Source: Desulfatiglandales bacterium (lineage in GTDB: Bacteria > Desulfobacterota > DSM-4660 > Desulfatiglandales > Desulfatiglandaceae). Taken from it: DNA of 64,000 nt. Position 1 is the first letter of the stretch, and the number at the start of each line of letters is the position of its first letter. The stretch covers positions 4,096,001 to 4,160,000 of the forward strand of contig OY759599.1 in assembly GCA_963662465.1 (NCBI GenBank), written 5' to 3'. Below are positions 1-64,000 of the stretch, piece by piece. Both the position numbers and the translations under genes were made by a program. The notes below the pieces were generated by a model. That model saw only the letters and a program-made list of their open reading frames with translations, was not told the DNA's origin and did not search any database.

Positions 1-356
1 TCCCCGTCTATGCGATGATCTCGCAGAGCATCTGCGCCATCACTATTTTGTTCGTGACGGATTTTCAGAACCTGTACCGGTATACCTCGGTGGGATTATC
101 GGTTTTTGCATTGCTTATGATCGCCGCCGTCTACGTCCTCAGGTGGCGCCGGCCGGATATGGAAAGGCCGTTTCGTTTGCCCGGATATCCGGTTGTTCCG
201 GCGATCTTCCTGGCGGTAATTCTCTTCATGACGGTGTTCGCATTCAAGCAGTGGCCAAAGCCATCGGCTTATAGCATCGGCAGTATCCTTGCCGGTATCC
301 CGGTGTATTACGCATGGTCCTTCTATGTTCGCCATTTCGCAAGCCCTGCTCGATGA
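1..356 (+). CDS. APC-family amino acid permease, 3' part (5' end outside window)
   Basis: Translation is near-identical to the C-terminus of the permease at 15049..16401 (RWRRPDMERPFRLPGYPVVP). Confidence 0.85.
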   Translation, partial: PVYAMISQSICAITILFVTDFQNLYRYTSVGLSVFALLMIAAVYVLRWRRPDMERPFRLPGYPVVPAIFLAVILFMTVFAFKQWPKPSAYSIGSILAGIPVYYAWSFYVRHFASPAR

Positions 357-367
357 TTTTAACCACT

Positions 368-1081
368 TCAATAAACATGGGGGTGTTTTGACGCCTGATG
401 TTTATGGAAATGGCTGTGCAGCGTTCCGGCCGCGCCGTTATAGGCAATTTTTCCGGCCGTCATACTGTAGATTTTCCGGGTGGTTTCCTCCAGAAAATCG
501 TATTCGTGGGAGACGATGACATAGCTGATGTCGAGACGGTTCAAGAGAGAGGCGATGATGCTCCGGGCCTCTTCATCCAGGCCGGTGGTGGGTTCATCCA
601 GCAGGAGCGCTTTCGGCTGCATGACCAGAACCGTTGCCAGGGAGACGAGCTTTTTTTCGCCGCCCGAGAGCCTGTGGGTAACGCGGTTTTCAAATCCATT
701 CAGGTTCAGCATTTCGAGGGTTTCCATGGCCATTGCGCGAGCCTCTTTGGGCGTTTTTCCCAGGTTGAGTGGGCCGAAAGCCACGTCTTCCAGTACGGTG
801 GGACAAAAAAGCTGATCATCGGCATTCTGAAAAAGAAAACCGATCGTACGCCTGACTGACAGAAAATCTTTTTTACTTTCCACCGTTTTTCCCAAAACCC
901 GGATACTTCCGGATGAAGGTTTGAGAAGCCCCATGATGACATGCAGCAGCGTGGTTTTGCCGCTGCCGTTATACCCGATCAACCCCACTTTTTCTTCTTC
1001 GGGAAGGGAGAATTTCAGGTTATTCAGTACCGGTTTGTCTTTTTCATAGGAAAAGCAGATGTTATCCAGTTCGAGAATCAT
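368..1081 (-). CDS. cbiO: Ni/Co ECF transporter ATPase (CbiO/NikO) with His-rich C-terminal tail
   Basis: Walker A GYNGSGKTT, LSGGEKK signature, LLLDEPT, FQNADDQLF; start overlaps the cbiQ stop (TAATG). Confidence 0.9.
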   Translation of the reverse strand: MILELDNICFSYEKDKPVLNNLKFSLPEEEKVGLIGYNGSGKTTLLHVIMGLLKPSSGSIRVLGKTVESKKDFLSVRRTIGFLFQNADDQLFCPTVLEDVAFGPLNLGKTPKEARAMAMETLEMLNLNGFENRVTHRLSGGEKKLVSLATVLVMQPKALLLDEPTTGLDEEARSIIASLLNRLDISYVIVSHEYDFLEETTRKIYSMTAGKIAYNGAAGTLHSHFHKHQASKHPHVY

Positions 1082-1836
1082 TATAAATGCACCCATTCAA
1101 GGATTAGTATGCCCAATAGGGTCGTGATGGTGCAGAACAGCCAGATAAAGTCCGACCGAGACCGGGAAAATTCGGAAAGGGAATGGAATTTCCCGTTGAA
1201 TCTGCGGCAAAGCATGGCCATATACACCCGCTCGGCCCGCTCCGAGGCCCGCACGAAAAGCATCCCCACAAGATAGGCGAATGTCCTGTAGGTGTGCAGC
1301 CGAGTGGACGGTTGAAACCCGCGGATCGCCGCTGATCGGACCAGCCGGTGATATTCCTCTTCCATGACGAAGATATATCGGTAGTTCAGCAGCAGGAGAT
1401 GTACCATCTTTTGCGGAACACCCAACCCGCCGAGAGCAGCCCCCAGGCTTGCAACGGAACTGGTGGCGATCAGCGCAATAAATACCAGCAGAATGGCATT
1501 GCTCTTGAGCATGATTCGGGCCGCAATCAAAACCCCCTCATGGGTTGCTGTGAGGGGTCCCAGGAAAAAAATGGGTTGGCCGGGGTAGGTAAAGGGGATC
1601 ACAAACCAGAAGAAGAGAACAAAACCGTTTACCAGCGCAATCCGTTTCCCCACTTCCCACAGGGGCAACCGGGAGGCGCCCAGGAGGACAAAGGAAAAGG
1701 CGAGGCCCAGAAAAAGGGCGGGGAATCGGTTTGAAAGGGCCACGGCAAAGGCATAGAGTGTTGCCATGACAATCTTGAAGCGGGGGTCGAGGCCGTGGAT
1801 GGGACTGGTGCCGTGCGCAAAGGGTTCCTGCAACAT
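1081..1836 (-). CDS. cbiQ: Ni/Co ECF transporter T component (CbiQ/NikQ)
   Basis: IHGLDPRFKI start motif, RYIFVM..E, RA.ERAERVY.AMLCR; ATG at 1836. Confidence 0.9.
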   Translation of the reverse strand: MLQEPFAHGTSPIHGLDPRFKIVMATLYAFAVALSNRFPALFLGLAFSFVLLGASRLPLWEVGKRIALVNGFVLFFWFVIPFTYPGQPIFFLGPLTATHEGVLIAARIMLKSNAILLVFIALIATSSVASLGAALGGLGVPQKMVHLLLLNYRYIFVMEEEYHRLVRSAAIRGFQPSTRLHTYRTFAYLVGMLFVRASERAERVYMAMLCRRFNGKFHSLSEFSRSRSDFIWLFCTITTLLGILILEWVHL

Positions 1837-1843
1837 AAATCCG

Positions 1844-2237
1844 TCAGCCTTTCTTGCGTGCGTCCATTTCACGGGTCTTGCGGCGAAAGTGGATATAAGC
1901 GGCCAAGCCCAACAAACCCAAAATATAGCCGATGCCGCCCAAAATATCGTGGAGGGTGGGCGCTTTGTCCCGGGATTCCGCAAACATTTTGAGTACCGGT
2001 CCGAGCCTTCGATCCAGGGATTGGTCCAGAACGTCGCGCATTTGATCCAGGTTAACGGTGGATGCTTCAATTGAATTTGCTTTCCGTGTGAACGGTATCA
2101 CCTTCCACCCATGCGAATATGTTTACCCTGTGGGCCATTGCGGAAGCTGACCAGAGCAGGCAAAGTATGAAAAGACATGCCGAAACAAAAATAATTTTCC
2201 GGCATTGAATAGGATCAAATCTCAAGAATGTTTTCAT
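1844..2237 (-). pseudogene. CbiL/NikL-like accessory membrane protein, internally deleted and frameshifted
   Basis: AAGGAG RBS + ATG 2237 gives a signal peptide and AHRVNIFAWVEGDTVHTESKFN*; the C-terminal part (DILGGIGYILGLLGLAAY) is in another frame directly after. Confidence 0.7.
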
Positions 2238-2246
2238 GATCTCCTT

Positions 2247-2852
2247 TCATGGGGCATCCACTGACAGCATTTCAGGTTGTACTTTTTTCAAAAATGCCAC
2301 ACAGAAAGTGGTGATGATCCCTTCGATGATCATTACGGGAAGATGTGCCGTCACCACCAGATAGGAGACTTTTAAAAAATTTTCCTCGGTGAAGGTCAGG
2401 GCCAAACCCACCATGACGGCGCCCAAAAAGACGGAAAGCGATCCGCACAAAAAAGCCGCCGGCAAGGCAATGCGAGGCCCCTTTCCCACGAGCTTACCGA
2501 ATAGATAATAACATAAAACGGCGGGCAGGGCCATGATCAGGGTGTTGACCCCGAGGGTCGTGATGCCGCCGAACTGAAAGAAAACGGCCTGGAGCGCCAA
2601 CGCCACAAGGATGACGGGAAAAGCCCCCCAGCCGAGAATAAGGCCCACAATCCCGTTCAGAATCAAATGAACACTGGAGGGACCGATGGGAACGTGAATC
2701 AGGGAGGCTACAAAAAATGATGCGGAAAGAATCGCGGCACGCGGGATGCGGTCGTAATTCAGTTTCTTAAGCCCTATGGCAGTGCCGGCAGCGGCCAGCA
2801 CAATGCCCGAAATAATCACCGGCCCGGACAGGACGCCTTCGGAAATATGCAT
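2247..2852 (-). CDS. cbiM: Ni/Co ECF transporter S component (CbiM/NikM)
   Basis: N-terminal metal-binding MHISEGVL, SVHL, GGITTLGVN, HLPVMIIEG. Confidence 0.92.
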   Translation of the reverse strand: MHISEGVLSGPVIISGIVLAAAGTAIGLKKLNYDRIPRAAILSASFFVASLIHVPIGPSSVHLILNGIVGLILGWGAFPVILVALALQAVFFQFGGITTLGVNTLIMALPAVLCYYLFGKLVGKGPRIALPAAFLCGSLSVFLGAVMVGLALTFTEENFLKVSYLVVTAHLPVMIIEGIITTFCVAFLKKVQPEMLSVDAP

Positions 2853-2876
2853 GATATGCCTTTCATAATAATTAGA

Positions 2877-2926
2877 GAGAAGCAAAGTCATTTGGTCAAA
2901 ACCGAGACCCTACGACTTTGCTTCTC
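2877..2926. repeat. 13-bp perfect inverted repeat (stem-loop) between porin and cbiM
   Basis: GAGAAGCAAAGTC (2877-2889) / GACTTTGCTTCTC (2914-2926). Confidence 0.7.
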
Positions 2927-2973
2927 ATAAGGCCCAGGAGGAGAGAGAGTTTTGGACCGTTTGTCAAAAAATT

Positions 2974-4113
2974 TTAGAATTCCGCGGTTGCCCGCAGACC
3001 GAAAATCCAGCCACTCGGGCTGTCGCCCTCTTTCATGGAATCCTTCATGTACTGAACATCTCCCGTAATGGCGAAGATATCATTCAAGGCAAAGCGACCG
3101 TAAACCTCGAATACGTCCGTGTGGTCAAGTTCCAGATTTCCGCCCCTCAAATGGGCGTAACCGATTCCGACATTGTCGTTTTCACGGCCCCACAGATTGC
3201 CGCCGATGTTCAACCCACCGGAATAGAGATCCTTGCAGTTAAGGGCCGCCTCATCGTCCAGTTGCCAGCCGAAACGGATCCACGCCCCCAGGATCTCCCC
3301 AAGTTGCTGATCAAAGGAGATCATGGTACAGCTCATCCGTTCCTTATTGGTGCCTGCCACATTGCTGAAATCACTGCTGGTGGTGTCCACGAGCAAACGG
3401 TAGTTTCCTTCACCCAGTCCGAAGTCCACCTTGTAACCCAGCTGGATTCCGTAAAAGTTGTAGGGTTCTTCGAATTCCCCTTCTTCGTCGTTGGTTCCCA
3501 TTGCCATCACCGCGCCTTTCACGGAAAACGCGCCGATTTCCCATTCCACGGCGCCGCCGATATCGTAGGAGGGCAGAAAGGCATTGGGGCCGTTCACCAG
3601 GGCTTCGTTCATGAACTGGGTAAATTCGTCGTTGGAAAAAGCGTTTTCATCCAGGTAATCCGTTGCGTCGATGATGCCGCCGGTGAGTCCCAGGGAGTGG
3701 TTTTCGCTGAAGGTGAAAGTGTGCTTATACCAAACCGTGAGCAGGTAGTCGCGATTTCGGCCGTTGATGTCTTTATAATCGTCTTGTACGTCCGCGGCCC
3801 ATGGCGCCAGAAAAAAAGGGGATCGCCCTTCTTCCATCAAACCGTTCCCGGCGCCGAATCCGAACTTGGCAAAGACCTCGTCGCTGTCGGTGGGTGTGAA
3901 ACTGATCTCCGGTTGAAAGACCATGGCGCCCCTGCCCTCGGATTCAAACCCTTCGGCATCGCTTAAGTCCTGATATTGCCATTCACCGGCGATAATACCG
4001 CCGATTGATAATTTATCGTTAATCTCGTAAGCAAATGCATTGCTTGCACAAAACAGAAAAATCCCCAGCATTGCCGGCAGCAAAGTCCTGTTTGGCTTCT
4101 TGATGTTGTTCAT
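2974..4113 (-). CDS. OprB-like outer-membrane porin
   Basis: Signal peptide (ASNAFA), amphipathic beta-strand pattern, DYLDENAFSNDE..QFMN motif, C-terminal Phe. Confidence 0.75.
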   Translation of the reverse strand: MNNIKKPNRTLLPAMLGIFLFCASNAFAYEINDKLSIGGIIAGEWQYQDLSDAEGFESEGRGAMVFQPEISFTPTDSDEVFAKFGFGAGNGLMEEGRSPFFLAPWAADVQDDYKDINGRNRDYLLTVWYKHTFTFSENHSLGLTGGIIDATDYLDENAFSNDEFTQFMNEALVNGPNAFLPSYDIGGAVEWEIGAFSVKGAVMAMGTNDEEGEFEEPYNFYGIQLGYKVDFGLGEGNYRLLVDTTSSDFSNVAGTNKERMSCTMISFDQQLGEILGAWIRFGWQLDDEAALNCKDLYSGGLNIGGNLWGRENDNVGIGYAHLRGGNLELDHTDVFEVYGRFALNDIFAITGDVQYMKDSMKEGDSPSGWIFGLRATAEF

Positions 4114-4139
4114 GTGTTCTTTCCTCCCCTACGGTTATG

Positions 4140-4916
4140 CTATTTTTCTTTCCAATCAAGGAATTTCACCCAGAGGACCGCCCCCAGTTCCACGTCTTTT
4201 TCCTGACCATCATGCTTGATTTTTTCGTTCGAGGTGTTCAAAGCGGCAAATCCCCACCAGCCCGCTTTTGGCGCGGCATAGGTGAAAACGCCGTTTTGAT
4301 CCGCCTTGACGACTTGGGTGACCATGTATTCGGTAGGCGCTTCTACTTTCTTTTCCCGATTGTAATATTCGATCTCAACTTCGGCGAAGGGGACCGGTTT
4401 TCCATCCAGTTTCACGATTCCCTGAAAAACGTTTCCGGCATAGAGACCGAACGGCTTTGACAGGGGAACGATCTCGGTTTTGAGCCCGATTTCCCGGTCC
4501 CAGCCTTCATCATCCCCAAAAGCCGCGACAACGGTTTTCGTATAGTGAACGATGAAACAGTCTTCCGCCGGTTCCCAGTAGGGTTTGGGAACCATGTAGA
4601 ACATATAGATGCCGGGTCGTTTAACAGTGTAGTCAGCCTTCCAGGACATGTGTCCCATGACCTTTGTTTCTTTCAGATTACACAGAAGATTCTGTTTTTT
4701 TCCGTCCGTCATGACGCCGAATTCCTGGGGTTTTACCAGCGGCATGCCAACGCCTTCAAAAGGGTGGGAGAAAGACAAAATCAGTGAAACCGTCTTGGAA
4801 TCCCCCTGCATGATCATGCTATCCGACGGAATGAGCATTCCGAAGTGGGCCATGGCCATATGGCCCGTGAATAGAAAAGACAATCCCAATATCAGGCTAA
4901 ACAGATTTTTTTTCAT
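4140..4916 (-). CDS. DUF4198 periplasmic protein (NikK/CbiK-associated type)
   Basis: Signal peptide ending [34 protein letters not shown]. Confidence 0.85.
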
Positions 4917-5051
4917 TTTATGATGCCTCCGTTTATGTTCTCGCTTCAATTTATGATCATTTGCGGCCGCTCTCGAAGCGACCGTTTTGTTTTGAATCGA
5001 TCCGATCGGTTCGCCTCTCAACCCGCATGCGCATGCCTTGCTGAAAACAGC

Positions 5052-5202
5052 CAAAAAAAAAGCCAAAAAGGCGGCTTCGGGGGTACACCCGATCCAGCCT
5101 TCTTGGCTTTTTTGGTTTTTGCTTCAGGTTTATCTCAGATGTGTAATTTCGTATTGCACATGCTATCGAGTGCTGAATAAACTCTTATTGCCGGGTTGTC
5201 AA
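5052..5202 (-). promoter_or_regulatory. Sigma70-like promoter and terminator-containing leader of the DUF4198-cbi operon
   Basis: TTGACA (5197-5202)-17 nt-TATTCA (5174-5179); GTGCAATACGAAATTACAC hairpin/box; GCCAAGAAGGC...CCTTTTTGGC-T9 terminator. Confidence 0.6.
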
Positions 5203-5242
5203 GATATTTTCCTAGGAAAGGAACGCACCACCACCCAAGATG

Positions 5243-7163
5243 CACGGTAAATTTGTTCTAACAGGTATCACGCTTGGGGCACTGAATTTTTGGTCATCTT
5301 GAGATAGTCGAAGACACCCCTTACGTTCTGCGTGAGCTGGCGCATTTTCTGGGCTACACTGCGAACGCCTTTCGCCTTAATGACGCCCACCGCGAATCTA
5401 CGCAGCCTGGTCATGTTTTCAGGACCATTGCCGGTTCTTATTCGGCTTCGATCTTCGTCGTAGTTCCAGTCGATGATGTAATGGCACTCGTTTTCAATGC
5501 TCCAGTGACCGCGATTGATAGAAAGTACACGTTCGGGATTCGCCTGATCAGGTGATTGACTCGTTATGCCGTAAGCAACCTCAACTGTGCATTTACCGGT
5601 TTTCTTGTTTGTAACTTCTCTCTGGATCATAAAAGCCTGGCCGACATACGGGAAATCCAGGTATAGGTTAAGTTCGGTAGTCGTCCATATTTTGCGCACT
5701 TCGATGCGACCATGATCGGGAGCATCGTGTTGTATGAAATCAGGATCGTTGCAGCCCTCAAAATACAGGGAAATGTCTTGAAGTAATGTGGGCTGGTTGT
5801 TTTTGGCGATGAAATGGTAATGGGCGTTGCGTTGCTCGACCAAATATTTAGCAAAAGTCCTTTGGGTTAGCAGTGCGTCAGCTGAAATGACTTTGCCTTC
5901 GATATCGATCGCGTCCAGTAAAGGGGCAGCCGTTTTGATTTCATTGGTTCGCTTGAGTTCGTCTTTGCCTTCTACAGGGAGAGAACCGACTTTTTTTGGG
6001 TGTAACAGGTCTTAGTTTGATGGCCGACAGCACTCATGATGTGAGTCTGATAACCTTGTTCATCGATGGCATTACACATGGTTTTTCCATCGATGGCCAA
6101 GCTTTCGTCCTGTTCACCGTAAAGCAGATTCCAACGCTGGAGAGCTTTGTCGAGTTCTGTGGGGTCAACGCGAACCAGAACATCACGGATAGTAGACTGA
6201 CTGGGAGCTACATAGCGCTTATTTTCATATCGGCAACGGAAACGCTCAAGGGCTTTTTGTCCAAGACCATTTACCCAATCGGATATCGCCAGATAACCGC
6301 GCATTCCGCACAGTGTTGCGGCGGTGGCAATGGCCAGAACAGTGGAGAGCCTGTGACGTCGTCCCTGGGATCGACGCGGGTCGGGAATTTGAGCAAAAAA
6401 GTCGGGTAGAGATTTCATATGTTCCGCACTGAGCATGATTTTGTAACCTCCTGTAAGATATGGTTTTTTGAGAACAGGTCGGGATAACAGTGCTTGAACA
6501 TTGGAAACCAATGGTTTAAGAAAAACCATTTTCGGTGAATCCGCTTTATCGCTGTAGCCTTGGCGAGTTCGATGAAAACCCTTTGTTTTACCAACATATA
6601 TCCAATTAGACGCTCGATATACGGTTCCGTGGAATTGCTTTGGGTCCACAAAGGTTTCCAGGAGTACAACCGGATGCCCGAAACGCTCCTGCCAATCAGC
6701 CTGCATTCGCTTCCGACATAATGAAAGGATACGGGATGCGAGATTCGGAATATGCCATTCGGGCAAAATTAGAAAACGACTGTTATTGGTTACCAGTTTC
6801 AGTCGATCGTATTGATGGCGAAAATTCCATCCGATCCAGCTGTCCCTTGGTGTACATTTCAAAGCGGGAGCAGAAAAACTGACAAGCGCAATCCACTCAC
6901 TATTTAGTCTAGCTGTATACCAGAGGGTTTCGCTGATCTTGGGAAGAGCGCCCAAATAATGATGCGACTGCATCAGATGCTGAAAGCGTTGTTCTTCAAG
7001 CGGGCGGACTATTTGAATGCGGACTTGCTTAACGTTCAAGAATTTAAACCCCGAATTGGTTTGGTGCCTGTCACAGTATATACACCATCCGAGGGTTTCT
7101 GTCCATAATGTAGCGCAACTTTTATATTTTATTTGGATAATTCGGAAGAATAAATTCACCCTG
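5243..7163 (-). mobile_element. Complete ISAs1-family insertion sequence carrying an N-terminal DUF4338 domain
   Basis: Imperfect TIRs CACGGTAAATTTGTTCT / CAGGGTGAATTTATTCT; 10-bp TSD ACCCAAGATG at 5233-5242 and 7164-7173. Confidence 0.92.
5268..7039 (-). CDS. DUF4338-ISAs1 DDE transposase, split by a probable -1 frameshift at 5990-5997
   Basis: DUF4338 motifs (HHYLG, NNSRFLILP, LETFVD); ISAs1 motifs IPDPR, AIDGKT, NEI, ADALLTQ, RGHWSIEN, EDRSRIR; A AAA AAG at the frame junction; start uncertain (TTG 7039). Confidence 0.85.
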
Positions 7164-7297
7164 ACCCAAGATGACTTTCGTTAAACCTCTGGCAGAGGAT
7201 TTAGTATACTTTTGTGTTCAGATCAACTGAAAGGGAAGGTGGAATGATGCGCAATCAAAAGGATGCGTGCTTCAGCACCAGCGCTTTGATCTTTTGC

Positions 7298-7464
7298 TTG
7301 ACAGAAAAACCGGCACTTGTTATAGGACCCGAATTCGTACGGCGCAAAACGAAATTGCGCGCATGATTCAAAGCGTAAAGACTGACACAATTTAGGTTTT
7401 AACAAAACAGGCCAAGAAGGCAATGTCGGATTGAAGTCCGGTGGTGTCTTCCCGGCCTTTTTTT
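7298..7464 (+). promoter_or_regulatory. Sigma70-like promoter and terminator-containing leader of the first TonB receptor gene
   Basis: TTGACA (7298)-17 nt-TATAGG (7321); GCGCAAAACGAAATTGCGC; GGCCAAGAAGGCA...TGTCTTCCCGGCC-T7. Confidence 0.6.
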
Positions 7465-7487
7465 ATGTGCAATGGAAAAGGGAGGGG

Positions 7488-8790
7488 ATGATTGAAAAGA
7501 GTGAGACCATATGGGGTCATGGGACGTTTATGTTCCTGGGTCTCTGGGTCGTGATGGTTTTTCTGCTGGGGACGTCGGTTTGCCCGAGTGATGCGGAAGA
7601 GCCGGAAGACAAGAAGGCCATCGCCCAAACGGGAGAAAAAAAGGCAGGCGCCGGAAAGGCCGTGCAACTGGAAGATGTGACGGTGATGGCGGCGCAACCG
7701 GGCGTTGAAATTACGCCGGATAAAACCGTCATTCGAATGGATGAGTTCGTTAAACCGGGAGATGTGCGAACCCTTACGGACGTGTTGAAAACCATGGGGG
7801 GCATCGACGTTATGCGCGTTAATCCCATGATGGCCAGTCCGGGAGACGAAGTGTCCATTCGGGGTATGAACGAGGGCCGTCTGGTGGTGGAAATCGACGG
7901 CAGGAGAATCAACCATAGCGGCTACTATGGAAGGTATATCGTGGACTGGTCAACGCTGAACATAGACGATGTCGAAAAGGTTGAAATCATCCGGGGTGGT
8001 CATTCGGTGCTGCATCCCTTTGCCATCGGCGGCGTGATCAACATCATCACCAAAAAGGGCAAAAAAACCGATGATCCCAAGCCCAATGTGCGCGCCAAGG
8101 CGGGTGTGGGGGCCTTCACCACCACCACGGAATCCCTTTCCATTGACGGCGGGGCATTCAATGTGGTGGGCTATGATTTTTCAGTAAACAATGGTTCCAC
8201 CAACGGCTACTTGCGGAACAACTACCAGGACAGCACCACGCTCAATGGACATTTAAGTTTCTTTATGCCCATGGACGCGGTGCTGGAACTGGGGGCCAAG
8301 CATGCGGATGTAAATTACGGATTTCCAGTGGTAAACGACCCTTCCCGGGCCGATTACGATGCCGGCTCTCCCAACTTCTATGCCAATGCCGACCAGCTCA
8401 GGCACCTGAACTGGCCCCTTTAGCAAGGTGACCGTGGGGTACGAATATCAACTCCTGGGCGCCCCCACTGAAATTTCGGACCTGTTCCGGGTTAACTCCG
8501 GGTACATCCAGGATGTCATCACCATCGGAGATCAATGGCGCCTTACGCCGGGGGTTCGTTATTACCACGTGGATATGAGCACCTACTACTCCCAGTTCGG
8601 CAAAGGATGGCCCGTAGCCGGCAATACGGAGACGGATGAGGGGTTTTATCCCAATTCCCCACTTCAAACTCTGGGGCGGTGAAATCGAGACGAGCCTTCG
8701 CTTGGGCCGGTTTCAGGGGACCCTTTCCTACAACTATCAAAACTACAATGCGGACGATACCGGATTTGAGGCGGAATGGTGGATCGCCGG
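7488..8790 (+). pseudogene. TonB-dependent receptor, plug intact and barrel fragmented
   Basis: LEDVTV TonB-box-like segment, VSIRG, VEIIRGGHSVL..AIGGVINIITK; stop at 8423, then short barrel fragments in shifted frames (DQWRLTPGVRY; GGEIE). Confidence 0.8.
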
Positions 8791-9202
8791 GGAGAAACGG
8801 TCCAGGGGGAGATCATCCGCATGGGCAATCTCACCGCCATCTATCGGAGAGAAGGAAGGATACGCCGCCTGGCAGTTGCAGGAGATGGCATGTGCGAAAA
8901 ATGCCTTTCAGAAGGCGCTTCAGCACGCGGAACCGAAAAGCGACACGGCTTTGAAAGCGTCCCATGCACTGACGGCCATCCGGCAAATCACGGATGCAGC
9001 GCAAAATTGAGTTTCCAGGACCAAGGCAACTGCACCTGAGCTATAATTCGGCCCCGTCAATACAGTCCACGATTTCACGGGGTGAACGTCCAGGGGGGCA
9101 ATGAATATTTGCCTTAGGGTCAAATACTAAATAATCCTCCGGTGTAAAGCACTTGAGATGAGAAACTTAAGGTTCAATACTCGTTACGGAGTTTCGCAAC
9201 GC

Positions 9203-9234
9203 TCGCCATTTCGCAAGCCCTGCTCGATGATTTT
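9203..9234 (+). repeat. 32-bp copy of the 3' end of the APC permease gene
   Basis: TCGCCATTTCGCAAGCCCTGCTCGATGATTTT identical to 329-360. Confidence 0.8.
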
Positions 9235-9295
9235 TAAATCGATGGGGACACCATACCATGGCGCGTCCCACTGTGCCCGGGGGCGATGAAAAATC

Positions 9296-9496
9296 TTGAC
9301 TTTCCGGAAAGCCTTCAGTACAAATGGCATCCTAAAATTTCGGTTGAAGCCGATCGCATTCGGATTTCAGAAGAAAATCCACAATAAAATTGCTTTGCCG
9401 CCAGTATAGTGGCGGAGACGTAGAGAGCTGGAACAAAAAGGCCACGAAGGTCTATGTCCCTTAAAGAGGGATGTGGATTCGTGGCCTTTTTTTGTT
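9296..9496 (+). promoter_or_regulatory. Promoter and terminator-containing leader of the second TonB receptor operon
   Basis: TTGACT (9296)-17 nt-TACAAA; AAAAAGGCCACGAAGG...TTCGTGGCCTTTTTTT long hairpin. Confidence 0.55.
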
Positions 9497-9678
9497 GAAG
9501 GCAATTTCGACAATCGAAGTCCGGAGGACGGTGTTCGCCTGCCAGGGTCATCCGCCGTCCTCCGGGTTAAGCGCCCCCGTGAAAAAGGAGGCTCGGTTCA
9601 ATATTACCGGTGCATCTCTTTCTCGTCAAGCGGGGAATTCAAGATTTTGAACGGATTGACACAAGGAGGAGAGGCATA

Positions 9679-11910
9679 ATGAAAATGATGTCGTACAGGA
9701 AAAAGTTATGGGCAGGTTTCATCTTCATCGGAATCATGAACGTCATGTTGCCGTTAACGGCGGCGGCAGAGGAAGAAGCAACGGATCTCGGGAATCTCGT
9801 CGTCACCGGCGAGAAGCTCTTTGTCCCCACGATGGAATCGGATGAAACCGTCTATACGGGCACCAAAGTGACCAAAGAGGGGATCGAGAGTGAAGGGAGC
9901 AAGGCGCAAACCAGCGTTTACCAGGCCATCGATATTCTTCCCGGAATCAGTGTGGAAAGCGCTGATCCATACGGCCTTGGCGCAGAGCAAAGCGCTATCC
10001 GGGTCCGGGGCATGCGCGGCTATCTTGGCGCCATGACAGTGGAAGGGGTGCCCAATTATGGCGGCAACCCCATCGGTCCTCGGGAATATCTTTACGACAC
10101 GGAGAATTTCCAATCCATTTCAGTCTACAAGGGGGCTGTTCCGGGGGACCTGGGAACGGGCGTTGGAGATCGTGGAGGCGCTATTGAGTTGAGTCCGCAA
10201 TGGCCCGGTGAAACCTTCGGAGCGCTGCTCAAGCAAGGGGTGGGCACGGATGGTTACCATCGGAGCTTCTTGCGACTCGAATCCGGTTCGTTGACCGAGG
10301 CTGACACCCGATTTTCCGGATCCTATTCTTACACCCAGGCCGAAAAATGGAAAGGACCGGGTGAAGCCGGCCCCAGGAACAACGCAAACATAGCCTTGTC
10401 GCAACCGATCGGCGACCATGTGGATGTGAAGGTCTGGTTCAATTACAATGATCTGAAGAAAAATCTTTACAGGACACTCAATTATAACCAGATTCAGAGC
10501 CTGTCGGCCAATTACAAGTTTGATTACAATCCGGATCTTACGGGAACGAAAGCTCAGGATCTCTATTATTACGATTACAACCGGGGCAGCTTCGAAAACG
10601 ATGATGTTCTTGCCCTTATCACGATTACACCCTTCGATCGGTTGAAATTTACCTTCAAGCCCTACTACAGCCATGAGAATTCGGAGATTTATCAGGGCGT
10701 GACCTCCGGCGGCGGCCGCGTCCAGAAGAGGAACAGAGAGATCAAGCGCCCAGGGGCAATTGGTGAAGTGACATGGAACAGCCCGTTTTTCACGACGGCC
10801 CTTGGTTATCATTTTGAAAAAAGCGATATGAAGATTTACACAGAGAACTACGGCATCACCTCATCCGGGCTCAACTGGCAGGGCTATGGCAACTTTGCCT
10901 CACCCAGTGACTCCTATATCAACAGCCCTTACTTTAAGATTGCCGGGAGTCATGAGCGCTTCGACTGGCAGGCAGGGCTCAAGTATTTCAGATATGATGA
11001 AGGCGCCAGCGAAGGATATGTCACGGATTCAAAGACATATGAGTTGATAAGAGCGCCTGATCTTGACCGGGAAGAGAGAGTCTACGATATTCTGCTTCCC
11101 ACCGTCGGGGCCGCATTCAAGTTTACTGAAAGCGTTCAGGCCTATGCGAGTTATGGAAAGAACTTTATTCGCCCCTACGCATACATGCCCCTGGTAAATC
11201 TCTACAATAACTACCGACAGAGGTTCATCGATGCCGGGATCACCTTGAACGACCTTTTTAGCGGGTATGAAATGGAGCAGACAGACGCCATTGATTTCGG
11301 CGTACGATGGAATACCCCCTGGTTTGACATCACGCCCACAGTCTTCTTCAATAAAAGCAAAAACCTGTTCACCAATGTTTATGACCCGCGGGTCGATCTC
11401 AGCTACCAACAAAACAATGCAAAGGCTACAGGCTACGGTATCGATGTGGGAACCAACTTCTACCTTGCCAGACCCCTGACGTTTTTCGTCAATCCAAGCT
11501 GGACGGTTCTCACATATGATGACGACATTACTGATTCCAAGGGAAATACAATTCCGCTGAAAGGCAATCAGGTGGTGGATACGCCCGAATTCATGATAAA
11601 AGCCGGTTTGGTTTACAAATGGAGTGATCTTGAGGTTATTCCCATGGTGAGATGGCTAAGTTCGCGATATGGAAATGCGGAGAACACCCAAAAGGTCGAT
11701 TCCTACGCTATTGTTGATCTGCGACTGACCTATGCACTGCAAAATATCCCTGTTGCCCGGGCATTGAAATTCTCTTTGGACCTGAACAACCTGTTCAATA
11801 AGGAGTATATTTCCGTTATCAGTGCCTCGGATTATACCACGGGTGGAAAGGCCGGCTATTACACCGGTAGCCTGTTCACGACGGTGTTTACGGTATCTCT
11901 GGAGTTTTAG
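9679..11910 (+). CDS. TonB-dependent outer-membrane receptor
   Basis: AGGAGG RBS, signal peptide, LVVTG TonB box, plug (IRVRG, VYKG), LNNLFNKEY, terminal Phe. Confidence 0.92.
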   Translation: MKMMSYRKKLWAGFIFIGIMNVMLPLTAAAEEEATDLGNLVVTGEKLFVPTMESDETVYTGTKVTKEGIESEGSKAQTSVYQAIDILPGISVESADPYGLGAEQSAIRVRGMRGYLGAMTVEGVPNYGGNPIGPREYLYDTENFQSISVYKGAVPGDLGTGVGDRGGAIELSPQWPGETFGALLKQGVGTDGYHRSFLRLESGSLTEADTRFSGSYSYTQAEKWKGPGEAGPRNNANIALSQPIGDHVDVKVWFNYNDLKKNLYRTLNYNQIQSLSANYKFDYNPDLTGTKAQDLYYYDYNRGSFENDDVLALITITPFDRLKFTFKPYYSHENSEIYQGVTSGGGRVQKRNREIKRPGAIGEVTWNSPFFTTALGYHFEKSDMKIYTENYGITSSGLNWQGYGNFASPSDSYINSPYFKIAGSHERFDWQAGLKYFRYDEGASEGYVTDSKTYELIRAPDLDREERVYDILLPTVGAAFKFTESVQAYASYGKNFIRPYAYMPLVNLYNNYRQRFIDAGITLNDLFSGYEMEQTDAIDFGVRWNTPWFDITPTVFFNKSKNLFTNVYDPRVDLSYQQNNAKATGYGIDVGTNFYLARPLTFFVNPSWTVLTYDDDITDSKGNTIPLKGNQVVDTPEFMIKAGLVYKWSDLEVIPMVRWLSSRYGNAENTQKVDSYAIVDLRLTYALQNIPVARALKFSLDLNNLFNKEYISVISASDYTTGGKAGYYTGSLFTTVFTVSLEF

Positions 11911-11958
11911 ATCCCTTCGACGAAAAGAAACAATAGCATCCAACTGGAGAAGAAAATA

Positions 11959-13596
11959 ATGAAAAGCGTAAAGATATGGACCGTAATGATGGCGATCGGC
12001 TTACTTATGGCCTGCTCGATGGCCGCAGGGGCCAAAAAAGTTGAAGCAGGGCCGTCAGGCAGTTATTGCGTGGTGGGCATTGGGCCGGGGGATGCGGACC
12101 TTTTGACGGCAAGGGCCGTATCTGTCATCCGCAAGGCGGATATTGTGTTCTGCAACTCGGAAACCCGTGAGAAGTTGGCTGGGCTTGTGGACTTTCAGAA
12201 CAAGCAGGTGCTGGATGGCTATGGGACCCTGTTCCGTTTCCATGGAAAGGTTTGCGGCGCCCTCAGCGAGAACGAGCGCACCCGGCATAAGATGACCTGT
12301 GAAGAGTACCACAAGAAGCAGGCGGAATTCGCGACCCTGGTTCGCGGAGCAGTGGCCGAGGGCAAGAACGTGGTCATGTTGAGCCATGGAGATCCTACCA
12401 TTTACGGACCGGACATCTGGACGCTCAAAGAACTGGCCGATCTGCATCCCTTTGTGGTGCCGGGCCTGAGCGCCTTCAACGCGGCAAATGCAGCCCTTCA
12501 GGTGGGACTGGGCGAGGTGATTCTCACCGCACCTTTTCAGGGAAAGGACGAAGAAAAGGGAAAAGACAGCATCGAAAACCTGGCCGAACACCAAAGGGCG
12601 ACCCTGGTGATCTTCATGCCCCGAAATATTGAAAGACTTTTGGCAAGGCTTAGAACCTCCTGTAATCCGAATACGCCAGTGGCCGTTGTCAGCCATGCGG
12701 GGCAACAGGGCAAGGAAAAGGTGATCACCGGTACGGTGGCGGACATAGCTCGGAAATTAGTGGGACAGAACACCAGGTTTTCCCTGGTCTATGTGGGCAA
12801 CGCATTGAACGAGGCCCAGCACAACGGGAAGGTTTTGAAAAAGGGTTCAAGACCCGGCAAGTTCTATCTTGTGGGGGTAGGGCCCGGCGACCCGGATCTG
12901 GCCACCCTCAGGGCGCTTGAGGTCATGGGAAAAGCGGATCTGATCTTCGCCTCAAAAAGGCTCGCTGAACGTTTCCAAAAGGAACTTTCCGGGAAAGTGG
13001 TCATAAACGGTTATCATCGGCTCTTTCCCTTTTACGGCAAAAAGTGTTCCAAAGTCAGCGAAGAAGAAAAAACAAGAGAAAGGATGAGCTGTGAAGAATA
13101 CCATCAAAAGCAGGCGGAATTGGCCCGATTGGTTCGCGAGGCCGTGGCGGAAGGCAAAACCGTTGCAATGCTTGACAGCGGGGACCCGCTCATTTACGGC
13201 CCCTGCTCCTGGACCCTAAAGGAATTCAAAGACATACAATCCGAAGTCGTACCCGGCCTGAGCTGTTTCAACGCGGCCAACGCGGCCCTTGCACAGGGCG
13301 TCACCGAAGGAAAGCGTTCCCATTCCGTTATTTTGGCTTCGGGCTGGTCCGTGGAGAAAATGGCCGCGCTTCAAAGCACTCTGGTGCTTTTCACCATGCG
13401 GACCGAATTCAAGAAATTCATTGACGCCCTGTCCAGACACTATCCATCCGATACGCCCATCGCCATCGTCTCCAGCGCGGGTTATGCACGGAAGGAAAAG
13501 GTGCTGAGGGGAAGGCTGGACAGCATCATGGCGCAGACGACAAAGGAGCGCCTGCCTTTTGAGTACATGATTTATGTGGGGGATTTCCTTAAATGA
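11959..13596 (+). CDS. Exported protein with two tandem tetrapyrrole (class III SAM) methyltransferase domains, CobM/CbiF-like fold
   Basis: Two copies of VG.GPGD.DL.T.RA, GDP.IYG and VVPGLS.FNAANAAL; N-terminal signal/lipobox LMAC. Confidence 0.85.
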   Translation: MKSVKIWTVMMAIGLLMACSMAAGAKKVEAGPSGSYCVVGIGPGDADLLTARAVSVIRKADIVFCNSETREKLAGLVDFQNKQVLDGYGTLFRFHGKVCGALSENERTRHKMTCEEYHKKQAEFATLVRGAVAEGKNVVMLSHGDPTIYGPDIWTLKELADLHPFVVPGLSAFNAANAALQVGLGEVILTAPFQGKDEEKGKDSIENLAEHQRATLVIFMPRNIERLLARLRTSCNPNTPVAVVSHAGQQGKEKVITGTVADIARKLVGQNTRFSLVYVGNALNEAQHNGKVLKKGSRPGKFYLVGVGPGDPDLATLRALEVMGKADLIFASKRLAERFQKELSGKVVINGYHRLFPFYGKKCSKVSEEEKTRERMSCEEYHQKQAELARLVREAVAEGKTVAMLDSGDPLIYGPCSWTLKEFKDIQSEVVPGLSCFNAANAALAQGVTEGKRSHSVILASGWSVEKMAALQSTLVLFTMRTEFKKFIDALSRHYPSDTPIAIVSSAGYARKEKVLRGRLDSIMAQTTKERLPFEYMIYVGDFLK

Positions 13597-13631
13597 CCAA
13601 CGAAACCAATTTACGGCTCAAGGAGGGACCA

Positions 13632-14453
13632 ATGAAGACCAGATTTTTTTTCATGACTATTTGTTTGGCGATCACCATGATCGCCGGTTCTCAAGCCTTT
13701 GCGCACAATATCTGGATTAACCCGGAGAATCATTGCCCGCAGGTGGGAGAAACCGTGGATATCGGAATCGGGTGGGGGCACAGCTACCCCGCCGGTCGTG
13801 TTGACCAGGAAATGAAGCCGGGAATGTTTGGGTATATCCGGATTCTGGACCCGGATGGAATAAAAGTGGAACCTGCGAAATTGTCCGAAAAACGCTACCG
13901 GTTGAAAATCGAAAAGGAGGGTGTATATCTTGTGACCGCGGGAATTAAGCCCGGAGTCTTCACAAAGACCCCTCAGGGAAGGCAATGGAGCGACAAGAAA
14001 GGGGTGAAAAATCCCATTTCCTGTACCAGTTTTTGCATTGAGGCGAAAACGGTGATTGTCGCCGGGGCGAATGACAAAAATCTCATGGCGGCGACCGGTC
14101 AGGAACTTGAGATTATTCCCCTTTCCAATCCAAAGATGCTGAAGCCGGGGGATGAGCTGAGCCTCATGGTGATGTTCAGGGGAAAGCCCGCGCCGGACGT
14201 TGCCGTCAACGCCACCTACGCCGGTTTTGCGGATGGAAAAAAGCCTAAAGATATTGCTCCCCATAGACAAGTCAAAGGCAAAAAGTCCCATTTTCCGGTC
14301 AGCACCAAGACCGACAGTCAGGGCAGGGCATTGATTCCCTTGACCAAATCCGGCTACTGGATGATTGTTATTTCTCATAAGAGCCCTTACCCGGATAAGG
14401 AGACCTGTGATGAGTATATGCACAACATGGCCTTTACCTTTCAGGTCCAATAG
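13632..14453 (+). CDS. DUF4198 periplasmic protein
   Basis: Signal peptide AFA-HNIWI, GWGH, LEIIPLSNP, KTDSQGRA, GYWMI. Confidence 0.85.
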   Translation: MKTRFFFMTICLAITMIAGSQAFAHNIWINPENHCPQVGETVDIGIGWGHSYPAGRVDQEMKPGMFGYIRILDPDGIKVEPAKLSEKRYRLKIEKEGVYLVTAGIKPGVFTKTPQGRQWSDKKGVKNPISCTSFCIEAKTVIVAGANDKNLMAATGQELEIIPLSNPKMLKPGDELSLMVMFRGKPAPDVAVNATYAGFADGKKPKDIAPHRQVKGKKSHFPVSTKTDSQGRALIPLTKSGYWMIVISHKSPYPDKETCDEYMHNMAFTFQVQ

Positions 14454-14546
14454 GCGTAACCGTTTTCACAGGCAGGTTTCTGCCTTAGACAATCCTGATG
14501 TCAATTATCATCAACTTACGATGTTTCTTATATTAACGGTTTTGTG

Positions 14547-15044
14547 ATGAAAAAATTTCTACGGTCCTTTCTTCTCCTCTTCCTTCTCGTCTTCATTCTT
14601 CTGCGGACGTCTTTTGATGCGTGGTCCCACGGGACGGACTACAGCCTTGTCAAAGACGCGAATTTGGCGGCTATTGAATTCCATTACTCGGACGGCGAAC
14701 CCATGTCCTATGCCGAAGTACTTGTATTCAGCCCGCAAAACCGCCAGGTGGAACATCAGAACGCAAGAACCGACAAGCATGGGAAGTTCGCCTTCTGCCC
14801 GGATATACAGGGGGCCTGGCTGATCACCGCGAATGACGGCATGGGCCATTTGTGTGAGGCAACGGTGGCGATAGGCCCGGAAACGTCCTTTGAAAAGGCT
14901 GCCAAGCCGCAGGGTTATACCGATTCCGGGCATCCTCTTCAGGGTTCAAAGATTTTAAAGATCATTTCCGGACTCAGCCTGATATTGAACCTTGCATTTG
15001 CAGCCGAATTCTTTCATCGATGGTTAATCGCCGCCAAGGGGTGA
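14547..15044 (+). CDS. CbiL/NikL-like metal uptake accessory protein
   Basis: Signal peptide then HG, YSDGEPMSYAEV, RTDKHGKFAF.PD, DGMGH, C-terminal TM. Confidence 0.65.
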   Translation: MKKFLRSFLLLFLLVFILLRTSFDAWSHGTDYSLVKDANLAAIEFHYSDGEPMSYAEVLVFSPQNRQVEHQNARTDKHGKFAFCPDIQGAWLITANDGMGHLCEATVAIGPETSFEKAAKPQGYTDSGHPLQGSKILKIISGLSLILNLAFAAEFFHRWLIAAKG

Positions 15045-15048
15045 TCGA

Positions 15049-16401
15049 ATGGAAATGGCACAGGAAGAGCTTCAACGGGGATTCGGGCTGTCAACAGCCA
15101 CATATATGGTCATCGCCAGCATGATTGGAACCGGGATTCTGGTTTCCCCCGGGTACATGATGGCGTCTCTCGGGAATTACCCCGTTATATTCGGGCTTTG
15201 GGCCATCGGCGGGTTGCTGGCCCTTTGCGGGGCACTTTGCGTGGCGGAATTGGCGGCCGCCCTGCCGCGGGCGGGTGGGGAGTACGTTTACCTTCGCGAA
15301 GCATACGGTCCCATGCCCGCCTTTCTCTCCGGTTGGACGTCTTTTTTTGTCGGTTTCTCGGCGCCCCTGGCAGTGGCCGGCTATGTTGCGGCTTCATACC
15401 TTTTGACGCCGTTTCAGTTTGCTAAGGACGAAACGGAACAAATGATCAAGGTGGCGGCCGCCGTCATTATCGTTGCGGTTACTTTGCCCAATCTTCTGGG
15501 CCACCGTCAGTCCGCCTGGACGCAAAACCTCACGACAATTCTCAAGCTGGGTCTGTTTGTGGTTCTGGTGGCGGCCGCGTTTTTATGTGGCGATGGGCGC
15601 CTGGCGCACATTTCACTGGGGCAGCCCATGGGAAAGGTGGGACTGGAAACCGCGGCGACACAGTTGTTCTATGTCATGTTTGCCTACAGCGGTTGGAACG
15701 CTGCAAGCTATATGGCCGGCGAGGTGAAAAATCCCGCGAAAACCCTCCCGCGGTCACTGCTCCTGGGTACTGGGGTTGTCATTGTGCTTTATTTAGCGCT
15801 CAACCTTGTTTTTGTCTATGCAGTTCCTCTGGCCGGGGTGGGATTTGACAATGCGGAACAGGTCCCCCAGATGGCCGTCAGAAATTTATTTGGCGTGAAG
15901 GCTGCGAGCGTTTTCAACGTTATGTTGGGATTGACGTTTCTGGCCACGGTGAGCGCTTTCATTATCACCGGTCCCAGGGTCTACTATGCCATGGCAAAAG
16001 ATGGATTGTTCCCATCATTGGCGGGGCATGTCAGTCCAAAAGGACGGGTCCCCGTCTATGCGATGATCTCGCAGAGCGTCTGTGCCATCGTCATTTTGTT
16101 CGTGACGGACTTCCGGAACCTGTACCAGTATACCTCTGTGGGATTGTCGGTTTTTGCATTGCTTGTTATCGGCGCCGTCTACGTCCTCAGGTGGCGCCGG
16201 CCGGATATGGAAAGGCCGTTTCGTCTGCCCGGATATCCGGTTGTTCCGGCGATCTTCCTGGCGGTAATTCTCTTCATGACGGTGTTCGCCTTCAAGCAGT
16301 GGCCAAAGCCATCAGCTTATAGTATCGGTAGTATCCTTGCCGGTATCCCGGTGTATTATGCCTGGACCTTCTATGTTCGCCGCTTCGGAAGCCCTGCTTG
16401 A
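15049..16401 (+). CDS. APC-family amino acid permease
   Basis: MIGTGI, LPRAGGEYVYL, FAYSGWN, GEVKNP, PRVYYAMA; ~12 TM segments. Confidence 0.92.
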   Translation: MEMAQEELQRGFGLSTATYMVIASMIGTGILVSPGYMMASLGNYPVIFGLWAIGGLLALCGALCVAELAAALPRAGGEYVYLREAYGPMPAFLSGWTSFFVGFSAPLAVAGYVAASYLLTPFQFAKDETEQMIKVAAAVIIVAVTLPNLLGHRQSAWTQNLTTILKLGLFVVLVAAAFLCGDGRLAHISLGQPMGKVGLETAATQLFYVMFAYSGWNAASYMAGEVKNPAKTLPRSLLLGTGVVIVLYLALNLVFVYAVPLAGVGFDNAEQVPQMAVRNLFGVKAASVFNVMLGLTFLATVSAFIITGPRVYYAMAKDGLFPSLAGHVSPKGRVPVYAMISQSVCAIVILFVTDFRNLYQYTSVGLSVFALLVIGAVYVLRWRRPDMERPFRLPGYPVVPAIFLAVILFMTVFAFKQWPKPSAYSIGSILAGIPVYYAWTFYVRRFGSPA

Positions 16402-16473
16402 TGATTTGTAACCACTTCAATAAGCATGGGGGTGATTTGATGCCTGATGTATATGGAAATGGCCGTGCAGCGT
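16049..16473 (+). repeat. Diverged direct duplication of 1..~423 (permease 3' end plus cbiO 3' tail)
   Basis: Colinear high identity continuing past the permease stop into the His-rich cbiO tail, ending abruptly near 16473. Confidence 0.85.
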
Positions 16474-16493
16474 GGTAGCAGTCAAAGAACTGA

Positions 16494-17177
16494 TTAGCTG
16501 GTAATGATGTAAGATATGGCCATTGGCCCATGCACACCTTGTACTCGTATCAACTCAATATCAGCCGTAGTACTGGCGCCGGAAATAAAGTTAACTGAGT
16601 TTGGCAATCCTATAGCAATCTGTTCCCGGAGAAAAGACATCGCCTGGGTGAGACGGGGACGAAGATCCTGTTTGCGGATAATCGTTACTGTGTATGCAGG
16701 CAGGAGAGAAACCGAGCGACCGGAACCAAGATGACTGAACATCACAACGGCGCCGGATTCAGCAAGCGCAAGTTCTGCTTTTGCAATGCCGACTGATGCC
16801 TGCTCGGCATTTGTAATATTTTCCTTACGTGACAAGGTGAGGTCCCATATTTTCAATTGATCAAAATGATTTTTTAAAACGTCAAAGGTGTCATGTTCAC
16901 TAAAAAAATCCTGATCAGCCAACACAACCGGTCCCTTACCAAAAGCAGCAACCGCCTTGATAATGGTTTTATTGAGATCGCCTGATTCACATTGATAAAC
17001 AGTGGTCCCGGAAGCCTCAGCGTTTCTTATAAATATTTTTTCCAGTTCATCTATGCCGATATCCTTCAGGTAGTGGTGAGTATGGGGAATACTCAAAGGC
17101 GTTGGCTCAACGGGAACAGTGTTGCGACCGAGACAATTTGATATCCGTTTGATAAATTTTTCTTTTCCGTCAATCAT
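16494..17177 (-). CDS. lutC: L-lactate utilisation protein LutC (LUD domain)
   Basis: ALAESGAVV, GRSVSLLP, FISGASTTADIEL..VQGVHGP. Confidence 0.9.
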   Translation of the reverse strand: MIDGKEKFIKRISNCLGRNTVPVEPTPLSIPHTHHYLKDIGIDELEKIFIRNAEASGTTVYQCESGDLNKTIIKAVAAFGKGPVVLADQDFFSEHDTFDVLKNHFDQLKIWDLTLSRKENITNAEQASVGIAKAELALAESGAVVMFSHLGSGRSVSLLPAYTVTIIRKQDLRPRLTQAMSFLREQIAIGLPNSVNFISGASTTADIELIRVQGVHGPMAISYIITS

Positions 17178-18579
17178 TTTGCGCCTCTTCCTTTTTATGT
17201 TTTCTGAACCAGTCCCTGAATCGTTTTTGGGGAACTTTCGGCAACTCTCTTTCTTTATACCATTCTTTCATTGGTCCGATTTTAGGAAGAAGGTTATTAA
17301 AACGGGTCAGTTTCGTTCCCAGATCGTAAAGGCCGCTACTACCGATAACCTGCGAATAAAGTCCCATGATGAAGGTCTCAGCTTTTCCCGTGAGTTGTTT
17401 TTCTTCGGCAACAACACGGCGGTGTTTAAGGATAAATTGATAAAGAGGAATTTTTACCGGACAGACATCGTTACAGGCGCCGCATAAGGAACAGATCTTT
17501 ATCATATCTTTATACGCCTCATAGCCGGCAAGAACGGGAACCAGCGCAAGGCCAAGGGGGCCTGGATACAAAGCGCCGTAGCCATGACCACTGATATGGC
17601 GGTAAGCAGGGCACTCAAGCATACAGGTTCCGCAGCGAATGCATCGCAAAACATCCCTGAAATCGCTTTCCAGCACATGAGAGCGTCCGTTGTCAACGAT
17701 GATAATATGCAGTTCTTCCGGACCGTCCTTGTCATTTTCTCCCTTGGGCCCGGTCATAAAACTTAAATACGATGTCAGTTTGGCGCCCACCGCACTGCGG
17801 ACCAGCATACTGAAAAGAATATCGAGTTCGACAAAGGTGGGTACAATACGCTCCATCCCCATAAACACAATCTGGGTCTTTGGCGTTGTGGCGACAAAGC
17901 GGCCATTGCCTTCGTTGGTTGCCAAGGTGACGGTTCCGGTTTCAGCAACCGCGAAATTACAGCCGGTAATACCCACATCCGCGGTCAGAAATTCCGTCCG
18001 AATTTGCTTGCGGACAAAACAAGTAATGTTTTCCGGTACATTATCTCCAGTATAGCCCTTTTTTTCGGCAAAGACCTCTCGAATCCTGTCACGGTTTTTA
18101 TGAAGGGCCGGAACAACGATATGGGAAGGCTTGTCATGGTCATCTGTCTGGAGGATGTATTCGCCAAGATCCGTCTCAACAACCTCAATGCCGGCCTTTT
18201 CAAGTGCTTCATTCAAGCCAATCTCTTCGGTGACCATTGATTTTGATTTTACCGCCTTGCCGGCTTTGATCCTGTTCAGGATTTGAAGGGCATGATCAGT
18301 GGCTTCCCGGGCAGTTTGGGCAAAAAAAACCTGGGCGCCATTTTGGGTGGCCTTGTCAGCAAACCGGTTCAAATAATAATCCAGGTTCTCCAAAACATGA
18401 CTTCGGATAGCCGCCGCATTTTCCCGCCACTGTTCGTAATTTCCCAGTTCTTCAAAGGCGTCCGAACGTTTCCGGTTAAGCAGATCCTGAGCTCTGGCAA
18501 TGGCGGTGCGCATGAACTTGTCGGCAAGTTCTTTTTCCAGGCGTTTATTTAAAGGGAGATCACTTGTTTTGATGCTCAT
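17170..18579 (-). CDS. lutB: L-lactate utilisation Fe-S protein LutB
   Basis: VKSKSMVTEEI, ETDLGEYI, PSHIVVPALH, CIRCGTC...CP and CSLCGAC..VCP ferredoxin motifs. Confidence 0.93.
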   Translation of the reverse strand: MSIKTSDLPLNKRLEKELADKFMRTAIARAQDLLNRKRSDAFEELGNYEQWRENAAAIRSHVLENLDYYLNRFADKATQNGAQVFFAQTAREATDHALQILNRIKAGKAVKSKSMVTEEIGLNEALEKAGIEVVETDLGEYILQTDDHDKPSHIVVPALHKNRDRIREVFAEKKGYTGDNVPENITCFVRKQIRTEFLTADVGITGCNFAVAETGTVTLATNEGNGRFVATTPKTQIVFMGMERIVPTFVELDILFSMLVRSAVGAKLTSYLSFMTGPKGENDKDGPEELHIIIVDNGRSHVLESDFRDVLRCIRCGTCMLECPAYRHISGHGYGALYPGPLGLALVPVLAGYEAYKDMIKICSLCGACNDVCPVKIPLYQFILKHRRVVAEEKQLTGKAETFIMGLYSQVIGSSGLYDLGTKLTRFNNLLPKIGPMKEWYKERELPKVPQKRFRDWFRKHKKEEAQND

Positions 18580-18603
18580 GTTTTAAATCCTAAATTGGCT
18601 GGG

Positions 18604-19335
18604 TTAGTCTTTTGCCGTCAGCGCTTCGACAATGTGCAGAACTTCAATTTTGTGTCCTTGACGCCGGATACGACCCTCAATGTTCATCAGGCAGCCGGCA
18701 TCAGCGCCGATTAGATAGTCGACACCTGCTTTAACGATATTGTCTACCTTTTCAGCAACCATGGCGCCGCTTAGAGGGCCAAGCTTGACGGCAAAAGCGC
18801 CGCCGAAACCACAACATTTATCCTGTCCCGGAAAAGATACCATCTCAAGATCCCGGATGTTTGCAAGAAGAGTAAGCGGGGGCTCTTTGACGCCAAGGAG
18901 ACGGGTCATATGACAGGATGGATGATAGACCGCTTTGCCTTTCAGTCTTGCGCCAACATCAGTAACGCCTAAGATGTTAACTATAAAATCCGTTATTTCC
19001 CAGATTTTACCAGCCAGAATTTTGGACATGGATTCCCATTTGGAATCACCCTTGAAAAATTCAGGATACTCTTTGACCTGCCAAACGCAAGAACCACTTG
19101 GGGCTACAATATATTCACAATCATCTTCCAGCAGTGCAGCCATGAGGGTGCGCATACCCTTTTTTGCCTTTTCGTAAAAACCTGAATTGACCAGAGGCTG
19201 GGCGCAACAGGTTTGCTTTGGATTAAAACTGACTTCGCAACCCAGTTTTTCAAGGAGTAGGACGGAATGAATTGCGATATTGGGGAAAAGGGTGTCACCC
19301 AGACAGGTGGCAAAAAAAGATACTCGTTTGGTCAT
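18604..19335 (-). CDS. lutA: L-lactate utilisation protein LutA (CCG domains)
   Basis: FATCL.D, QTCCAQP, PSGSC, YHPSCH, CCGFGG.F, D.GCLMNI; ATG at 19335. Confidence 0.92.
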   Translation of the reverse strand: MTKRVSFFATCLGDTLFPNIAIHSVLLLEKLGCEVSFNPKQTCCAQPLVNSGFYEKAKKGMRTLMAALLEDDCEYIVAPSGSCVWQVKEYPEFFKGDSKWESMSKILAGKIWEITDFIVNILGVTDVGARLKGKAVYHPSCHMTRLLGVKEPPLTLLANIRDLEMVSFPGQDKCCGFGGAFAVKLGPLSGAMVAEKVDNIVKAGVDYLIGADAGCLMNIEGRIRRQGHKIEVLHIVEALTAKD

Positions 19336-19439
19336 ATCCAAGTCCTCATTAATGTGAGATATCGCCGTAGTTTGATTTTTCAAATGTGCAACTGACGCGC
19401 CGGTTCTCCAGCCCACACGCCGATGTAGTTGTCCTCACA

Positions 19440-19623
19440 AGATAATAACATAAGACGGCGGGCAACGCCATGATCAAGGTGTTGACCCCAGGGCAAATTT
19501 GTTCTATTTGTAAACCTTTGATATCAAAACCTTATGAAGGACACATCAATTCAAACAAATCAATGGATTAGCGTTAGAACAAATTCACCGTGGTGTTGAC
19601 CCCGAGGGCTGTGATGCCGCCGA
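19440..19623 (-). pseudogene. Internal remnant of a second cbiM copy, interrupted by a MITE
   Basis: With 19489-19602 removed, the sequence aligns to cbiM 2503-2572 (GATAATAACATAA.ACGGCGGGCA..GCCATGATCA.GGTGTTGACCCCGAGGG..GTGATGCCGCCGA). Confidence 0.8.
19489..19592. mobile_element. 104-bp non-autonomous MITE with ISAs1-type ends
   Basis: Ends CAGGGCAAATTTGTTCTA / TAGAACAAATTCACCGTG; 10-bp TSD GTGTTGACCC at 19479-19488 and 19593-19602. Confidence 0.85.
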
Positions 19624-19701
19624 TTGATAATTTTGTCGTTGACAAGGAATTATTTTTGTGACCATCTGAAAACCCTTTTGGAATCCGAAAACGGTGACGT
19701 T

Positions 19702-20586
19702 ATGCACGATATCAACTACTTTCACGAGCACGAACTCAAAGAACACGATTTCCTGGGCTGCTGTAAAGACTGCCAAAACAGCCTGAACATCATTAAACCT
19801 CATATTCTGGCATTTGCAGATAAAATTCGGAAATACACGCCGCAGATGCTACAAGACCTGCCACCGGACGAGCTGTATCGACTCTATCAGCTTTTAGACG
19901 ATCTGGCTCACATGAACGCGGGCGCACATCTGGCCGGTCTTATCCTTGAAGAGGAAGCGATCAAGTCCGTACTGCCGGTCATTCGCGCCTATTACACCAT
20001 GTTTTTTTCCATTCATGAAACTCAGTTGGCTGAAGCATTGCTTCATGCGGACGATGCTTGGAAGACCCTTTCCGGGTTTCCCCTTTATCCGCGTTATGAA
20101 GCATTGATCAAAGGGCAGATGGAATCCATGCCCGATTTGATCACCACAAGAATCGCTTTCATCGGGTGTGGTCCTGTGCCCATGAGCCTGATTCTCATGG
20201 CAAAGCTGTATGGGACATTGTCTCTCGGGTTGGATGCCTCCAAAGACTGTGTTCGGATGGCAAAGGCAGTCATCCGGACACTGGGATTGGGGAATCAGGT
20301 CGAAATCATGGTGGGAGATGATACGTCCCTTGAAGATCACACCTGGGATGCGGTGCTGATAGCGGCCCTGGCGGAACCCAAAGCTCGGATATTTGAAAAC
20401 CTGCGGCGCATCCTGTCGGGACAAAACCGCAGGGTCCCCGTTATTTACCGAACCTATACGGGAATGCGAGCCGTACTGTATGAACCGGTCGGTTCCTCGG
20501 ATACACAAGGGTTCCGGATCGTTAAAGAGGTCTTTCCCACGGGCCGGGTCAACAACACCACGATTTTTGCCGAACTGGAGGATTGA
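19702..20586 (+). CDS. Nicotianamine synthase (NAS) family protein 1
   Basis: FPLYPRY, FIGCGPVPMS, AALAEPK.RIF, IYRTYTGMRA.LY.PV, P.GRVNNT motifs characteristic of NAS (archaeal MtNAS-like). Confidence 0.85.
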   Translation: MHDINYFHEHELKEHDFLGCCKDCQNSLNIIKPHILAFADKIRKYTPQMLQDLPPDELYRLYQLLDDLAHMNAGAHLAGLILEEEAIKSVLPVIRAYYTMFFSIHETQLAEALLHADDAWKTLSGFPLYPRYEALIKGQMESMPDLITTRIAFIGCGPVPMSLILMAKLYGTLSLGLDASKDCVRMAKAVIRTLGLGNQVEIMVGDDTSLEDHTWDAVLIAALAEPKARIFENLRRILSGQNRRVPVIYRTYTGMRAVLYEPVGSSDTQGFRIVKEVFPTGRVNNTTIFAELED

Positions 20587-21398
20587 TGGAGGTTACGTAT
20601 GAATCCATCCGGTGCGAATTGATCCGGATCGACGGGTTGTTGCGCACTCTAACAACGGATGACATCGCGCAGGCGCCCGAGCGTGTGTATCGCTCGCACC
20701 TGGCGGGTCTGAATCGTCTGGCGGCAACTCCCGTGCCGGATGAAATCGTAAAAAAACTGGCATCGGACGAAAACCTCATCCCCATGGTCGGACGCATCGC
20801 TCGGGTGAGACGGTTGATCGGATTAAAGCTGGAAATGCAATTGGCGGAATCCATCATTCTTCATCGGGACCCGTGGTCGCTGATCAAAAAATTCACCTAT
20901 TACGCCAACTATGTATCTCTGGCTCGCATGGAATTCGAGGGGGCAGGTCTGAAACCGGGGGCACGCGTCGTCTTTTTGGGCAGCGGGCCTCTTCCCCTCA
21001 GTCTGATCTGTCTTTCAGAGGCATATGGCATAAAAGGGGTGGGGATCGAACAGGACCAGAAAATTGCGGGGCTTTCAAAAAAGATGATTCAAACACTGGA
21101 TCTGGATCCTTTTATCACCATCCTCCATGGCGATCACTTCTCCCTGCCGATTGAGGAAACATGCGCATTGGTCATGGTGGGCGCCGATGCCGTACCGAAA
21201 AAATCTATTTTTGAACACCTTGCTTCCATATTTCCACCGGGGCAGATGATCTCCTACCGAATTTACGAAAAGGGTTTGCGGCGCCTTCTGGATGACCAGT
21301 CCATATTTGAATTGCCAAAGGAATTTAAAGAATGCGCCAGGGTTCACCCGGAACCGCCGGTGAACAATACCTGCGTGTTTGCCGTAAGGGTTGATTGA
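20586..21398 (+). CDS. Nicotianamine synthase (NAS) family protein 2
   Basis: LE.QLA, FTYYANYVSLARME, FLGSGPLPLS, KGLRRLL, HPEPPVNNT; start overlaps the NAS1 stop (TGATG). Confidence 0.85.
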   Translation: MEVTYESIRCELIRIDGLLRTLTTDDIAQAPERVYRSHLAGLNRLAATPVPDEIVKKLASDENLIPMVGRIARVRRLIGLKLEMQLAESIILHRDPWSLIKKFTYYANYVSLARMEFEGAGLKPGARVVFLGSGPLPLSLICLSEAYGIKGVGIEQDQKIAGLSKKMIQTLDLDPFITILHGDHFSLPIEETCALVMVGADAVPKKSIFEHLASIFPPGQMISYRIYEKGLRRLLDDQSIFELPKEFKECARVHPEPPVNNTCVFAVRVD

Positions 21399-21950
21399 GC
21401 CCTTTTAAAATTTGTCGACAACCCAACCCAATAAAAAAGGATGGGATCGGAAACAACCATCCCGTTATCTGGTGTTGGTACGCCCTGTTTGTAGAACCGC
21501 CATGCTATAAACTTTAACGGAATCGAAGCTACGCGTTTCCAGCCTTGCACCCATGGGCGGTGAAAACGGTTTGGCATATATTCTACGATGGAATATTGTA
21601 GCCTGCAATATTACCCTCAGGTCTGTGCCCGATAGCTCTGATCTAAGACAAAGGTTGATCATTCACGTGGTTTTCGGTCTGTCTGGTGGCATTGGGACAC
21701 CTGGCCAGCTTTCTGCTGGGTTACCGCTTAACCCATTTAGCGATAGGGGGGAAGCGAAAAATCTGATTACGGGCAATTTTTGGTCCAGAAAATATTGCTT
21801 AACTAATTAGTAAATTCACCCGCTAAAACAACTGAAATTTACGATAGGGCCGTAGGTGTTGAAAAGCGCAGGATGGTTTTAAATGCTTGGCGATAAATCA
21901 TATTTTTTTAAAAAATATATGCTATACACACTTGCTATATACAACTTTGC

Positions 21951-21973
21951 GCTATATACTTTATGGATATAGC
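21951..21973 (+). promoter_or_regulatory. Palindromic operator upstream of vapB (autoregulation candidate)
   Basis: GCTATAT-N9-ATATAGC, with further GCTATAYAC half-sites at 21921 and 21934. Confidence 0.5.
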
Positions 21974-21998
21974 GGATTAAATATAAGGAGATTGAGTT

Positions 21999-22232
21999 AT
22001 GGATGTAGGAACCGTCTTTGTAAACAATAGAACCCAAGCGGTGAGATTACCTGTTGACAGCAGGTTTCCTGAAAATGTGAAAAAAGTGGTTGTACGTATC
22101 ATCGGTAAGGATCGGGTGCTTTCACCAGTGGATAATACATGGGACAGCTTTTTTCTTTCGGATGATGGCGTTACCGATGATTTCATGCAGGAACGTGCTT
22201 CACAAGAACAACCTGAAAGGGAATCCTTTTAA
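21999..22232 (+). CDS. vapB: VapB/VagC antitoxin (AbrB/SpoVT fold)
   Basis: TVFVNNRTQAVRLP, WDSFF, ER..Q..PERE; TAAGGAG RBS. Confidence 0.9.
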   Translation: MDVGTVFVNNRTQAVRLPVDSRFPENVKKVVVRIIGKDRVLSPVDNTWDSFFLSDDGVTDDFMQERASQEQPERESF

Positions 22233-22639
22233 TGCTGAAATACATGCTGGATACCAACATCGTTATTTATGTGATTAAACGCCGCCCAATCGAAATATTG
22301 GACATTTTCAATGCCCATGCAGGGCAGATGTGTATAAGCTCAATCACATTGGCCGAACTCTTACATGGTGTCGAAAAAAGCTCTATGATTTCCCATAACC
22401 TACGCAAAGTCGAAGACTTTGTCTCCCGTTTGGAGGTCTTGCCCTATGACAATAATGCCGCTGCCCACTATGGGAATATCAGAGCTGATTTAGAAAAGAA
22501 AGGCACGCCTATAGGGGTCAATGATTTGCACATTGCCGGTCATGCCCGAAGTGAATCTTTGATCCTGGTCACAAATAACATGCGGGAGTTTGTGAGAGTC
22601 GAAGGCTTGCGATTAGAAAACTGGATTGAATCAAAATGA
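22232..22639 (+). CDS. vapC: VapC PIN-domain toxin (tRNA-fMet endonuclease type)
   Basis: YMLDTNI, ISSITLAEL, GTPIG.NDLHIAGHA, LVTNN.REF.RV.GL.LENW. Confidence 0.92.
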   Translation: MLKYMLDTNIVIYVIKRRPIEILDIFNAHAGQMCISSITLAELLHGVEKSSMISHNLRKVEDFVSRLEVLPYDNNAAAHYGNIRADLEKKGTPIGVNDLHIAGHARSESLILVTNNMREFVRVEGLRLENWIESK

Positions 22640-22891
22640 TGAAATACAATTATTAACACCGAGCATAGCACAGAAATATGCAACTGTTAAGAAACCCACT
22701 ATTTTACGTGATCTTAAAGAACTTCAAGAGCTAAAAACTGGCAGAAAATATACAGCTAATACCAGAAGCCTGAGGGCTTTAATGCCAAGTAGGAAAATAT
22801 AACCAAAAAATCCACCGGACGTAAAAAGCCGCGCCGCTGATTTCCGCGTTATGGCTTTTAAATATTTTCTGAACGGGACGCCGAAAAGATT

Positions 22892-23310
22892 ATGAAAACC
22901 GTATTTGTCGATACCTCTGCGCTGATTGCCATCGGAAACAGGCGTGATTTCTTCCATCCGCAGGCTATCAGTGTCAGAAATTACCTGAAAGAGACAAAAA
23001 GCTGTTTTGTGATAACGAATGCGGTTCTGCTTGAATTCGGAAACGCTTTCAGCTCGCTGTCCCTAAAGCCCGCTGCCGTAAAACTGATTGAGGCTGTCAG
23101 ACAGTCGGCAAAATGGAGCGGCTACAATGAGATCCAGGATCCCCGAACGAAGAATATTTTGATTGATTATGAGAAACTCCGGGAATTGTTTGGGGTTGGA
23201 TCATACGATGAGCCGAGAAGCAGCCACAGAGGATGGGTCGAGGAATCCCTTGGGAGTGACACCGAAGTCCGTCGAGATGAATGAACGGGCAGTATCGCCA
23301 TTGGTAGCCG
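22892..23310 (+). pseudogene. Chimeric remnant: PIN-domain N-terminus fused to a Y1/RAYT-transposase-like C-terminal fragment
   Basis: VFVDTSALIA..D.FH..A PIN start, switching near 23110 to WSGYNEIQDPR..ILID...RRDE*. Confidence 0.5.
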
Positions 23311-23366
23311 ATCACTGAATTCCGGGTCCGCGTCTCTTCATCGGAGGGGGCTTTTGCGCCTTTCGG

Positions 23367-23579
23367 CTATCGTACCGCCTCCAGCTCCGCCAGCAGCTTG
23401 TTCAGGTCCAGGTCGTATTTCTCCGCCACATCCCGCAGGGATTCGAATAGGGCCTGGCAGCAGACACACTCGCCGGCCCGAGCATCGTAACTTTTGAAAA
23501 CCGCCTCGGTTTGCCTGTAGCGGGAAATAACGTCCAAAACCGTCATCTCAGAGTGAATGGGGTCGTTTTTATCAGACAT
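23367..23579 (-). CDS. Small DUF1858/ScdA-N-like Cys-containing protein
   Basis: MTVLDVISRY.QTEAVF, CVCC, ESL.DVA.KY.LD...LL.EL; ATG at 23579. Confidence 0.7.
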   Translation of the reverse strand: MSDKNDPIHSEMTVLDVISRYRQTEAVFKSYDARAGECVCCQALFESLRDVAEKYDLDLNKLLAELEAVR

Positions 23580-24459
23580 GACGGCGCCTCGATATGGTTG
23601 TCTTTTGATCCAAAACCTGAACCAGCGCTGACGGGATTTGCTCGATGATATCAATGATCTGTGTAGCGGGTGTGGGCGCCGCATAATATCCCGCCAACCG
23701 GTTGACCCGGGCTGCCATGCCGGCAGCCTCATTGATTTCAATACCCGCCCCGATTAAAGCCGCAACAATACCGGTCAGCGTATCTCCGGTTCCGCCGATG
23801 GCCTCCATGGCTTTCGCTATTGGCTGGTCAATGGTCATTTGGATGCCCTTCAAATCGGCGACATAATCCGGTTGTCCTTTTACCAAAAGCGATTGGGCGG
23901 CGTTTTCGTGTGCATACGCACGCGCAATGAGCGCCGGCGCCTGGTTGTCTTCGTGCAGGATGAACCCACGTGTGTAAAAGGGGTGCGGCGCATCCTCATC
24001 GGCCAGAAATGCCAGTTCCCCCACATCCGGGGTGAAAAGGTCATAATCCATGGCCTGACCGCTCATTTTGGCGGCGTACATGAAGCCGGCATCGGCAATC
24101 AGTATGGGCCGATGCGTCATCTCCTGAGCGGCAAACAGAACACGGTTGTGCCAGTCTACATCCGGTTGAAGGTAGTGAAACACCATGGCTTTGAAACGGC
24201 ATTGGGCAAGGTTTTCGCATAAATGCGCATAAAGACGCCGACTGCCGTCCCCCAACCCGATGTCGCCCACAAGATACGCAACAGGAGGCTGTTGTCCCAT
24301 GATCTCGTTAACCTTGACGGCTGCGGCAATCAGGGCTGGGGTTCCGCGGTTGATGGGGGCTTGCCTTCCCTGGATGGATATCGTGTCGCCTTTCAAAGCG
24401 ACCGCGCCCGTTATCAACGGAAAATTCTGATCGGGAACCGTTCCGACGATCGCTAACAT
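23572..24459 (-). CDS. Ribokinase/NnrD(YjeF-C)-like carbohydrate kinase superfamily protein
   Basis: LIADAG, FTPDVGEL, LLVKG..D, GGTGDTLTG anion-hole motif; ATG overlaps the upstream stop. Confidence 0.75.
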   Translation of the reverse strand: MLAIVGTVPDQNFPLITGAVALKGDTISIQGRQAPINRGTPALIAAAVKVNEIMGQQPPVAYLVGDIGLGDGSRRLYAHLCENLAQCRFKAMVFHYLQPDVDWHNRVLFAAQEMTHRPILIADAGFMYAAKMSGQAMDYDLFTPDVGELAFLADEDAPHPFYTRGFILHEDNQAPALIARAYAHENAAQSLLVKGQPDYVADLKGIQMTIDQPIAKAMEAIGGTGDTLTGIVAALIGAGIEINEAAGMAARVNRLAGYYAAPTPATQIIDIIEQIPSALVQVLDQKTTISRRRHV

Positions 24460-25001
24460 TTTCGTCTCATTTCCTCGTAGGCCAATTGAAGGGCATATCC
24501 ACAGAGTGTATGACCGATTTCCCGGGGGATGGGCGCTTCCGCGAGAGGCCTTCCCACCATCTCCTGCGCCAAATAGGGCACATCCGGGCACCCGCCGCCC
24601 GAAACATTGACGATCATATCCGTTTCCCGGTCCACCGTCAATTTCATATTGGCGGCCCGGACCATCAGATACCGGCCGTAATCCCGAATGTGAAAAAGAT
24701 CCACAGGTTTCAATAGCGGACCGTCTATGGGGATGACTTCCAGGGGTATATTTCCGGCGCTTTCAAGAATGCGCATAATGTTCAATTCTTCGATCAAAGG
24801 GATTTCTATTACCAGGTCGCAGCCGCTCCGTATACCCGGAGGCGGTCCGCATACCCGAATATCCCATTGGGACTTTTTGAGCAGGTTTTCGGCGCGAATC
24901 ACCTCGCTGGTGTTTTCAAAAACCAAAATGCCGCGATCCCGGTTCATTTTTTTTGTCCCGGAATCAGGTTTTTTGCGCCTTAACGATTTCCAAAATGCCA
25001 T
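24453..25001 (-). CDS. DUF3343 domain protein with Cys-rich C-terminal extension
   Basis: LVFENTSEVIRAE..LK, PP.IRSGC.L.I, GGGCPDVP, TLCG. Confidence 0.7.
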   Translation of the reverse strand: MAFWKSLRRKKPDSGTKKMNRDRGILVFENTSEVIRAENLLKKSQWDIRVCGPPPGIRSGCDLVIEIPLIEELNIMRILESAGNIPLEVIPIDGPLLKPVDLFHIRDYGRYLMVRAANMKLTVDRETDMIVNVSGGGCPDVPYLAQEMVGRPLAEAPIPREIGHTLCGYALQLAYEEMRRKC

Positions 25002-25060
25002 AATTTTTTGGGTTTCCTTTTTTCCGTTGCGACGCCGTGGTCAGAGGCCGGTTTCAGTCG

Positions 25061-25282
25061 CTATCCATTTTCCAGTACAATCCGATAGCCACTGTCTTCT
25101 TCCCGAATATCCTTTACCCGCCAACCCTGGCTTCCAGCGGCGCGGCTCACATTTTCCTTGGACGTATCCGTATCCACCAGCACCTCGATTTTATTCTCAC
25201 GACCCTTCTTTATTTCATCCAGCGTCATCAGTACGGGCTGCGGACATGACAAACCACGCGCGTCTACAGTAGTGCCACCCAT
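25061..25282 (-). CDS. TusA/SirA/YedF family sulfur/selenium carrier
   Basis: VDARGLSCPQPV, VLVD...SKENV. Confidence 0.9.
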   Translation of the reverse strand: MGGTTVDARGLSCPQPVLMTLDEIKKGRENKIEVLVDTDTSKENVSRAAGSQGWRVKDIREEDSGYRIVLENG

Positions 25283-25389
25283 ATCATTTCTCCCTCTTTA
25301 CGCCTACCATTTTTATTTTTTCCCTGCCGCTTCATGAAAACAGGGTGTTTGAACGGCAAGAGCCGAATCCTTCAATTCAAAATCCATTA

Positions 25390-26481
25390 TCAAGCACGTT
25401 TCCTCATGGTGAACCCCACAAGTAAACAAAATAAAATACCGATAATAACCGATACAATGCCGTGGGGTCCCACCCCTTTTGGAGAACTGGCAAGACCAAA
25501 ATTATGTGAAAAGGCCGCCCCCACAATCATTCCCCATACAAATACGGCGGCATCGCCGTCGCCTTCCCCGGCGAGAAACAATTGTCTTCCCGGACATCCT
25601 CCCGCAAGGGCAAACGCAAGACCCGCCAGGACCATCCCCCCGAAATTCCATAGCTCCATCGTATGGGCCACGGGTTGGTTGGCAAATCCGGGATGAAACT
25701 GCCCCAGCGCCAAATTGGTCAAAAAGGCAAATACAGCCAGGGCGCAAAGCCCGCCGAACAGATGATTCTGGCGGAAAAGAATAAGGTCTCGAAATGCACC
25801 CATGGTGCAAAAGCGACTTCTCTGGGCCAAAAATCCGACGCCTAATCCGATGATCATCGAGATGATCAGGGGCGCATGCATGGCGCCCGGACCTTTTACG
25901 CTGTAAAACAGAATGCCGTCCTTGGGTTCTCCCTGGATTTGGGGATAGATGAGCATGAGGATGAAAAACCCGATCATGGCCAGGGGCAGCAGCCATCCTG
26001 CCGATGAATAGGTTTTTTCGGTTCGCCCCAGGTTATATCCGCCCTTCAAAAAAAGGACGCCGATCCAGATGCCCACAATCAGACCCGCAATGCCGAAAAG
26101 TGCGTTGCCGTCGCCTCCCGCCAGTCGCAAGAGCGCGCGCCAGGGACAGCCCAGAAAAACCAATGCGCCGATCATGGCAAAGGCCCCCAGAAAAAACCGC
26201 ACAATGGGCGCGGAACCGAGGCGAGGGCGGAACTCCTTGAATGCAAAAGCCGCAATCAGGCTTCCGATGACAAACCCGATAATCTCCGGGCGCATGTATT
26301 GCACTACGGCGGCCCGGTGCATACCGATGGCGCCTGCAATGTCCCGTTCAAAACATGCCACGCAGATCCCCATATTGCCCGGGTTGCCCAGCTTCTGCAA
26401 AATCGCCGCAAGAATACCGATAACGGCGCCGACAATGATAATTCCCCAACGACCGGCAAACACATTTTTCAATTGACCCAT
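25390..26481 (-). CDS. yedE: YedE/YeeE family putative selenium/sulfur transporter
   Basis: GNPGNMGICVACFERDIAG, FLGCPWR, QRSRFCTMG, GGCPGRQL; ~9 TM segments. Confidence 0.85.
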   Translation of the reverse strand: MGQLKNVFAGRWGIIIVGAVIGILAAILQKLGNPGNMGICVACFERDIAGAIGMHRAAVVQYMRPEIIGFVIGSLIAAFAFKEFRPRLGSAPIVRFFLGAFAMIGALVFLGCPWRALLRLAGGDGNALFGIAGLIVGIWIGVLFLKGGYNLGRTEKTYSSAGWLLPLAMIGFFILMLIYPQIQGEPKDGILFYSVKGPGAMHAPLIISMIIGLGVGFLAQRSRFCTMGAFRDLILFRQNHLFGGLCALAVFAFLTNLALGQFHPGFANQPVAHTMELWNFGGMVLAGLAFALAGGCPGRQLFLAGEGDGDAAVFVWGMIVGAAFSHNFGLASSPKGVGPHGIVSVIIGILFCLLVGFTMRKRA

Positions 26482-26775
26482 ATGGAACCCTCCTCAACTG
26501 ACCCTTCAGGATGTTTTTGTTAGAACGCGCTGAAAAGACCACTAAAATCTTGATAAGTCAAACTGGAAATTTCGATCCAAAAGCAGCCGCCTATTGATAT
26601 TTCCGATTCATTTTTTTTGGATATGTGAAATTGTCAAATCATACAATACCGTTGACAAAAACGGGCCCTATGACCTAAAACTCGAAAGGAATCGATTTTG
26701 ATGACTCTTCTGCTGATGCCCCGTAGTCTTCCGGTTCACGGACTCAAGTGAGAGATTGCCTCAGGGAGAAAGGCC

Positions 26776-28797
26776 ATGATGAATAAAAAACACGTTTCCC
26801 TCCAGATCGACTTGGAACAGTTCAATCTGAGCCTCGATCTTCCCGGCCAAAAGGGACTGAGCCTTCAATTTGACACACCCTCGCGCAGATTTTACCTGTC
26901 GGTGATGGCCCTTGTACTGGACCGGATGAAAAAGGCGGGCAAGATTTCATTTGTGCCCCTTGAAAGCCATTCGGACATTCTGGCGCTTCTAAATGAGACC
27001 GTTGGGGGGTCGGTTGGGTCCTCGGAAATGAAAAATTTGCTGCCCCGGATTTACCGGAAATGGAAGGACGCCCTTCCGGACCTGGAATCAGCACCGCTAT
27101 TTAGGGTGGTGGGTCGAAAAAAAGAATACAATGACGCAGCCGAAAAATCATATGATTTTGGCGATAATGCCAAGGACGCCTGGGCCAATCTGTTTGCCTA
27201 CCAGGGGAGCAGAGAGACCATCAGCTTGAGGCTGTGCATTGACCGCCTGGGGATGACGCTGGACGATGTAACCCTTATTTACGGGTCGGATCAAGAGCAG
27301 GAGGGGAAAACCCCCTGGGACCGGTTCATGGAAAGTCTGAAAAGCAAAACACAACCGGAACCTGGACATACGACTGACAACACTCCCGACCCTGAGAAGA
27401 CCCATGGGGAGAAAAAGCCGCCAAAGGGCGGACTTCGGAATATGGCGCTGCCGGCGCTTCTCATTTTGATGGCGTTGGTTTCCCTGTTCCTGGGGCTAAA
27501 ATCTATGCTTGGACACTCCGGAACAATCAACGCCAAACCTGCACAAACTGCTTCGACCCCGGTGCTGGAAAAACCTTCCATTGCGGTGCTGCCCTTCACC
27601 AACATGAGTGGAGACCCGAACCAGGATTATATTGCCGATGGCATCAGTGAAAACATTATCTCCGCCCTTTCGAGGATCGGGGAAATCTTTGTGATCGCCA
27701 GAAATTCAACCTTTACCTACAAAAACAAAGCCGTGAAAGTGCAGCAGGTTGCCGAGGATCTGGGCATCCGCTATGTGCTGGAGGGCAGTGTTATGAAGTC
27801 CGGCGATAAAATCAGGGTTACGGCCCAGTTGATTGATGCCGTCAGTGGATATCATCTCTGGGCGGAGAAATTCGATCGGAATATGTCGGATTTTTTTCAG
27901 ATGCTGGATGAAATCACCCGTGAGATTGCGGTAGCGCTTCAGGTTAAACTCACCCACGGTGAACAGGTCCGTAAATGGTATGTCACCACCAACTTTGAAG
28001 CCTGGGGTGAAGTTGCAAAAGGACTCTGCATATTTGAGACTTATACCAAGGCGAATAATGCAAAGGCGCGGGAACTTTTCGAAAAGGCCGTCAAGCTGGA
28101 TCCAGACTGCGCTTTTGCCTGGGTCATGCTGGGATGGACCCACTATATCGACGTGCGGTTTGCCTTTGATATGCGAAATCCGCCGGCGTCTTTCAAAAAA
28201 GCCTTTCAATATGCGGAAAAAGCCTTATCCATTGATGATGCCTCGTCTGATGCTCATGCACAGCTGGCATCCATCTATCTGATACGAGGGCAGTTTGATC
28301 AGGCGGTACAGGAAGGTCAAAAATCGGTTGATCTGGGCCCCAACAACGCATTGAGCCACATCCTTTTTTCACAGATCATGCATTATGCCGGAAATCCGGA
28401 GCGGGCAGTGGCTCTGGCGGAACAGGCACTGAAATTATGTCCCTGTTGCCCGGCCTGGTATCAGGTAAAGCTGGGCAGAAGTTACGGGGACGCCGGACGC
28501 TATGAGGACGCACTTCGCCTTTATAAACAGGTTCTGGCGCGTGCGCGAAAAGGTGAGTTTCCCCTCTGGTTAGCAAATTCGCATCTGGCGATTACCTATT
28601 CAATGATGGGACAGGATGAAAAAGCGCGGTTTCATCTGGCGGAAACCCTCAAATTGAATCCTGCCTATTCATTGGATCTGGTGCGCAAAATTAATTTCTA
28701 TAAAGACCCCAAGCAACTTGAAGCCATATTTAACGCCCTGCGCAAAGCGGGACTCCCCGACAAGACCTCACTCGCTGTATCCGCCTCACCTTCCTGA
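26776..28797 (+). CDS. Membrane-anchored TolB-like/TPR protein (adenylate-cyclase-associated type) with unrecognised N-terminal domain
   Basis: KPSIAVLPFTNMSGDP.QDY.ADGISE.II..LS, YVLEGSV...G..IRVTAQLID, TPR repeats, LRKAGLP end; central TM. Confidence 0.8.
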   Translation: MMNKKHVSLQIDLEQFNLSLDLPGQKGLSLQFDTPSRRFYLSVMALVLDRMKKAGKISFVPLESHSDILALLNETVGGSVGSSEMKNLLPRIYRKWKDALPDLESAPLFRVVGRKKEYNDAAEKSYDFGDNAKDAWANLFAYQGSRETISLRLCIDRLGMTLDDVTLIYGSDQEQEGKTPWDRFMESLKSKTQPEPGHTTDNTPDPEKTHGEKKPPKGGLRNMALPALLILMALVSLFLGLKSMLGHSGTINAKPAQTASTPVLEKPSIAVLPFTNMSGDPNQDYIADGISENIISALSRIGEIFVIARNSTFTYKNKAVKVQQVAEDLGIRYVLEGSVMKSGDKIRVTAQLIDAVSGYHLWAEKFDRNMSDFFQMLDEITREIAVALQVKLTHGEQVRKWYVTTNFEAWGEVAKGLCIFETYTKANNAKARELFEKAVKLDPDCAFAWVMLGWTHYIDVRFAFDMRNPPASFKKAFQYAEKALSIDDASSDAHAQLASIYLIRGQFDQAVQEGQKSVDLGPNNALSHILFSQIMHYAGNPERAVALAEQALKLCPCCPAWYQVKLGRSYGDAGRYEDALRLYKQVLARARKGEFPLWLANSHLAITYSMMGQDEKARFHLAETLKLNPAYSLDLVRKINFYKDPKQLEAIFNALRKAGLPDKTSLAVSASPS

Positions 28798-29033
28798 TTT
28801 CAGGTTTTTCATCTCCAGACTTCAATTATCTCGGTAGCATTTTTTTTGATGTTTTGTGAGAAACAAAAAGGTGTTGACGGTCAGAACCGTCAACAGAGCG
28901 GCGCTATGAATAAAATTGCTGGAATTTTTTAAAACTCATATGCGTTGGGGGAGGTGAAGAAAAAGGAAATTGAATTTTGGGAAGCGGGAGATGTTAAACC
29001 ACAATTGAAAAATGGGAAAAAGGAGAAACCAAC

Positions 29034-29585
29034 ATGGCAAGATGTAGGAAAAACAGCGGCAGGGGTATTCTTAACCGATGGGGTCTGTGTTTGATGGTTT
29101 TCGTTATTTCATTATGGGCGCTCACATCCGTTGTGCAAGCGGGTGAAATTATCCGAAAAGGGAAGATCAACAGCGTGATTACCAAGATGCAGGCCATCCC
29201 CATTCCAGGATTGCCGGGACGGGTCATCGGCTTTTATGAGCGCCAGGGAGAGGCAACATATGAGGACGGCGAGACGGCTAAGCAAATTCTCAGGTGTACC
29301 TTTGATATGAACCGGGGGGCGGGGCCCTTTCAGGGATATTCCCAACTGACCTTCAAAGACGGCTCTGCGATGCTGGTAAAAATTGAGGGGGTCATGATAG
29401 CGCCGGAAAAAGGCAAGCTTCCAACCGGCAAGGGAACAGGGAAGTATATTGACGGAACGGGTCGCTTCAAAGGTATTCAGGGAACCATATCCTTCAATGT
29501 TACAGTACTCAAGCCTTTTGCCGGGGAAAGCAAGGGAGACGCCCTTGTGGAGGTTACAGGCACCTATACCCTGCCTGGAAAGTGA
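29034..29585 (+). CDS. Secreted beta-rich hypothetical protein
   Basis: AAGGAG RBS, signal peptide ending VQA, GTGRFKGI.G motif. Confidence 0.7.
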   Translation: MARCRKNSGRGILNRWGLCLMVFVISLWALTSVVQAGEIIRKGKINSVITKMQAIPIPGLPGRVIGFYERQGEATYEDGETAKQILRCTFDMNRGAGPFQGYSQLTFKDGSAMLVKIEGVMIAPEKGKLPTGKGTGKYIDGTGRFKGIQGTISFNVTVLKPFAGESKGDALVEVTGTYTLPGK

Positions 29586-29643
29586 TTCTCAGTCGAGATT
29601 TCGAGGCGACTCTGGGGAAGGGTTTCTCGGTTTAAAATAGCGG

Positions 29644-29684
29644 AGCGGGGGTAGGGGTGATCTTCCTTTCCCCGCTTTCTCTTT
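29644..29684 (+). terminator. Probable intrinsic terminator
   Basis: AGCGGGG...CCCCGCT stem followed by TTCTCTTT. Confidence 0.45.
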
Positions 29685-29889
29685 ATTGGCATAATTTTCG
29701 GTGTTGGAAGTCGCGGGGATTAAATCGATTTCTCCCCCTTGTCTGATCAACTTCGCCGGCACGCTGCTTGTGCAATAGTACCAACGGATCCTCGTCCAAG
29801 AACAAGAAATGCTTTGCCAATGCCCTTAGAAATGTGGGCCTGAAATAAAAGGGGTTGTTTTTAATTCCGGGGAAAGGTTCGAATCTCTA

Positions 29890-30684
29890 TCAGTGTTTCT
29901 TCTTTTTTTTAAGGCTTTCGAGATAGGCTTCGATGTCCTCCATCTTGAGACCTTTGAGTCTTTCCTGAGTCTTGAGACCTTTAAGCCTCTCTTCGGCTTT
30001 GAGACCTTTAAGCCTTTCTTCCGGATCCAGGTCTTCCAGGTGGGCCTTGACATAATCCTTTCTGAATTGTTCCATGGTATAGGGCATTGCGATTCCCTCC
30101 AGAGAATATTTTTCCAACAATTGGTTGACCACGGTGCTTCCGTCGTCCATTTGCCAGTGATAGTTTTCCAGTGCGAATCGGACTTTTTCCGGGTCAAAAG
30201 TGAAAAAGCTCAAAACGGCATTGCGCTGGACCAGTGGCAGCCTACTCAATACCAGAATCCGGATCAGGCGGCGCAACAACTTGATTTCCCATACGCCGGG
30301 TGTTATTTCCCTGGCTTGTGTTTTTGACAGCAATCCCACGGGATAGCGTGTACTGACGGCATACAACTGGATTTTGTGGGCCTTCGCGCCCGTTCTCTCA
30401 AGTATCTTTCTGTAGTTCACATAATGACCGATCAACTCCTCAATGGCCCATGAATTCAGGGACTGTCGTTTGGATTTGTAGCTCAACAGGTTATGACTGG
30501 AAAGGTTGTCAAACCCATCGCATATGCCCGACAGGTTTGCTTTTTCGTCTTTTTGTTCAACAATCACCACGTCCAGATACTGTCGCTTCAGGGAAAGATC
30601 TTTTTCCAGTTCCACGCGGAAACCGCGGTTGGAAAAATAATCAATGAGTAGCAAACCAAAAAGCCGATGCCAGTTGATATTCAT
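29890..30684 (-). CDS. Rpn/PD-(D/E)XK-like protein with C-terminal 9-aa tandem repeats
   Basis: WHRLFG, VELEKDLS..QYLDVVIV, L.YKS; three (P/A/T)(E/Q)ERLKGLK repeats encoded by ~27-bp repeats at ~29944-30025. Confidence 0.6.
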   Translation of the reverse strand: MNINWHRLFGLLLIDYFSNRGFRVELEKDLSLKRQYLDVVIVEQKDEKANLSGICDGFDNLSSHNLLSYKSKRQSLNSWAIEELIGHYVNYRKILERTGAKAHKIQLYAVSTRYPVGLLSKTQAREITPGVWEIKLLRRLIRILVLSRLPLVQRNAVLSFFTFDPEKVRFALENYHWQMDDGSTVVNQLLEKYSLEGIAMPYTMEQFRKDYVKAHLEDLDPEERLKGLKAEERLKGLKTQERLKGLKMEDIEAYLESLKKKKKH

Positions 30685-30879
30685 TTCTCTGCACCCGAAG
30701 TCGAAATTCTGATGTGGATAGACTCTTTCATCTGACCCCCTAAATAGAATGATATTCGATAACCGTTTCTTCTGCAATCCATTTTTTTCAGTTTCCAGCA
30801 ATTCTCATTTCAAAATGTGCCCCTGAAATTGTGATGACCCGGATGTATTGCGCCATTTCGGAAAGCTGCTCGGCTTGAA

Positions 30880-31038
30880 CGGACGGCATGAAGGAAGCGC
30901 GGGCGGAGATGGCGGAAATACACCGTCTGAATCCTGAGTTTTCCCTGGTGGACTGCATGCGCAACAGTTTTAATGATTAACCCGCCGGAAGACAAAAAAC
31001 GGTTTATCGATGCGTTGAAAGGCGCGGGTTTGAAATAA
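30880..31038 (+). pseudogene. 3' remnant of a TolB-like/TPR paralog
   Basis: EARAEMAEIHRLNPEFSL and RFIDALKGAGLK* in two frames, resembling the C-terminus of 26776..28797. Confidence 0.5.
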
Positions 31039-31076
31039 CAGGAACTTTTCAACCCATACAGATCCGGAACAAAGTA

Positions 31077-31421
31077 TCAAACCTCTCCTCTTTGGGGAAC
31101 GATGCAGATGAAATCAAAGGGACCAGACCCCGCATTCCTGAATTGGTGGGTCTCATTGTCATTGACATAAACATAGTCGCCCGGTTGTAACGGATGGTCA
31201 TTGCCCATTGCATCCGTCATGATGCCGTTTCCTGCTTCGATTTTGACCAAGTGGGGGAAATCATGGGAGTGATGTGGACTTTTTCCACCGGGCTTCAGGC
31301 TGAAATAGCGCAACACGATCTCCTTCGATCCATCATCCGGACCTATGACAATTTTCTTTTTTACATTTTCATACCCCTGCAAATTTGCGAAGGGGACATC
31401 TTTCAATTTTTTAATAACCAT
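31077..31421 (-). CDS. Cupin domain protein
   Basis: AAGGAG RBS + ATG 31421; PHHSHDFPH...G.G and PGDYVYV...ETHQFRN cupin motifs. Confidence 0.85.
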   Translation of the reverse strand: MVIKKLKDVPFANLQGYENVKKKIVIGPDDGSKEIVLRYFSLKPGGKSPHHSHDFPHLVKIEAGNGIMTDAMGNDHPLQPGDYVYVNDNETHQFRNAGSGPFDFICIVPQRGEV

Positions 31422-31649
31422 AACGTTCTCCTTGATTTCTTCCGGCCCTCTGGAACCTTCCCATGAGCCCGAGAGTTCGAGCAAAACCTCTGCCGGAGTT
31501 TTTATCGAGTTTGAATGATTTGTTCCGGCCAGGTATGCCCGCACCAGAAAAAGGACTTGCTGACTAACGGACCGATGCTCTGTTGCGGCAAGTGCTTTAA
31601 GGTGGTCATAGATGTCATTGTCGATCCCCTTAATCTGTAAATTTGCCAT
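31422..31649 (-). pseudogene. FitA-like ribbon-helix-helix antitoxin, truncated and fused in frame to the cupin
   Basis: MANLQIKGIDNDIYDHLKALAATEHRSVSQQV; LLELSGSW; no stop before the cupin. Confidence 0.6.
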
Positions 31650-31743
31650 TTTGAAACTCTCCCTTATTCTCTTCATGAAATTGTATGACGAATGCATGAA
31701 AACTGTCAATGGAAAGGAATGAAAACTTAAAATGCTCCGCTCA

Positions 31744-31912
31744 ATTTTTGGCTTCTTGTAATTCCCTTGTCGTCTCTGTATATTGGGACTGCTTATCATT
31801 CTCGTGCGATAATTTTTCGGTTGCGAGCATGCGAAAAGGCCTTGGTGGGAAACAACCCTCCACCTGCCGGGGTTTCGTGAGTATTCTGTTTATGATGGGG
31901 GAGAGAAGCGCG
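31744..31912 (+). pseudogene. Degenerate partial duplicate of the dcm upstream region and catalytic motif IV
   Basis: 31744-31787 matches 32388-32431; SFSCDNFSVASMRKGLGGKQ matches SFPCNDLSVAGMRKGLGGKQ. Confidence 0.75.
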
Positions 31913-32352
31913 TGAAAGCCGGAAAGCGTTATGTGTTAATGACAAAGCTCGCAAAACAAATTCATGTCTCCTGTGGCATCATCCGGCAGGATGATTTAAC
32001 GCTTGCCGTTCAACGAAGTGGGGACATGAGTTTGCCCCTGAAATGGGAGTTTCCGGGCGGCAAAATCGAACCGGGCGAAAGCCCGGAGGAATGTTTGCGG
32101 CGTGAACTGATGGAGGAACTGGATTTATGCGTTCAGGTTGGAGAGGCACTCAACCCCATGACCCATGCGTATGCCGCTTTTACGGTGATCCTTTATCCAT
32201 TTATCTGTGCCGTAGCATCGGGAAAGATCATTCTCCATGAACATGCGGCCTTCGCGTGGCTGCCTCCTTCCAGGCTGCTGACGCTCGATTGGGCCGAGGC
32301 GGACCGGCCTGTTCTTGATGCCTATTTGGAAATTCTTGAAGTTCGATGTTAA
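31912..32352 (+). CDS. MutT/NudG-like NUDIX hydrolase
   Basis: WEFPGGKIEPGESPEECLRRELMEEL Nudix box; WAEAD. Confidence 0.9.
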   Translation: MKAGKRYVLMTKLAKQIHVSCGIIRQDDLTLAVQRSGDMSLPLKWEFPGGKIEPGESPEECLRRELMEELDLCVQVGEALNPMTHAYAAFTVILYPFICAVASGKIILHEHAAFAWLPPSRLLTLDWAEADRPVLDAYLEILEVRC

Positions 32353-32568
32353 ATAGCTTGATCAGAAAAAACCAATCGGCAATATCCATTTTTGGCTTCT
32401 TGTAATTCCCTTGTTGTCTCTGTATATTGGGGCGGCTCCTTATGATGAAGAGAAAAATGAGGAAGAAGGGATTTGGCTATGGTTTCAGGAATCATTGATG
32501 GTCGAGCGGCCTTCGGGCGTGGCTCTAATCAAGATAGAGGCAAAGCCCAAAAATGGCAAAACAGAAAT

Positions 32569-33762
32569 ATGCTTCTCGATATGTCCTTTGCGGAGTTTTT
32601 TGCCGGTATTGGATTGATGCGGATGGGTTTGGAAAAGGCGGGGTGGCATGCGGCGTTTGCAAACGATATTGCGCCGGATAAGTTTGAGTTGTATGCAGGT
32701 CATTTTGGTGCAAACATCGGGCATTTTTTAGTTGAGGATGTTCATAATATCGGCCCCGATCAAATTCCAACCGTTACCATGGCAACCGCTTCCTTTCCGT
32801 GCAATGACCTTTCAGTTGCGGGCATGCGAAAAGGCCTTGGTGGAAAGCAGTCTTCTGCTTACTGGGGTTTCGTACGCGTCCTGGAAGAGATGGGGACCAG
32901 GCGTCCCCCGATTGTACTGCTTGAAAACGTTGCCGGTTTTCTAACATCCCATGGCGGCCGGGATTTTAAGGCGGCTTTGCAGGCCCTGAATCGGCTGGGC
33001 TATGCTGTAGACGCCATGATCATTGATGCCTCCCGTTTTGTGCCTCAAAGCCGTGTTCGACTTTTTGTGGTTGGCGTCCTTGGCCATGGTCATGGATGCT
33101 CGAGGATTGGTGAAACATTGATGTTCTGGGAAAGTCCGGTTCGTCCGAAAGCCCTTGCTCAATTCATATTTCTACATCCCGAAATCGTATGGGATATTAG
33201 AGACGTAGCCCCACTCCCCAATGTCAGCGCATCTTTTCCGGATGTATTGGAAGATCTTCCTGATGATTCTCCGCTCTGGTGGAATCCGAAACGTCGAGAC
33301 TATCTTATCAGTCAGATGAGTGAAAAGCACGCAGAACAATTACAGCATATGATGGCGGGAAAGCGTTGGACTTACGGCACTGTTTTTCGACGGGTGCGGA
33401 AGAACAGAACCATGGCTGAACTTCGAACTGACGGTATCGCAGGGTGCTTGCGTACCCCGCGCGGTGGAAGCGCGAGGCAGATCTTGGTTCAGGCGGGCTA
33501 CGGGATCGTAAAGGTGCGCCTACTGACGCCCCGAGAGTGTGCGAGGCTAATGGGAGCGGACGATTTTGTTATGGGGGACGTCCCCTTGAATCGTGCATTG
33601 TTCGGGTTCGGCGACGCAGTTTGCGTCCCTGTTATCAGTTGGATTGCGAAAAATTACCTTAATCCACTTGTAGAGGAAATGGGAGTACAAAAGAATTCAC
33701 TTGAAAACCAAGGTTCTTTTACTGAAAACAACGTAAACTGTGTCCTTTCTGGAAATAGATAA
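32569..33762 (+). CDS. dcm: DNA (cytosine-5) methyltransferase
   Basis: FAGIG (I), SFPC (IV), LENV (VI), PQSR.R (VIII), R.LTPRECARLMG (IX), FGDAV (X); start uncertain. Confidence 0.92.
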   Translation: MLLDMSFAEFFAGIGLMRMGLEKAGWHAAFANDIAPDKFELYAGHFGANIGHFLVEDVHNIGPDQIPTVTMATASFPCNDLSVAGMRKGLGGKQSSAYWGFVRVLEEMGTRRPPIVLLENVAGFLTSHGGRDFKAALQALNRLGYAVDAMIIDASRFVPQSRVRLFVVGVLGHGHGCSRIGETLMFWESPVRPKALAQFIFLHPEIVWDIRDVAPLPNVSASFPDVLEDLPDDSPLWWNPKRRDYLISQMSEKHAEQLQHMMAGKRWTYGTVFRRVRKNRTMAELRTDGIAGCLRTPRGGSARQILVQAGYGIVKVRLLTPRECARLMGADDFVMGDVPLNRALFGFGDAVCVPVISWIAKNYLNPLVEEMGVQKNSLENQGSFTENNVNCVLSGNR

Positions 33763-33794
33763 AGCTGTAATGCAAATTTCCGAGGCCTTTTGAG

Positions 33795-34733
33795 ATGATG
33801 AACAATCAGAAACTGAATGCGCAACTTGAAAAATTCGAGATCGAAGAAAGCATCAATTCCAAGGGACCCCTTTGCGTGGTTTTGGTTGTTACGCGAACCG
33901 CAAATAAGCAAGAGCCGCCATATGTTGCCGAGAATTTCTTGACGCCTCAAGGCGGACAGGTCTCCGGTCTCGGGCGGGCCGCCGTGCAAGCGATTCTTGA
34001 AGACTATGGCATTATCCGAGTCCTCGCTGAAGAAGGCGGCAGAACCAGTCGCGGCAGCATCAATCGGATGAGGGCCTATCTTGATCTACTGAATTCGCTT
34101 AATGCTGAAGGACTGCTCGACTTTAGGGCGATTGAAAAATGGTGGATACAGCGTGTAAAGGCATATTTTGCAGCCAAGCCATTTAGGTTGAAGATTGATC
34201 CATCAAAATCGCTTCGAAACATGATTTCGGAGCTGATAGAGGCGGCCTTTGACCGTCAAAGGGAATGTCGAGGCACTATGATTGCAGGGGCTGTTATGCA
34301 GCATCTTGTAGGCGCAAAACTTGAACTTGCGTTGCCGGACGGCCATCTGGAACACAACGGCTTTTCAGTGGCTGACGCGCCCGGCGGGCGAAAAGGAGAT
34401 TTCCTTATTGGAGATACTGCCATACATGTCACGACAGCCCCATCGGAGGCTTTAATCAGAAAATGCTCCGATAATTTGAACGAAAATCTCAGGCCGCTTA
34501 TTATAACCACTGAAAACGGTGCGGGAGGGGCTGACGCTTTGGCAAAAAATGCCGATCTTGCCGATCGGATAGACATTCTTGAAATTGAGCAGTTTGTTGC
34601 TGTCAACGTTTACGAATGGAGTCGGTTCGAAAATGCACAGCGTCCAGTGAGCATTCGCGAATTGATGGCTACATATAATAGAATCGTTGAACAGGTTGAG
34701 ACCGATCCCAGTTTGAGAATTAAAGTGGGTTAA
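33795..34733 (+). CDS. DUF4928-like putative restriction endonuclease
   Basis: GAVMQHLVGAKL, VAD....RKGDF.IGDTAIHVT.AP; position between dcm and vsr. Confidence 0.65.
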   Translation: MMNNQKLNAQLEKFEIEESINSKGPLCVVLVVTRTANKQEPPYVAENFLTPQGGQVSGLGRAAVQAILEDYGIIRVLAEEGGRTSRGSINRMRAYLDLLNSLNAEGLLDFRAIEKWWIQRVKAYFAAKPFRLKIDPSKSLRNMISELIEAAFDRQRECRGTMIAGAVMQHLVGAKLELALPDGHLEHNGFSVADAPGGRKGDFLIGDTAIHVTTAPSEALIRKCSDNLNENLRPLIITTENGAGGADALAKNADLADRIDILEIEQFVAVNVYEWSRFENAQRPVSIRELMATYNRIVEQVETDPSLRIKVG

Positions 34734-34744
34734 CGCCGAATCAA

Positions 34745-35224
34745 TTGGATACTTTTTCCCCTGAAAAACGCAGCGATATCATGCGGCGCGTCCATTCAGT
34801 AAATACAACGCCTGAGAGAAAAGTCCGCTCCCTTCTCCATCGCCTGGGGTTTAGATTTCGACTGCACCGAAAAGACCTTCCCGGAAAGCCGGACATTGTC
34901 CTTCCAAAACATTTGACCGTAATTTTTGTTAATGGGTGTTTTTGGCACCGTCACCCCGGATGTTCAAGAGCCACAACGCCGGCTACCCATCAAGATTATT
35001 GGCTGCCTAAATTTGCGCGAACCGTGAAACGGGATTTTGAGAATCAAAGAAAGCTTCGCGCTTCAGGGTGGAATGTTGTCATTGTATGGGAGTGCGAACT
35101 TCGAAACCCTGATATATTGGCCGATCGACTGCAAAAAGAAATCATGGGTCCTAAAGCCTTTTATAAACAAGATCTTGGATGCAATCGACTGGCCGCGGAA
35201 GACGGCGAACCTTACGGAAGGTAA
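34745..35224 (+). CDS. vsr: Very-short-patch repair endonuclease
   Basis: RS.IMRRV.S.NT.PE, LPGKPDIV, FVNGCFWHRH, GW.V.IVWECE. Confidence 0.93.
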   Translation: MDTFSPEKRSDIMRRVHSVNTTPERKVRSLLHRLGFRFRLHRKDLPGKPDIVLPKHLTVIFVNGCFWHRHPGCSRATTPATHQDYWLPKFARTVKRDFENQRKLRASGWNVVIVWECELRNPDILADRLQKEIMGPKAFYKQDLGCNRLAAEDGEPYGR

Positions 35225-35233
35225 GAGAAATTA

Positions 35234-37381
35234 TCATGATTCCGGTATGGGCGCTATCCACTCCCGGCTGAACAAGTGTTTTTTCACGCTGCCCGCGGCC
35301 ATTTCCCAGATTTGCCAGGCCTTGTGGCGACTGGTGATATTGATGCGACTGCCGATGGCCCCCGGGGGCGCCGGGGCATCGATCTGCTGCTGAATTACCA
35401 TGAGGTCATGGGGCCCACGAATGGGTGCATCGGGCGCCTTCCCCCCAGCGGGGTAGCCGCGCACGACCGCGTAAGGCAACAGGAAGCGATGGGTTTCGGC
35501 CTTTGAGCGAAACTTCTCCGGCGTCCAAACCACCCGACCCGCCGTGGCCTCGATGACGGCCGTATCGAAGACGCCCAGCGGCGCATCAAACACGGATAGA
35601 AAGCTGGACAGGGACAGGAACACCGTCAATACGGCGGTTGCGCTGCACATGGCGGTCCAGCGGGGTTTTGCGATGGCTGTCACCGCAAACGCGATACTAC
35701 CTACCACCAGTGGGAAGTGCCACCAGGAGAAGGCCTGGATGCCCACTTCGCGCGCCAGCAGCAACGAGATCCATCCCGTGGACAGCAGCACCGCGATGAC
35801 GCCGGCCAGTGATATTACGAAAGCATAGCGCCCCACATGATCGCAACGCGTCGCCATCAGCACCGCCAGCGCGGGCATTCCCTCCAGCAGATAACGTCCG
35901 CTGCGCTGACTGGGAATGCAGAACACGATGAAGATGGCAAACACCCAGATCCATAGCAGTCTCTCCTCATCGAGCAGGGAGCCACGGTGCTTCCAGCAGA
36001 CCACCATCAGACCGAACAGGGGAAAGGCCAGCAGACCGGCGTTGAAGAACCAGCTGCCGCCGAGACTCCAGACACTGTCGCCACTCCACAGCAACCCTTT
36101 GATCCAGGAACCGACGCCGCTCCCCATTTTGCCGACATTCTCCCCCATCACGAACTCGCGCCAGATGGCCGCGGGGTCGGGATCGAACACGAACCACAGG
36201 GAGAACATGCCCAGGGACAGCAGGGCCATCCAGATGATGCCCGGCAGTGAGTTGCGTAAGAATACGCCCACGCGCCACCCGCGCACATGCAGGTGCCACC
36301 AGGACAGCCCCACGCCGATGGGCAGCAGTTGGGCAAAACTCTTGGTCAAGAGCGCCATGCCTGCCAGTACACCCAGGATAGTGGGGAACAGGAAGCGCGA
36401 ATCAAAGGATCGCGGTTTCCACCAGAGCATGGTGAAAAAGCATGCAAACACCCAGAATGTTTCAGGTGGATTGGTCAGATAGGGCCGTCCGTAGCGATAG
36501 GTGCTGAAGAAGGCCAGATAGAAAAGGGCCGCCAGCGCTCCCTTGAACAGGTCGCGCCCGGACAGCCGCCACCCCAGCAGGCCGCAGAGCAGCGCTGTTC
36601 CGAAGGTCCACATTACGCTGGGCCAGCGCAACGCCACCACCGACCAGTGACTTCCCCAATCAGTGCTGACCAGCCCCTGCCAGAACAGCAGGGGCGGTTT
36701 GGTATTGCGCATGCCCGGGATGCCCTGCAGGGGCAGCCACTGCCCGGCCATGCCGGTCATGCGCGTGAGATGCATGTACACCAATTCGTCGCCGTTGCGA
36801 AGGATGTGCAGTGACCCCAGACCATGCAGATAGGTACACAAACCGAAAATGAGCCCGCTGATGGTCAGCGGCATGGCAAATCGCGCCCGCTCCAGTTGCC
36901 CGGTTTCGGTGGCAATGTTATCCGTGGACACATGGCGATAGGTCCACAGATCATTTAAGATGAAGTTGGCTACGCATCCCACGCCGATGCCGAATAGATT
37001 GGCCGGCAGGTAAAGCATCCACCGTGTCAGCAGATTGGTGATGGTCACCTGCATGACGATGGCGACCCAGTTGGCGGCGGCGTACTGCAGGTACTGATGC
37101 ACAATGGGCAGCTCCTGCGCGCGCTCGCGATCCTTCCAGGTCCACCGGCGGTTCCAGTGGAAGTTGTTGGTCATACTCAGCAGGATGCCGACGGCCATGG
37201 AGAGGTTGAGACGAAGAGAGAGGTTCAGAAGGGTCGTAAACACATGCTCGTAGCATATCCAGATGGCCGCCTGATTGATGACAATACCGCTGATCCCCAC
37301 GATGCCGAACTTGAAGAAGCGGTGACGCCGGCGCCAACTCCACGAGGTTGCTGAAAGAATGGAATCTAAGGGTCCGTTCAT
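35234..37381 (-). CDS. GtrA-like flippase domain fused to an ArnT/PMT (GT-C) glycosyltransferase
   Basis: FFKFGIVG, NNFHWNRRWTWKD, NFILNDLWTY (GtrA); GDE..Y, KPPLLFW, LLTKS, RYLL (GT39/ArnT). Confidence 0.75.
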   Translation of the reverse strand: MNGPLDSILSATSWSWRRRHRFFKFGIVGISGIVINQAAIWICYEHVFTTLLNLSLRLNLSMAVGILLSMTNNFHWNRRWTWKDRERAQELPIVHQYLQYAAANWVAIVMQVTITNLLTRWMLYLPANLFGIGVGCVANFILNDLWTYRHVSTDNIATETGQLERARFAMPLTISGLIFGLCTYLHGLGSLHILRNGDELVYMHLTRMTGMAGQWLPLQGIPGMRNTKPPLLFWQGLVSTDWGSHWSVVALRWPSVMWTFGTALLCGLLGWRLSGRDLFKGALAALFYLAFFSTYRYGRPYLTNPPETFWVFACFFTMLWWKPRSFDSRFLFPTILGVLAGMALLTKSFAQLLPIGVGLSWWHLHVRGWRVGVFLRNSLPGIIWMALLSLGMFSLWFVFDPDPAAIWREFVMGENVGKMGSGVGSWIKGLLWSGDSVWSLGGSWFFNAGLLAFPLFGLMVVCWKHRGSLLDEERLLWIWVFAIFIVFCIPSQRSGRYLLEGMPALAVLMATRCDHVGRYAFVISLAGVIAVLLSTGWISLLLAREVGIQAFSWWHFPLVVGSIAFAVTAIAKPRWTAMCSATAVLTVFLSLSSFLSVFDAPLGVFDTAVIEATAGRVVWTPEKFRSKAETHRFLLPYAVVRGYPAGGKAPDAPIRGPHDLMVIQQQIDAPAPPGAIGSRINITSRHKAWQIWEMAAGSVKKHLFSREWIAPIPES

Positions 37382-38604
37382 AAGATGATAGGAGAAATGG
37401 CGTTTCTTTTTAGTAACGCGCAGGCCTTGTCCAGCACTTCATCAGGGCCGATGGCTTTAAGACAGACATTGTCTCCGTCGCACGGCGATTTTCGATGGTT
37501 ATAAGCGGTAACACATGGCGAACAGGGCAACGGCACATAAAGACTGACGGTCTTTTCACCCAGCGGACCATACAGGGCCGGGGTCTCCGGGCCAAAGAAA
37601 ATAATGGCCGGCATCGGCGTCAGCGACGCAAAATGCCCGGGTCCCCCGTCGTTGGTAATGAGAAGGGATGCGGAATGAAAAAGGGTGATCAATTCCGTGA
37701 TGGTTCGGGTATAACCGGTGAGATCAATACAATACCCGCTTTGACACCGTGACGAGATGACTTCCGCCATGGGCGCGTCTTCTTTCATGCCGATGATGCC
37801 CACAACATATCCTTTGGCAAGCAAGCTCATGGCAATGGTGCAAAAATTGTCCAAAGGCCATGCCCGTATGGGAAGCAGGCCGCCTCCCGGATACAGCAAG
37901 ACCAGATCTTTTCCGATGATTTCAGGAAAATCTTTTTCGAGCCTGACCTTCAAGTCTTTTTGTTGATCCGCATTGGGCGTTATGGTTGGGATATGAAAAA
38001 CGTCATCGTCCACGTTCTGTTTTACCATGGGGAAACCCTTCGGATTTTCCATGGCCTGGGCCAATGTCACAAACTGCCGGGATATGTGTCGGTAGGGGTT
38101 GTAGAGAACGGGCCGATTGATAAAATCGCCCCGGTAAAGACCCTCCTGGGTATGCGGATGAAATCCTACGCGCAAGTCTGCGCCGCTCAGAAACGCGTAC
38201 AGGCTGCTGACCCTCGAAAAGAGTTCACAGTCGATCACCCCATCGATTTTTTCTTTTCGCATCTTTAATATAAACCGGATGCTGTCTGTAAACAATGCCG
38301 TCAGCGAATCCCCATCAACGGTCAGGATGTTTCTTTTCGGAACTAGGTTAAGGGTTTCCAGGCATTCCCGGTTCTTTTTAAATACCAGTACCCATATTTC
38401 GGCGCCCGGGTGATGTTTTTTTAAATAAGCAAACATGGGGTGGGCCAGCACAAGGCTCCCCATTTCGGAGAGGAGTATGACCAGAATTTTGGGCGATGAC
38501 GGTGGGGTTCCCGTCCTGTCTTTCTTTCCCGGAAGCAGGGAAAACAGACGGCAAAGGGCTTTGCCGAATACCCTGTCTATTTTTCGTTGAATCTCGATAT
38601 TCAT
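37378..38604 (-). CDS. Glycosyltransferase family 9 (LPS heptosyltransferase-like)
   Basis: KILVI.LSEMGSLVL..P, R.WPL.NF, DLTG.T, LITNDGGPGH.A, FFGPETP, C.PC..CL. Confidence 0.85.
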   Translation of the reverse strand: MNIEIQRKIDRVFGKALCRLFSLLPGKKDRTGTPPSSPKILVILLSEMGSLVLAHPMFAYLKKHHPGAEIWVLVFKKNRECLETLNLVPKRNILTVDGDSLTALFTDSIRFILKMRKEKIDGVIDCELFSRVSSLYAFLSGADLRVGFHPHTQEGLYRGDFINRPVLYNPYRHISRQFVTLAQAMENPKGFPMVKQNVDDDVFHIPTITPNADQQKDLKVRLEKDFPEIIGKDLVLLYPGGGLLPIRAWPLDNFCTIAMSLLAKGYVVGIIGMKEDAPMAEVISSRCQSGYCIDLTGYTRTITELITLFHSASLLITNDGGPGHFASLTPMPAIIFFGPETPALYGPLGEKTVSLYVPLPCSPCVTAYNHRKSPCDGDNVCLKAIGPDEVLDKACALLKRNAISPIIL

Positions 38605-38643
38605 GATTTTGTCGAAGGCCTTTACCTTCAGCCTTCCTCCTGT

Positions 38644-40293
38644 TTAATACACCGCGAAAACGAAATAGTTATCGGTATCCGTAAAGCTGGGAGCGGGCAG
38701 TCGGTCTTTGTAGTTTTCAAAGTGATCCTTGATCAGGACCAGAATTACCGGACGTTTTCCCGCGTTTTCCCGTATCATTTCCCGTAGCATGTCATCACTT
38801 AAAAATTTTCCCGGTTTATTGTCGTCATGTTTCAGACCATAGGTGAGTTCGCCGGTTTTTTCCACCACTTTTACGTCATCCCGTTTGAAAAACCAGCAAA
38901 CCGCGCGAATGACATTATCATTGGACACCAGTATGGCATCGGACGTTGCCCGGAATAGATTGCGTTGGAGAAGCTTTCCGGGTGTTCTGCGGTCCATGGC
39001 GCTGTTGGGAACGGCAAAATTCGCCATAATAAAAAACACCAGGATGCCGGTACTGTAAAAAACCAGTTTCTTCCGATAGTCTTTCATCCGGGTGGACCCT
39101 ATTGCCAAAAAGGCCCATAAAAAGGCCCCCAGAGAACCCAGCAACCATTTACCGGCTTCATCCGAATCATAAATTCGGATCGCTTCATAAGCGCTGAGAC
39201 CCGAGAGCAGAAGAAACAGACCCCCCAGACCGCACAGGATGGCCAAACCCCATGCGGCAACGGAAAATGCCCGTTTTTTTCCAATTTCAAAGTACGCCAC
39301 AAGACCGATGGCAAAAACGATTGCCAGGGGTGGAAAACATGGCAGAATATACGGAATCAGCTTGCCGCTGCAAATGGAGAAGAAAAGGAAAGGGAAGAGT
39401 AACCAGCACACGGCAAAGCGTATGAGCGGATTTTTCATTTCGAATTTGAGAACCCCTGGGAGTGCCGCCGGGCTCTGAATAACCCATGGCAGGGCGCCGC
39501 CTATCAGAACGGGCAGAAAATACCAGAGGGGCTTCGGATGTTGTCCGCGGACCGGATTTACAAATCTTGCCACATGCTCCGTCCAGAAAAAATAGTGCCA
39601 GAAATCCCCTTCCCGAAAATGAATCATCAAAGACCAGGGCAAAACGATCACAAGAGCCGTTATTATGGGAATCCATGGTATCCTGAAAAGATCTTTATAA
39701 CGGCCCTCCCAGACCAGGAACGGCGCCACCGTCAGCACGGGCACGGCGAAGGCCAAAAACCCCTTGGTAAGAAAGGCAAGCCCGCAGAAAACGCCCATGA
39801 GGGCGAGAAAAAACGTTTTTCGTCGCCAATTTTCCGCCATGTGCGCAAAGAAAAAGCAGACCAGGGAACCGGTCAGGAGCATGGACAGCAGGCTGTCCAA
39901 AAGATTGAGGTGACCGATGGCCAACACGATAGGACAGGTCAAAAAGATGGCGGGGACCAGGAAGGCGGTCGGTCCCCCGCGTGAAAACCTTCTGACCAAC
40001 AGAAAAATCATGAGGGCGGAAATTATTACGGATAGGGCCGAGGGTATCCGCAGGGCAAAGGCATTCTCGCCGAAGGCGATCATACTGACGGCGTTCGCCC
40101 AGTATCCAAAGACCGGTTTTTCAAAATATTTCAACCCGTTCAGGCGGGGAACAACCCAGTCTTTCGAAGTCAGCATTTCCCTGGGTATCTCCCCGTACCG
40201 GGTTTCGTCCGGAATGGTCAGCGGACGAAAACCTAAGAGCAGGATGTAGGCGAACAGGAAGAGAACGAAAAGTGTAATGGAAACTCTTTTCAT
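38644..40293 (-). CDS. arnT: Lipid A 4-amino-4-deoxy-L-arabinose transferase-like protein
   Basis: PDETRYGEIPREM, P.LNGLKYFEKP, FLTKG, EH..RF, GKL.PYILPCFPPLA. Confidence 0.85.
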   Translation of the reverse strand: MKRVSITLFVLFLFAYILLLGFRPLTIPDETRYGEIPREMLTSKDWVVPRLNGLKYFEKPVFGYWANAVSMIAFGENAFALRIPSALSVIISALMIFLLVRRFSRGGPTAFLVPAIFLTCPIVLAIGHLNLLDSLLSMLLTGSLVCFFFAHMAENWRRKTFFLALMGVFCGLAFLTKGFLAFAVPVLTVAPFLVWEGRYKDLFRIPWIPIITALVIVLPWSLMIHFREGDFWHYFFWTEHVARFVNPVRGQHPKPLWYFLPVLIGGALPWVIQSPAALPGVLKFEMKNPLIRFAVCWLLFPFLFFSICSGKLIPYILPCFPPLAIVFAIGLVAYFEIGKKRAFSVAAWGLAILCGLGGLFLLLSGLSAYEAIRIYDSDEAGKWLLGSLGAFLWAFLAIGSTRMKDYRKKLVFYSTGILVFFIMANFAVPNSAMDRRTPGKLLQRNLFRATSDAILVSNDNVIRAVCWFFKRDDVKVVEKTGELTYGLKHDDNKPGKFLSDDMLREMIRENAGKRPVILVLIKDHFENYKDRLPAPSFTDTDNYFVFAVY

Positions 40294-40679
40294 GGGGTGA
40301 CCCTCTCAGGCTTTCCAGGATAAAAAAGAATGTTTTCCGGGTATGCCATCCAGTCTTTCCAGCCTGGAGACGTTTTTTGGAACAATCGGGACATTGTCGA
40401 TTTGGATTAAGCCTTCGAGAAGTTTTCCAAAGGAGAATAAATTCAATTCCGTTTAGACGCACCGCCCATAGAAAGGTAAGGTGATAAGAAGGTGCTTTTT
40501 TGGTTGCGGAGTATAAAGAAATCCCTGGGGTGGGTCAAGGGGAAAAAACTCATTTTGGGTTTCTTCTAATTCTCTTGTGATCGGTGTCATAGCATCGGGC
40601 GAGATCATTCTTCACTTGAGATTTATGCCCATAACAGATAAACTCCTTCAATATGGCATAAAACAAGGAGGGCGAAACC

Positions 40680-41795
40680 ATGGGGATGGACAATATCATT
40701 TTCCTTGAAGTGATCGAATGGTTTGACGAAACCGGCAAGGAACTGGTTCACAGAATCCCTGAAACAGGCTCGGGGGAAATCAAATTCGGCGCTCAGTTGA
40801 CGGTACGGGAAAGCCAGGCCGCCATCCTCTTTTACAAGGGCCGGGCATGCGATGCTTTCGGACCCGGACGTCATACCTTAAAAACCGCCAATATCCCCAT
40901 TCTCACCAAGATCCTTTCCGTACCATGGGCCATGACCAGCCCCCTCCGGGCGGAAGTTTACATGGTCAACATGAAGGTCTTTCCCAATCTAAAATGGGGC
41001 ACCCGGGAACCGGTGGCCTTCAGGGATTCGGAATTGGGCCTCGTTCGACTTCGGGCTCACGGCGTCTTCAATATCCAGATCCTTCAGCCGCTTCTTTTCA
41101 TCAACACCATGGTGGGCACCATGGGGCAGTTCACCACGGAACAGATCGCGGAATACCTGAAACGGGTCATTGTGTCCCGGTTTAACGACCATCTGGGGGA
41201 GCACCTGGACAGCCTTTTAAACCTCCCAGGCACCTACGATGAGCTCTCAAACGGGCTTCAGGGAGCCCTCAAGACCGATCTCAGCCATTTTGGTCTGGGC
41301 CTGACCCATCTCTACATCACCTCCATAACGCCGCCCCCCGAAGTCCAGGCCACCATCGACGACAAAAGCCGGCTGAACATCATTCCCGACCTGGATCGGC
41401 TGGTAAAACTGAAGGCGGCCATGGCCATGGAAAAAGCCGCCGCATCCCAGGGAGAAGCCGGGGCCGGACTGGGCATGGGCATGGGATTCATGATGCCAGC
41501 CATGTTCGCGGACGCGTTCAGGCCACAGGGAAATGCCACGCCACCGGAAACCTTCTGCCCGGATTGCAAACGACCCGTGTCCAAAGATGCCAAATTCTGC
41601 CCTCACTGCGGCCACCAGCAGCTGGTCTTCGCCCAATGCGGAAACTGCGGCAAAAATCTGCCACCCAATGCCCACTTCTGCCCCAGGTGTGGACATCGGA
41701 CCGATGAAAAACCAAGAGAAAAAATCTGCTCCCACTGCAAGGGAGCAAACCTGCCCGATGCCGCGTTTTGCAATCAATGTGGTGAAAGGCTATAA
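40680..41795 (+). CDS. SPFH domain (YdjI-like) protein with C-terminal zinc ribbons
   Basis: GAQLTVRESQ.A, FGPGRHTL.T.NIP, LKWGT; three CxxC...CxxCG ribbons. Confidence 0.85.
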   Translation: MGMDNIIFLEVIEWFDETGKELVHRIPETGSGEIKFGAQLTVRESQAAILFYKGRACDAFGPGRHTLKTANIPILTKILSVPWAMTSPLRAEVYMVNMKVFPNLKWGTREPVAFRDSELGLVRLRAHGVFNIQILQPLLFINTMVGTMGQFTTEQIAEYLKRVIVSRFNDHLGEHLDSLLNLPGTYDELSNGLQGALKTDLSHFGLGLTHLYITSITPPPEVQATIDDKSRLNIIPDLDRLVKLKAAMAMEKAAASQGEAGAGLGMGMGFMMPAMFADAFRPQGNATPPETFCPDCKRPVSKDAKFCPHCGHQQLVFAQCGNCGKNLPPNAHFCPRCGHRTDEKPREKICSHCKGANLPDAAFCNQCGERL

Positions 41796-41807
41796 TCCGG
41801 GAATCGC

Positions 41808-43034
41808 ATGGGTTTTTTGGTCAAACAGGAATGCCCCCAGTGCGGCGGGCCCGTTGAACTGGACGAAACCGACCACATCCTTCAATGCCCTTACTGTGAT
41901 GTGAAAAGCTTCCTGTTTTCCAGCGAACCGTTCCGTTTCGTGCTTCCCCACAAAACGCGGAACAAAGAAATTCTGTATGTCCCCTATCTCCGCTTTCGGG
42001 GCGTTGTTTATATGTGCCGGGCCCGAAAGGTGAGTCACAAAATCATGGATATCACCCAACTGGCCGTTCCCCTCAAACGTTTCCCCGTTTCCCTTGGACT
42101 GAGGCCCCAAGCCATGAAAATGAGCTTTGTGAGTCAGGACACCGAAGGCGCATTTTTTAAATGCTTTCTCAAAACATCGGATATGCTGGCCCGGACGGAA
42201 AAACAATCCTCGACCGCCGTTTCAGATGAAATTTTTCACAGGGCCTATGTGGGAGAAGCCATCAACCTCATCTACCTCCCCCTCTACGTGGAAAAGGGCG
42301 CTCTTTTTGACGCCATCACTCACACTCCCGTGGCTCGACTGCCCAGGGACAGGGAAAAATTTTCATCCATCACCGAAAATGTTCCGTCATGGAACCTCAC
42401 CTTTCTGGCCACCCTGTGTCCCCGGTGCGGCTGGAACCTGGAAGGCGAGAAGGACAGCGTCGTCCTGACCTGCGGGAATTGCCAAACCGCCTGGGAAGCC
42501 CAACGGGGACGATTTGTTTCCGTCGATTTTCGCGTGGTCTCGGATCATCAGCAGGGTATTTCATATCTCCCTTTCTGGCAAATGTCCGTTCGAGCCGAAG
42601 GGGTCGCCATCGACTCCTTTGCCGATTTTATGCGGGTTACAAACCAGCCAAAAGTCATTCAGAAAAAATGGGAGGATCAAGGCATGGACTTCTGGGCGCC
42701 GGCCTTTAAGATCCGGCCCAAGCTGTTTCTGATCATCTCAAGCCGCCTGACCCTGGCGCAGAAGCAGTCGAAAGGTAAAAAGGAATTCCCGAATCAAATC
42801 CGTCATCCGGTAACCCTGCCCCTCTCCGAAGCCATTCAGGGGATCAAGGTGACGCTGGCGGCATCCACCGTCAATAAAAAAGACATTCTGCCCAGGCTTC
42901 CCGAAATCAACATGGCGGTGAAAAAAGCGACCCTCGTGTACCTCCCCTTTGAACACACCGCACACGACATGATCCAGACCCATACGGGGCTTGCCATCAA
43001 TAAAAAATCCCTTGAATTTGGACGATACCTCTAA
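41808..43034 (+). CDS. Zinc-ribbon hypothetical protein
   Basis: CPQCGG...CPYC and CPRCG...CGNC; repeated Y(L/V)P(F/Y/L) motifs; operonic with the SPFH gene. Confidence 0.75.
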   Translation: MGFLVKQECPQCGGPVELDETDHILQCPYCDVKSFLFSSEPFRFVLPHKTRNKEILYVPYLRFRGVVYMCRARKVSHKIMDITQLAVPLKRFPVSLGLRPQAMKMSFVSQDTEGAFFKCFLKTSDMLARTEKQSSTAVSDEIFHRAYVGEAINLIYLPLYVEKGALFDAITHTPVARLPRDREKFSSITENVPSWNLTFLATLCPRCGWNLEGEKDSVVLTCGNCQTAWEAQRGRFVSVDFRVVSDHQQGISYLPFWQMSVRAEGVAIDSFADFMRVTNQPKVIQKKWEDQGMDFWAPAFKIRPKLFLIISSRLTLAQKQSKGKKEFPNQIRHPVTLPLSEAIQGIKVTLAASTVNKKDILPRLPEINMAVKKATLVYLPFEHTAHDMIQTHTGLAINKKSLEFGRYL

Positions 43035-43049
43035 GGCGGCAAGCCGCGG

Positions 43050-43112
43050 TTTTAGGTTTTAAGTTTTAAGTAAAAATACGAAACCGGATCATCAAACTTA
43101 AAACTTAAAACC
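43050..43112. repeat. Heptamer tandem repeats in inverted arrangement (hairpin)
   Basis: (TTTTAAG)n ... (CTTAAAA)n after the gene stop. Confidence 0.55.
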
Positions 43113-43230
43113 CATTGACATAAGCGCCTAAGCTGTGATCTATTCTTACTGGTTTACCTCTGATTAGGTTTCAGGTGAACAATTCAATCTTGCCTGAAAA
43201 AAATGCAACGGTTTCTTGAGGAGAACAAAC

Positions 43231-43761
43231 ATGAAATATCCGGCAATTTTTCTTTTGGCAGTGTGTGTTCTAACTTCCCCCGCGTGGGCTGGATTAGAGG
43301 TGGGACAAACCCCCAAAGCGGTTGAACTGAAAGGCGACCTCGGCGGGCGTCTGGACGGCAGTCCCTGGAACAGCAAGGAGTTGACCGGAAAAGTTCATGT
43401 GATCTTCTACGCGGATCCCGATGAAAAGGATCTCAACAACGACACCAGCGACGCTCTTCGGGCAGAAAATTTTCCACGGGAAAAATACCAGTCTTTCGCC
43501 ATCATCAATATGGATGCCACCTGGCTGCCCAATTTTGCAATCTCCTCCGCACTGGAAGAAAAACAGAAACAGTATCCCAACGCCATCTATGTGAAGGACT
43601 ATGACAAGATCCTGGTCAAGGAATGGGGTCTGGCCGACGACAACAACGATGTTCTGGCCTTTGATAAGAATGGAAAATTAATCTTCATGAAAGCCGGAAA
43701 GCTGACCCCCGAAGATATTCAAAAACTGGTGGGGTTAATTCGCGAAAACATGAGCAAGTAA
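43231..43761 (+). CDS. ytfJ: YtfJ family periplasmic protein
   Basis: Signal peptide, PWNSKEL.GKVHVI, FP..KYQS..IIN.D, W.L. Confidence 0.7.
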   Translation: MKYPAIFLLAVCVLTSPAWAGLEVGQTPKAVELKGDLGGRLDGSPWNSKELTGKVHVIFYADPDEKDLNNDTSDALRAENFPREKYQSFAIINMDATWLPNFAISSALEEKQKQYPNAIYVKDYDKILVKEWGLADDNNDVLAFDKNGKLIFMKAGKLTPEDIQKLVGLIRENMSK

Positions 43762-43773
43762 TGCCATAAATCC

Positions 43774-44169
43774 ATGACATCTGTTAAAATAAAACCCATC
43801 GGCATCGTTCGATCGAGCCTGAAAAATCGCCGGGACTGTCCATTCCAAGAAAAGGAAGGGGCGCCTGAAGCATGGATTGAAATTGATCCGGCATATGCCG
43901 ATGGCCTCTACGGATTGCAACCGGGCGATGAAATCATCCTGTTCACCTGGATGCACCTGGCCAATCGCGATACATTGCAGGTCCATCCCAGAGGGAACCG
44001 GGAAAATCCCGTCAAGGGTGTGTTTGCCACCCGTTCCCCCAGCCGACCCAACCCGATCGGTTTTCACCAGACGCGCATTGTCAGCATGGCAGAGCCATCG
44101 AAGATCAAAGTACAGGCACTTGAAGTAGTTGACCGAACCCCGGTTTTGGACATCAAACCCGTTATCTGA
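43774..44169 (+). CDS. tsaA: tRNA m6t6A37 methyltransferase TrmO/TsaA (single-domain form)
   Basis: IKPIGIVRS, GVFATRSPSRPNPIG, D.TPVLDIKP. Confidence 0.88.
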   Translation: MTSVKIKPIGIVRSSLKNRRDCPFQEKEGAPEAWIEIDPAYADGLYGLQPGDEIILFTWMHLANRDTLQVHPRGNRENPVKGVFATRSPSRPNPIGFHQTRIVSMAEPSKIKVQALEVVDRTPVLDIKPVI

Positions 44170-44216
44170 AGGTGATACGTTGTTACGTAACGAAGAGCGA
44201 AAAACCAAACACTAAT

Positions 44217-44927
44217 ATGGAAAAAATTTCTTCTAAAACATACAATAAATACATTAAGGCCCTGACGGATATCAGCAGGGCCATCACTTCCGATCTTTAC
44301 CTGGAAGATATCCTGAAATTGATCGTCCTGGTAACCGCCAAGGTGACCGGCGTCGAAATCTGCTCCCTCTGGCTCATTGATGAAAGTCAGTCCCCGAAAA
44401 TGATTCGGCTGAAAGCAACCCAGGCCATTGAACCCGAGTATGTGAAGGACAGGTCCCTCAATATGGATGAAGGGGTTGTGGGGTTCGTGGCGACCCATAA
44501 CCAGCCCCTGATCCTGAAAAATGTGCTGGAGGAACCTCGATTCAAGGAAAAAGAAATGGCCGGGAAGCTGGGCCTTGTTTCCATGGTCAGCGTTCCTCTT
44601 GAAGTCAAAAATGAAAAGGTCATCGGCGTTCTCAACTGTTTCACCTCGGAACCCCATGAATTTCTGGAAACAGAAGTCAATCTGATTAAAGCGGTGGCCA
44701 ACCAGGCGGCCGTGGCCATTCTGAATACCCAGTTCATGGTGCAGACCAAGGTCATCCAGGAAGAACTGGAGGCGCGCAAACTGGTGGAACGCGCCAAGGA
44801 AGTCCTCATGAGACAACGCAACATGACCGGGGAACAGGCCTACCGGTGGATGCAAAAACGCGCCATGGATTCCCGTAAATCCATTGGGCACATCGCCGAG
44901 GCGGTTCTACTTTCCGACGAAATCTAA
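44217..44927 (+). CDS. GAF-ANTAR RNA-binding antiterminator
   Basis: GAF (EGVVGFVA, SMVSVPL, VIGVLN, ANQAAVAI) and ANTAR (LEARKLVERAK.VLM....M....AY..MQK.AMD). Confidence 0.9.
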   Translation: MEKISSKTYNKYIKALTDISRAITSDLYLEDILKLIVLVTAKVTGVEICSLWLIDESQSPKMIRLKATQAIEPEYVKDRSLNMDEGVVGFVATHNQPLILKNVLEEPRFKEKEMAGKLGLVSMVSVPLEVKNEKVIGVLNCFTSEPHEFLETEVNLIKAVANQAAVAILNTQFMVQTKVIQEELEARKLVERAKEVLMRQRNMTGEQAYRWMQKRAMDSRKSIGHIAEAVLLSDEI

Positions 44928-44956
44928 AAATCTAATCACAATCCAGACGTGGAAAG

Positions 44957-45440
44957 GGGGACGTTCGTCAGATTATAAGTTGCGATTTTATTTTTCATTT
45001 GATAAAGTGATTTTCTGCCAAGAAAAGCCCGCATAGATGCCCCAGGAGCGCTGCACCACGTTATTGTCAGGGGGATAGGCCGTCGAAAAGTGTTTATTGA
45101 TGATGACGACGACCGGGATTTTTTTGTTGAACGGTTGGGGAAAATTGTTTCTGATACGGAAACACAATGTTTTGCGTGGGCGCTGATGCCCAATCATTTC
45201 CATTTGCTTTTGAAAACCGGTATTATCCCTGTCTCTACGGTCATGAAACGCCTTTTAACCGGTTACGCCATGCACTATAACCGGAGACACAAGCGGTATT
45301 GGGCGTCTGTTTCAAAACCGATACAAGTCGATCCCCTGCCGGGAAGATTCATATCTATTTGAATTGACTCGCTATGTGTATTTAAACCCGCTTCGGGGAA
45401 AATTGCTATCTGATATAAAGGCGTTGGGCAACCATCCTTA
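44957..45440 (+). pseudogene. Truncated copy of the Y1/RAYT-like transposase element
   Basis: Left IR GGGGACGTTCGTCAGATTATAAGTT; ATG changed to CTG; frameshifts; near-identical to 50458-50938. Confidence 0.85.
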
Positions 45441-45665
45441 TTCGTTTCATTTGCTTCTCCTTGTTTTTGTCATTCCGTTTAAGATTTTTTAATCGTAAAG
45501 GCGCGCCTTGCATGTGTCAGGTATCTAAGCATGAAATGTGCCAAAGTAGTATATTGATTCATTCCAACAGCTTAATGGAAAGATAAGCGATTAATGGGAT
45601 CAAAAGCCCGATAAATTTGTCGACGAAAACGGCCTTTGTCGTAATGAAGAGGATGATTTCACTTT

Positions 45666-45729
45666 GTAATTACGTAATCAGGGTAATCTGCGGAAGGGCA
45701 GGATCCGATATGCAGAACAAAGAATTTTG
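45666..45729 (+). repeat. 64-bp intergenic direct repeat (second copy 61013-61076)
   Basis: GTAATTACGTAATCAGGGTAATCT.CGGAAGGGCAGGATC.GATATGCAGAACAAAGAATTTTG, 2 mismatches. Confidence 0.85.
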
Positions 45730-45805
45730 TTGGTGAATCATATTCGATTGAAGTAAAGTAACAACTGTCAAGAAAAATACTGACCTCCAGAATGGCACGA
45801 TCCTT

Positions 45806-46198
45806 ATGGGCTATCAAAAGAGAATCCATCTTTTTGTTGCTTTTTTCCTGGTCTGCGCTGTTTTCGCTAACGGTGCGTTGGCCGAAGCCTGTTTCTGCGG
45901 ACAAGCCTGCCTGCACGGTCCGCAACATAAAGCGAAGTCTGCGGTTAACCTCCCCTTTCATATGCGTTGCTCAGGGACTCTGTGCACGAGTTGTGTTTTG
46001 GAAAAAGGCCAAACATCAAAAGCCGTCAATTCTGCAGCACGAACATATCATGTGAAAATTCGCTATATTGCCAACCTGAATCCACTTATCGATTCCCATT
46101 CCGCTTGTCATATTTTTGTAGATACGGGATCTTTTACTGCCCGAAAAGTAGTTTCCTCAGCGCCAATTTACCTCCAAAACCTTTCCATTCTTTGTTGA
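45806..46198 (+). CDS. Small Cys/His-rich exported hypothetical protein
   Basis: Hydrophobic N-terminus, CFCGQAC.H, HMRC...C..C, PIYLQNLSILC end. Confidence 0.5.
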   Translation: MGYQKRIHLFVAFFLVCAVFANGALAEACFCGQACLHGPQHKAKSAVNLPFHMRCSGTLCTSCVLEKGQTSKAVNSAARTYHVKIRYIANLNPLIDSHSACHIFVDTGSFTARKVVSSAPIYLQNLSILC

Positions 46199-46377
46199 TC
46201 CGGTAAGGATTTCTTCACTGCCATAAAAAGACATCGTTCTATTTAAAGGCACCTTCATTCATGCCGGAACACGGGCCGGGTGCGATTGGTGGCGGATCAT
46301 TAAACATGCTGATGAAATATTTATTTTTGGCCTTTTGTAGATGGGCACATGAAAGAAAACCGGATGGGAGTTGAGAC

Positions 46378-47331
46378 GTGAAAACAAACATTTTTAAATT
46401 GGGTGAGTACAAAATCATTGAAACTGATGATCGGTATTTGAGATGGGAAGCCCATTCCGGAATAGGTGAGATAAAAGAAGGCAGGTGCTTTCAAAAAGGG
46501 TCGATCCTGTTCATTGGACCGCCGGAAAGCCGACGTGACGGTTTTTTGAAGTTCGAATTTATGGCGTATCTTAAAGGATTCCCTGACTGGCTGAAGACAA
46601 CATATTATTGTAAAGGTCTTGGGGTATACCAATGCAAAACAGGCAAAAAAGTGGCGAAGGAAGACATGCTGTTATGGAAGCCCAATTGCGGTGTCGATGG
46701 AAAACCTGGACAGTTTTCGGAAAAATCTGAACCGACTTTAATTTCGATTTCCACCAAAAGGACTGCGAAAGATGCTGCTTACAGACTTCAAAGATATGAA
46801 ATAACACCAAAGCCGGATGGTCAAATTGCTTGGAAAACACACGCGGGTCCGAACACCTTCAGTGGTGGGACATGTATCATTTTTGAAGACATTTTATTTA
46901 TGGGGATACGGCAAAACGAAAAAGCCCATTTGAACAAACGGCAATTCCTTGAAAATCTGGAAAAATTGCCTGAATGGCATCAAACGGTATATTATTCCCC
47001 TAAACTCTCGCTCTATGAGTGTAAAACCGAAAAAGAAATGCAGCATGACAGGAAAAGATGGCTTCGCGAAATCAAAGGAATGGAAAATCATGCCTGCCAA
47101 AAAGGACACAAGGATGAAACCCAATTCGAGGTGAAACTGCGAGATGTTTCCATCAAAGGGGCGACATTTTTGAGCGGATTGGCAAAAAAATGGTTATCCT
47201 ATGCGGCCGGTTGGATGATTTCGAACGTGCCGATTGTTTTCGCCCATTTGATGGGCCTCTGGAAAAAATTTAAGGGAGGGTGGCACTGCAAAAAAGGGAA
47301 GCGCCCTTCCATCCATCGCAGGGATGATTAA
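46378..47331 (+). CDS. Hypothetical protein with an internal two-fold domain repeat
   Basis: GTG start after GGGAG; two copies of Y.I.......W..H.G.....G.C......LF.G...F...L...P.W..T.YY. Confidence 0.65.
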   Translation: MKTNIFKLGEYKIIETDDRYLRWEAHSGIGEIKEGRCFQKGSILFIGPPESRRDGFLKFEFMAYLKGFPDWLKTTYYCKGLGVYQCKTGKKVAKEDMLLWKPNCGVDGKPGQFSEKSEPTLISISTKRTAKDAAYRLQRYEITPKPDGQIAWKTHAGPNTFSGGTCIIFEDILFMGIRQNEKAHLNKRQFLENLEKLPEWHQTVYYSPKLSLYECKTEKEMQHDRKRWLREIKGMENHACQKGHKDETQFEVKLRDVSIKGATFLSGLAKKWLSYAAGWMISNVPIVFAHLMGLWKKFKGGWHCKKGKRPSIHRRDD

Positions 47332-47419
47332 ATCCGGGCCTAATCCCGTGCCATTGCTCAAGGACTATTCTTAAGGCTTGGAATAGGAAAAGGACCCTCA
47401 AAAAAGGAGATCTATAATC

Positions 47420-48037
47420 GTGATAACGACAAAAGGTTTCAGAAACATATCCCTTATCATAATCCCCCTGATTGTCATTGCTTTCTACCTTCGGCCAAGC
47501 GCGGTGATGGCAAACGATCACAAAAGGAACGAAAACCATTTAAGACAATACGAAAGCGGGAAGGACAGTTTTGACTCAAATGATCGTAAGAACAGACGGC
47601 TGAAAAGTAAAGATGAAGGAAATGAGCTAACAGGCTTAACCACCGCATGGCTCCTCGGGGCGGCCAACCTCACCGTTCTTCTCAGCCTCCTCCTCAAAGG
47701 CGCAAATCGGTATCTTCCCTTAAAGCCGGAAACAAAGAGCGCAGTCAGGCGATTCAACCAGTTCCAGAAAAAGCACCTGATGCGATTTCATTATCTTTTA
47801 AACCCGTTGGCCCTGTGCATAGGGTTCCTGCATTTTCTCTTGTCTTGCTGCCGGAAAACAGCCCTGCCCGAATGGGGTTTACTATTTGTGGCAATGATGG
47901 TTTTCCTGGGATTGATGGTAAAATTCAAAGGAACTCCCAAGTGGATGAGGAAATTCCTTTATCGCTTACATACATCCTGGATACCCTTTTCAGTATTGAT
48001 TCTGATTCTGATCGTCGGGCATCTGATGGTTGAATGA
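47420..48037 (+). CDS. Membrane protein with four His in TM helices (cytochrome b/ferric-reductase-like)
   Basis: AAGGAG RBS; RFHY, FLHF, RLHT, VGHL in hydrophobic segments. Confidence 0.55.
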   Translation: MITTKGFRNISLIIIPLIVIAFYLRPSAVMANDHKRNENHLRQYESGKDSFDSNDRKNRRLKSKDEGNELTGLTTAWLLGAANLTVLLSLLLKGANRYLPLKPETKSAVRRFNQFQKKHLMRFHYLLNPLALCIGFLHFLLSCCRKTALPEWGLLFVAMMVFLGLMVKFKGTPKWMRKFLYRLHTSWIPFSVLILILIVGHLMVE

Positions 48038-48179
48038 GGTGAAGTGGCGGTGAAAAGCCTCATTATCATTCTGGCAATAGGGTTCCTGTTGAAGATAACC
48101 GTTTTATCAACGGCTTCGACGTCGATGTCATTTATGTAGGTTCCCTTGTCTTCGCAGATGGCGGTAAAGAACAAAATAG

Positions 48180-49152
48180 ATGGGGCATATGTTCGGAACC
48201 ATTCTTATATCAGTCTGCACGGTTATGCATGTCTATGTCTTTTGGCGTGCCGCGTCCGTACCGTTTATTGACCGGCATGTACCGCGAAAGGTTCTCATCG
48301 AGACCGGGGTGATCCTGTGGGCGGTTTTTTTCTTTGGCCGCGTCATGGGCCACGGCGGAACAGGAGATCTGGCCGGCACACTCGAATTCTTTGGTATGAA
48401 CTTGGATGGGCGTTCTATTTTTGACGTTCATTCCCCTCTTTTCCATAGACCTCGTTACGCTTTTCGGACTCCTCATGCTCCGGTTATCGCCCTCATTGCG
48501 AGGATGGGCATTATTGGCCGGTGGAGCGTTTTCGGCAATCACACTCTTTCAGGGACTGCGGCCACCGGTGGTCGAAAAATACGAAGTGAACCTTCCCCAT
48601 CTTCCAGATAGCATGGATGGAACCGTACTCGTGGCCCTCTCCGACATGCACCTCGGCTCGCAGTTCGGCGAACGTTGGCTGGCGGCTCGCATCGCCCAGG
48701 TAAAAGCTCAACAGGCGGATCTTGTTGTTTTAGTAGGTGACGTTTTCGAAGGACACGGTTTACCTGATAAATCGTTGATGGGCACCTTTAAGAAGCTAAA
48801 CGCCCCCATGGGCATCTGAGCCGTCCCCGGCAATCATGAATTCCATGGGGGAAGTGATATGGGCTTGTTCGATGCGGCAGGTTTTACACTGCTCCGCAAC
48901 GGGTGGGCTGAAGTGAGAACCGGTCTCATTCTGGCGAGCGTGGGTCTCATGCTATCCGACCACACCCACGGAGGGCAGATATGGCCATTCGACTATCTGG
49001 TCCGCATCCGTTATCCCCTGTTGGAGGGAAGATACGAAGTGGATGGGATGACGGTTATTGTATGCAGAGGCACGGGCACATGGGGACCGCGAATGCGATT
49101 CTGGAGACCCAGTGAGATCCTCAGTGTGACACTGCGAACGAAGGGGGAATAG
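48180..49152 (+). pseudogene. YkuE-like membrane metallophosphoesterase, disrupted
   Basis: LSDMHLG, VGDVF, PGNHE, HTHGGQ, RGTGTWGP.MR spread over a frameshift (~48400) and a TGA at 48817. Confidence 0.85.
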
Positions 49153-49391
49153 TCATTCTAACCTTTCATATCAAATTGAGCTGCGCATACCTGAATTATC
49201 GAGACTCGAGTATTGCCTTCTTGCCCATATTGCACTGCCTGCTATCTCTCTCAGACTCCCGAAAGATAAAAACTGATGCAATATCAATATGATATATCAA
49301 CCATATTTCGTTTCAATATGTTTAGGACCAATAAAGATACAAGCATGAAAAGTTTGTCGATGATGCCCCTGGATTGCGAAACGCTCGGGGT

Positions 49392-49530
49392 CTATCCAAA
49401 AATCAACAGAGCTTTTTTAGCAATATCTTCCCCCCATTCCTGAGCAAAATGTCCAGCCTCAGCGAGTTCGTATGGTTCGGAGCGATTCTTGATGTTTTTA
49501 TGAAGGGCTTTCATCCCCAAGGGAATGATC
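49392..49530 (-). pseudogene. C-terminal remnant of a haloalkane dehalogenase-like hydrolase
   Basis: EP.ELAEAGHFAQEWGEDIAKKAL..F; rest of gene absent. Confidence 0.5.
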
Positions 49531-50438
49531 CTGGAAGCAAACCTCACCGCGGCTGCCATGCTGGGGATGGAAAGGGGCATATTGGTGGGGGCCCCTTTCC
49601 ATGATTGCATCACCATGGATGATCGGGATATTTTCTACCTTTTTCGCAGAAAACTCATTGAAACCGGGAGTAAACAGACCTGCAACCTGCGGCTCATCCA
49701 CAAGAACGAATCCGATTTCCGTGCCCGGATGGAATGCATTCCCGTGTTTGATGAAAAGGGGAATCTGGATCGGATTCGCGCCATCGCAATTGATATGACG
49801 AAGCAATACGAGGCGGCGGAGAAACAAAAGGAGAGTGACGCGCGGTATCGCGCTCTTTTTCACAACATGAAGGACGGGGTGGCCATCTATGAGGCCCGGA
49901 ATGAAGGTAAGGATTTTATCTTTGTCGATTTCAACGAAGCCGCCGAAAAAATAGAGAACATCCATAAAGAAACCCTCATGGGCAAAAGTGTTCTGAAGGT
50001 GTTTCCCGCTGTAAAAGAGTTCGGCCTGTACGAGGTGTTCAAACGGGTATGGAAAACGGCTCAGCCGGAAAGGCATCCGGTGGCCATGTACATGGATGAA
50101 AGGATCACCGGGTGGCGGGAAAACTTTGTCTGTAAATTGCCTTCCGGTGAAATCCTGGTTGTTTACTCGGACGAAACCGGCCGCATGCAGGCAGAAGAGG
50201 CATTGCGGAAGAGCGAAGAACGGTTTCGAACCGTTGCGGAATTCACGTATGACTGGGAGTACTGGGTTGCACCGGATGGTCACCATATCTACGTCTCGCC
50301 ATCGTGCGAAAGAATTACGGGCTATGACTCCCAGGCGTTTATGAATGATCCCGGTCTGCTTGAAAAGGTGGTTCACCCCGACGACCGAACCACCTTCGTC
50401 AACCATATTCGCCAAATAGAGCAACTGAAAAAAGAATA
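49525..50438 (+). pseudogene. PAS-domain sensor fragment truncated by the Y1 element
   Basis: Three PAS/PAC segments (ILEAN..AA, RYRALF.NM.DGVAI, YVSPSCERITGY..VHPDD); no kinase domain; runs into the element end. Confidence 0.7.
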
Positions 50439-50457
50439 TGGAAAGGGGACGTGGAAA

Positions 50458-51536
50458 GGGGACGTTCGTCAGATTATAAGTTGCGTTTTTGTTTTTCATT
50501 TGATAGCGTGTCTGTATGCCAAGAAAAGCCCGCATAGATGCCCCAGGAGCGCTACACCATGTTATTGCCAGGGGGATAGGCCGTCGAAAAGTGTTTGATG
50601 ATGATGACGACCGAGATTTTTTTGTTGAACGGTTGGGGAAAATTGTTTCTGATACGGAAACACAATGTTTTGCGTGGGCGCTGATGCCCAATCATTTCCA
50701 TTTGCTTTTGAAAACCGGCATTATCCCTGTCTCTACGGTCATGAAACGCCTCTTAACCGGTTACGCCATGCACTATAACCGGAGACACAAGCGGTATGGC
50801 CATCTGTTTCAAAACCGATACAAGTCAATCCTCTGCCAGGAAGATTCATATCTATTGGAACTGACGCGCTATGTGCATTTGAACCCGTTTCGGGCAAAAT
50901 TGGTATCTGATCTAAAGGAGTTGGGCAACCATCCTTACAGCGGGCATAGCGTACTTATGGGGAGGGTAACCGCGGAGTGGCAGAACACGACAATCCTCGG
51001 GTTGTTTGGCGATAAGGTGTCCGTTGCGCGGCGGCGGTACCTGGAATTTGTAAAAAAGGGGATAGCTGCCGGCAAAAGGCAAGATCTCACGGGTGGGGGA
51101 CTGGTTCGGAGCGTTGGAGGGTGGTCCGCCGTGAAATCATTGCGGAAGGCCGGCGTATTTCAGAAGGGGGATGAGCGTATCCTTGGCGATGGTGAATTTG
51201 TGGAGAAGGTTCTCTCTCAAGCCGAGGAGGCATTCGAGAGGAAATATCGCTTGAAGGCCAGGGGGATTGATGTCGGCAGGATTGCCGAGAGAGTTGCCGA
51301 CATTATGGACATGGCCCCCGAAGCGGTTTGGGCTTCGGGAAAACAACCTAAGATTGTGCAGGCTCGCAGCCTTCTTTGCTACTGGGCGACCGGTGAATTG
51401 GGCGTTAGCCAGGCGTGGTTAAGCCGGAAACTGGGGATTTCCCAGGCAGCGGTAAGCCTTTCGGTAAGCAGAGGACGTCGGATTGCATTAGAAAATCACT
51501 ATGAGATTGGGAACTTATAAACTGACGAACGTCCCC
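50458..51536 (+). mobile_element. Y1/RAYT-like HUH transposase element bounded by 25-bp inverted repeats
   Basis: GGGGACGTTCGTCAGATTATAAGTT (50458-50482) vs AACTTATAAACTGACGAACGTCCCC (51512-51536), 1 mismatch; two further partial copies in the window. Confidence 0.8.
50516..51520 (+). CDS. REP-associated tyrosine (Y1, HUH) transposase with C-terminal HTH
   Basis: MPRKAR, HHVIARG, LMPNHFHLL (HUH), GHLFQNRYKS, RYVHLNP; DnaA-C-like HTH tail. Confidence 0.9.
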   Translation: MPRKARIDAPGALHHVIARGIGRRKVFDDDDDRDFFVERLGKIVSDTETQCFAWALMPNHFHLLLKTGIIPVSTVMKRLLTGYAMHYNRRHKRYGHLFQNRYKSILCQEDSYLLELTRYVHLNPFRAKLVSDLKELGNHPYSGHSVLMGRVTAEWQNTTILGLFGDKVSVARRRYLEFVKKGIAAGKRQDLTGGGLVRSVGGWSAVKSLRKAGVFQKGDERILGDGEFVEKVLSQAEEAFERKYRLKARGIDVGRIAERVADIMDMAPEAVWASGKQPKIVQARSLLCYWATGELGVSQAWLSRKLGISQAAVSLSVSRGRRIALENHYEIGNL

Positions 51537-51576
51537 AAGTCCCTTGTCCCCCTAAGAAAATGTGGGAGGTGAGCGA

Positions 51577-52629
51577 ATGAGCAACCACGAACCACAGGAT
51601 AATCAGGAAATGGAACCGGCCAGAGGGCAGTTTCTGGTCTATCAGGCTGAAGACGGCAAACTGAAGCTGGATGTGCGGTTTGAGGATGAATCGGTCTGGC
51701 TGACGCAGCAGTTGATGGCAGATTTGTTTCAAACCACCAAGCAGAACATAAGTCTTCATATTCAAAATATTTACGAGGAAGGTGAGCTTGTGCCGAAGGC
51801 AACTGTCAAGAAATACTTGACAGTTCGTCAGGAAGGCAGTCGCGAGGTCAAACGCCTGCTGGATTATTACAATCTGGATATGATCATTTCCGTCGGCTAC
51901 CGGATTAAAAGTCATGTGGCAACCCGTTTCCGTATCTGGGCGACGCAGAAACTGACGGAATTTATTCGCAAAGGATTTGTGCTGGATGACGAACGCTTGA
52001 AAAATCCCGATCTGCCTTTTGACTATTTTGAAGAGTTGGAACGGCGCATTCAGGATATCCGAACTTCGGAGCGTCGTTTCTACCAGAAAATTACTGATAT
52101 CTATGCTACCAGCATCGATTACGATCCGACGATGGACATCAGCATAGAGTTCTTCAAAACCGTTCAGAATAAAATGCACTGGGCTATCACTGGGAAAACG
52201 GCGGCGGAACTTATTCATTCCAGAGCGGATGCAGACAAACCAAACATGGGACTCACCAATTATCGTGGCGCCAAGGTCCGCAAACAGGATGTGAGCATTG
52301 CCAAGAATTATTTGAATGAAGATGAACTGGCTGCCCTTAACAATCTTGTCGAGCAATATCTGATTTTCGCCCAAGGGCAAGCCATGCGTCGCATTCCCAT
52401 GTATATGAGTGACTGGATCAAAAAGCTGGATAGCTTCATGACCCTCAACGACCGCGATATTCTCACCCACGCCGGTAAGACTTCCCATGAGATGGCAAAG
52501 CAACTAGCCGAAGGCGAATATGAAAAGTTTCATGCCAACCGTCAGGCCGACTCAAATAACCAACTCAGCGACTTTGATAAGGCGGTTAAGCAGATCGAAG
52601 CCCAAGTCGAAGCCTCAAAGAAAAGATGA
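51577..52629 (+). CDS. rhuM: RhuM family protein
   Basis: VWLTQQLMADLF, YNLDMIISVGYR..S..AT.FR.WAT, IQDIRTSERRFYQKITDIYA, AKNYL...EL. Confidence 0.88.
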   Translation: MSNHEPQDNQEMEPARGQFLVYQAEDGKLKLDVRFEDESVWLTQQLMADLFQTTKQNISLHIQNIYEEGELVPKATVKKYLTVRQEGSREVKRLLDYYNLDMIISVGYRIKSHVATRFRIWATQKLTEFIRKGFVLDDERLKNPDLPFDYFEELERRIQDIRTSERRFYQKITDIYATSIDYDPTMDISIEFFKTVQNKMHWAITGKTAAELIHSRADADKPNMGLTNYRGAKVRKQDVSIAKNYLNEDELAALNNLVEQYLIFAQGQAMRRIPMYMSDWIKKLDSFMTLNDRDILTHAGKTSHEMAKQLAEGEYEKFHANRQADSNNQLSDFDKAVKQIEAQVEASKKR

Positions 52630-52903
52630 AGGACTGCCCGGCAATGAGCGGCGGCGTGTATTCACCATACCGCTTAACGTCACCTATGATTTCGGCAAGA
52701 AGCTGCAGATTATTCGACCAAAACGGAATGCGAATGCTCAGAGGGAACCGAAAAGAAAGCCAGAGACCTGAACGACATCGAGCTTCAGCAAAAACTGACA
52801 ACGGCGAAGACCCATGTTGAATCCCTGAAAAAGCGTATTGAGCAGAGAGAACCGGAACTGAATAAAGCGGAAACTGACTTTTCGGCAGCACTGCAACATA
52901 AAA

Positions 52904-53132
52904 GACGTTCGTCAGATTATAAGTTGCGTTTTTTTTTCATTTGCCGGGAAGATTCATATCTATTGGAACTGACGCGCTATGTGCATTTGAACCCGCTTCG
53001 GGCAAAATTGGTATCTGATATAAAGGCGTTGGGCAACCATCCTTACAGCGGCATAGAGTACTTTATGGGTCGGGTAGCCGCAGAGTGGCAGAGCACGGGA
53101 ATCCTCGGGTTGTTTGGCGACAAGGTGTCCGT
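52904..53132 (+). mobile_element. Internally deleted third copy of the Y1/RAYT element
   Basis: Partial left IR joined directly to sequence matching ~50834-51024. Confidence 0.8.
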
Positions 53133-53237
53133 AATCCAAAATCACCCCGGCATGCTTGACCACAAAAACACTTTGAGGTATCTTTGTGTGCAAAATTCAA
53201 ATCCGAATCGCGCCCTTTCCATCATGGAGCCAAGAAA

Positions 53238-53546
53238 ATGCATTCTTTACTCGATAATGTATCTGAAACGCTGAATATTCCTCCGGACATCATCATCCGC
53301 ATGGGAATTAAGGCGTTCTTAGAAAGGGAGATCCGTTTGGCCGAATTGGACATAGCCGATATCCGGGAAAAATATCTTGTTGCCTCCAGGGAGGACCTGG
53401 AAGAGAAGATACAAAATAAGGCCATCCATAGTCACCCTGCGTGGGAGGACCTCATCACCTTGGAGAATTCTGAAAAGCATATTCTCCAGTTGAAGGCGAT
53501 TGTCAAACGGGAATGGGACCATGCTGAACCAGTACGAACTGATTGA
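53238..53546 (+). CDS. Small helical hypothetical protein, probable antitoxin-like partner
   Basis: GGAG RBS; EKY....EDLE......H..WEDLI..E pattern; overlaps the downstream TumE-like gene. Confidence 0.55.
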   Translation: MHSLLDNVSETLNIPPDIIIRMGIKAFLEREIRLAELDIADIREKYLVASREDLEEKIQNKAIHSHPAWEDLITLENSEKHILQLKAIVKREWDHAEPVRTD

Positions 53547-53875
53547 GAAGATTGCCCATTCCGAATTCCCGGACATTGTGACGTCATCCCGGATCATCCA
53601 AACTACGTCTCCATTTCAAAGATCAAACATTTATGGCTATCTGGCTCAGTGAAACAGGAAAATATTCTTTTCACTGGGAGCAAAGCGCCAAAAGGGGGTT
53701 GATTCATCGCCATGATAATGCCCCCGATCACCCTGAAATAAGCACCTTTCCAAAGCACTTTCATGATGGCGATGAGCAGAATGTTCTGCCGAGTCATTTA
53801 GCCGATACGCCTGCATCGGCCGTGAAAGAGTTCCTTGAATATATCAGGAAAGTCCTCAACTCCCATGATCATTGA
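53521..53875 (+). pseudogene. TumE/DUF6516-like TA protein with frameshift near 53600
   Basis: KYSFHW, RHDNAPDHPEISTFPKHFH; N-terminus (MLNQYELIEE...) in a different frame. Confidence 0.6.
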
Positions 53876-54319
53876 CGCTGTTATGATGTCACGCTCCGTC
53901 TGCTTTTAGGGCAGGCGTTGCGGGGGAGATCAATGATTTTACCCCCGGAACGGACTCCCCCGCAGCACGGAAAATCGAATCCCATGACAAGAACAATTTT
54001 CCGTTCTCCGGTTCGTCGGTGACCGGCCCCCCCCGCTGGTCCCATCCCGACTTCATTCTGACAGCCATTTTCAGCGAACCCATCAACCGCTTGAATGCCG
54101 AGACTTTGATCAGCGCCCTGAACAAAGGCCGTATTCACGGATATCATCGAGCCAACGGGGAGCGCTGGCAACTGACGCAAGCGAAGAATAATTTGGAAAC
54201 AAGTTACAGCAATGGAATTACAAATTGCTTTTTTTAACAAACAATTCCTATAATAACCGTCGGAACGGAAGGGTCGATTCTTGGACATGGGAATAGATGC
54301 ATCTACTCGGAGTTTTAAG

Positions 54320-57300
54320 ATGGAATACAGGCTGCAAGATCTGATTGACATGGAACATTTTCAAAACCTGCAAGACCGGTTGAATAAAATTTACGCCTTT
54401 CCATCATCCATCGTTGATAACGACGGCAACATACTGACAGCCACTGCCTGGCAGGACCTTTGCGCAAAGTTCCATAGAAAAAATAAGGAGAGTGAACAGC
54501 ATTGTATTAAAAGCGACCAATACATTTTAAGTCATTTGAATGAGGCGAACCTTGCTGTGAGTTACCGATGTCCACACGGTTTGGTGGATAATGCCACACC
54601 GATCGTTATTGACGGCATCCATTATGGCAATTTCTTTACCGGTCAGTTTTTTCTAGAAGCGCCTGATATGGATTTTTTCAGAACTCAGGCCGAGAAATAT
54701 GGGTTTGACGAAGCTGCCTATCTTGAGGCCGTTAGAAAAGTACCGATCTGGACGCAGGAGCAGCTGGACAACTATCTGTCTTTTATTGAAGGATTGATTG
54801 CCGTCATCTCCGAAAGCGGTCTAAAAAAACTGAAAGAAATTGAAACCCGGAAAAAAATTGAAGAAACGGATAAACGACACAGGTCCATCCTGAAAACTGC
54901 AATGGATGGATATTGGCTAACGGACGTTTCAGGTCGACTGCTTGAAGTCAATGATGCCTACTGCAAGATGAGTGGCTACAGTGAAGAAGAATTACTGGCC
55001 ATGCGTATTCCGGACCTGGAGATTGTCGAAACGTCCGAACTTGTGGCCGAACATATGCAAAAGGTTATTCTGAAGGGGTCGGACCGATTTGAATCCAGGC
55101 ATCGCCGCAAAAACGGAACAATTTTTGAGGTTGAAATCAGCATTCAATTTCGTCCCGAAGAAGGAGGACAATGCGTTTGTTTCCTGCGTGACATTACCGA
55201 CCTCAAAGAGGCCGATAGATCCTTGCGGGTGAGTGAAGAAAGATATCGGACTCTTTTTAAAAACATGGCACAAGGTGTTTTCTATCAAAGGGCGGATGGC
55301 TTTTTGCTCGATTACAACAATGCCGCTCTTGAAATGTTTGGGTTGACTTCCGACCAATTCATGGGAAAAACATCATTGGATCCCCAATGGAAGGTAATTG
55401 AAGAAGATGGCACGGCTCTGCCCGGAGACAAACATCCTTCAATGGTGGCATTGCAAACCGGCAAACCGGTTCGAGATGTTACCGTTGGTGTTTATAACAT
55501 ACGCCTAAAAACATATCGATGGCTTCTGGTTAATGCCATTCCACAATTCCACAATGTGGGGGAAAAGCCGTATCAGGTATTTGTTACGCTACAGGATATT
55601 ACCGATCGGTTGGCCGCGGAACGTGCGGTTCAGATCAGCGAAACCCGCCTGAAAAAAGCGCAGGCAATGGCAAAGGTCGGTAACTGGGAATACGACATTT
55701 ATACCGGTAAAATTTGGGGATCGGAAGAGGCATTCCGTATCTATGGTATTGAGCGGACGTCTGATTTTCTTCCCCTCCATGAAGTCGAAAGCCATATCAT
55801 TGATGCGAAAAGAGTGAACCAGGCCCTTGCGGACCTGATAAACCAAAACCATACCTATGACATTGAATTCCATATCAACCCCAAAACCGGGAAAGGATTG
55901 ACCCATATTCATTCAATGGCGGATCTGGTTTGTGATGGGGATGGAAAGCCTGTGAAGGTGGTCGGCGTGATCCAGGACATCAGCGACTACCGGCGGATGG
56001 AGGCCAAAAAGAGGCAGAGCGAAGAAACGTACAGAAATCTGTTGAACAATCTGAATGCCGGTGTCGTTGTTCATGCGCCTGACACTTCAATCATGATCGC
56101 AAATCAGAGCGCCTGCAGAATCCTCGGACTATCAGAGGATCAGATAATCGGGAAAGAAGCGATCGAACCCAACTGGAAGTTTCTGCGCGACGACGGCAGT
56201 GATATGCCCTTAGACGAGTATCCGGTCAATTACGTTTTATCCACACAAAAGACCCTGCATAATCAGATCGTAGGGGTTGTACGCCCTTCCATTGGAGATA
56301 TCTCCTGGGTGCTGGTTAATGGATTCCCGGTACTCAATGACACAGGGGAAATTGAACAGGTCATCATCAATTTTGTGGAGATAACCGAAATAAAACAGGC
56401 GCAGCAATCGGTCATTATGGCCAATAAAAAAATGCGTCTGGCAGCGGATTCCGCGCATTTTGGCGTCTGGGATTTGAATATCAAAGAAAACCGTTTGGAA
56501 TGGGACGATTGGATGTTTCGGCTCTACGGTATCATCCGGGAGGACTTTAGCGGTACCTATAAAGCCTGGCAGGCCGGTATTCACCCCGATGATCTGGCGC
56601 GAAGCAGTCAAGAGGTGGCGCAGGCCTTGTCAGGGGAAAAGGAATTTAATACCGAGTTCCGAATTGTCCGGCCGGATGGCGAAGTGCGCCATATAAAAGC
56701 CCATGCCACCGTCTCTCGCGACAGGCAGGGCGATCCGGTTCACATGACCGGGATCAATTATGACATCACCCGTCAGAAAAAGTCCGAGTTGGACCTCAAA
56801 GACAGCGAAGCGCGTTTCAAAGCGCTCCACAATGCTTCCTTCGGAGGCATTGCCATCCATGACAAGGGTCTCATCCTGGAGTGCAACAAGGGTTTGTCGG
56901 AAATAACCGGCTATGAATACAGTGAACTGATCGGGATGAATGGCTTGTATTTGATTTCCGATGATACCCGGGAAACGGTAATGCGGAACATCAAAGCCGG
57001 TTATGAAAAACCATATGAGGTGGAAGGTGTTCGCAAAAACGGGGAATTATACCCGCTTCGGCTGGGGGCCAGAAACATTCCCTACAAGGGAAAAGATGTC
57101 AGAGTTGTAGAGTTTCGAGATATCACTGAAAACAAGCGCGCGGAGAAGGAAAGGGCGAGGCTTGAAGCAAGCCTGCGCCAGGCCCAGAAGATGGAAGCCG
57201 TGGGTCGTCTGGCAGGGGGTGTGGCCCACGATTTCAATAACATGCTGAGTTTGATCATCGGCCATGTGGAGATGGCGCAGGACCAAGTGGACCCGGCGCA

Positions 57301-58333
57301 ACCGCTGTACGCACATCTGGCGGAGATCAAAAAAGCCGGTGAGCGTTCAGCCAACCTGACCCGTCAGCTCCTGGCGTTTGCCCGCAAACAGACCGTTTCC
57401 CCCAGGGTGCTCGATTTTAACAAGACCGTGGCAGATATGATCAGTATGTTGAAACGCCTCATCGGGGAGGATATCGACCTGGCATGGATACCGGGCCAGG
57501 AAGTCTGGCCGGTGAAGATGGACCCCGGTCAAATCGACCAGATCCTCGCCAACCTTTGCGTCAACGCCCGGGACGCCATTGCGGATGTGGGCAAAGTGAC
57601 CATCGAAACCGGCAACGCTGACCTCGATATGGAGTACTGCGCCGATCATCCGGGATTTTTGCCGGGTGAATATGTGTTCCTGACCGTCAGCGACGACGGC
57701 TGTGGCATGGATACCGAGACCCTGGACAAAATCTTTGAACCTTTTTTCACCACAAAGGAAATCGGAAGGGGGACGGGTCTGGGATTGGCCACGGTATACG
57801 GAGTGACCAGGCAAAACAATGGCTTTGTTAATGTGTACAGCGAACCGGGCCAGGGGACGACCTTCAAAATTTACGTTCCGCGGCACCGGACCAAGGGGAA
57901 CTTCTTGAAGGCGGAAGTAACTCTGAAATCAGCCGGTCGCGGCCACGAGAAGATCCTCCTGGTGGAAGACGAGCCGGCGATCCTGGCAATGACGAAAATG
58001 ATACTCGAAAGGTTTGGCTATCAGGTGCTGGCTGCCGAGACACCGGGGGACGCCATTCGCCTTGCCCGGGAAAATGTCGGTGAGATCCACCTGCTCATGA
58101 CCGACGTGGTCATGCCTGAAATGAACGGACGGGACCTGGCCGGGAACATCCTCTCAATTTATCCAAATCTCAAGCGCCTGTTCATGTCCGGTTACACCGC
58201 CAATGTGATTGCCCATCACGGTGTTTTGGACGAAGGCGTAAATTTCATCCAGAAACCGTTCTCAAGGCAAGAGCTTGGTGCCAAGATACGGGAAGTATTG
58301 GATAAGGATAATATGGCAGGGAACTGTGCTTAA
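54320..58333 (+). CDS. Hybrid sensor histidine kinase: PocR ligand-binding domain, multiple PAS/PAC, HisKA, HATPase, REC
   Basis: C..FHR....C..SD, YRCPHGL.D...PI (PocR); GRLAGGVAHDFNN, NLCVNARDA, GTGLGL, ILLVEDE, DVVMPEMNG. Confidence 0.93.
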   Translation: MEYRLQDLIDMEHFQNLQDRLNKIYAFPSSIVDNDGNILTATAWQDLCAKFHRKNKESEQHCIKSDQYILSHLNEANLAVSYRCPHGLVDNATPIVIDGIHYGNFFTGQFFLEAPDMDFFRTQAEKYGFDEAAYLEAVRKVPIWTQEQLDNYLSFIEGLIAVISESGLKKLKEIETRKKIEETDKRHRSILKTAMDGYWLTDVSGRLLEVNDAYCKMSGYSEEELLAMRIPDLEIVETSELVAEHMQKVILKGSDRFESRHRRKNGTIFEVEISIQFRPEEGGQCVCFLRDITDLKEADRSLRVSEERYRTLFKNMAQGVFYQRADGFLLDYNNAALEMFGLTSDQFMGKTSLDPQWKVIEEDGTALPGDKHPSMVALQTGKPVRDVTVGVYNIRLKTYRWLLVNAIPQFHNVGEKPYQVFVTLQDITDRLAAERAVQISETRLKKAQAMAKVGNWEYDIYTGKIWGSEEAFRIYGIERTSDFLPLHEVESHIIDAKRVNQALADLINQNHTYDIEFHINPKTGKGLTHIHSMADLVCDGDGKPVKVVGVIQDISDYRRMEAKKRQSEETYRNLLNNLNAGVVVHAPDTSIMIANQSACRILGLSEDQIIGKEAIEPNWKFLRDDGSDMPLDEYPVNYVLSTQKTLHNQIVGVVRPSIGDISWVLVNGFPVLNDTGEIEQVIINFVEITEIKQAQQSVIMANKKMRLAADSAHFGVWDLNIKENRLEWDDWMFRLYGIIREDFSGTYKAWQAGIHPDDLARSSQEVAQALSGEKEFNTEFRIVRPDGEVRHIKAHATVSRDRQGDPVHMTGINYDITRQKKSELDLKDSEARFKALHNASFGGIAIHDKGLILECNKGLSEITGYEYSELIGMNGLYLISDDTRETVMRNIKAGYEKPYEVEGVRKNGELYPLRLGARNIPYKGKDVRVVEFRDITENKRAEKERARLEASLRQAQKMEAVGRLAGGVAHDFNNMLSLIIGHVEMAQDQVDPAQPLYAHLAEIKKAGERSANLTRQLLAFARKQTVSPRVLDFNKTVADMISMLKRLIGEDIDLAWIPGQEVWPVKMDPGQIDQILANLCVNARDAIADVGKVTIETGNADLDMEYCADHPGFLPGEYVFLTVSDDGCGMDTETLDKIFEPFFTTKEIGRGTGLGLATVYGVTRQNNGFVNVYSEPGQGTTFKIYVPRHRTKGNFLKAEVTLKSAGRGHEKILLVEDEPAILAMTKMILERFGYQVLAAETPGDAIRLARENVGEIHLLMTDVVMPEMNGRDLAGNILSIYPNLKRLFMSGYTANVIAHHGVLDEGVNFIQKPFSRQELGAKIREVLDKDNMAGNCA

Positions 58334-58656
58334 GCACCCTATCCCTAACACTGTCCACTTTAAGAGGCTCAAGGATACGGAGATGTGAAATGAGATTAAG
58401 AAAGAACAGAATGGTTCCTGTATCCCATGCCTTTGGTCATCATTCATACAGGCTTTATTAAACGGAAAAGCAGAAAAGAAATTATTTTCAATGGGGATCT
58501 CAGAGCATTGACAGAATATAATATTGGAGTTGGGAAGGGATATTCGACCAATGATGTGTTTGACAAGGCCCGAACAAGAATAAATCTTCGGCGGAAAGCC
58601 GGAAAATTTAATAGCACTTCGGCTTGCCGCATTAATCCAGGTATGAATTTTTTCCC

Positions 58657-60126
58657 ATGAAAAAACGCCATCTTTCCTCATTCATCCTTTGCTACCTGAT
58701 ACTTGCTGTTTTTATTCTGTTTCTATTATCAGCTGCGGCCGCGGCAGACAGAGATGTTTCTTTAAGCCGGAATAGCGCCCTGGAAAGCAGAACAGGCCAA
58801 TATCTTGAACAGATAGAGACTCGTCTTAAAAAAAGACTTAAAAACAATAAGCCGGAATTTTCGGATTCCCTTCGTAAGCGCTTTATCAATTTTTCCATGC
58901 TTGGACCAATGGCAAACATGAGCAGTTGGACACTTGAAAAACTGGGTGACAGCAAGACGGCCCGTACCTGTCTGTTCTTTGTTATGCCGGTGGTCCGCTG
59001 GATGAGTGAACCTTTTCTTTTTCCTGTTGAGACCCAGGGAACGTCTGAAGAAACACAGCAGGAATTCCAGAGACTTTTCAGGTTTATCGCTAATCTTCAT
59101 AACCAGGGTTTTTCCGTTTCGCTTGATAATGTTGGCGATGCTTCCCTTTCTCTTAAAGACGCAATCGCATATCAGGAATATTATCGGTCTCTTATTATGC
59201 AGTTTGCAAAGGCTGAAGAAATAAATGAGCTATGTATGTCTCTCAAGCTCTCGGCCCTGGTATACGACCTTGATGCGGCTGTGGGCACTGACGGAGACGC
59301 CATTGCCAAACAGAAGGAAATCAAAAAAGCCATTGTAGAAATGCTCCGGGCTGCCGCTAAGGTTCAAGACAGGCGTGTATTTATCAGAATTGATATGGAA
59401 GAATACCTGTACAAGGCGCTGACCTTGAAACTGTTCAGGGAAATTGTAGAACAAAATAAAAGCCTTGCCGTGGATAACAACGGCCGTGTGCGTCTGGGCG
59501 TGGTGATTCAGGCATATCTCAGGGACGCAGCGCAAGATGTACGAAACCTTGGCGTATGGGCCGCCGGCCAGGGCTTTCGGGTTCCCATCAGGCTTGTCAA
59601 AGGAGCCTATCTCCAACATGAAAGAGAACTGGCCGAAAAAAAAGGAATAAAATGCCCTGTATGGGATCATAAACCTTCAACTGACGCGAATTATGAAGCC
59701 ATATGCGACTTCATGCTTCAGAATCGAGATGTGATAGAATCGGCCTTTGCTACCCACAACATTCGTTCCCAGGCTCATGTCATGGCGATTGCGGACCTGC
59801 ATCATATTGATAAGTCCTCCTTTGAGTTCCAGATGCTATACGGTATGGGAGATACAATAAAAGATGTTATCGCGGCTATGGGTTATCCGATGCGTGCGTA
59901 TATACCTTCCGGTTCACTGTCCCGGGGCTTGAAGTACGCGGGACGACGTTTTTGTGAGTTGGCAAGCAGTGATAACGCTCTGGCTCGGACAATGCGGGGT
60001 GACTTTAGTGTGATAGATGATACACCCGGTTTTCAAGGAATAAAAGACCGGAAAGACGGTCGAAAGGTAATGGCCCTGATAAGTGAAATTATCTCAGGCG
60101 CAGGCAGCAATCCAAGACAGCAATAA
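58657..60126 (+). CDS. Proline dehydrogenase family flavoprotein with N-terminal signal/TM segment
   Basis: SLKLSAL, RIDMEE, GVVIQAYLR, IRLVKGAY, FATHN, FEFQMLYGM, RR..E. Confidence 0.85.
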   Translation: MKKRHLSSFILCYLILAVFILFLLSAAAAADRDVSLSRNSALESRTGQYLEQIETRLKKRLKNNKPEFSDSLRKRFINFSMLGPMANMSSWTLEKLGDSKTARTCLFFVMPVVRWMSEPFLFPVETQGTSEETQQEFQRLFRFIANLHNQGFSVSLDNVGDASLSLKDAIAYQEYYRSLIMQFAKAEEINELCMSLKLSALVYDLDAAVGTDGDAIAKQKEIKKAIVEMLRAAAKVQDRRVFIRIDMEEYLYKALTLKLFREIVEQNKSLAVDNNGRVRLGVVIQAYLRDAAQDVRNLGVWAAGQGFRVPIRLVKGAYLQHERELAEKKGIKCPVWDHKPSTDANYEAICDFMLQNRDVIESAFATHNIRSQAHVMAIADLHHIDKSSFEFQMLYGMGDTIKDVIAAMGYPMRAYIPSGSLSRGLKYAGRRFCELASSDNALARTMRGDFSVIDDTPGFQGIKDRKDGRKVMALISEIISGAGSNPRQQ

Positions 60127-60275
60127 AGGATTTTCAGGCCAATGCTGTTCAACCATGGTCAAGAATCATGGGCTTTCGAGCGTGGGCATACCGTTTAGAA
60201 CTTCAACCAGCCGTTCAAGTCGAACATTTTCTAGACCAAAAATTGCAGCCAACATCATTTTCCCGTGAAGTCATC

Positions 60276-60317
60276 ATCTGATTACGGGCAATTTTTGGTC
60301 CAGAAAATATCGCTTAA
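60276..60317 (+). repeat. 42-bp intergenic direct repeat (first copy 21761-21802)
   Basis: ATCTGATTACGGGCAATTTTTGGTCCAGAAAATAT.GCTTAA, 1 mismatch. Confidence 0.85.
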
Positions 60318-60406
60318 GTAAACATCGGCAGCGGAGTCTACTTCTATCAAAAGATATTAGCTCTCAAATCATGACTTTTATATCGGACAAGAATTGAGGA
60401 ATGCTC

Positions 60407-60985
60407 ATGAATGAGGTTTTCGCTGATACTTCCGGTTGGGCCAATTATTTTGTCCGAACTGAGCCGTTTCATCAAGATGCCAAGGGGTTGATGCAGCAAT
60501 GGTATAAAGATCAAACCCGTGTCATCACAACAAATTATATCCTTTCGGTTCGACCTTGTGCTGATGATTATGTGTGATTTCTGCGCCCTCAGCCCAGCAC
60601 AAAGAAATGTGCTGCGCAAATTCCGTAAGATTCTGAAACCGAGAGGTTCGGTCCTTCTTGATGTGTACTCCCTATCGGCATTCGAACAAAGGGAAGAAGT
60701 CGCGACTTATGAAATGAATCAACTCAACGGCTTTTGGTCACCGAACAAGTATTATGACTTTCTAAATACCTTCAAATACGATAAAGAGAAGGTAATAGTG
60801 GACAAGTACACAATTATCGAGTCTGAACGAACCAGACAGGTGTATAACTGGTTACGTTACAGCATTTTGCGCCCGAGGATCTCGAGAGGGAGTTTATAGA
60901 GGCTGGTTTTTCCGTTAAGGGGTTTTATTCCGATGTTGCGGGAACCCCATATGATCGAAAATCGAGCGAATTTGCAGTCATCGCC
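60407..60985 (+). pseudogene. Mosaic remnant: PIN-domain 5' fragment joined to a class I SAM methyltransferase 3' fragment
   Basis: MNEVFADTSGW...FH..A..ITTNYIL; FDLVLMIMCDFCALS...LKP.GS.LLDV. Confidence 0.55.
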
Positions 60986-61079
60986 CTGTTTGGCCATAGT
61001 CATCGGGTTATGGTAATTACGTAATCAGGGTAATCTACGGAAGGGCAGGATCTGATATGCAGAACAAAGAATTTTGGTA

Positions 61080-61327
61080 ACCGTTCACGGTTTACGGTTG
61101 ACGGTTTACGGTTGACGGTTTACGGTTGAAAACAGAGGATAACGGAAGATTATGCGGTCCTTTTGTGAAGATTTAAAAAATTGCGGTTATCAATCCCAAC
61201 ATAATTCCACATCCTTCATTAAAATTGAAAAAACCATTCATCAAGAAAGTGTAAATCTGTATGAAGGAAACCCATAATTCATTGAAAAACCGTGAACCGG
61301 CAACTGTAAACCAGCAACCGTGAACGT
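61080..61327. repeat. Heptamer tandem array ACGGTT(T/G) with an inverted degenerate partner array
   Basis: About six ACGGTT(T/G) units at 61087-61128; AACCGTG/AACCGGC/AACTGTA-type units at ~61288-61327. Confidence 0.75.
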
Positions 61328-61451
61328 TAATGGCAATAAAAACCCCAGATCTTGTGGGTCTTGATATTTTCCTTATCCATAAAACCCAACAGGGTGCATC
61401 CGTTCGGGAAGGGGTATGGACGGGGATTGACGATATCATTAAATTTGGAGA

Positions 61452-61898
61452 ATGGGTATGTTGATAAAAACAAGGGGAATTCTTGTCGGTTTGATCATTT
61501 TGTTGGCTTTTCCATCAATGGTGCCGGGACAGGCGGTCTTTTTGGCCAGAAAAGCGCTGGGCCTTGTCTCTCGCATTACCGACCAGTTCCATGGACACGA
61601 TACGGCTTCGGTTCTCCTGGAGGCTGATGCGAATCGGGTTTTCACGGTAGCGGAAAGGATCATCCGCGAAAACCCCGCAAATGAGATCATTGCAATCGAA
61701 AAAACATCACGCACTATTTCTTTTAAACACAACGGTTTCGCCATTACCCTAAAGGTGGCATGCCTTCAGGAAGATCTTGCCCGGATTCTGGTTGTTTCCT
61801 CGGGGAATAACGGGAGCCGGGACACGGATTATGCCGTGAACGGCATTTTGCGGGTTTGCAAAGAGCTCGGAGCACACTGCCGGCTCTCGAATGAATGA
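61452..61898 (+). CDS. Exported hypothetical protein
   Basis: GGAG RBS, hydrophobic signal segment, C-terminal C..LG..C. Confidence 0.6.
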   Translation: MGMLIKTRGILVGLIILLAFPSMVPGQAVFLARKALGLVSRITDQFHGHDTASVLLEADANRVFTVAERIIRENPANEIIAIEKTSRTISFKHNGFAITLKVACLQEDLARILVVSSGNNGSRDTDYAVNGILRVCKELGAHCRLSNE

Positions 61899-61935
61899 TC
61901 GAAGAAGAATATGTCTTATTCATGGAGGACACTGC

Positions 61936-63493
61936 AATGCAGCAGCAACTTAGTAAAACAACAGCTTGGCGGGGAATGACGCGGCGTCAAATGTTGAAGG
62001 CATCGGGGCTGGGACTGGGCGGACTGGCGCTCGGCCGATTCGCCGTCGGATGCAGCGGAGGCTCGTCCGCAACAGCGCAGCAGGTCTGCCCGGACAACGC
62101 CTGTGGATACCCCAACGGGATTCCCACCGCTGCCTACGAGTATGCCGCGGATTTGATTAAAACGGGCGCCATATTTACGCCCGATATGCAAAAAGATCTG
62201 GGTTCCGATGAGATGCGAATCACGTTTTTGGGCTCAGCCTTTCCACCCACCCGCAGGGCCCAGGAAATGATGAGCATTTTCGTGGAAATCGGCCCCTGGG
62301 TCGAAAACGACGGCGGCGGGTTCGGACATGCCACGGACTCGTTTGTTTTCGATATTGGTCCGGGCTCCATCACCAACTACAATGCACTGGGGATCAGCCC
62401 GAGCAGAATGAACAAGGTCTTCATTTCACACCTTCATGGGGACCACATGGGCGATTTGCCTTCCCTGTACTGCTTCGGGCCTTCGGTCGATCGCAAGTTT
62501 CCGCTGTATGTCTTCTCCCACGGCAACTCGGAAGTCCCCAACCCGACCGCTTCCCCCGAATACTATGACGATGGGGTGATCGCGTTTTGTCGGCATTTCC
62601 GGGAAGCGATGCGCTGGCACAGCGAAAGCTTCAGCTTTCTTCCGACGGCCTGGGCCGGCTACCCCGTTCCCTCCCAAACCGACTGGGGCCTGCCCCATGA
62701 ACCCATCCCCGTCGGGGATGATCCGGCCAACGACGGCTACGCCCTGGTGCCCATTGAACTTCCCTGGCGGACAGTCGGGGGCGTTGCCTATGATAATCCC
62801 ACAACCAAAGTCAAAATCACCCATTTCCCGGTCATACACGCCCGCCAGGGCGCCGTCGGGTTCAAACTGGAGTGGAACGGCCTTACGATGATCTATACCA
62901 GTGATACAAGGCCGGAAACCAATTGTATCGCTCAAGCGAAAAATCCCGATCCAGACACCGGAATTCCGCGGGGAGTGGACGTGTTCATTCATGAGATGAT
63001 CATGCCTCCCGAGGTAATGGCCATGAAAAATCTGGGCTTGCCCTATCCGCCACCCCCCGGAACCAATCCGATTTTCGACCAGGCCTTGAAGGCAGCCTCA
63101 GATATCGAAGAGAGTTCCCATACGCCACAGGGCGCTTTCGGTTACCTGCTGACCCGGATCGATCCAAAACCAAAGCTCTCTGTTCTGGCCCATTTTCCCG
63201 TTGCCGACGATACCGTGGAATGTGCCCTCCAGAGTGTGAAAAACCACTTTCCCATGGTTGACTATCCTGTCTTGGGAACAGATATTATCTGGGCCACCGA
63301 TCTTATGGTGCTTCGGGTCAAGAAGTCCGGCATTACGCAATTGATGGGGCAAGTTTCCGATTACACGTTCCAGCCGTCCCAGAATTTCTATTCCCCCTTG
63401 AATCCCGCGAAATACGCGACGCCGATCGCGCAGCTGGATGAATCGACACTCATAAAATCCGGGGATAATACCTATTGTGGCAACGGGTATTGA
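61936..63493 (+). CDS. Tat-exported MBL-fold metallo-hydrolase (RNase Z/AtsA-like), probable lipoprotein
   Basis: GGAGG RBS; TRRQMLK Tat motif, AVGC lipobox, MRITFLGS, SHLHGDH, YTSDT, VFIHE, SHT, LAH. Confidence 0.85.
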
Positions 63494-63517
63494 CATTTTT
63501 CAGGATGGGTCAGGATC

Positions 63518-64000
63518 ATGAGCGAAGTCAGTCTCGATAACCACTCCGGCGTCATCTTTTTCGTTTGTCTGTTTTACGGCATTCATATGGTGGAAGAGTT
63601 TTCTTTCGGCTTTGTTCCATGGGCGGATCGATATTTCGGACGCTTCGACTGGAAGCAAAATCTGATCGGAAACTTCATCTATCTCGTCTGCGTGGCCGCC
63701 GCCTGCTATTTGTATTATATAGACCCGGCAAAGTATCTGTGGGTTGGAATGTCCGCGGTCATGTGGATCCTTTCCAACGCATTCCTGCATATTTCGAGTA
63801 CAATCCTGGGTCGTGAATATTCTCCGGGTGTAGTGACAGCCACATTGCTGTACCTACCAGGTGGGGTCTACTTTCTAACAAAATGGGCCGGGGATGGGCT
63901 AATGACTTGTAAGAACGTTGCCTTGTCATTCGGAATCGGAGGCATGATTTTCATGCTCATCCCCACATTTGTAAGGGCTCTACATTATCGTGCCCGGCTC
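63518..64000 (+). CDS. HXXEE domain membrane protein (3' end outside window)
   Basis: Open frame from ATG 63518: HMVEE, NAFLHI, YSPGVVTA.LLYLP. Confidence 0.8.
   Translation, partial: MSEVSLDNHSGVIFFVCLFYGIHMVEEFSFGFVPWADRYFGRFDWKQNLIGNFIYLVCVAAACYLYYIDPAKYLWVGMSAVMWILSNAFLHISSTILGREYSPGVVTATLLYLPGGVYFLTKWAGDGLMTCKNVALSFGIGGMIFMLIPTFVRALHYRARL

Follow-up and report, generated by a model that had tools for sequence, protein, structure and literature searches.

The question raised by this locus is what two adjacent genes of the nicotianamine synthase (NAS) family, found in a 64,000-nucleotide stretch of the genome of a Desulfatiglandales bacterium (the window), produce, and for which metal. 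They probably make an undescribed small metal-binding molecule. The reading developed here, to which we give a probability of about one in two, is a two-enzyme pathway without the opine dehydrogenase CntM, leading to a nicotianamine-like ligand for nickel and cobalt supply, with release of the ligand as its leading version. A description of a paired NAS system was not found in the literature. The two genes are:

19702-20586, + strand: NAS1, 294 aa, ATG start, an MtNAS-like nicotianamine-synthase-family enzyme
20586-21398, + strand: NAS2, 270 aa, ATG start, a divergent NAS-family paralogue

An initial annotation had described these as coupled, divergent NAS-family genes, and this description holds. 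The TGA stop of NAS1 (20584-20586) shares one base with the NAS2 ATG (TGATG), the proteins are approximately 31% identical, and both exceed the PF03059 cut-off of 27.1 bits (82.8 bits for NAS1 and 97.1 bits for NAS2; Pfam), being the only matches to this family in the 8.16-Mb single-contig genome. A TTG also lies near the NAS2 ATG, at 20583. The best solved relative of both proteins is MtNAS, the thermonicotianamine synthase of Methanothermobacter thermautotrophicus, which NAS1 matches at 143 bits (3fpe, E 9e-41) and NAS2 at 89.6 bits, whereas CntL scores 20 bits with NAS1 and 20-22 bits across the pair; both proteins thus resemble MtNAS far more than CntL, as had been proposed from the motifs of NAS1. 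An AlphaFold model of NAS2 (pLDDT 89) likewise matches the fold of MtNAS best (TM 0.85), with CntL next (0.80). Ordinary methyltransferases were considered as an alternative identity for NAS1 and NAS2 and are ruled out by PF03059, the MtNAS match and the fold, generic methyltransferases reaching a TM of at most 0.48 with the NAS2 model.

The residues agree with this assignment. MtNAS Glu81 and Tyr107, whose roles are described in the available part of PMC10491745, correspond to E106 and Y132 of NAS1, where both are kept together with the glycine motif FIGCGPVP, while E83, Y109 and the GSGPLP motif of NAS2 are invariant in 36 orthologues. Altogether 32 positions are identical in at least 90% of both NAS clades, including these two catalytic equivalents and the glycine-rich SAM motif. 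The N-terminus of NAS1 is rich in His and Cys (MHDINYxHEHELxEHDFLGCCKDC) and is conserved with the start in 32 orthologues; since the orthologues all begin MHD, the NAS1 start is confirmed. N108 and E207, specific to the NAS2 clade, stand where NAS1 has Arg (R131 and R229). Both proteins are therefore predicted, on residues and fold, to be active SAM-dependent aminocarboxypropyl (aminobutyrate) transferases. NAS1 would probably carry out MtNAS-type transfers onto an acidic amino-acid starter. The acceptor of NAS2 is probably different, because two conserved Arg near the catalytic Tyr and the PK motif are lost, and may be less acidic or the product of NAS1. The expected product is a nicotianamine- or thermonicotianamine-like polyamino-polycarboxylate ligand.

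Searches with NAS2 gave 79 species-level loci, in which pairing was surveyed. Of the 69 that offer room for a preceding gene (at least 900 nt of upstream DNA), 64 have a NAS1-type gene immediately before NAS2, an arrangement also seen in 6 of 10 other genomes of the same genus. The pair occurs in 8 of 401 genomes sampled from the phylum, and six of the seven positive genomes other than the source have NAS1 directly upstream, the locus of the seventh being truncated at the edge of its contig. The NAS proteins fall into two deep clades that both contain bacteria and archaea, the branch of each having an SH-aLRT of 100. There are also two natural fusions, NAS1::NAS2, of 588 and 595 aa and of different origin. 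The pair is conserved as a functional unit. Its hosts, which include sulfate-reducing bacteria and methane archaea, are strict anaerobes; the pair is too rare to be the general route of nickel supply, being carried by 8 of the 401 genomes from the phylum and by 12 of 121 genomes of Methanosarcinaceae.

It had been suggested that the two enzymes act sequentially or as a heterodimer. Their conservation as a unit bears out the link between them, and strict adjacency, the stop/start overlap and the fusions would all suit an obligate heterodimer with one subunit, NAS2 (or NAS1), that does not catalyse but regulates or presents the substrate. We consider such a heterodimer improbable, however, as the catalytic Glu, Tyr and SAM motif are invariant in both clades, many genomes of Methanosarcinaceae and of ANME archaea have an unpaired NAS2-type gene, and the NAS1-like MtNAS works alone according to the available text of PMC10491745. 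As each enzyme type is also found alone, a shared product does not follow from the pairing.

No CntM was recognised by the initial annotation, and the neighbour clusters present in three or more of the NAS2-found loci include no CntM-like gene. PF10100 (CntM) and PF02317 have no match in the genome, a weak negative as control genomes were silent too. Neither a racemase (CntK) nor an exporter is conserved near the pair in the 79 loci, and an EamA-type exporter was not found among its neighbours. In the preferred reading, NAS1 and NAS2 would be translated together and cooperate in a single pathway that needs no opine dehydrogenase. A PLP enzyme lies near the pair in 31 of the 79 loci and a methyltransferase in 16, and either may provide tailoring steps in other lineages. 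These variable genes leave the product open, and other SAM-dependent aminocarboxypropyl transferases use many substrates (PMC10491745, in the part available), so the groups might instead be put on a cofactor, lipid, peptide or nucleoside, the metal-importer neighbourhood being island structure only. Little probability attaches to this, as NAS1 has the MtNAS motifs almost letter for letter and distantly related bacteria and archaea share the linkage to nickel/cobalt ECF genes. To our knowledge, all characterised PF03059 members make nicotianamine-type ligands.

The importer, the sites associated with it and the DNA immediately before NAS1 are as follows:

368-5066, - strand: DUF4198-OprB-CbiMQO operon, an ECF-type Ni/Co importer (Pfam, NCBIfam)
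368-1096, - strand: CbiO
1081-2070, - strand: CbiQ
2247-2891, - strand: CbiM
2974-4113, - strand: OprB-like porin
4140-5066, - strand: DUF4198 protein (NikK-like)
5141-5159, no strand: palindrome GTGTAATTTCGTATTGCAC
5268-7159, - strand: insertion-sequence transposase genes (DruA-like with DDE_Tnp_1_assoc, 5972-7159; DDE fragment, 5268-5843)
16494-19416, - strand: lutCBA-like operon, between the APC permease and NAS1
19478-19603, no strand: short IS-end-like element with direct repeat GGTGTTGACCCC (19478, 19592)
19639-19667, + strand: promoter-like site TTGACA-17 nt-CCATCT, just upstream of NAS1

The usual partner of the pair is an ECF importer of the NikK/NikL type, DUF4198 being taken here as NikK. 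Among the 32 loci that span 15 kb or more, 21 have genes of this kind (CbiM, CbiQ, NikL-like or DUF4198) at a distance of 75-7521 nt from the pair, and none was seen in the other 11; the Methanosarcina pair has CbiM on one side and CbiQ-CbiO on the other. The proposed linkage of NAS pairs to nickel/cobalt uptake genes in other genomes is thereby supported. Of the metals first named for the chelator (Ni, Co and Zn), nickel and cobalt are favoured by this linkage, but nothing points to zinc, and the available parts of comparative genomic studies assign importers of the NikK/NikL type mainly to nickel and place the largest Ni/Co proteomes in Deltaproteobacteria and Methanosarcina (PMC2667541; PMC545781). 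The source genome encodes CODH/ACS and [NiFe] hydrogenases.

Orthologues of the importer operon (76-95% identical) divergently adjoin NAS1 in three genomes of the same genus (L020, L021, L022). In the window the IS-end-like sequence before NAS1, which holds inverted AAATTTGTTCTA (19495-19506) and TAGAACAAATT (19575-19585) inside its direct repeat, also occurs beside the transposase near 5250, which suggests that IS-mediated rearrangement split the pair from this operon. The transposase genes themselves are outside the NAS system and mark rearrangement. The site at 19639-19667 may be the NAS1 promoter, judging from its sequence; a TTGACA-17-ATATCT/ATATTT arrangement precedes NAS1 in L021 and L022, and a consensus promoter scan did not list the site in the window. 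The palindrome at 5141-5159 (consensus GTGCAAT-N5-ATTGCAC) is conserved in L020-L022 and is a candidate operator of the importer operon. With at most one mismatch the consensus has two sites in the 8.16-Mb genome, the second being perfect and lying between a CbiM and a selenocysteine TonB receptor approximately 12 kb before the window. The NAS1 promoter itself showed no metal-responsive element, and NikR is absent from the source genome in a search whose control responded in five genomes.

Between the importer and the lutCBA-like operon lies a second group of genes:

7431-9010, + strand: degraded PCPU-motif (selenocysteine) TonB-dependent receptor (NCBIfam NF049947)
9610-11910, + strand: TonB-dependent receptor, 766 aa, Plug and barrel
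11959-13596, + strand: periplasmic TP_methylase protein, two tetrapyrrole-methylase-fold domains (PF00590, 278.9 bits in 2 stretches)
13593-14453, + strand: DUF4198 protein, NikK-like (PF10670, 143 bits)
14544-15044, + strand: NikL-like protein (NF058648 NikL family, 42 bits, below the cut-off of 100)
15049-16401, + strand: APC-superfamily amino-acid permease, 450 aa (PF13520, 216 bits)

The island genes reported by the initial annotation are real, with five corrections. The importer lies outside 9679-21398; the lutCBA-like operon stands before NAS1; the receptor at 7431-9010 is degraded, NF049947 covering profile positions 22-285 and 542-584 only, and is 98% identical to an intact upstream copy over 908 nt before internal deletions begin; the second APC permease copy (94% DNA identity) runs across the first position of the window, 1-357 being inside it, and is broken by a stop codon in frame where the 15049-16401 copy has Trp. 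The label 'CbiL-like' is rejected for 11959-13596, which encodes a protein of two TP_methylase domains with a signal peptide at its N-terminus (MKSVKIWTVMMAIGLLMACSMAAG).

Secretion of the ligand and its recovery as a Ni/Co/Zn complex through the local TonB receptor, and then the APC permease or ECF transporter, had been proposed. One genome of the same genus (L017/L022) does have its genes in the order NAS1-NAS2-TonB receptor (PCPU type)-TP_methylase-DUF4198-APC on a single strand, the receptor/TP_methylase/DUF4198 set adjoins the pair in L037 and L040, and relatives of the 9610-11910 receptor do so in L037, L039, L040 and L066. Yet this linkage is occasional (TonB receptor 8, TP_methylase 4 and APC 3 of 79 loci), and the periplasmic TP_methylase family, present in 44 of the 401 phylum genomes, shares only two with the pair, one being the source genome. 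The module is an occasional neighbour, found mostly in genomes without the pair. Moreover, pair-bearing archaea have no outer membrane, and in the source genome the opposite-strand lactate-utilisation operon and IS remnants separate module from pair. We regard this route as doubtful.

The product may alternatively be an intracellular nickel/cobalt buffer or carrier, like plant nicotianamine, made in step with the importer and passing ions to Ni/Co enzymes rather than being released. The lack of a conserved exporter in the 79 loci argues against release, the MtNAS product co-purified with its enzyme (PMC10491745, in the part available), and the conserved NAS1 N-terminus could sense cytoplasmic metal. 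Archaeal loci carry no outer-membrane or chelate-uptake genes, except for a FecCD-type set in L079, and the constant partner of the pair imports an ion, not a chelate. Importers of the ECF NikM type are taken to bind the free ion, and a chelator is therefore not obviously needed. Against retention in the cell stand the one-strand order of pair, TonB receptor, periplasmic proteins and permease in the same-genus genome, FecCD/BtuF-type chelate importer genes near the pair in approximately five loci, and the cnt systems, bacterial relatives of this chemistry, which are secreted metallophores. We give this alternative a fairly low probability, below that of the preferred reading. Under the preferred two-enzyme pathway, the ligand would serve nickel (perhaps cobalt) supply with the NikK/NikL-type importer; in its leading version, released ligand would keep Ni/Co soluble against sulfide, and the metal would then be handed to periplasmic NikK/NikL, or the complex taken up in some lineages.

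Compared with known systems, the window shares M, Q and O components, a DUF4198 protein and a NikL-like protein with NikKMLQO/CbiMNQO importers, for which the available parts of the descriptions do not mention NAS genes as partners (Rodionov 2004; Zhang 2009). Here, by contrast, an OprB-like porin lies within the operon, and the palindrome is present instead of NikR.

Plant and fungal nicotianamine synthases are likewise PF03059 proteins, and there too a single family of enzymes makes the ligand, with SAM units as its only building blocks. The plant enzyme condenses three of these units and closes the azetidine ring without help, and its product, which binds nickel among other metals, acts inside the organism. 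One enzyme suffices there, whereas two are present here.

The cnt systems (staphylopine, pseudopaline, yersinopine, bacillopaline) combine CntL and CntM, with or without CntK, with an exporter and importer, and make a broad-spectrum ligand. The likeness lies in a NAS-family enzyme that moves an aminobutyrate unit from SAM to give a metal ligand (here predicted), and in the grouping of its gene with others for metal uptake, among them TonB receptors in Gram-negatives. NAS1 and NAS2, however, reach 27.4 and 25.9 bits against a CntL equivalog cut-off of 350, the place of CntM is taken by a second NAS enzyme, the importer is of the ECF NikK/M/L/Q/O type rather than an Opp-type ABC system, and the hosts are strict anaerobes, not pathogens.

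The closest likeness is to MtNAS (PDB 3fpe/3fpf/3fpg/3o31), which has the same two-domain fold, catalytic residues and SAM motif, shares YPRY, AALAEPK, IYRTYTGMRA.LY.PV and VNNT with NAS1, and needs no opine dehydrogenase. MtNAS has been described as acting singly and iteratively, whereas here two paralogues are paired, bacterial NAS1 has an extra His/Cys-rich N-terminus without a solved counterpart, and R131 and R229 of NAS1 are replaced in NAS2 by Asn and Glu.

The genome is complete, a single contig of 8.16 Mb, and its nearest named relatives, by the loci compared here, are Desulfatiglandales MAGs and 'delta proteobacterium NaphS2'. The two NAS-family genes NAS1 and NAS2 (hereafter the pair) meet in a TGATG, one base being common to the NAS1 stop TGA and the NAS2 ATG:

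19702-20586, + strand: NAS1, 294 aa from ATG
20586-21398, + strand: NAS2, 270 aa

In the PF03059 profile search proposed in the initial annotation, NAS1 (82.8 bits) and NAS2 (97.1 bits) both exceed the curated Pfam cut-off of 27.1, and they are the only PF03059 matches in the whole genome; the profile also gives a match in the control genome of Methanosarcina acetivorans. The nearest solved structure for both is the thermonicotianamine synthase of Methanothermobacter thermautotrophicus (MtNAS, PDB 3fpe), at 143 bits (E 9e-41) for NAS1, whose alignment spans residues 62-289, and 89.6 bits (E 2e-24) for NAS2. Solved chains of the cnt opine-metallophore enzyme CntL score 20-22 bits against the two proteins, and the CntL equivalog NF033601 (NCBIfam) gives 27.4 and 25.9 bits for NAS1 and NAS2, far under its cut-off of 350. 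The AlphaFold model of NAS2 (pLDDT 89.1, pTM 0.85) matches 3fpe with a TM score of 0.85/0.86 and CntL with 0.80, and ordinary methyltransferases with 0.48 at most. A two-domain NAS fold, with an N-terminal helical domain and a Rossmann domain as in MtNAS and CntL, is predicted for NAS2 by the model and for NAS1 by sequence.

Both enzymes look catalytically competent from their sequences, since they share the catalytic Glu and Tyr and the SAM motif. Catalytic roles are assigned to Glu81 and Tyr107 of MtNAS (PMC10491745); the equivalent residues, E106/Y132 in NAS1 and E83/Y109 in NAS2, are invariant in 32 and 36 orthologues, respectively, and the glycine-rich SAM motif reads FIGCGPVP in NAS1 and FLGSGPLP in NAS2. 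The motifs YPRY, AALAEPK, IYRTYTGMRA.LY.PV and VNNT, described earlier as MtNAS-like, are indeed common to NAS1 and MtNAS. In a joint alignment of 32 NAS1-type and 36 NAS2-type proteins, 32 positions, among them the Glu81 and Tyr107 equivalents and the glycine-rich SAM motif, are identical across the two sets at a level of 90% or more in each, and four are differently conserved between them (NAS1 to NAS2: R131 to N108, R229 to E207, M255 to L231, L219 to M197), R131 being the Arg of the PRY motif. NAS2 is without two positive charges present in NAS1, beside conserved active-site motifs, which suggests that it may use a different acceptor. Bacterial NAS1 proteins begin with a His/Cys-rich segment, MHDINYxHEHELxEHDFLGCCKDC (residues 1-25, window 19702-19776), which is absent from the Methanosarcina forms and matches no solved structure. 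It is reminiscent of the Met-His nickel sites found at the N-terminus of proteins such as HypA, and by this analogy it could be a metal sensor.

NAS1 and NAS2 form a conserved unit. NAS2 has 512 relatives in the database at E<=0.001, among 2265 candidates, and a locus scan using one genome per species returned 268 pattern matches, 238 of them encoding a relative, the best 80 of which gave 79 loci. The sources are bacterial (Desulfatiglandales, Desulfobacterales, Desulfosarcina, Desulfonema, Desulfobulbaceae, Victivallales and a Tritonobacter) and archaeal (Methanosarcina, Methanothrix and ANME-1). Among the bacterial carriers are two cultured Desulfobacterales, Desulfosarcina variabilis and Desulfonema magnum. 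Upstream sequence of at least 900 nt is available for 69 loci, and in 64 of them a NAS1-type gene immediately precedes NAS2 in the same orientation (tblastn with the window proteins), a count that comes from loci selected via NAS2 and is uninformative on NAS1-type genes that stand without it. The other five are L048, from Desulfobacterales, and the archaeal L068, L079, L086 and L090, which hold single or duplicated NAS2-type genes. Two NAS1::NAS2 fusion proteins, of 588 and 595 aa, differ in source and linker. A tree of 135 rows, comprising 133 of the 143 ORFs of the NAS cluster (those under 240 or over 345 aa were excluded) and the two window proteins, was obtained by a quick search under LG+G4 and midpoint-rooted for drawing only. 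It separates a NAS1 clade of 62 rows (54 bacterial, seven archaeal) from a NAS2 clade of 73 rows (55 bacterial, 17 archaeal), the branch to each having an SH-aLRT of 100.

The pair is rare, being present in six of 10 other same-genus genomes and absent from the other 30 relatives searched, one of which has a weak, non-NAS-like match (E 2e-4). Across the phylum it occurs in eight of 401 genomes (~2%, the present genome counted); in six of the seven others NAS2 adjoins a NAS1-type match, and in the seventh a contig end cuts the locus. In Methanosarcinaceae the NAS2 model matched 39 of 121 genomes (E<=1e-10), with a NAS1-type neighbour in 12, two adjacent NAS2-type genes in one and mostly a single NAS2-type gene elsewhere. 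A stand-alone NAS2-type gene is present in many members of this family (e.g. G431:C1:1776781-1777599), and some genomes carry a NAS1-NAS2 pair as well. Methanosarcina is a genetically tractable genus. Since both enzyme types also exist alone, an obligate heterodimer is argued against, and complex prediction for NAS1 with NAS2 from two alignments (0.29, where the mark is 0.32, run without controls) speaks neither for nor against binding.

The neighbourhood survey, in which all ORFs of the 79 loci were clustered and the clusters named with Pfam, bears out the proposed link between NAS pairs and metal uptake, and places genes of a Ni/Co ECF importer (CbiM, CbiQ, NikL-like, DUF4198) beside the pair in 23 of the 79 loci; among the 32 loci that are at least 15 kb long, 21 have them. 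By tblastn with stricter coverage the latter count is 18 of 32. These genes lie 75 to 7521 nt from the pair; several Desulfobacterales have the one-strand order DUF4198-CbiM-NikL-like-CbiQ-CbiO-NAS1-NAS2, and in Methanosarcina the pair sits between CbiM and CbiQ-CbiO. A PLP enzyme with Ala_racemase_N and D-ser_dehydrat domains lies directly 3' of NAS2 in 31 of 79 loci, all bacterial (e.g. L024:6817-7929), and a class I methyltransferase adjoins the pair in 16 of 79, six of them archaeal. The window genome gave no match to the PLP enzyme (cluster c2) with the query used and only generic relatives (<=35% identity) of the neighbour methyltransferase MT11, so that the core comes down to the two NAS genes; the PLP enzyme and the methyltransferase are likely to be tailoring steps, and neither stands beside the pair in the window genome. 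In about five loci a FecCD permease, a BtuF-like binding protein, an ABC ATPase, an FmdE/zinc-finger protein and a TrmO-like protein occur within 10 kb of the pair, FecCD/BtuF-type neighbours being seen in L026, L032, L063, L067, L073 and L079. Such a set may give these lineages a means of taking up a chelate.

In the window, the importer and the pair belong to an island whose parts resemble those of related loci but are rearranged.

Features of the window on the 5' side of the pair
368-5066, - strand: importer operon
5268-7159: IS transposase
7431-9010: degraded copy of a PCPU-type receptor, 98% identical to the intact copy over 908 nt, then with deletions
9610-11910: intact TonB receptor
11959-13596: double TP_methylase protein
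13593-14453: DUF4198 protein (Pfam)
14544-15044: NikL-like protein
15049-16401: APC permease
16494-19416, strand opposite to the pair: lactate-utilisation operon
19478-19603: short IS-end-like element, just before a promoter-like site of NAS1

The M, Q and O components of an ECF importer are all recognisable, as CbiM (200 bits), CbiQ (116 bits) and ABC_tran (112 bits) by Pfam, and as CbiM NF004905 (285.8 bits, cut-off 173) and CbiQ TIGR02454 (153.7 bits, cut-off 111.8) by NCBIfam; the NikL-like protein reaches 42 bits with the NikL family NF058648, whose cut-off is 100. The two DUF4198 proteins (4140-5066 and 13593-14453) are putative NikK components; in NikKMLQO importers NikK and NikL take the place of CbiN/NikN. 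NikK and NikL are additional components of nickel-type ECF importers, and the largest Ni/Co proteomes are noted for Deltaproteobacteria and Methanosarcina (PMC545781, PMC2667541). The window genome itself has genes for CODH/ACS and [NiFe] hydrogenase. In three same-genus genomes a DUF4198-OprB-CbiM-CbiQ-CbiO operon (76-95% identical proteins) is directly divergent from NAS1. In one of the three (L017/L022) the genes after NAS2, all in its orientation, encode a PCPU-type selenocysteine TonB receptor, then a TP_methylase protein, DUF4198 and an APC permease. The window holds the parts of these arrangements in another order.

The 20 kb upstream of the window (L107) contains a paralogous module with CbiO-CbiQ-CbiM, an intact selenocysteine receptor (L107:8472-10583; TGA at codon 489, in LPCP*DYYWW), a 311-aa TP_methylase protein, a nucleoside-hydrolase/FmdE fusion and DUF3450-ExbB-ExbD-TonB. 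The intact and degraded PCPU receptors are parts of a segmental duplication that also copied CbiO-CbiQ-CbiM and the APC permease. In the other APC copy (L107:19004-20000 and window 1-357), codon 155 is an in-frame stop instead of the Trp of the 15049-16401 copy, which points to a pseudogene or a sequencing error. The repeat GGTGTTGACCCC, found three times in the window against 0.32 expected (two of 100 shuffles reach three), was rejected as a regulator site and is read as part of the IS-end remnant. In a transposase-associated ORF (window 5972-7159), DDE_Tnp_1_assoc is joined to a DruA-like N-terminal region (PF14236, 97.6 bits). Elsewhere, the window holds a restriction-modification-like trio of C-5 cytosine methylase, DUF4928 and Vsr mismatch endonuclease (32473-35224), and a hybrid sensor kinase of 1350 aa (54281-58333) that has, besides HisKA/HATPase and a receiver domain, a PocR sensory domain and several PAS domains.

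Recovery of the ligand through the TonB receptor and APC permease, as suggested in the initial annotation, is doubtful. The adjacency of the TonB module in L022, L037 and L040 exceeds chance, yet it is not general: near the pair, TonB receptors occur in eight of 79 loci, TP_methylase in four and APC in three, and the TP_methylase family, found in 44 of the 401 phylum genomes, coincides with the pair (eight genomes) only in the window genome and G266. TonB receptor operons contain the genes for the TP_methylase-fold proteins and for the nucleoside-hydrolase/FmdE fusion (window 11959-13596; L107:10610-11545; L107:11728-13218); all of these proteins carry signal peptides, which indicates that they are periplasmic. 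A periplasmic 'tetrapyrrole methylase' is odd, and these proteins are unlikely to act there as SAM-dependent methylases. The receptor, TP_methylase and nucleoside-hydrolase module may be a corrinoid salvage system. An Rfam scan of window 1-30000 (E<=0.1) found neither a B12 (cobalamin) nor a NiCo riboswitch, the sole match being a chance microRNA-like one.

A palindrome, GTGCAATTTCGTATTGCAC (GTGCAAT-N5-ATTGCAC), precedes both CbiM-type importer operons, at window 5141-5159 and at G000:C1:4083808 of the same genome, and no other site in the 8.16 Mb matches it with one mismatch or fewer. It does not resemble the boxes published for NikR and Zur in delta-proteobacteria, that of NikR being GTGTTAC-N13/14-GTAACAC (PMC545781). 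NikR (PF08753) is absent from the genome, the profile having matched in five control genomes.

Taken together, the family and fold of the enzymes, their active-site residues, the fact that they are inherited together and sometimes fused, and their linkage to Ni/Co ECF importers form the observed basis for a reading of the pair as the source of a nicotianamine-like ligand tied to Ni/Co handling, to which we give a probability of roughly 0.7. The chemistry predicted from sequence is aminocarboxypropyl transfer from SAM with release of methylthioadenosine; the two enzymes would work one after the other, with SAM and an amino-acid starter as substrates, and would yield the ligand without an opine step, and the product would serve the supply of nickel, perhaps of cobalt too. 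If such a ligand is made, its release from the cell is slightly favoured, since TonB and FecCD-type genes adjoin the pair in some lineages and cnt systems offer an analogy. Retention in the cell for an internal role, which would suit the finding that no exporter is conserved and that the constant partner is an importer of the ion type, is the less favoured of the two. Doubtful is the wider proposal of an ancient, horizontally mobile two-enzyme 'nickelophore' pathway common to Ni/Co-hungry strict anaerobes (complete-oxidising sulfate reducers, Methanosarcina, Methanothrix and ANME), in which paralogous aminocarboxypropyl transferases, sometimes fused and without an opine dehydrogenase, would make a new nicotianamine-like ligand that takes Ni/Co away from sulfide and supplies the NikK/NikL-ECF importer, its synthesis gated by the metal-binding MHD...GCCxDC N-terminus of NAS1.

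How methanogens and sulfate reducers obtain Ni and Co where sulfide strips both from solution is an open question, and a NAS1-NAS2 pair linked to a nickel-type ECF importer offers a testable candidate for a small-molecule ligand source in their acquisition. The NAS enzyme family is already known, as is the notion of a nicotianamine-like metallophore; as far as we have seen, there is no description of a CntM-free module with two synthases, of how it is spread among anaerobes or of its link with the NikK/NikL ECF importer. A survey of NAS/cntL neighbourhoods was reportedly made by Laffont and Arnoux in 2020 in Metallomics and may bear on this novelty. Neither full-text searches of the literature nor term look-ups within NAS/cnt papers (PMC7438024; 10.64898/2026.08.27.747422; PMC10248798; PMC12454661; 10.1101/641969) turned up NAS pairs described for Desulfobacterota or Methanosarcina.

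The cnt systems are marked by a CntL equivalog, an in-cluster CntM and a dedicated exporter; the two window proteins fall far below the CntL cut-off. As first annotated, no CntM is recognisable among the scanned ORFs of the window, and it is also absent from the neighbour clusters found in at least three of the 79 loci; PF10100 and PF02317 have no match in the complete genome, a weak negative, since neither family matched in any control genome. Opine dehydrogenase, DapF-type racemase and exporter form no recurrent cluster in the 79 loci, and the same is true of an EamA/MFS-type exporter, only an APC permease being present, in three loci. The pair also differs from a lone iterative synthase of the MtNAS type, in that NAS2 follows NAS1 in 64 of 69 loci and the two are twice fused. 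If the proposed route is correct, nicotianamine-type chemistry would extend to a CntM-free, two-synthase pathway, which could bridge the archaeal single enzyme and the bacterial cnt systems.

Follow-up and report, generated by a model that had tools for sequence, protein, structure and literature searches.

The protein of 545 amino acid residues encoded at positions 11959..13596 of the window (the whole stretch of 64,000 nucleotides that was analysed) is a real feature and is not CbiF/CobM; its fold is a familiar one, here placed in a periplasmic module that has not been described before. Our tentative proposal, which we judge to have somewhat less than an even chance of being correct, is that this predicted-exported tandem class III protein methylates a TonB-imported metal cargo in the periplasm and is fed by a permease that exchanges SAM for SAH. 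Bacteria would then have a previously undescribed way of running SAM chemistry in the periplasm. The finding also corrects a frequent mis-annotation as 'precorrin-4 methylase'.

Bacterial SAM is regarded as a cytoplasmic compound, and a signal peptide on a methyltransferase therefore tends to be disregarded. In the literature, with subscription journals mostly outside our coverage, we found no characterised member of the clade described below, no periplasmic SAM-dependent methyltransferase, and no SAM-exporting APC permease. In 2012, tetrapyrrole-methyltransferase-like genes of Pelobacter carbinolicus (Pcar_0191, Pcar_0192, and Pcar_0851) were reported beside TonB receptors, one of these genes being a c-type cytochrome, and novel porphyrins were proposed for them from annotation only (PMC3543383). 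Judging from their architecture, these genes probably belong to the same clade, whereas export, SAM supply, the permease, and the tandem form are absent from the section of that paper on these genes.

Domains and fold

The protein and its parts are as follows.

11959..13596, + strand: predicted-exported tandem class III SAM-methyltransferase-fold protein, 545 residues (open reading frame without an internal stop, Pfam, structure model)
11959..12033, + strand: putative Sec signal peptide covering roughly residues 1-25 (sequence, hydropathy rule)
12004-12015, + strand: lipobox-like LMAC (sequence; type of signal peptidase uncertain)
12058..12807, + strand: domain 1 (residues 34-283), with the SAM-contact motifs preserved and Ser where the canonical Lys stands
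12253..12300, + strand: C99-x14-C114 insert, FHGKVC-x14-CEEYHKKQ; likely structural disulfide
12856..13593, + strand: domain 2, residues 300-545; Asp where the canonical Lys stands; closest structure CbiF/CobM
13045..13092, + strand: C363-x14-C378 insert, FYGKKC-x14-CEEYHQKQ; likely structural disulfide

An earlier, sequence-only reading had described two class III methyltransferase domains, and this was confirmed by PF00590, which matched in two stretches of the protein (Pfam, 279 bits, E 4e-83). The two domains share 45% identity. The AlphaFold model (pLDDT 88, pTM 0.87) has a two-lobed class III fold, the nearest known structures being those of CbiF/CobM, and domain 2 matches the CbiF/CobM structure 4E16 best (Z 19.7, rmsd 2.3 Å, 217 residues). 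The high pTM suggests that the packing of the two domains is defined in the model, and the single-chain pseudo-dimer put forward in the earlier reading is a plausible fold.

Both C-x14-C insert sequences are exactly as that reading had written them, and all four Cys residues are invariant in 114/114 aligned tandem proteins. The insert itself is common to the whole exported clade, and two or more Cys residues occur in it in only 3/51 single-domain relatives. Because of this rarity, the Cys pair is probably a structural disulfide, a staple of the tandem subfamily and not a conserved active site. Thus, where disulfides or metal sites had been offered, the disulfide is retained as probable and limited to the tandem proteins, and a metal or catalytic site was set aside on the same count. 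A central role for the pair or for the tandem form is not supported either, as most clade members are single-domain proteins without the pair.

Comparison with precorrin methylases

To judge from its sequence, the protein is not a precorrin methylase, because the basic residues that hold the tetrapyrrole are lost and the genome has no corrin-ring enzymes. CbiF/CobM (PF00590; TIGR01465; PDB 4E16, 1CBF, and 3NEI) is its best HMM and PDB match and has the fold (Z 19-20, rmsd 2.2-3.0 Å) and the SAM-contact motifs in common with it. However, the TIGR01465 equivalog cut-off of 259.65 bits is not reached even with two domains (197.9 bits), and single-domain relatives score 92-121 bits. Unlike CbiF/CobM, the protein has a signal peptide, a tandem arrangement, an insert of about 30 residues, and a genome without corrin-ring genes. 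The Arg four residues before GDP in CbiF/CobM is replaced by Met/Leu in both domains, and the Arg of the ILTR loop is missing. The SUMT/CobA/CysG/NirE enzymes likewise have the fold and the SAM contacts in common with the protein, but R100, K102, R111, and E114 of NirE correspond by motif spacing to M404, D406, P415, and W418 in domain 2. The RLKGGDP..GR motif of these enzymes is absent from the 114 tandem proteins, in which Pro415, at the position of R111, is invariant.

The genome, which is closed and 100% complete, has five PF00590 genes: one CobA/HemD-like, which is the separate canonical SUMT/CobA-type copy, and one RsmI-like (both named from sequence), as well as three that belong to the exported clade. 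CbiC was not found in this genome, and tblastn detected no CbiG and no separate CbiF, CbiH, or CbiL gene. The lack of a link to cobalamin synthesis, which had been noted for the window, thus extends to the genome. At 74 mapped loci, no recurring identified neighbour is a corrin-ring enzyme (not all neighbours seen only once were annotated).

The SAM-contact motifs GxGPGD, GDP, PGxS/T, and AG are invariant or near-invariant in both domains and near-invariant throughout the clade, the members of which are 27% identical. NirE contacts SAM through P27, D105, I108, T133, and G215 (PMC4731766). By motif spacing, the equivalents are P43/D145/I148/S171/G248 in domain 1 and P309/D409/I412/S435/G508 in domain 2; P43, D145, S171, G248, D409, S435, and G508 are invariant among the tandem proteins, and P309 is nearly so. 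The situation is different at the two basic positions before the GDP motif, where canonical loci have Arg (72/74) and Lys (72/74). Tandem proteins have Met/Leu and Asp there in domain 2 (111/114) and Leu/Met and Ser in domain 1 (108/114), and Asp/Glu replaces the canonical Lys in 36/51 of the single-domain set. The YD.L/YA.SL motif was found in 73/75 canonical controls and in 0/46 clade proteins. From these patterns we infer that the protein still binds SAM but acts on an acceptor other than a tetrapyrrole. The tetrapyrrole substrate of the earlier reading is unsupported, because other residues stand in place of the Arg and Lys with which canonical enzymes bind the polyanionic tetrapyrrole and carry out catalysis. 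Catalysis itself might also have been lost, since the K102A exchange abolishes the activity of NirE and strongly lowers its SAM binding (PMC4731766); CbiF, however, also lacks the Lys of the NirE type and works with His or Gln in its place.

Predicted export signal and the wider clade

The N-terminus of the protein has a basic n-region and a hydrophobic h-region, followed by LMAC. In a family set of 121 proteins including the query, of which three with partial starts were dropped, a hydropathy rule detected a hydrophobic stretch ahead of the first domain in 118/118 complete N-termini. The same rule was passed by 0/75 stretches upstream of canonical methylase domains, an easy control in that many of these 75 loci are CysG fusions. 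A lipobox-like motif is present in 70/118 family members and a Tat motif in 0/118; most of the signals without a lipobox look cleavable by eye. The signal peptide of the earlier reading is therefore upheld as a signal-like start, but its lipobox is uncertain, because a 95%-identical relative has LMVC where the query has LMAC, and either signal peptidase may cleave. The switching between lipoprotein and cleavable signals inside one family argues for real export, as do relatives fused to DUF4198 and to domains with the CxxC spacing typical of haem-c sites, next to which ccsA-like genes lie. The protein is predicted to be exported by the Sec system and to be lipid-anchored in some species.

The family search gave 911 matches among 7,995 scored candidates, the best 120 of which are tandem proteins with 60-95% identity. 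The wider clade was found by a profile search of 1.84 billion representatives. In a tree of 171 domains, the 545-residue protein falls inside this clade (support 0.97), apart from CbiF/CobM, CobA, CbiL, and CbiH. The clade is mostly exported; its typical member is a single domain of about 290 residues with a signal, and about 11 members apparently have no signal peptide. Other forms are fused to DUF4198 (three relatives: P0138, P0147, and P0193), to molybdopterin-oxidoreductase-like domains, or to rhodanese. The clade is present in at least 35/301 genomes of the phylum (E <= 1e-40, with up to eight candidates scored per genome), and two of its loci (L013 and L015) are from Ca. Electrothrix. 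A scan of 3/64 parts of a metagenome collection gave five clade loci and 75 canonical loci, the latter being used as the control. A plasmid search with domain 2 gave canonical cobM-type genes in the best 30 of 127 matches.

Gene neighbourhood

The genes around the methyltransferase gene are as follows.

9679..11910, + strand: TonB-dependent receptor (likely ATG at 9679; the longest open reading frame starts at 9610)
13593..14453, + strand: DUF4198 protein with a signal-like start; overlaps the stop codon of the methyltransferase gene
14544..15044, + strand: NikL-like Ni/Co transporter accessory subunit (42 bits, under the cut-off of 100)
15049..16401, + strand: LAT-type APC permease, proposed SAM/SAH exchanger (profile, structure, and neighbourhood comparison)

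The receptor upstream and the DUF4198 gene downstream had both been noted earlier; we take the DUF4198 protein to be NikK-like. The cbiMQO genes are also in the window. DUF4198, NikL-like, and cbiMQO genes are thus common to the operon or its surroundings and to the NikKLMQO/CbiMNQO ECF systems for Ni/Co uptake, but neither a methyltransferase nor an APC permease appears in the searched passages of a description of those systems (PMC11247825).

We compared 74 loci, obtained after the removal of three duplicates and one cut gene; the loci are kin to one another, and some stop at contig edges. Within 3.5 kb and on the same strand, a TonB receptor was found in 51 loci, an APC permease in 48, DUF4198 in 43, a NikL-like gene in 19, an FmdE-like gene in 15, and an MFS/spermidine-synthase fusion in 13. 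The frequency of the receptor (51/74) supports the role in a TonB uptake operon that had been suggested. An exported nucleoside-hydrolase/FmdE fusion lies near the clade gene in 6/74 loci, and several clade paralogues are often found in one operon. The MFS/spermidine-synthase fusion is predicted to have 13 helices and a cytoplasmic N-terminus (hydropathy, 13 sequences), and its SAM-fold domain would accordingly face the periplasm. Genes for Mo/W-type transporters lie near the clade forms fused to molybdopterin-oxidoreductase-like domains. Metal cargo is suggested by these transporter genes, by DUF4198, NikL, and cbiMQO, and by the cobalamin riboswitches described below, and the contexts together point to several metals as candidates.

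The mature part of the receptor in the window has no Cys, unlike the receptors of some relatives that carry a Cys/Sec motif. This motif was rejected as a general feature of the partner receptors, as most of them lack the Cys. FCYXU was the best-matching family for 19/21 scanned receptors, all of them under its cut-off. Selenocysteine read-through of the receptor at 7431 was also rejected: there is no open frame, the sequence ends at TAG, and it is a deleted duplicate. A cobalamin riboswitch was found upstream of the operon in 2/48 loci scanned (L005 and L158), and two others were misplaced with respect to side or strand. General control by B12 was thus rejected, with the operon start lying outside many of the loci.

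The LAT-type permease

The best profile of the permease was TIGR00911, with a score far under its cut-off, and its best PDB matches were of the LAT/SLC7 type (xCT, 6F2G, and LAT2; 300-320 bits). LATs are exchangers. Besides the receptor, only the permease spans all three clade architectures: it lies within 3.5 kb on the same strand in 28/35 tandem loci, 13/27 single-domain loci, and 7/12 loci of the forms fused to molybdopterin-oxidoreductase-like domains. It was near canonical methylase genes in 0/75 loci, 42 of which are at least 7 kb long. The permease, which the sequence-only reading had missed, may answer an objection raised there, namely, that SAM is cytoplasmic.

The association is loose on both sides. 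In 26/74 clade loci there is no permease within 3.5 kb, and a hand count gave no clade match in 10/37 genomes with a high-scoring permease. Strict pairing of the permease with the class III clade was rejected. A single clade of methyltransferase-linked permeases was not seen either: linked and unlinked permeases are intermixed in the permease tree, the root of which was not resolved.

If the permease supplies SAM, other exported SAM enzymes are expected beside it where the class III gene is missing. Among 44 permease loci without a class III partner, a signal-bearing SAM-fold gene adjoins the permease in 18 (about 10 once close kin are collapsed) and none does in 26. These loci came from three sets. 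Set (a) comprised 20 permease loci of the same phylum that were not beside a known clade gene. Six of them have an adjacent signal-bearing SAM-fold gene: an LCM-family member in L203, Methyltransf_11 in L205, FkbM in L208, DOT1-like genes in L194 and L195 (under the Pfam cut-off), and, in L206, a truncated gene of an unnamed family. One more has a broken class III gene, one has a cytoplasmic O-methyltransferase, and 12 have none. For set (b), 401 genomes of another phylum were sampled and gave 21 loci with 1.5-kb flanks. The unnamed family lies directly downstream of the permease in nine of these (seven of them close kin), a signal-bearing class I enzyme in two, a class I enzyme with its start outside the locus in one, and none in nine. 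In set (c), three of 49 plasmid matches were inspected; a signal-bearing class I enzyme overlaps the start of the permease in Methylosinus (C49), and the other two have none. As a background, 3/68 class I methyltransferase open reading frames among about 6,100 in the genome under study pass the signal rule, in a search that was seeded with our own sequences and was not exhaustive.

The unnamed family that lies by the permease in Pseudomonadota (P0282) gave no match at E <= 0.001 with Foldseek; the 50 structural matches listed for it are all class I methyltransferases or carry such a domain, with Z of only 7.2-9.0. Among 10 long permease matches, four are fusions in which a hydrophobic stretch joins the permease to a SAM-fold domain, the latter from two different families; read-through artefacts may account for some of these.

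SAM and SAH both have an amino-acid end. MetK is present in the genome, and there is thus no obvious need to import SAM. In yeast, SAM is carried by an amino-acid permease, and CTL843 of Chlamydia is a SAM/SAH antiporter; these are precedents for amino-acid-permease SAM transport and for SAM/SAH counter-exchange in bacteria (PMC3104491). Both carriers, however, serve SAM import and do not feed an exported enzyme, and CTL843 belongs to the DMT family. The direction of transport is not given by gene co-occurrence.

Proposed mechanism and alternatives

In the mechanism that we favour, the methyltransferase would be exported by Sec, with a lipid anchor in some species. Its two domains would pair in the manner of the CbiF-type homodimer, as modelled, and each insert would be closed by a disulfide. 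The TonB receptor would bring in a metal-chelate, probably of Ni/Co here, given DUF4198, NikL, and cbiMQO nearby. The permease would carry SAM out and SAH in, as its co-occurrence and its fusions with unrelated exported SAM folds suggest; this direction is favoured because the permease is LAT-like, SAM and SAH share the amino-acid end, transport precedents exist, and MetK is present. In the weakest step, a donor group of the chelator would be methylated; the chelator would then bind the metal less tightly, and the metal would pass to DUF4198/NikL and the ECF transporter. A cobalamin-pathway fold in a metal-uptake operon is known from the same phylum: CbiK-P of Desulfovibrio is a periplasmic cobaltochelatase, although its fold is different and it needs no cytoplasmic co-substrate.

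Put more generally, SAM may leave the cytoplasm through a LAT-type permease that takes up SAH in return, and five or more unrelated families of exported SAM-fold enzymes may draw on this supply, the class III clade methylating imported metal chelators to release Ni, Co, Mo, or W. We regard this general module as possible, with the balance lying a little against it. Were SAM exported by the permease, there would be one explanation for many exported 'SAM-dependent methyltransferase' genes, including a large hypothetical family by the permease in Bradyrhizobium-type genomes (7,464 matches among 8,000 candidates). It would also offer sulfate reducers, syntrophs, and cable bacteria a chemical way to unload trace metals; how these organisms take up nickel is an open question.

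In the main rival explanation, the protein only binds its ligand in the periplasm and has no catalytic role: its SAM pocket would catch imported SAM, SAH, or a nicotianamine-type aminocarboxypropyl metallophore, with the permease as the importer. The order of receptor, periplasmic protein, and permease is typical of uptake, the Lys and Arg needed for NirE catalysis are gone, and the exported nucleoside-hydrolase/FmdE fusion in 6/74 loci would fit. Two nicotianamine-synthase-like genes at 19624-21398 also point this way, but such a pair is found in no other of the 74 loci. Moreover, the genome makes its own SAM, and the repeated co-option of at least five unrelated SAM-fold families beside the permease would be less economical than one SAM supply. 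We consider this explanation rather unlikely.

The permease would still supply SAM if the protein were a periplasmic biosynthetic enzyme that, together with the MFS/spermidine-synthase fusion, completes a metallophore for secretion or alters a component of the envelope, the receptor re-importing the metal-loaded product. This fusion, predicted to face the periplasm, is present in 12/35 tandem loci but is absent from the window and the genome region. The paralogues often found together in one operon would suit successive methylations, and the fold also includes peptide N-methyltransferases (OphA, Z 15), whereas no precursor-synthesis genes recur in the loci. We consider such an enzyme still less probable than a binding protein.

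Improbable, in our view, is the modification or binding of an imported tetrapyrrole or corrinoid, as proposed in the earlier reading and, as novel porphyrins, for Pelobacter (PMC3543383). The nearest structures are indeed those of CbiF/CobM, and L005 and L158 have the cobalamin riboswitch upstream of the operon. The window, however, has no riboswitch, the four in the genome lying elsewhere, and both the replaced basic residues and the missing YD.L/YA.SL motif stand against such a substrate. B12 riboswitches control cobalt uptake too.

That the hydrophobic N-terminus is an uncleaved anchor holding the enzyme on the cytoplasmic face, where SAM is and its export would be unnecessary, is suggested by the roughly 11 clade members without a signal but is very improbable in view of the 70/118 lipobox-like motifs, the cleavable look of most other signals, the fusions to DUF4198 and CxxC-bearing domains, the adjoining ccsA-like genes, and the invariant Cys pairs.

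In public data, three RNA runs from a single study contain contigs of related strains that span parts of the operon, but these do not demonstrate transcription. A contig from a public run is identical to positions 9205-15156 of the window (0 differences), and this run may be of the source sample.

Other clade members of the same genome

A second module lies just upstream of the window in the same closed genome (contig G000:C1, about 4084500-4096400), and comprises the following genes.

L039:6473-18357, PCPU-type receptor and single-domain class III protein, predicted to be exported
L039:6473-18357, exported nucleoside-hydrolase/FmdE fusion, NikL, and ExbB/ExbD/TonB
L039:6473-18357, broken permease copy, and duplicated cbiMQO

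The third clade member (L040:6035-9798; G000:C1, about 7578000-7581800) is a protein of 586 amino acid residues, also predicted to be exported, in which the class III domain is joined to molybdopterin-oxidoreductase-like domains. Its gene is preceded by a TonB receptor gene, and nearby genes encode an ABC transporter of the Mo/W type as well as a PBP/HTH regulator; no permease gene adjoins it.

Split receptors resembling the PCPU type

At 7431-9010, the window holds what is left of a TonB receptor gene of the PCPU type (a selenoprotein family), in which a TAG stop follows 330 codons; 3' of the stop are deleted pieces and then the terminal part of a TPR gene. A seemingly intact copy is found about 19 kb upstream of the remnant (L039:6473-8584), and its first ORF ends with RLPCP. 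Receptors split after RLPCP adjoin single-domain clade members at seven loci (L039, L043, L159, L164, L166, L173, and L189). These split receptors are compatible with membership of the NCBIfam selenoprotein family PCPU, and a selenol or thiol site on them would fit a soft-metal cargo.

Collapse of the tandem repeat

In related strains, an in-frame deletion of 792 bases lies between the two methyltransferase repeats (window 12416-13219). The product, represented by P0125 and by contigs of the public sequencing runs X1 and X2, is a hybrid of domains 1 and 2 of 282 amino acid residues. Recombination can collapse the tandem. The X2 contig also lacks 13632-14891.

Other predicted SAM-fold families

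A large hypothetical family (P0282; L214-L222, L236, and L206) has a signal peptide and the motif Y.FSG.D, and gave no Pfam match; structure prediction assigns it a putative class I SAM-methyltransferase fold. In Bradyrhizobium-type genomes, its gene sits directly 3' of the LAT-type permease gene, and in P0277 and P0278 the permease and a P0282-type protein are fused. MFS/spermidine-synthase/TPR fusions were also observed (L002:16486-19734 and 12 aligned relatives), with GLASG as the glycine motif; as 13 helices are predicted, their SAM-fold domain would lie on the periplasmic side.

Further genes of the window

A tandem pair of nicotianamine-synthase-like genes (PF03059; 19624-21398) lies 3 kb past the methyltransferase operon, from which it is separated by a LUD (lactate-utilisation) cluster on the opposite strand; no such pair was seen in the other 73 loci. 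The remaining features are as follows.

368-5066, minus strand, cbiMQO-type Ni/Co ECF transporter, OprB-like porin, and second DUF4198 gene
5268-7159, minus strand, two ORFs flanked by the ECF transporter and the receptor remnant
32473-34733, C-5 cytosine DNA methylase (PF00145), then DUF4928

The two ORFs may represent an insertion-sequence transposase split in two, which they resemble, and the methylase and DUF4928 genes are likely a restriction-modification pair.
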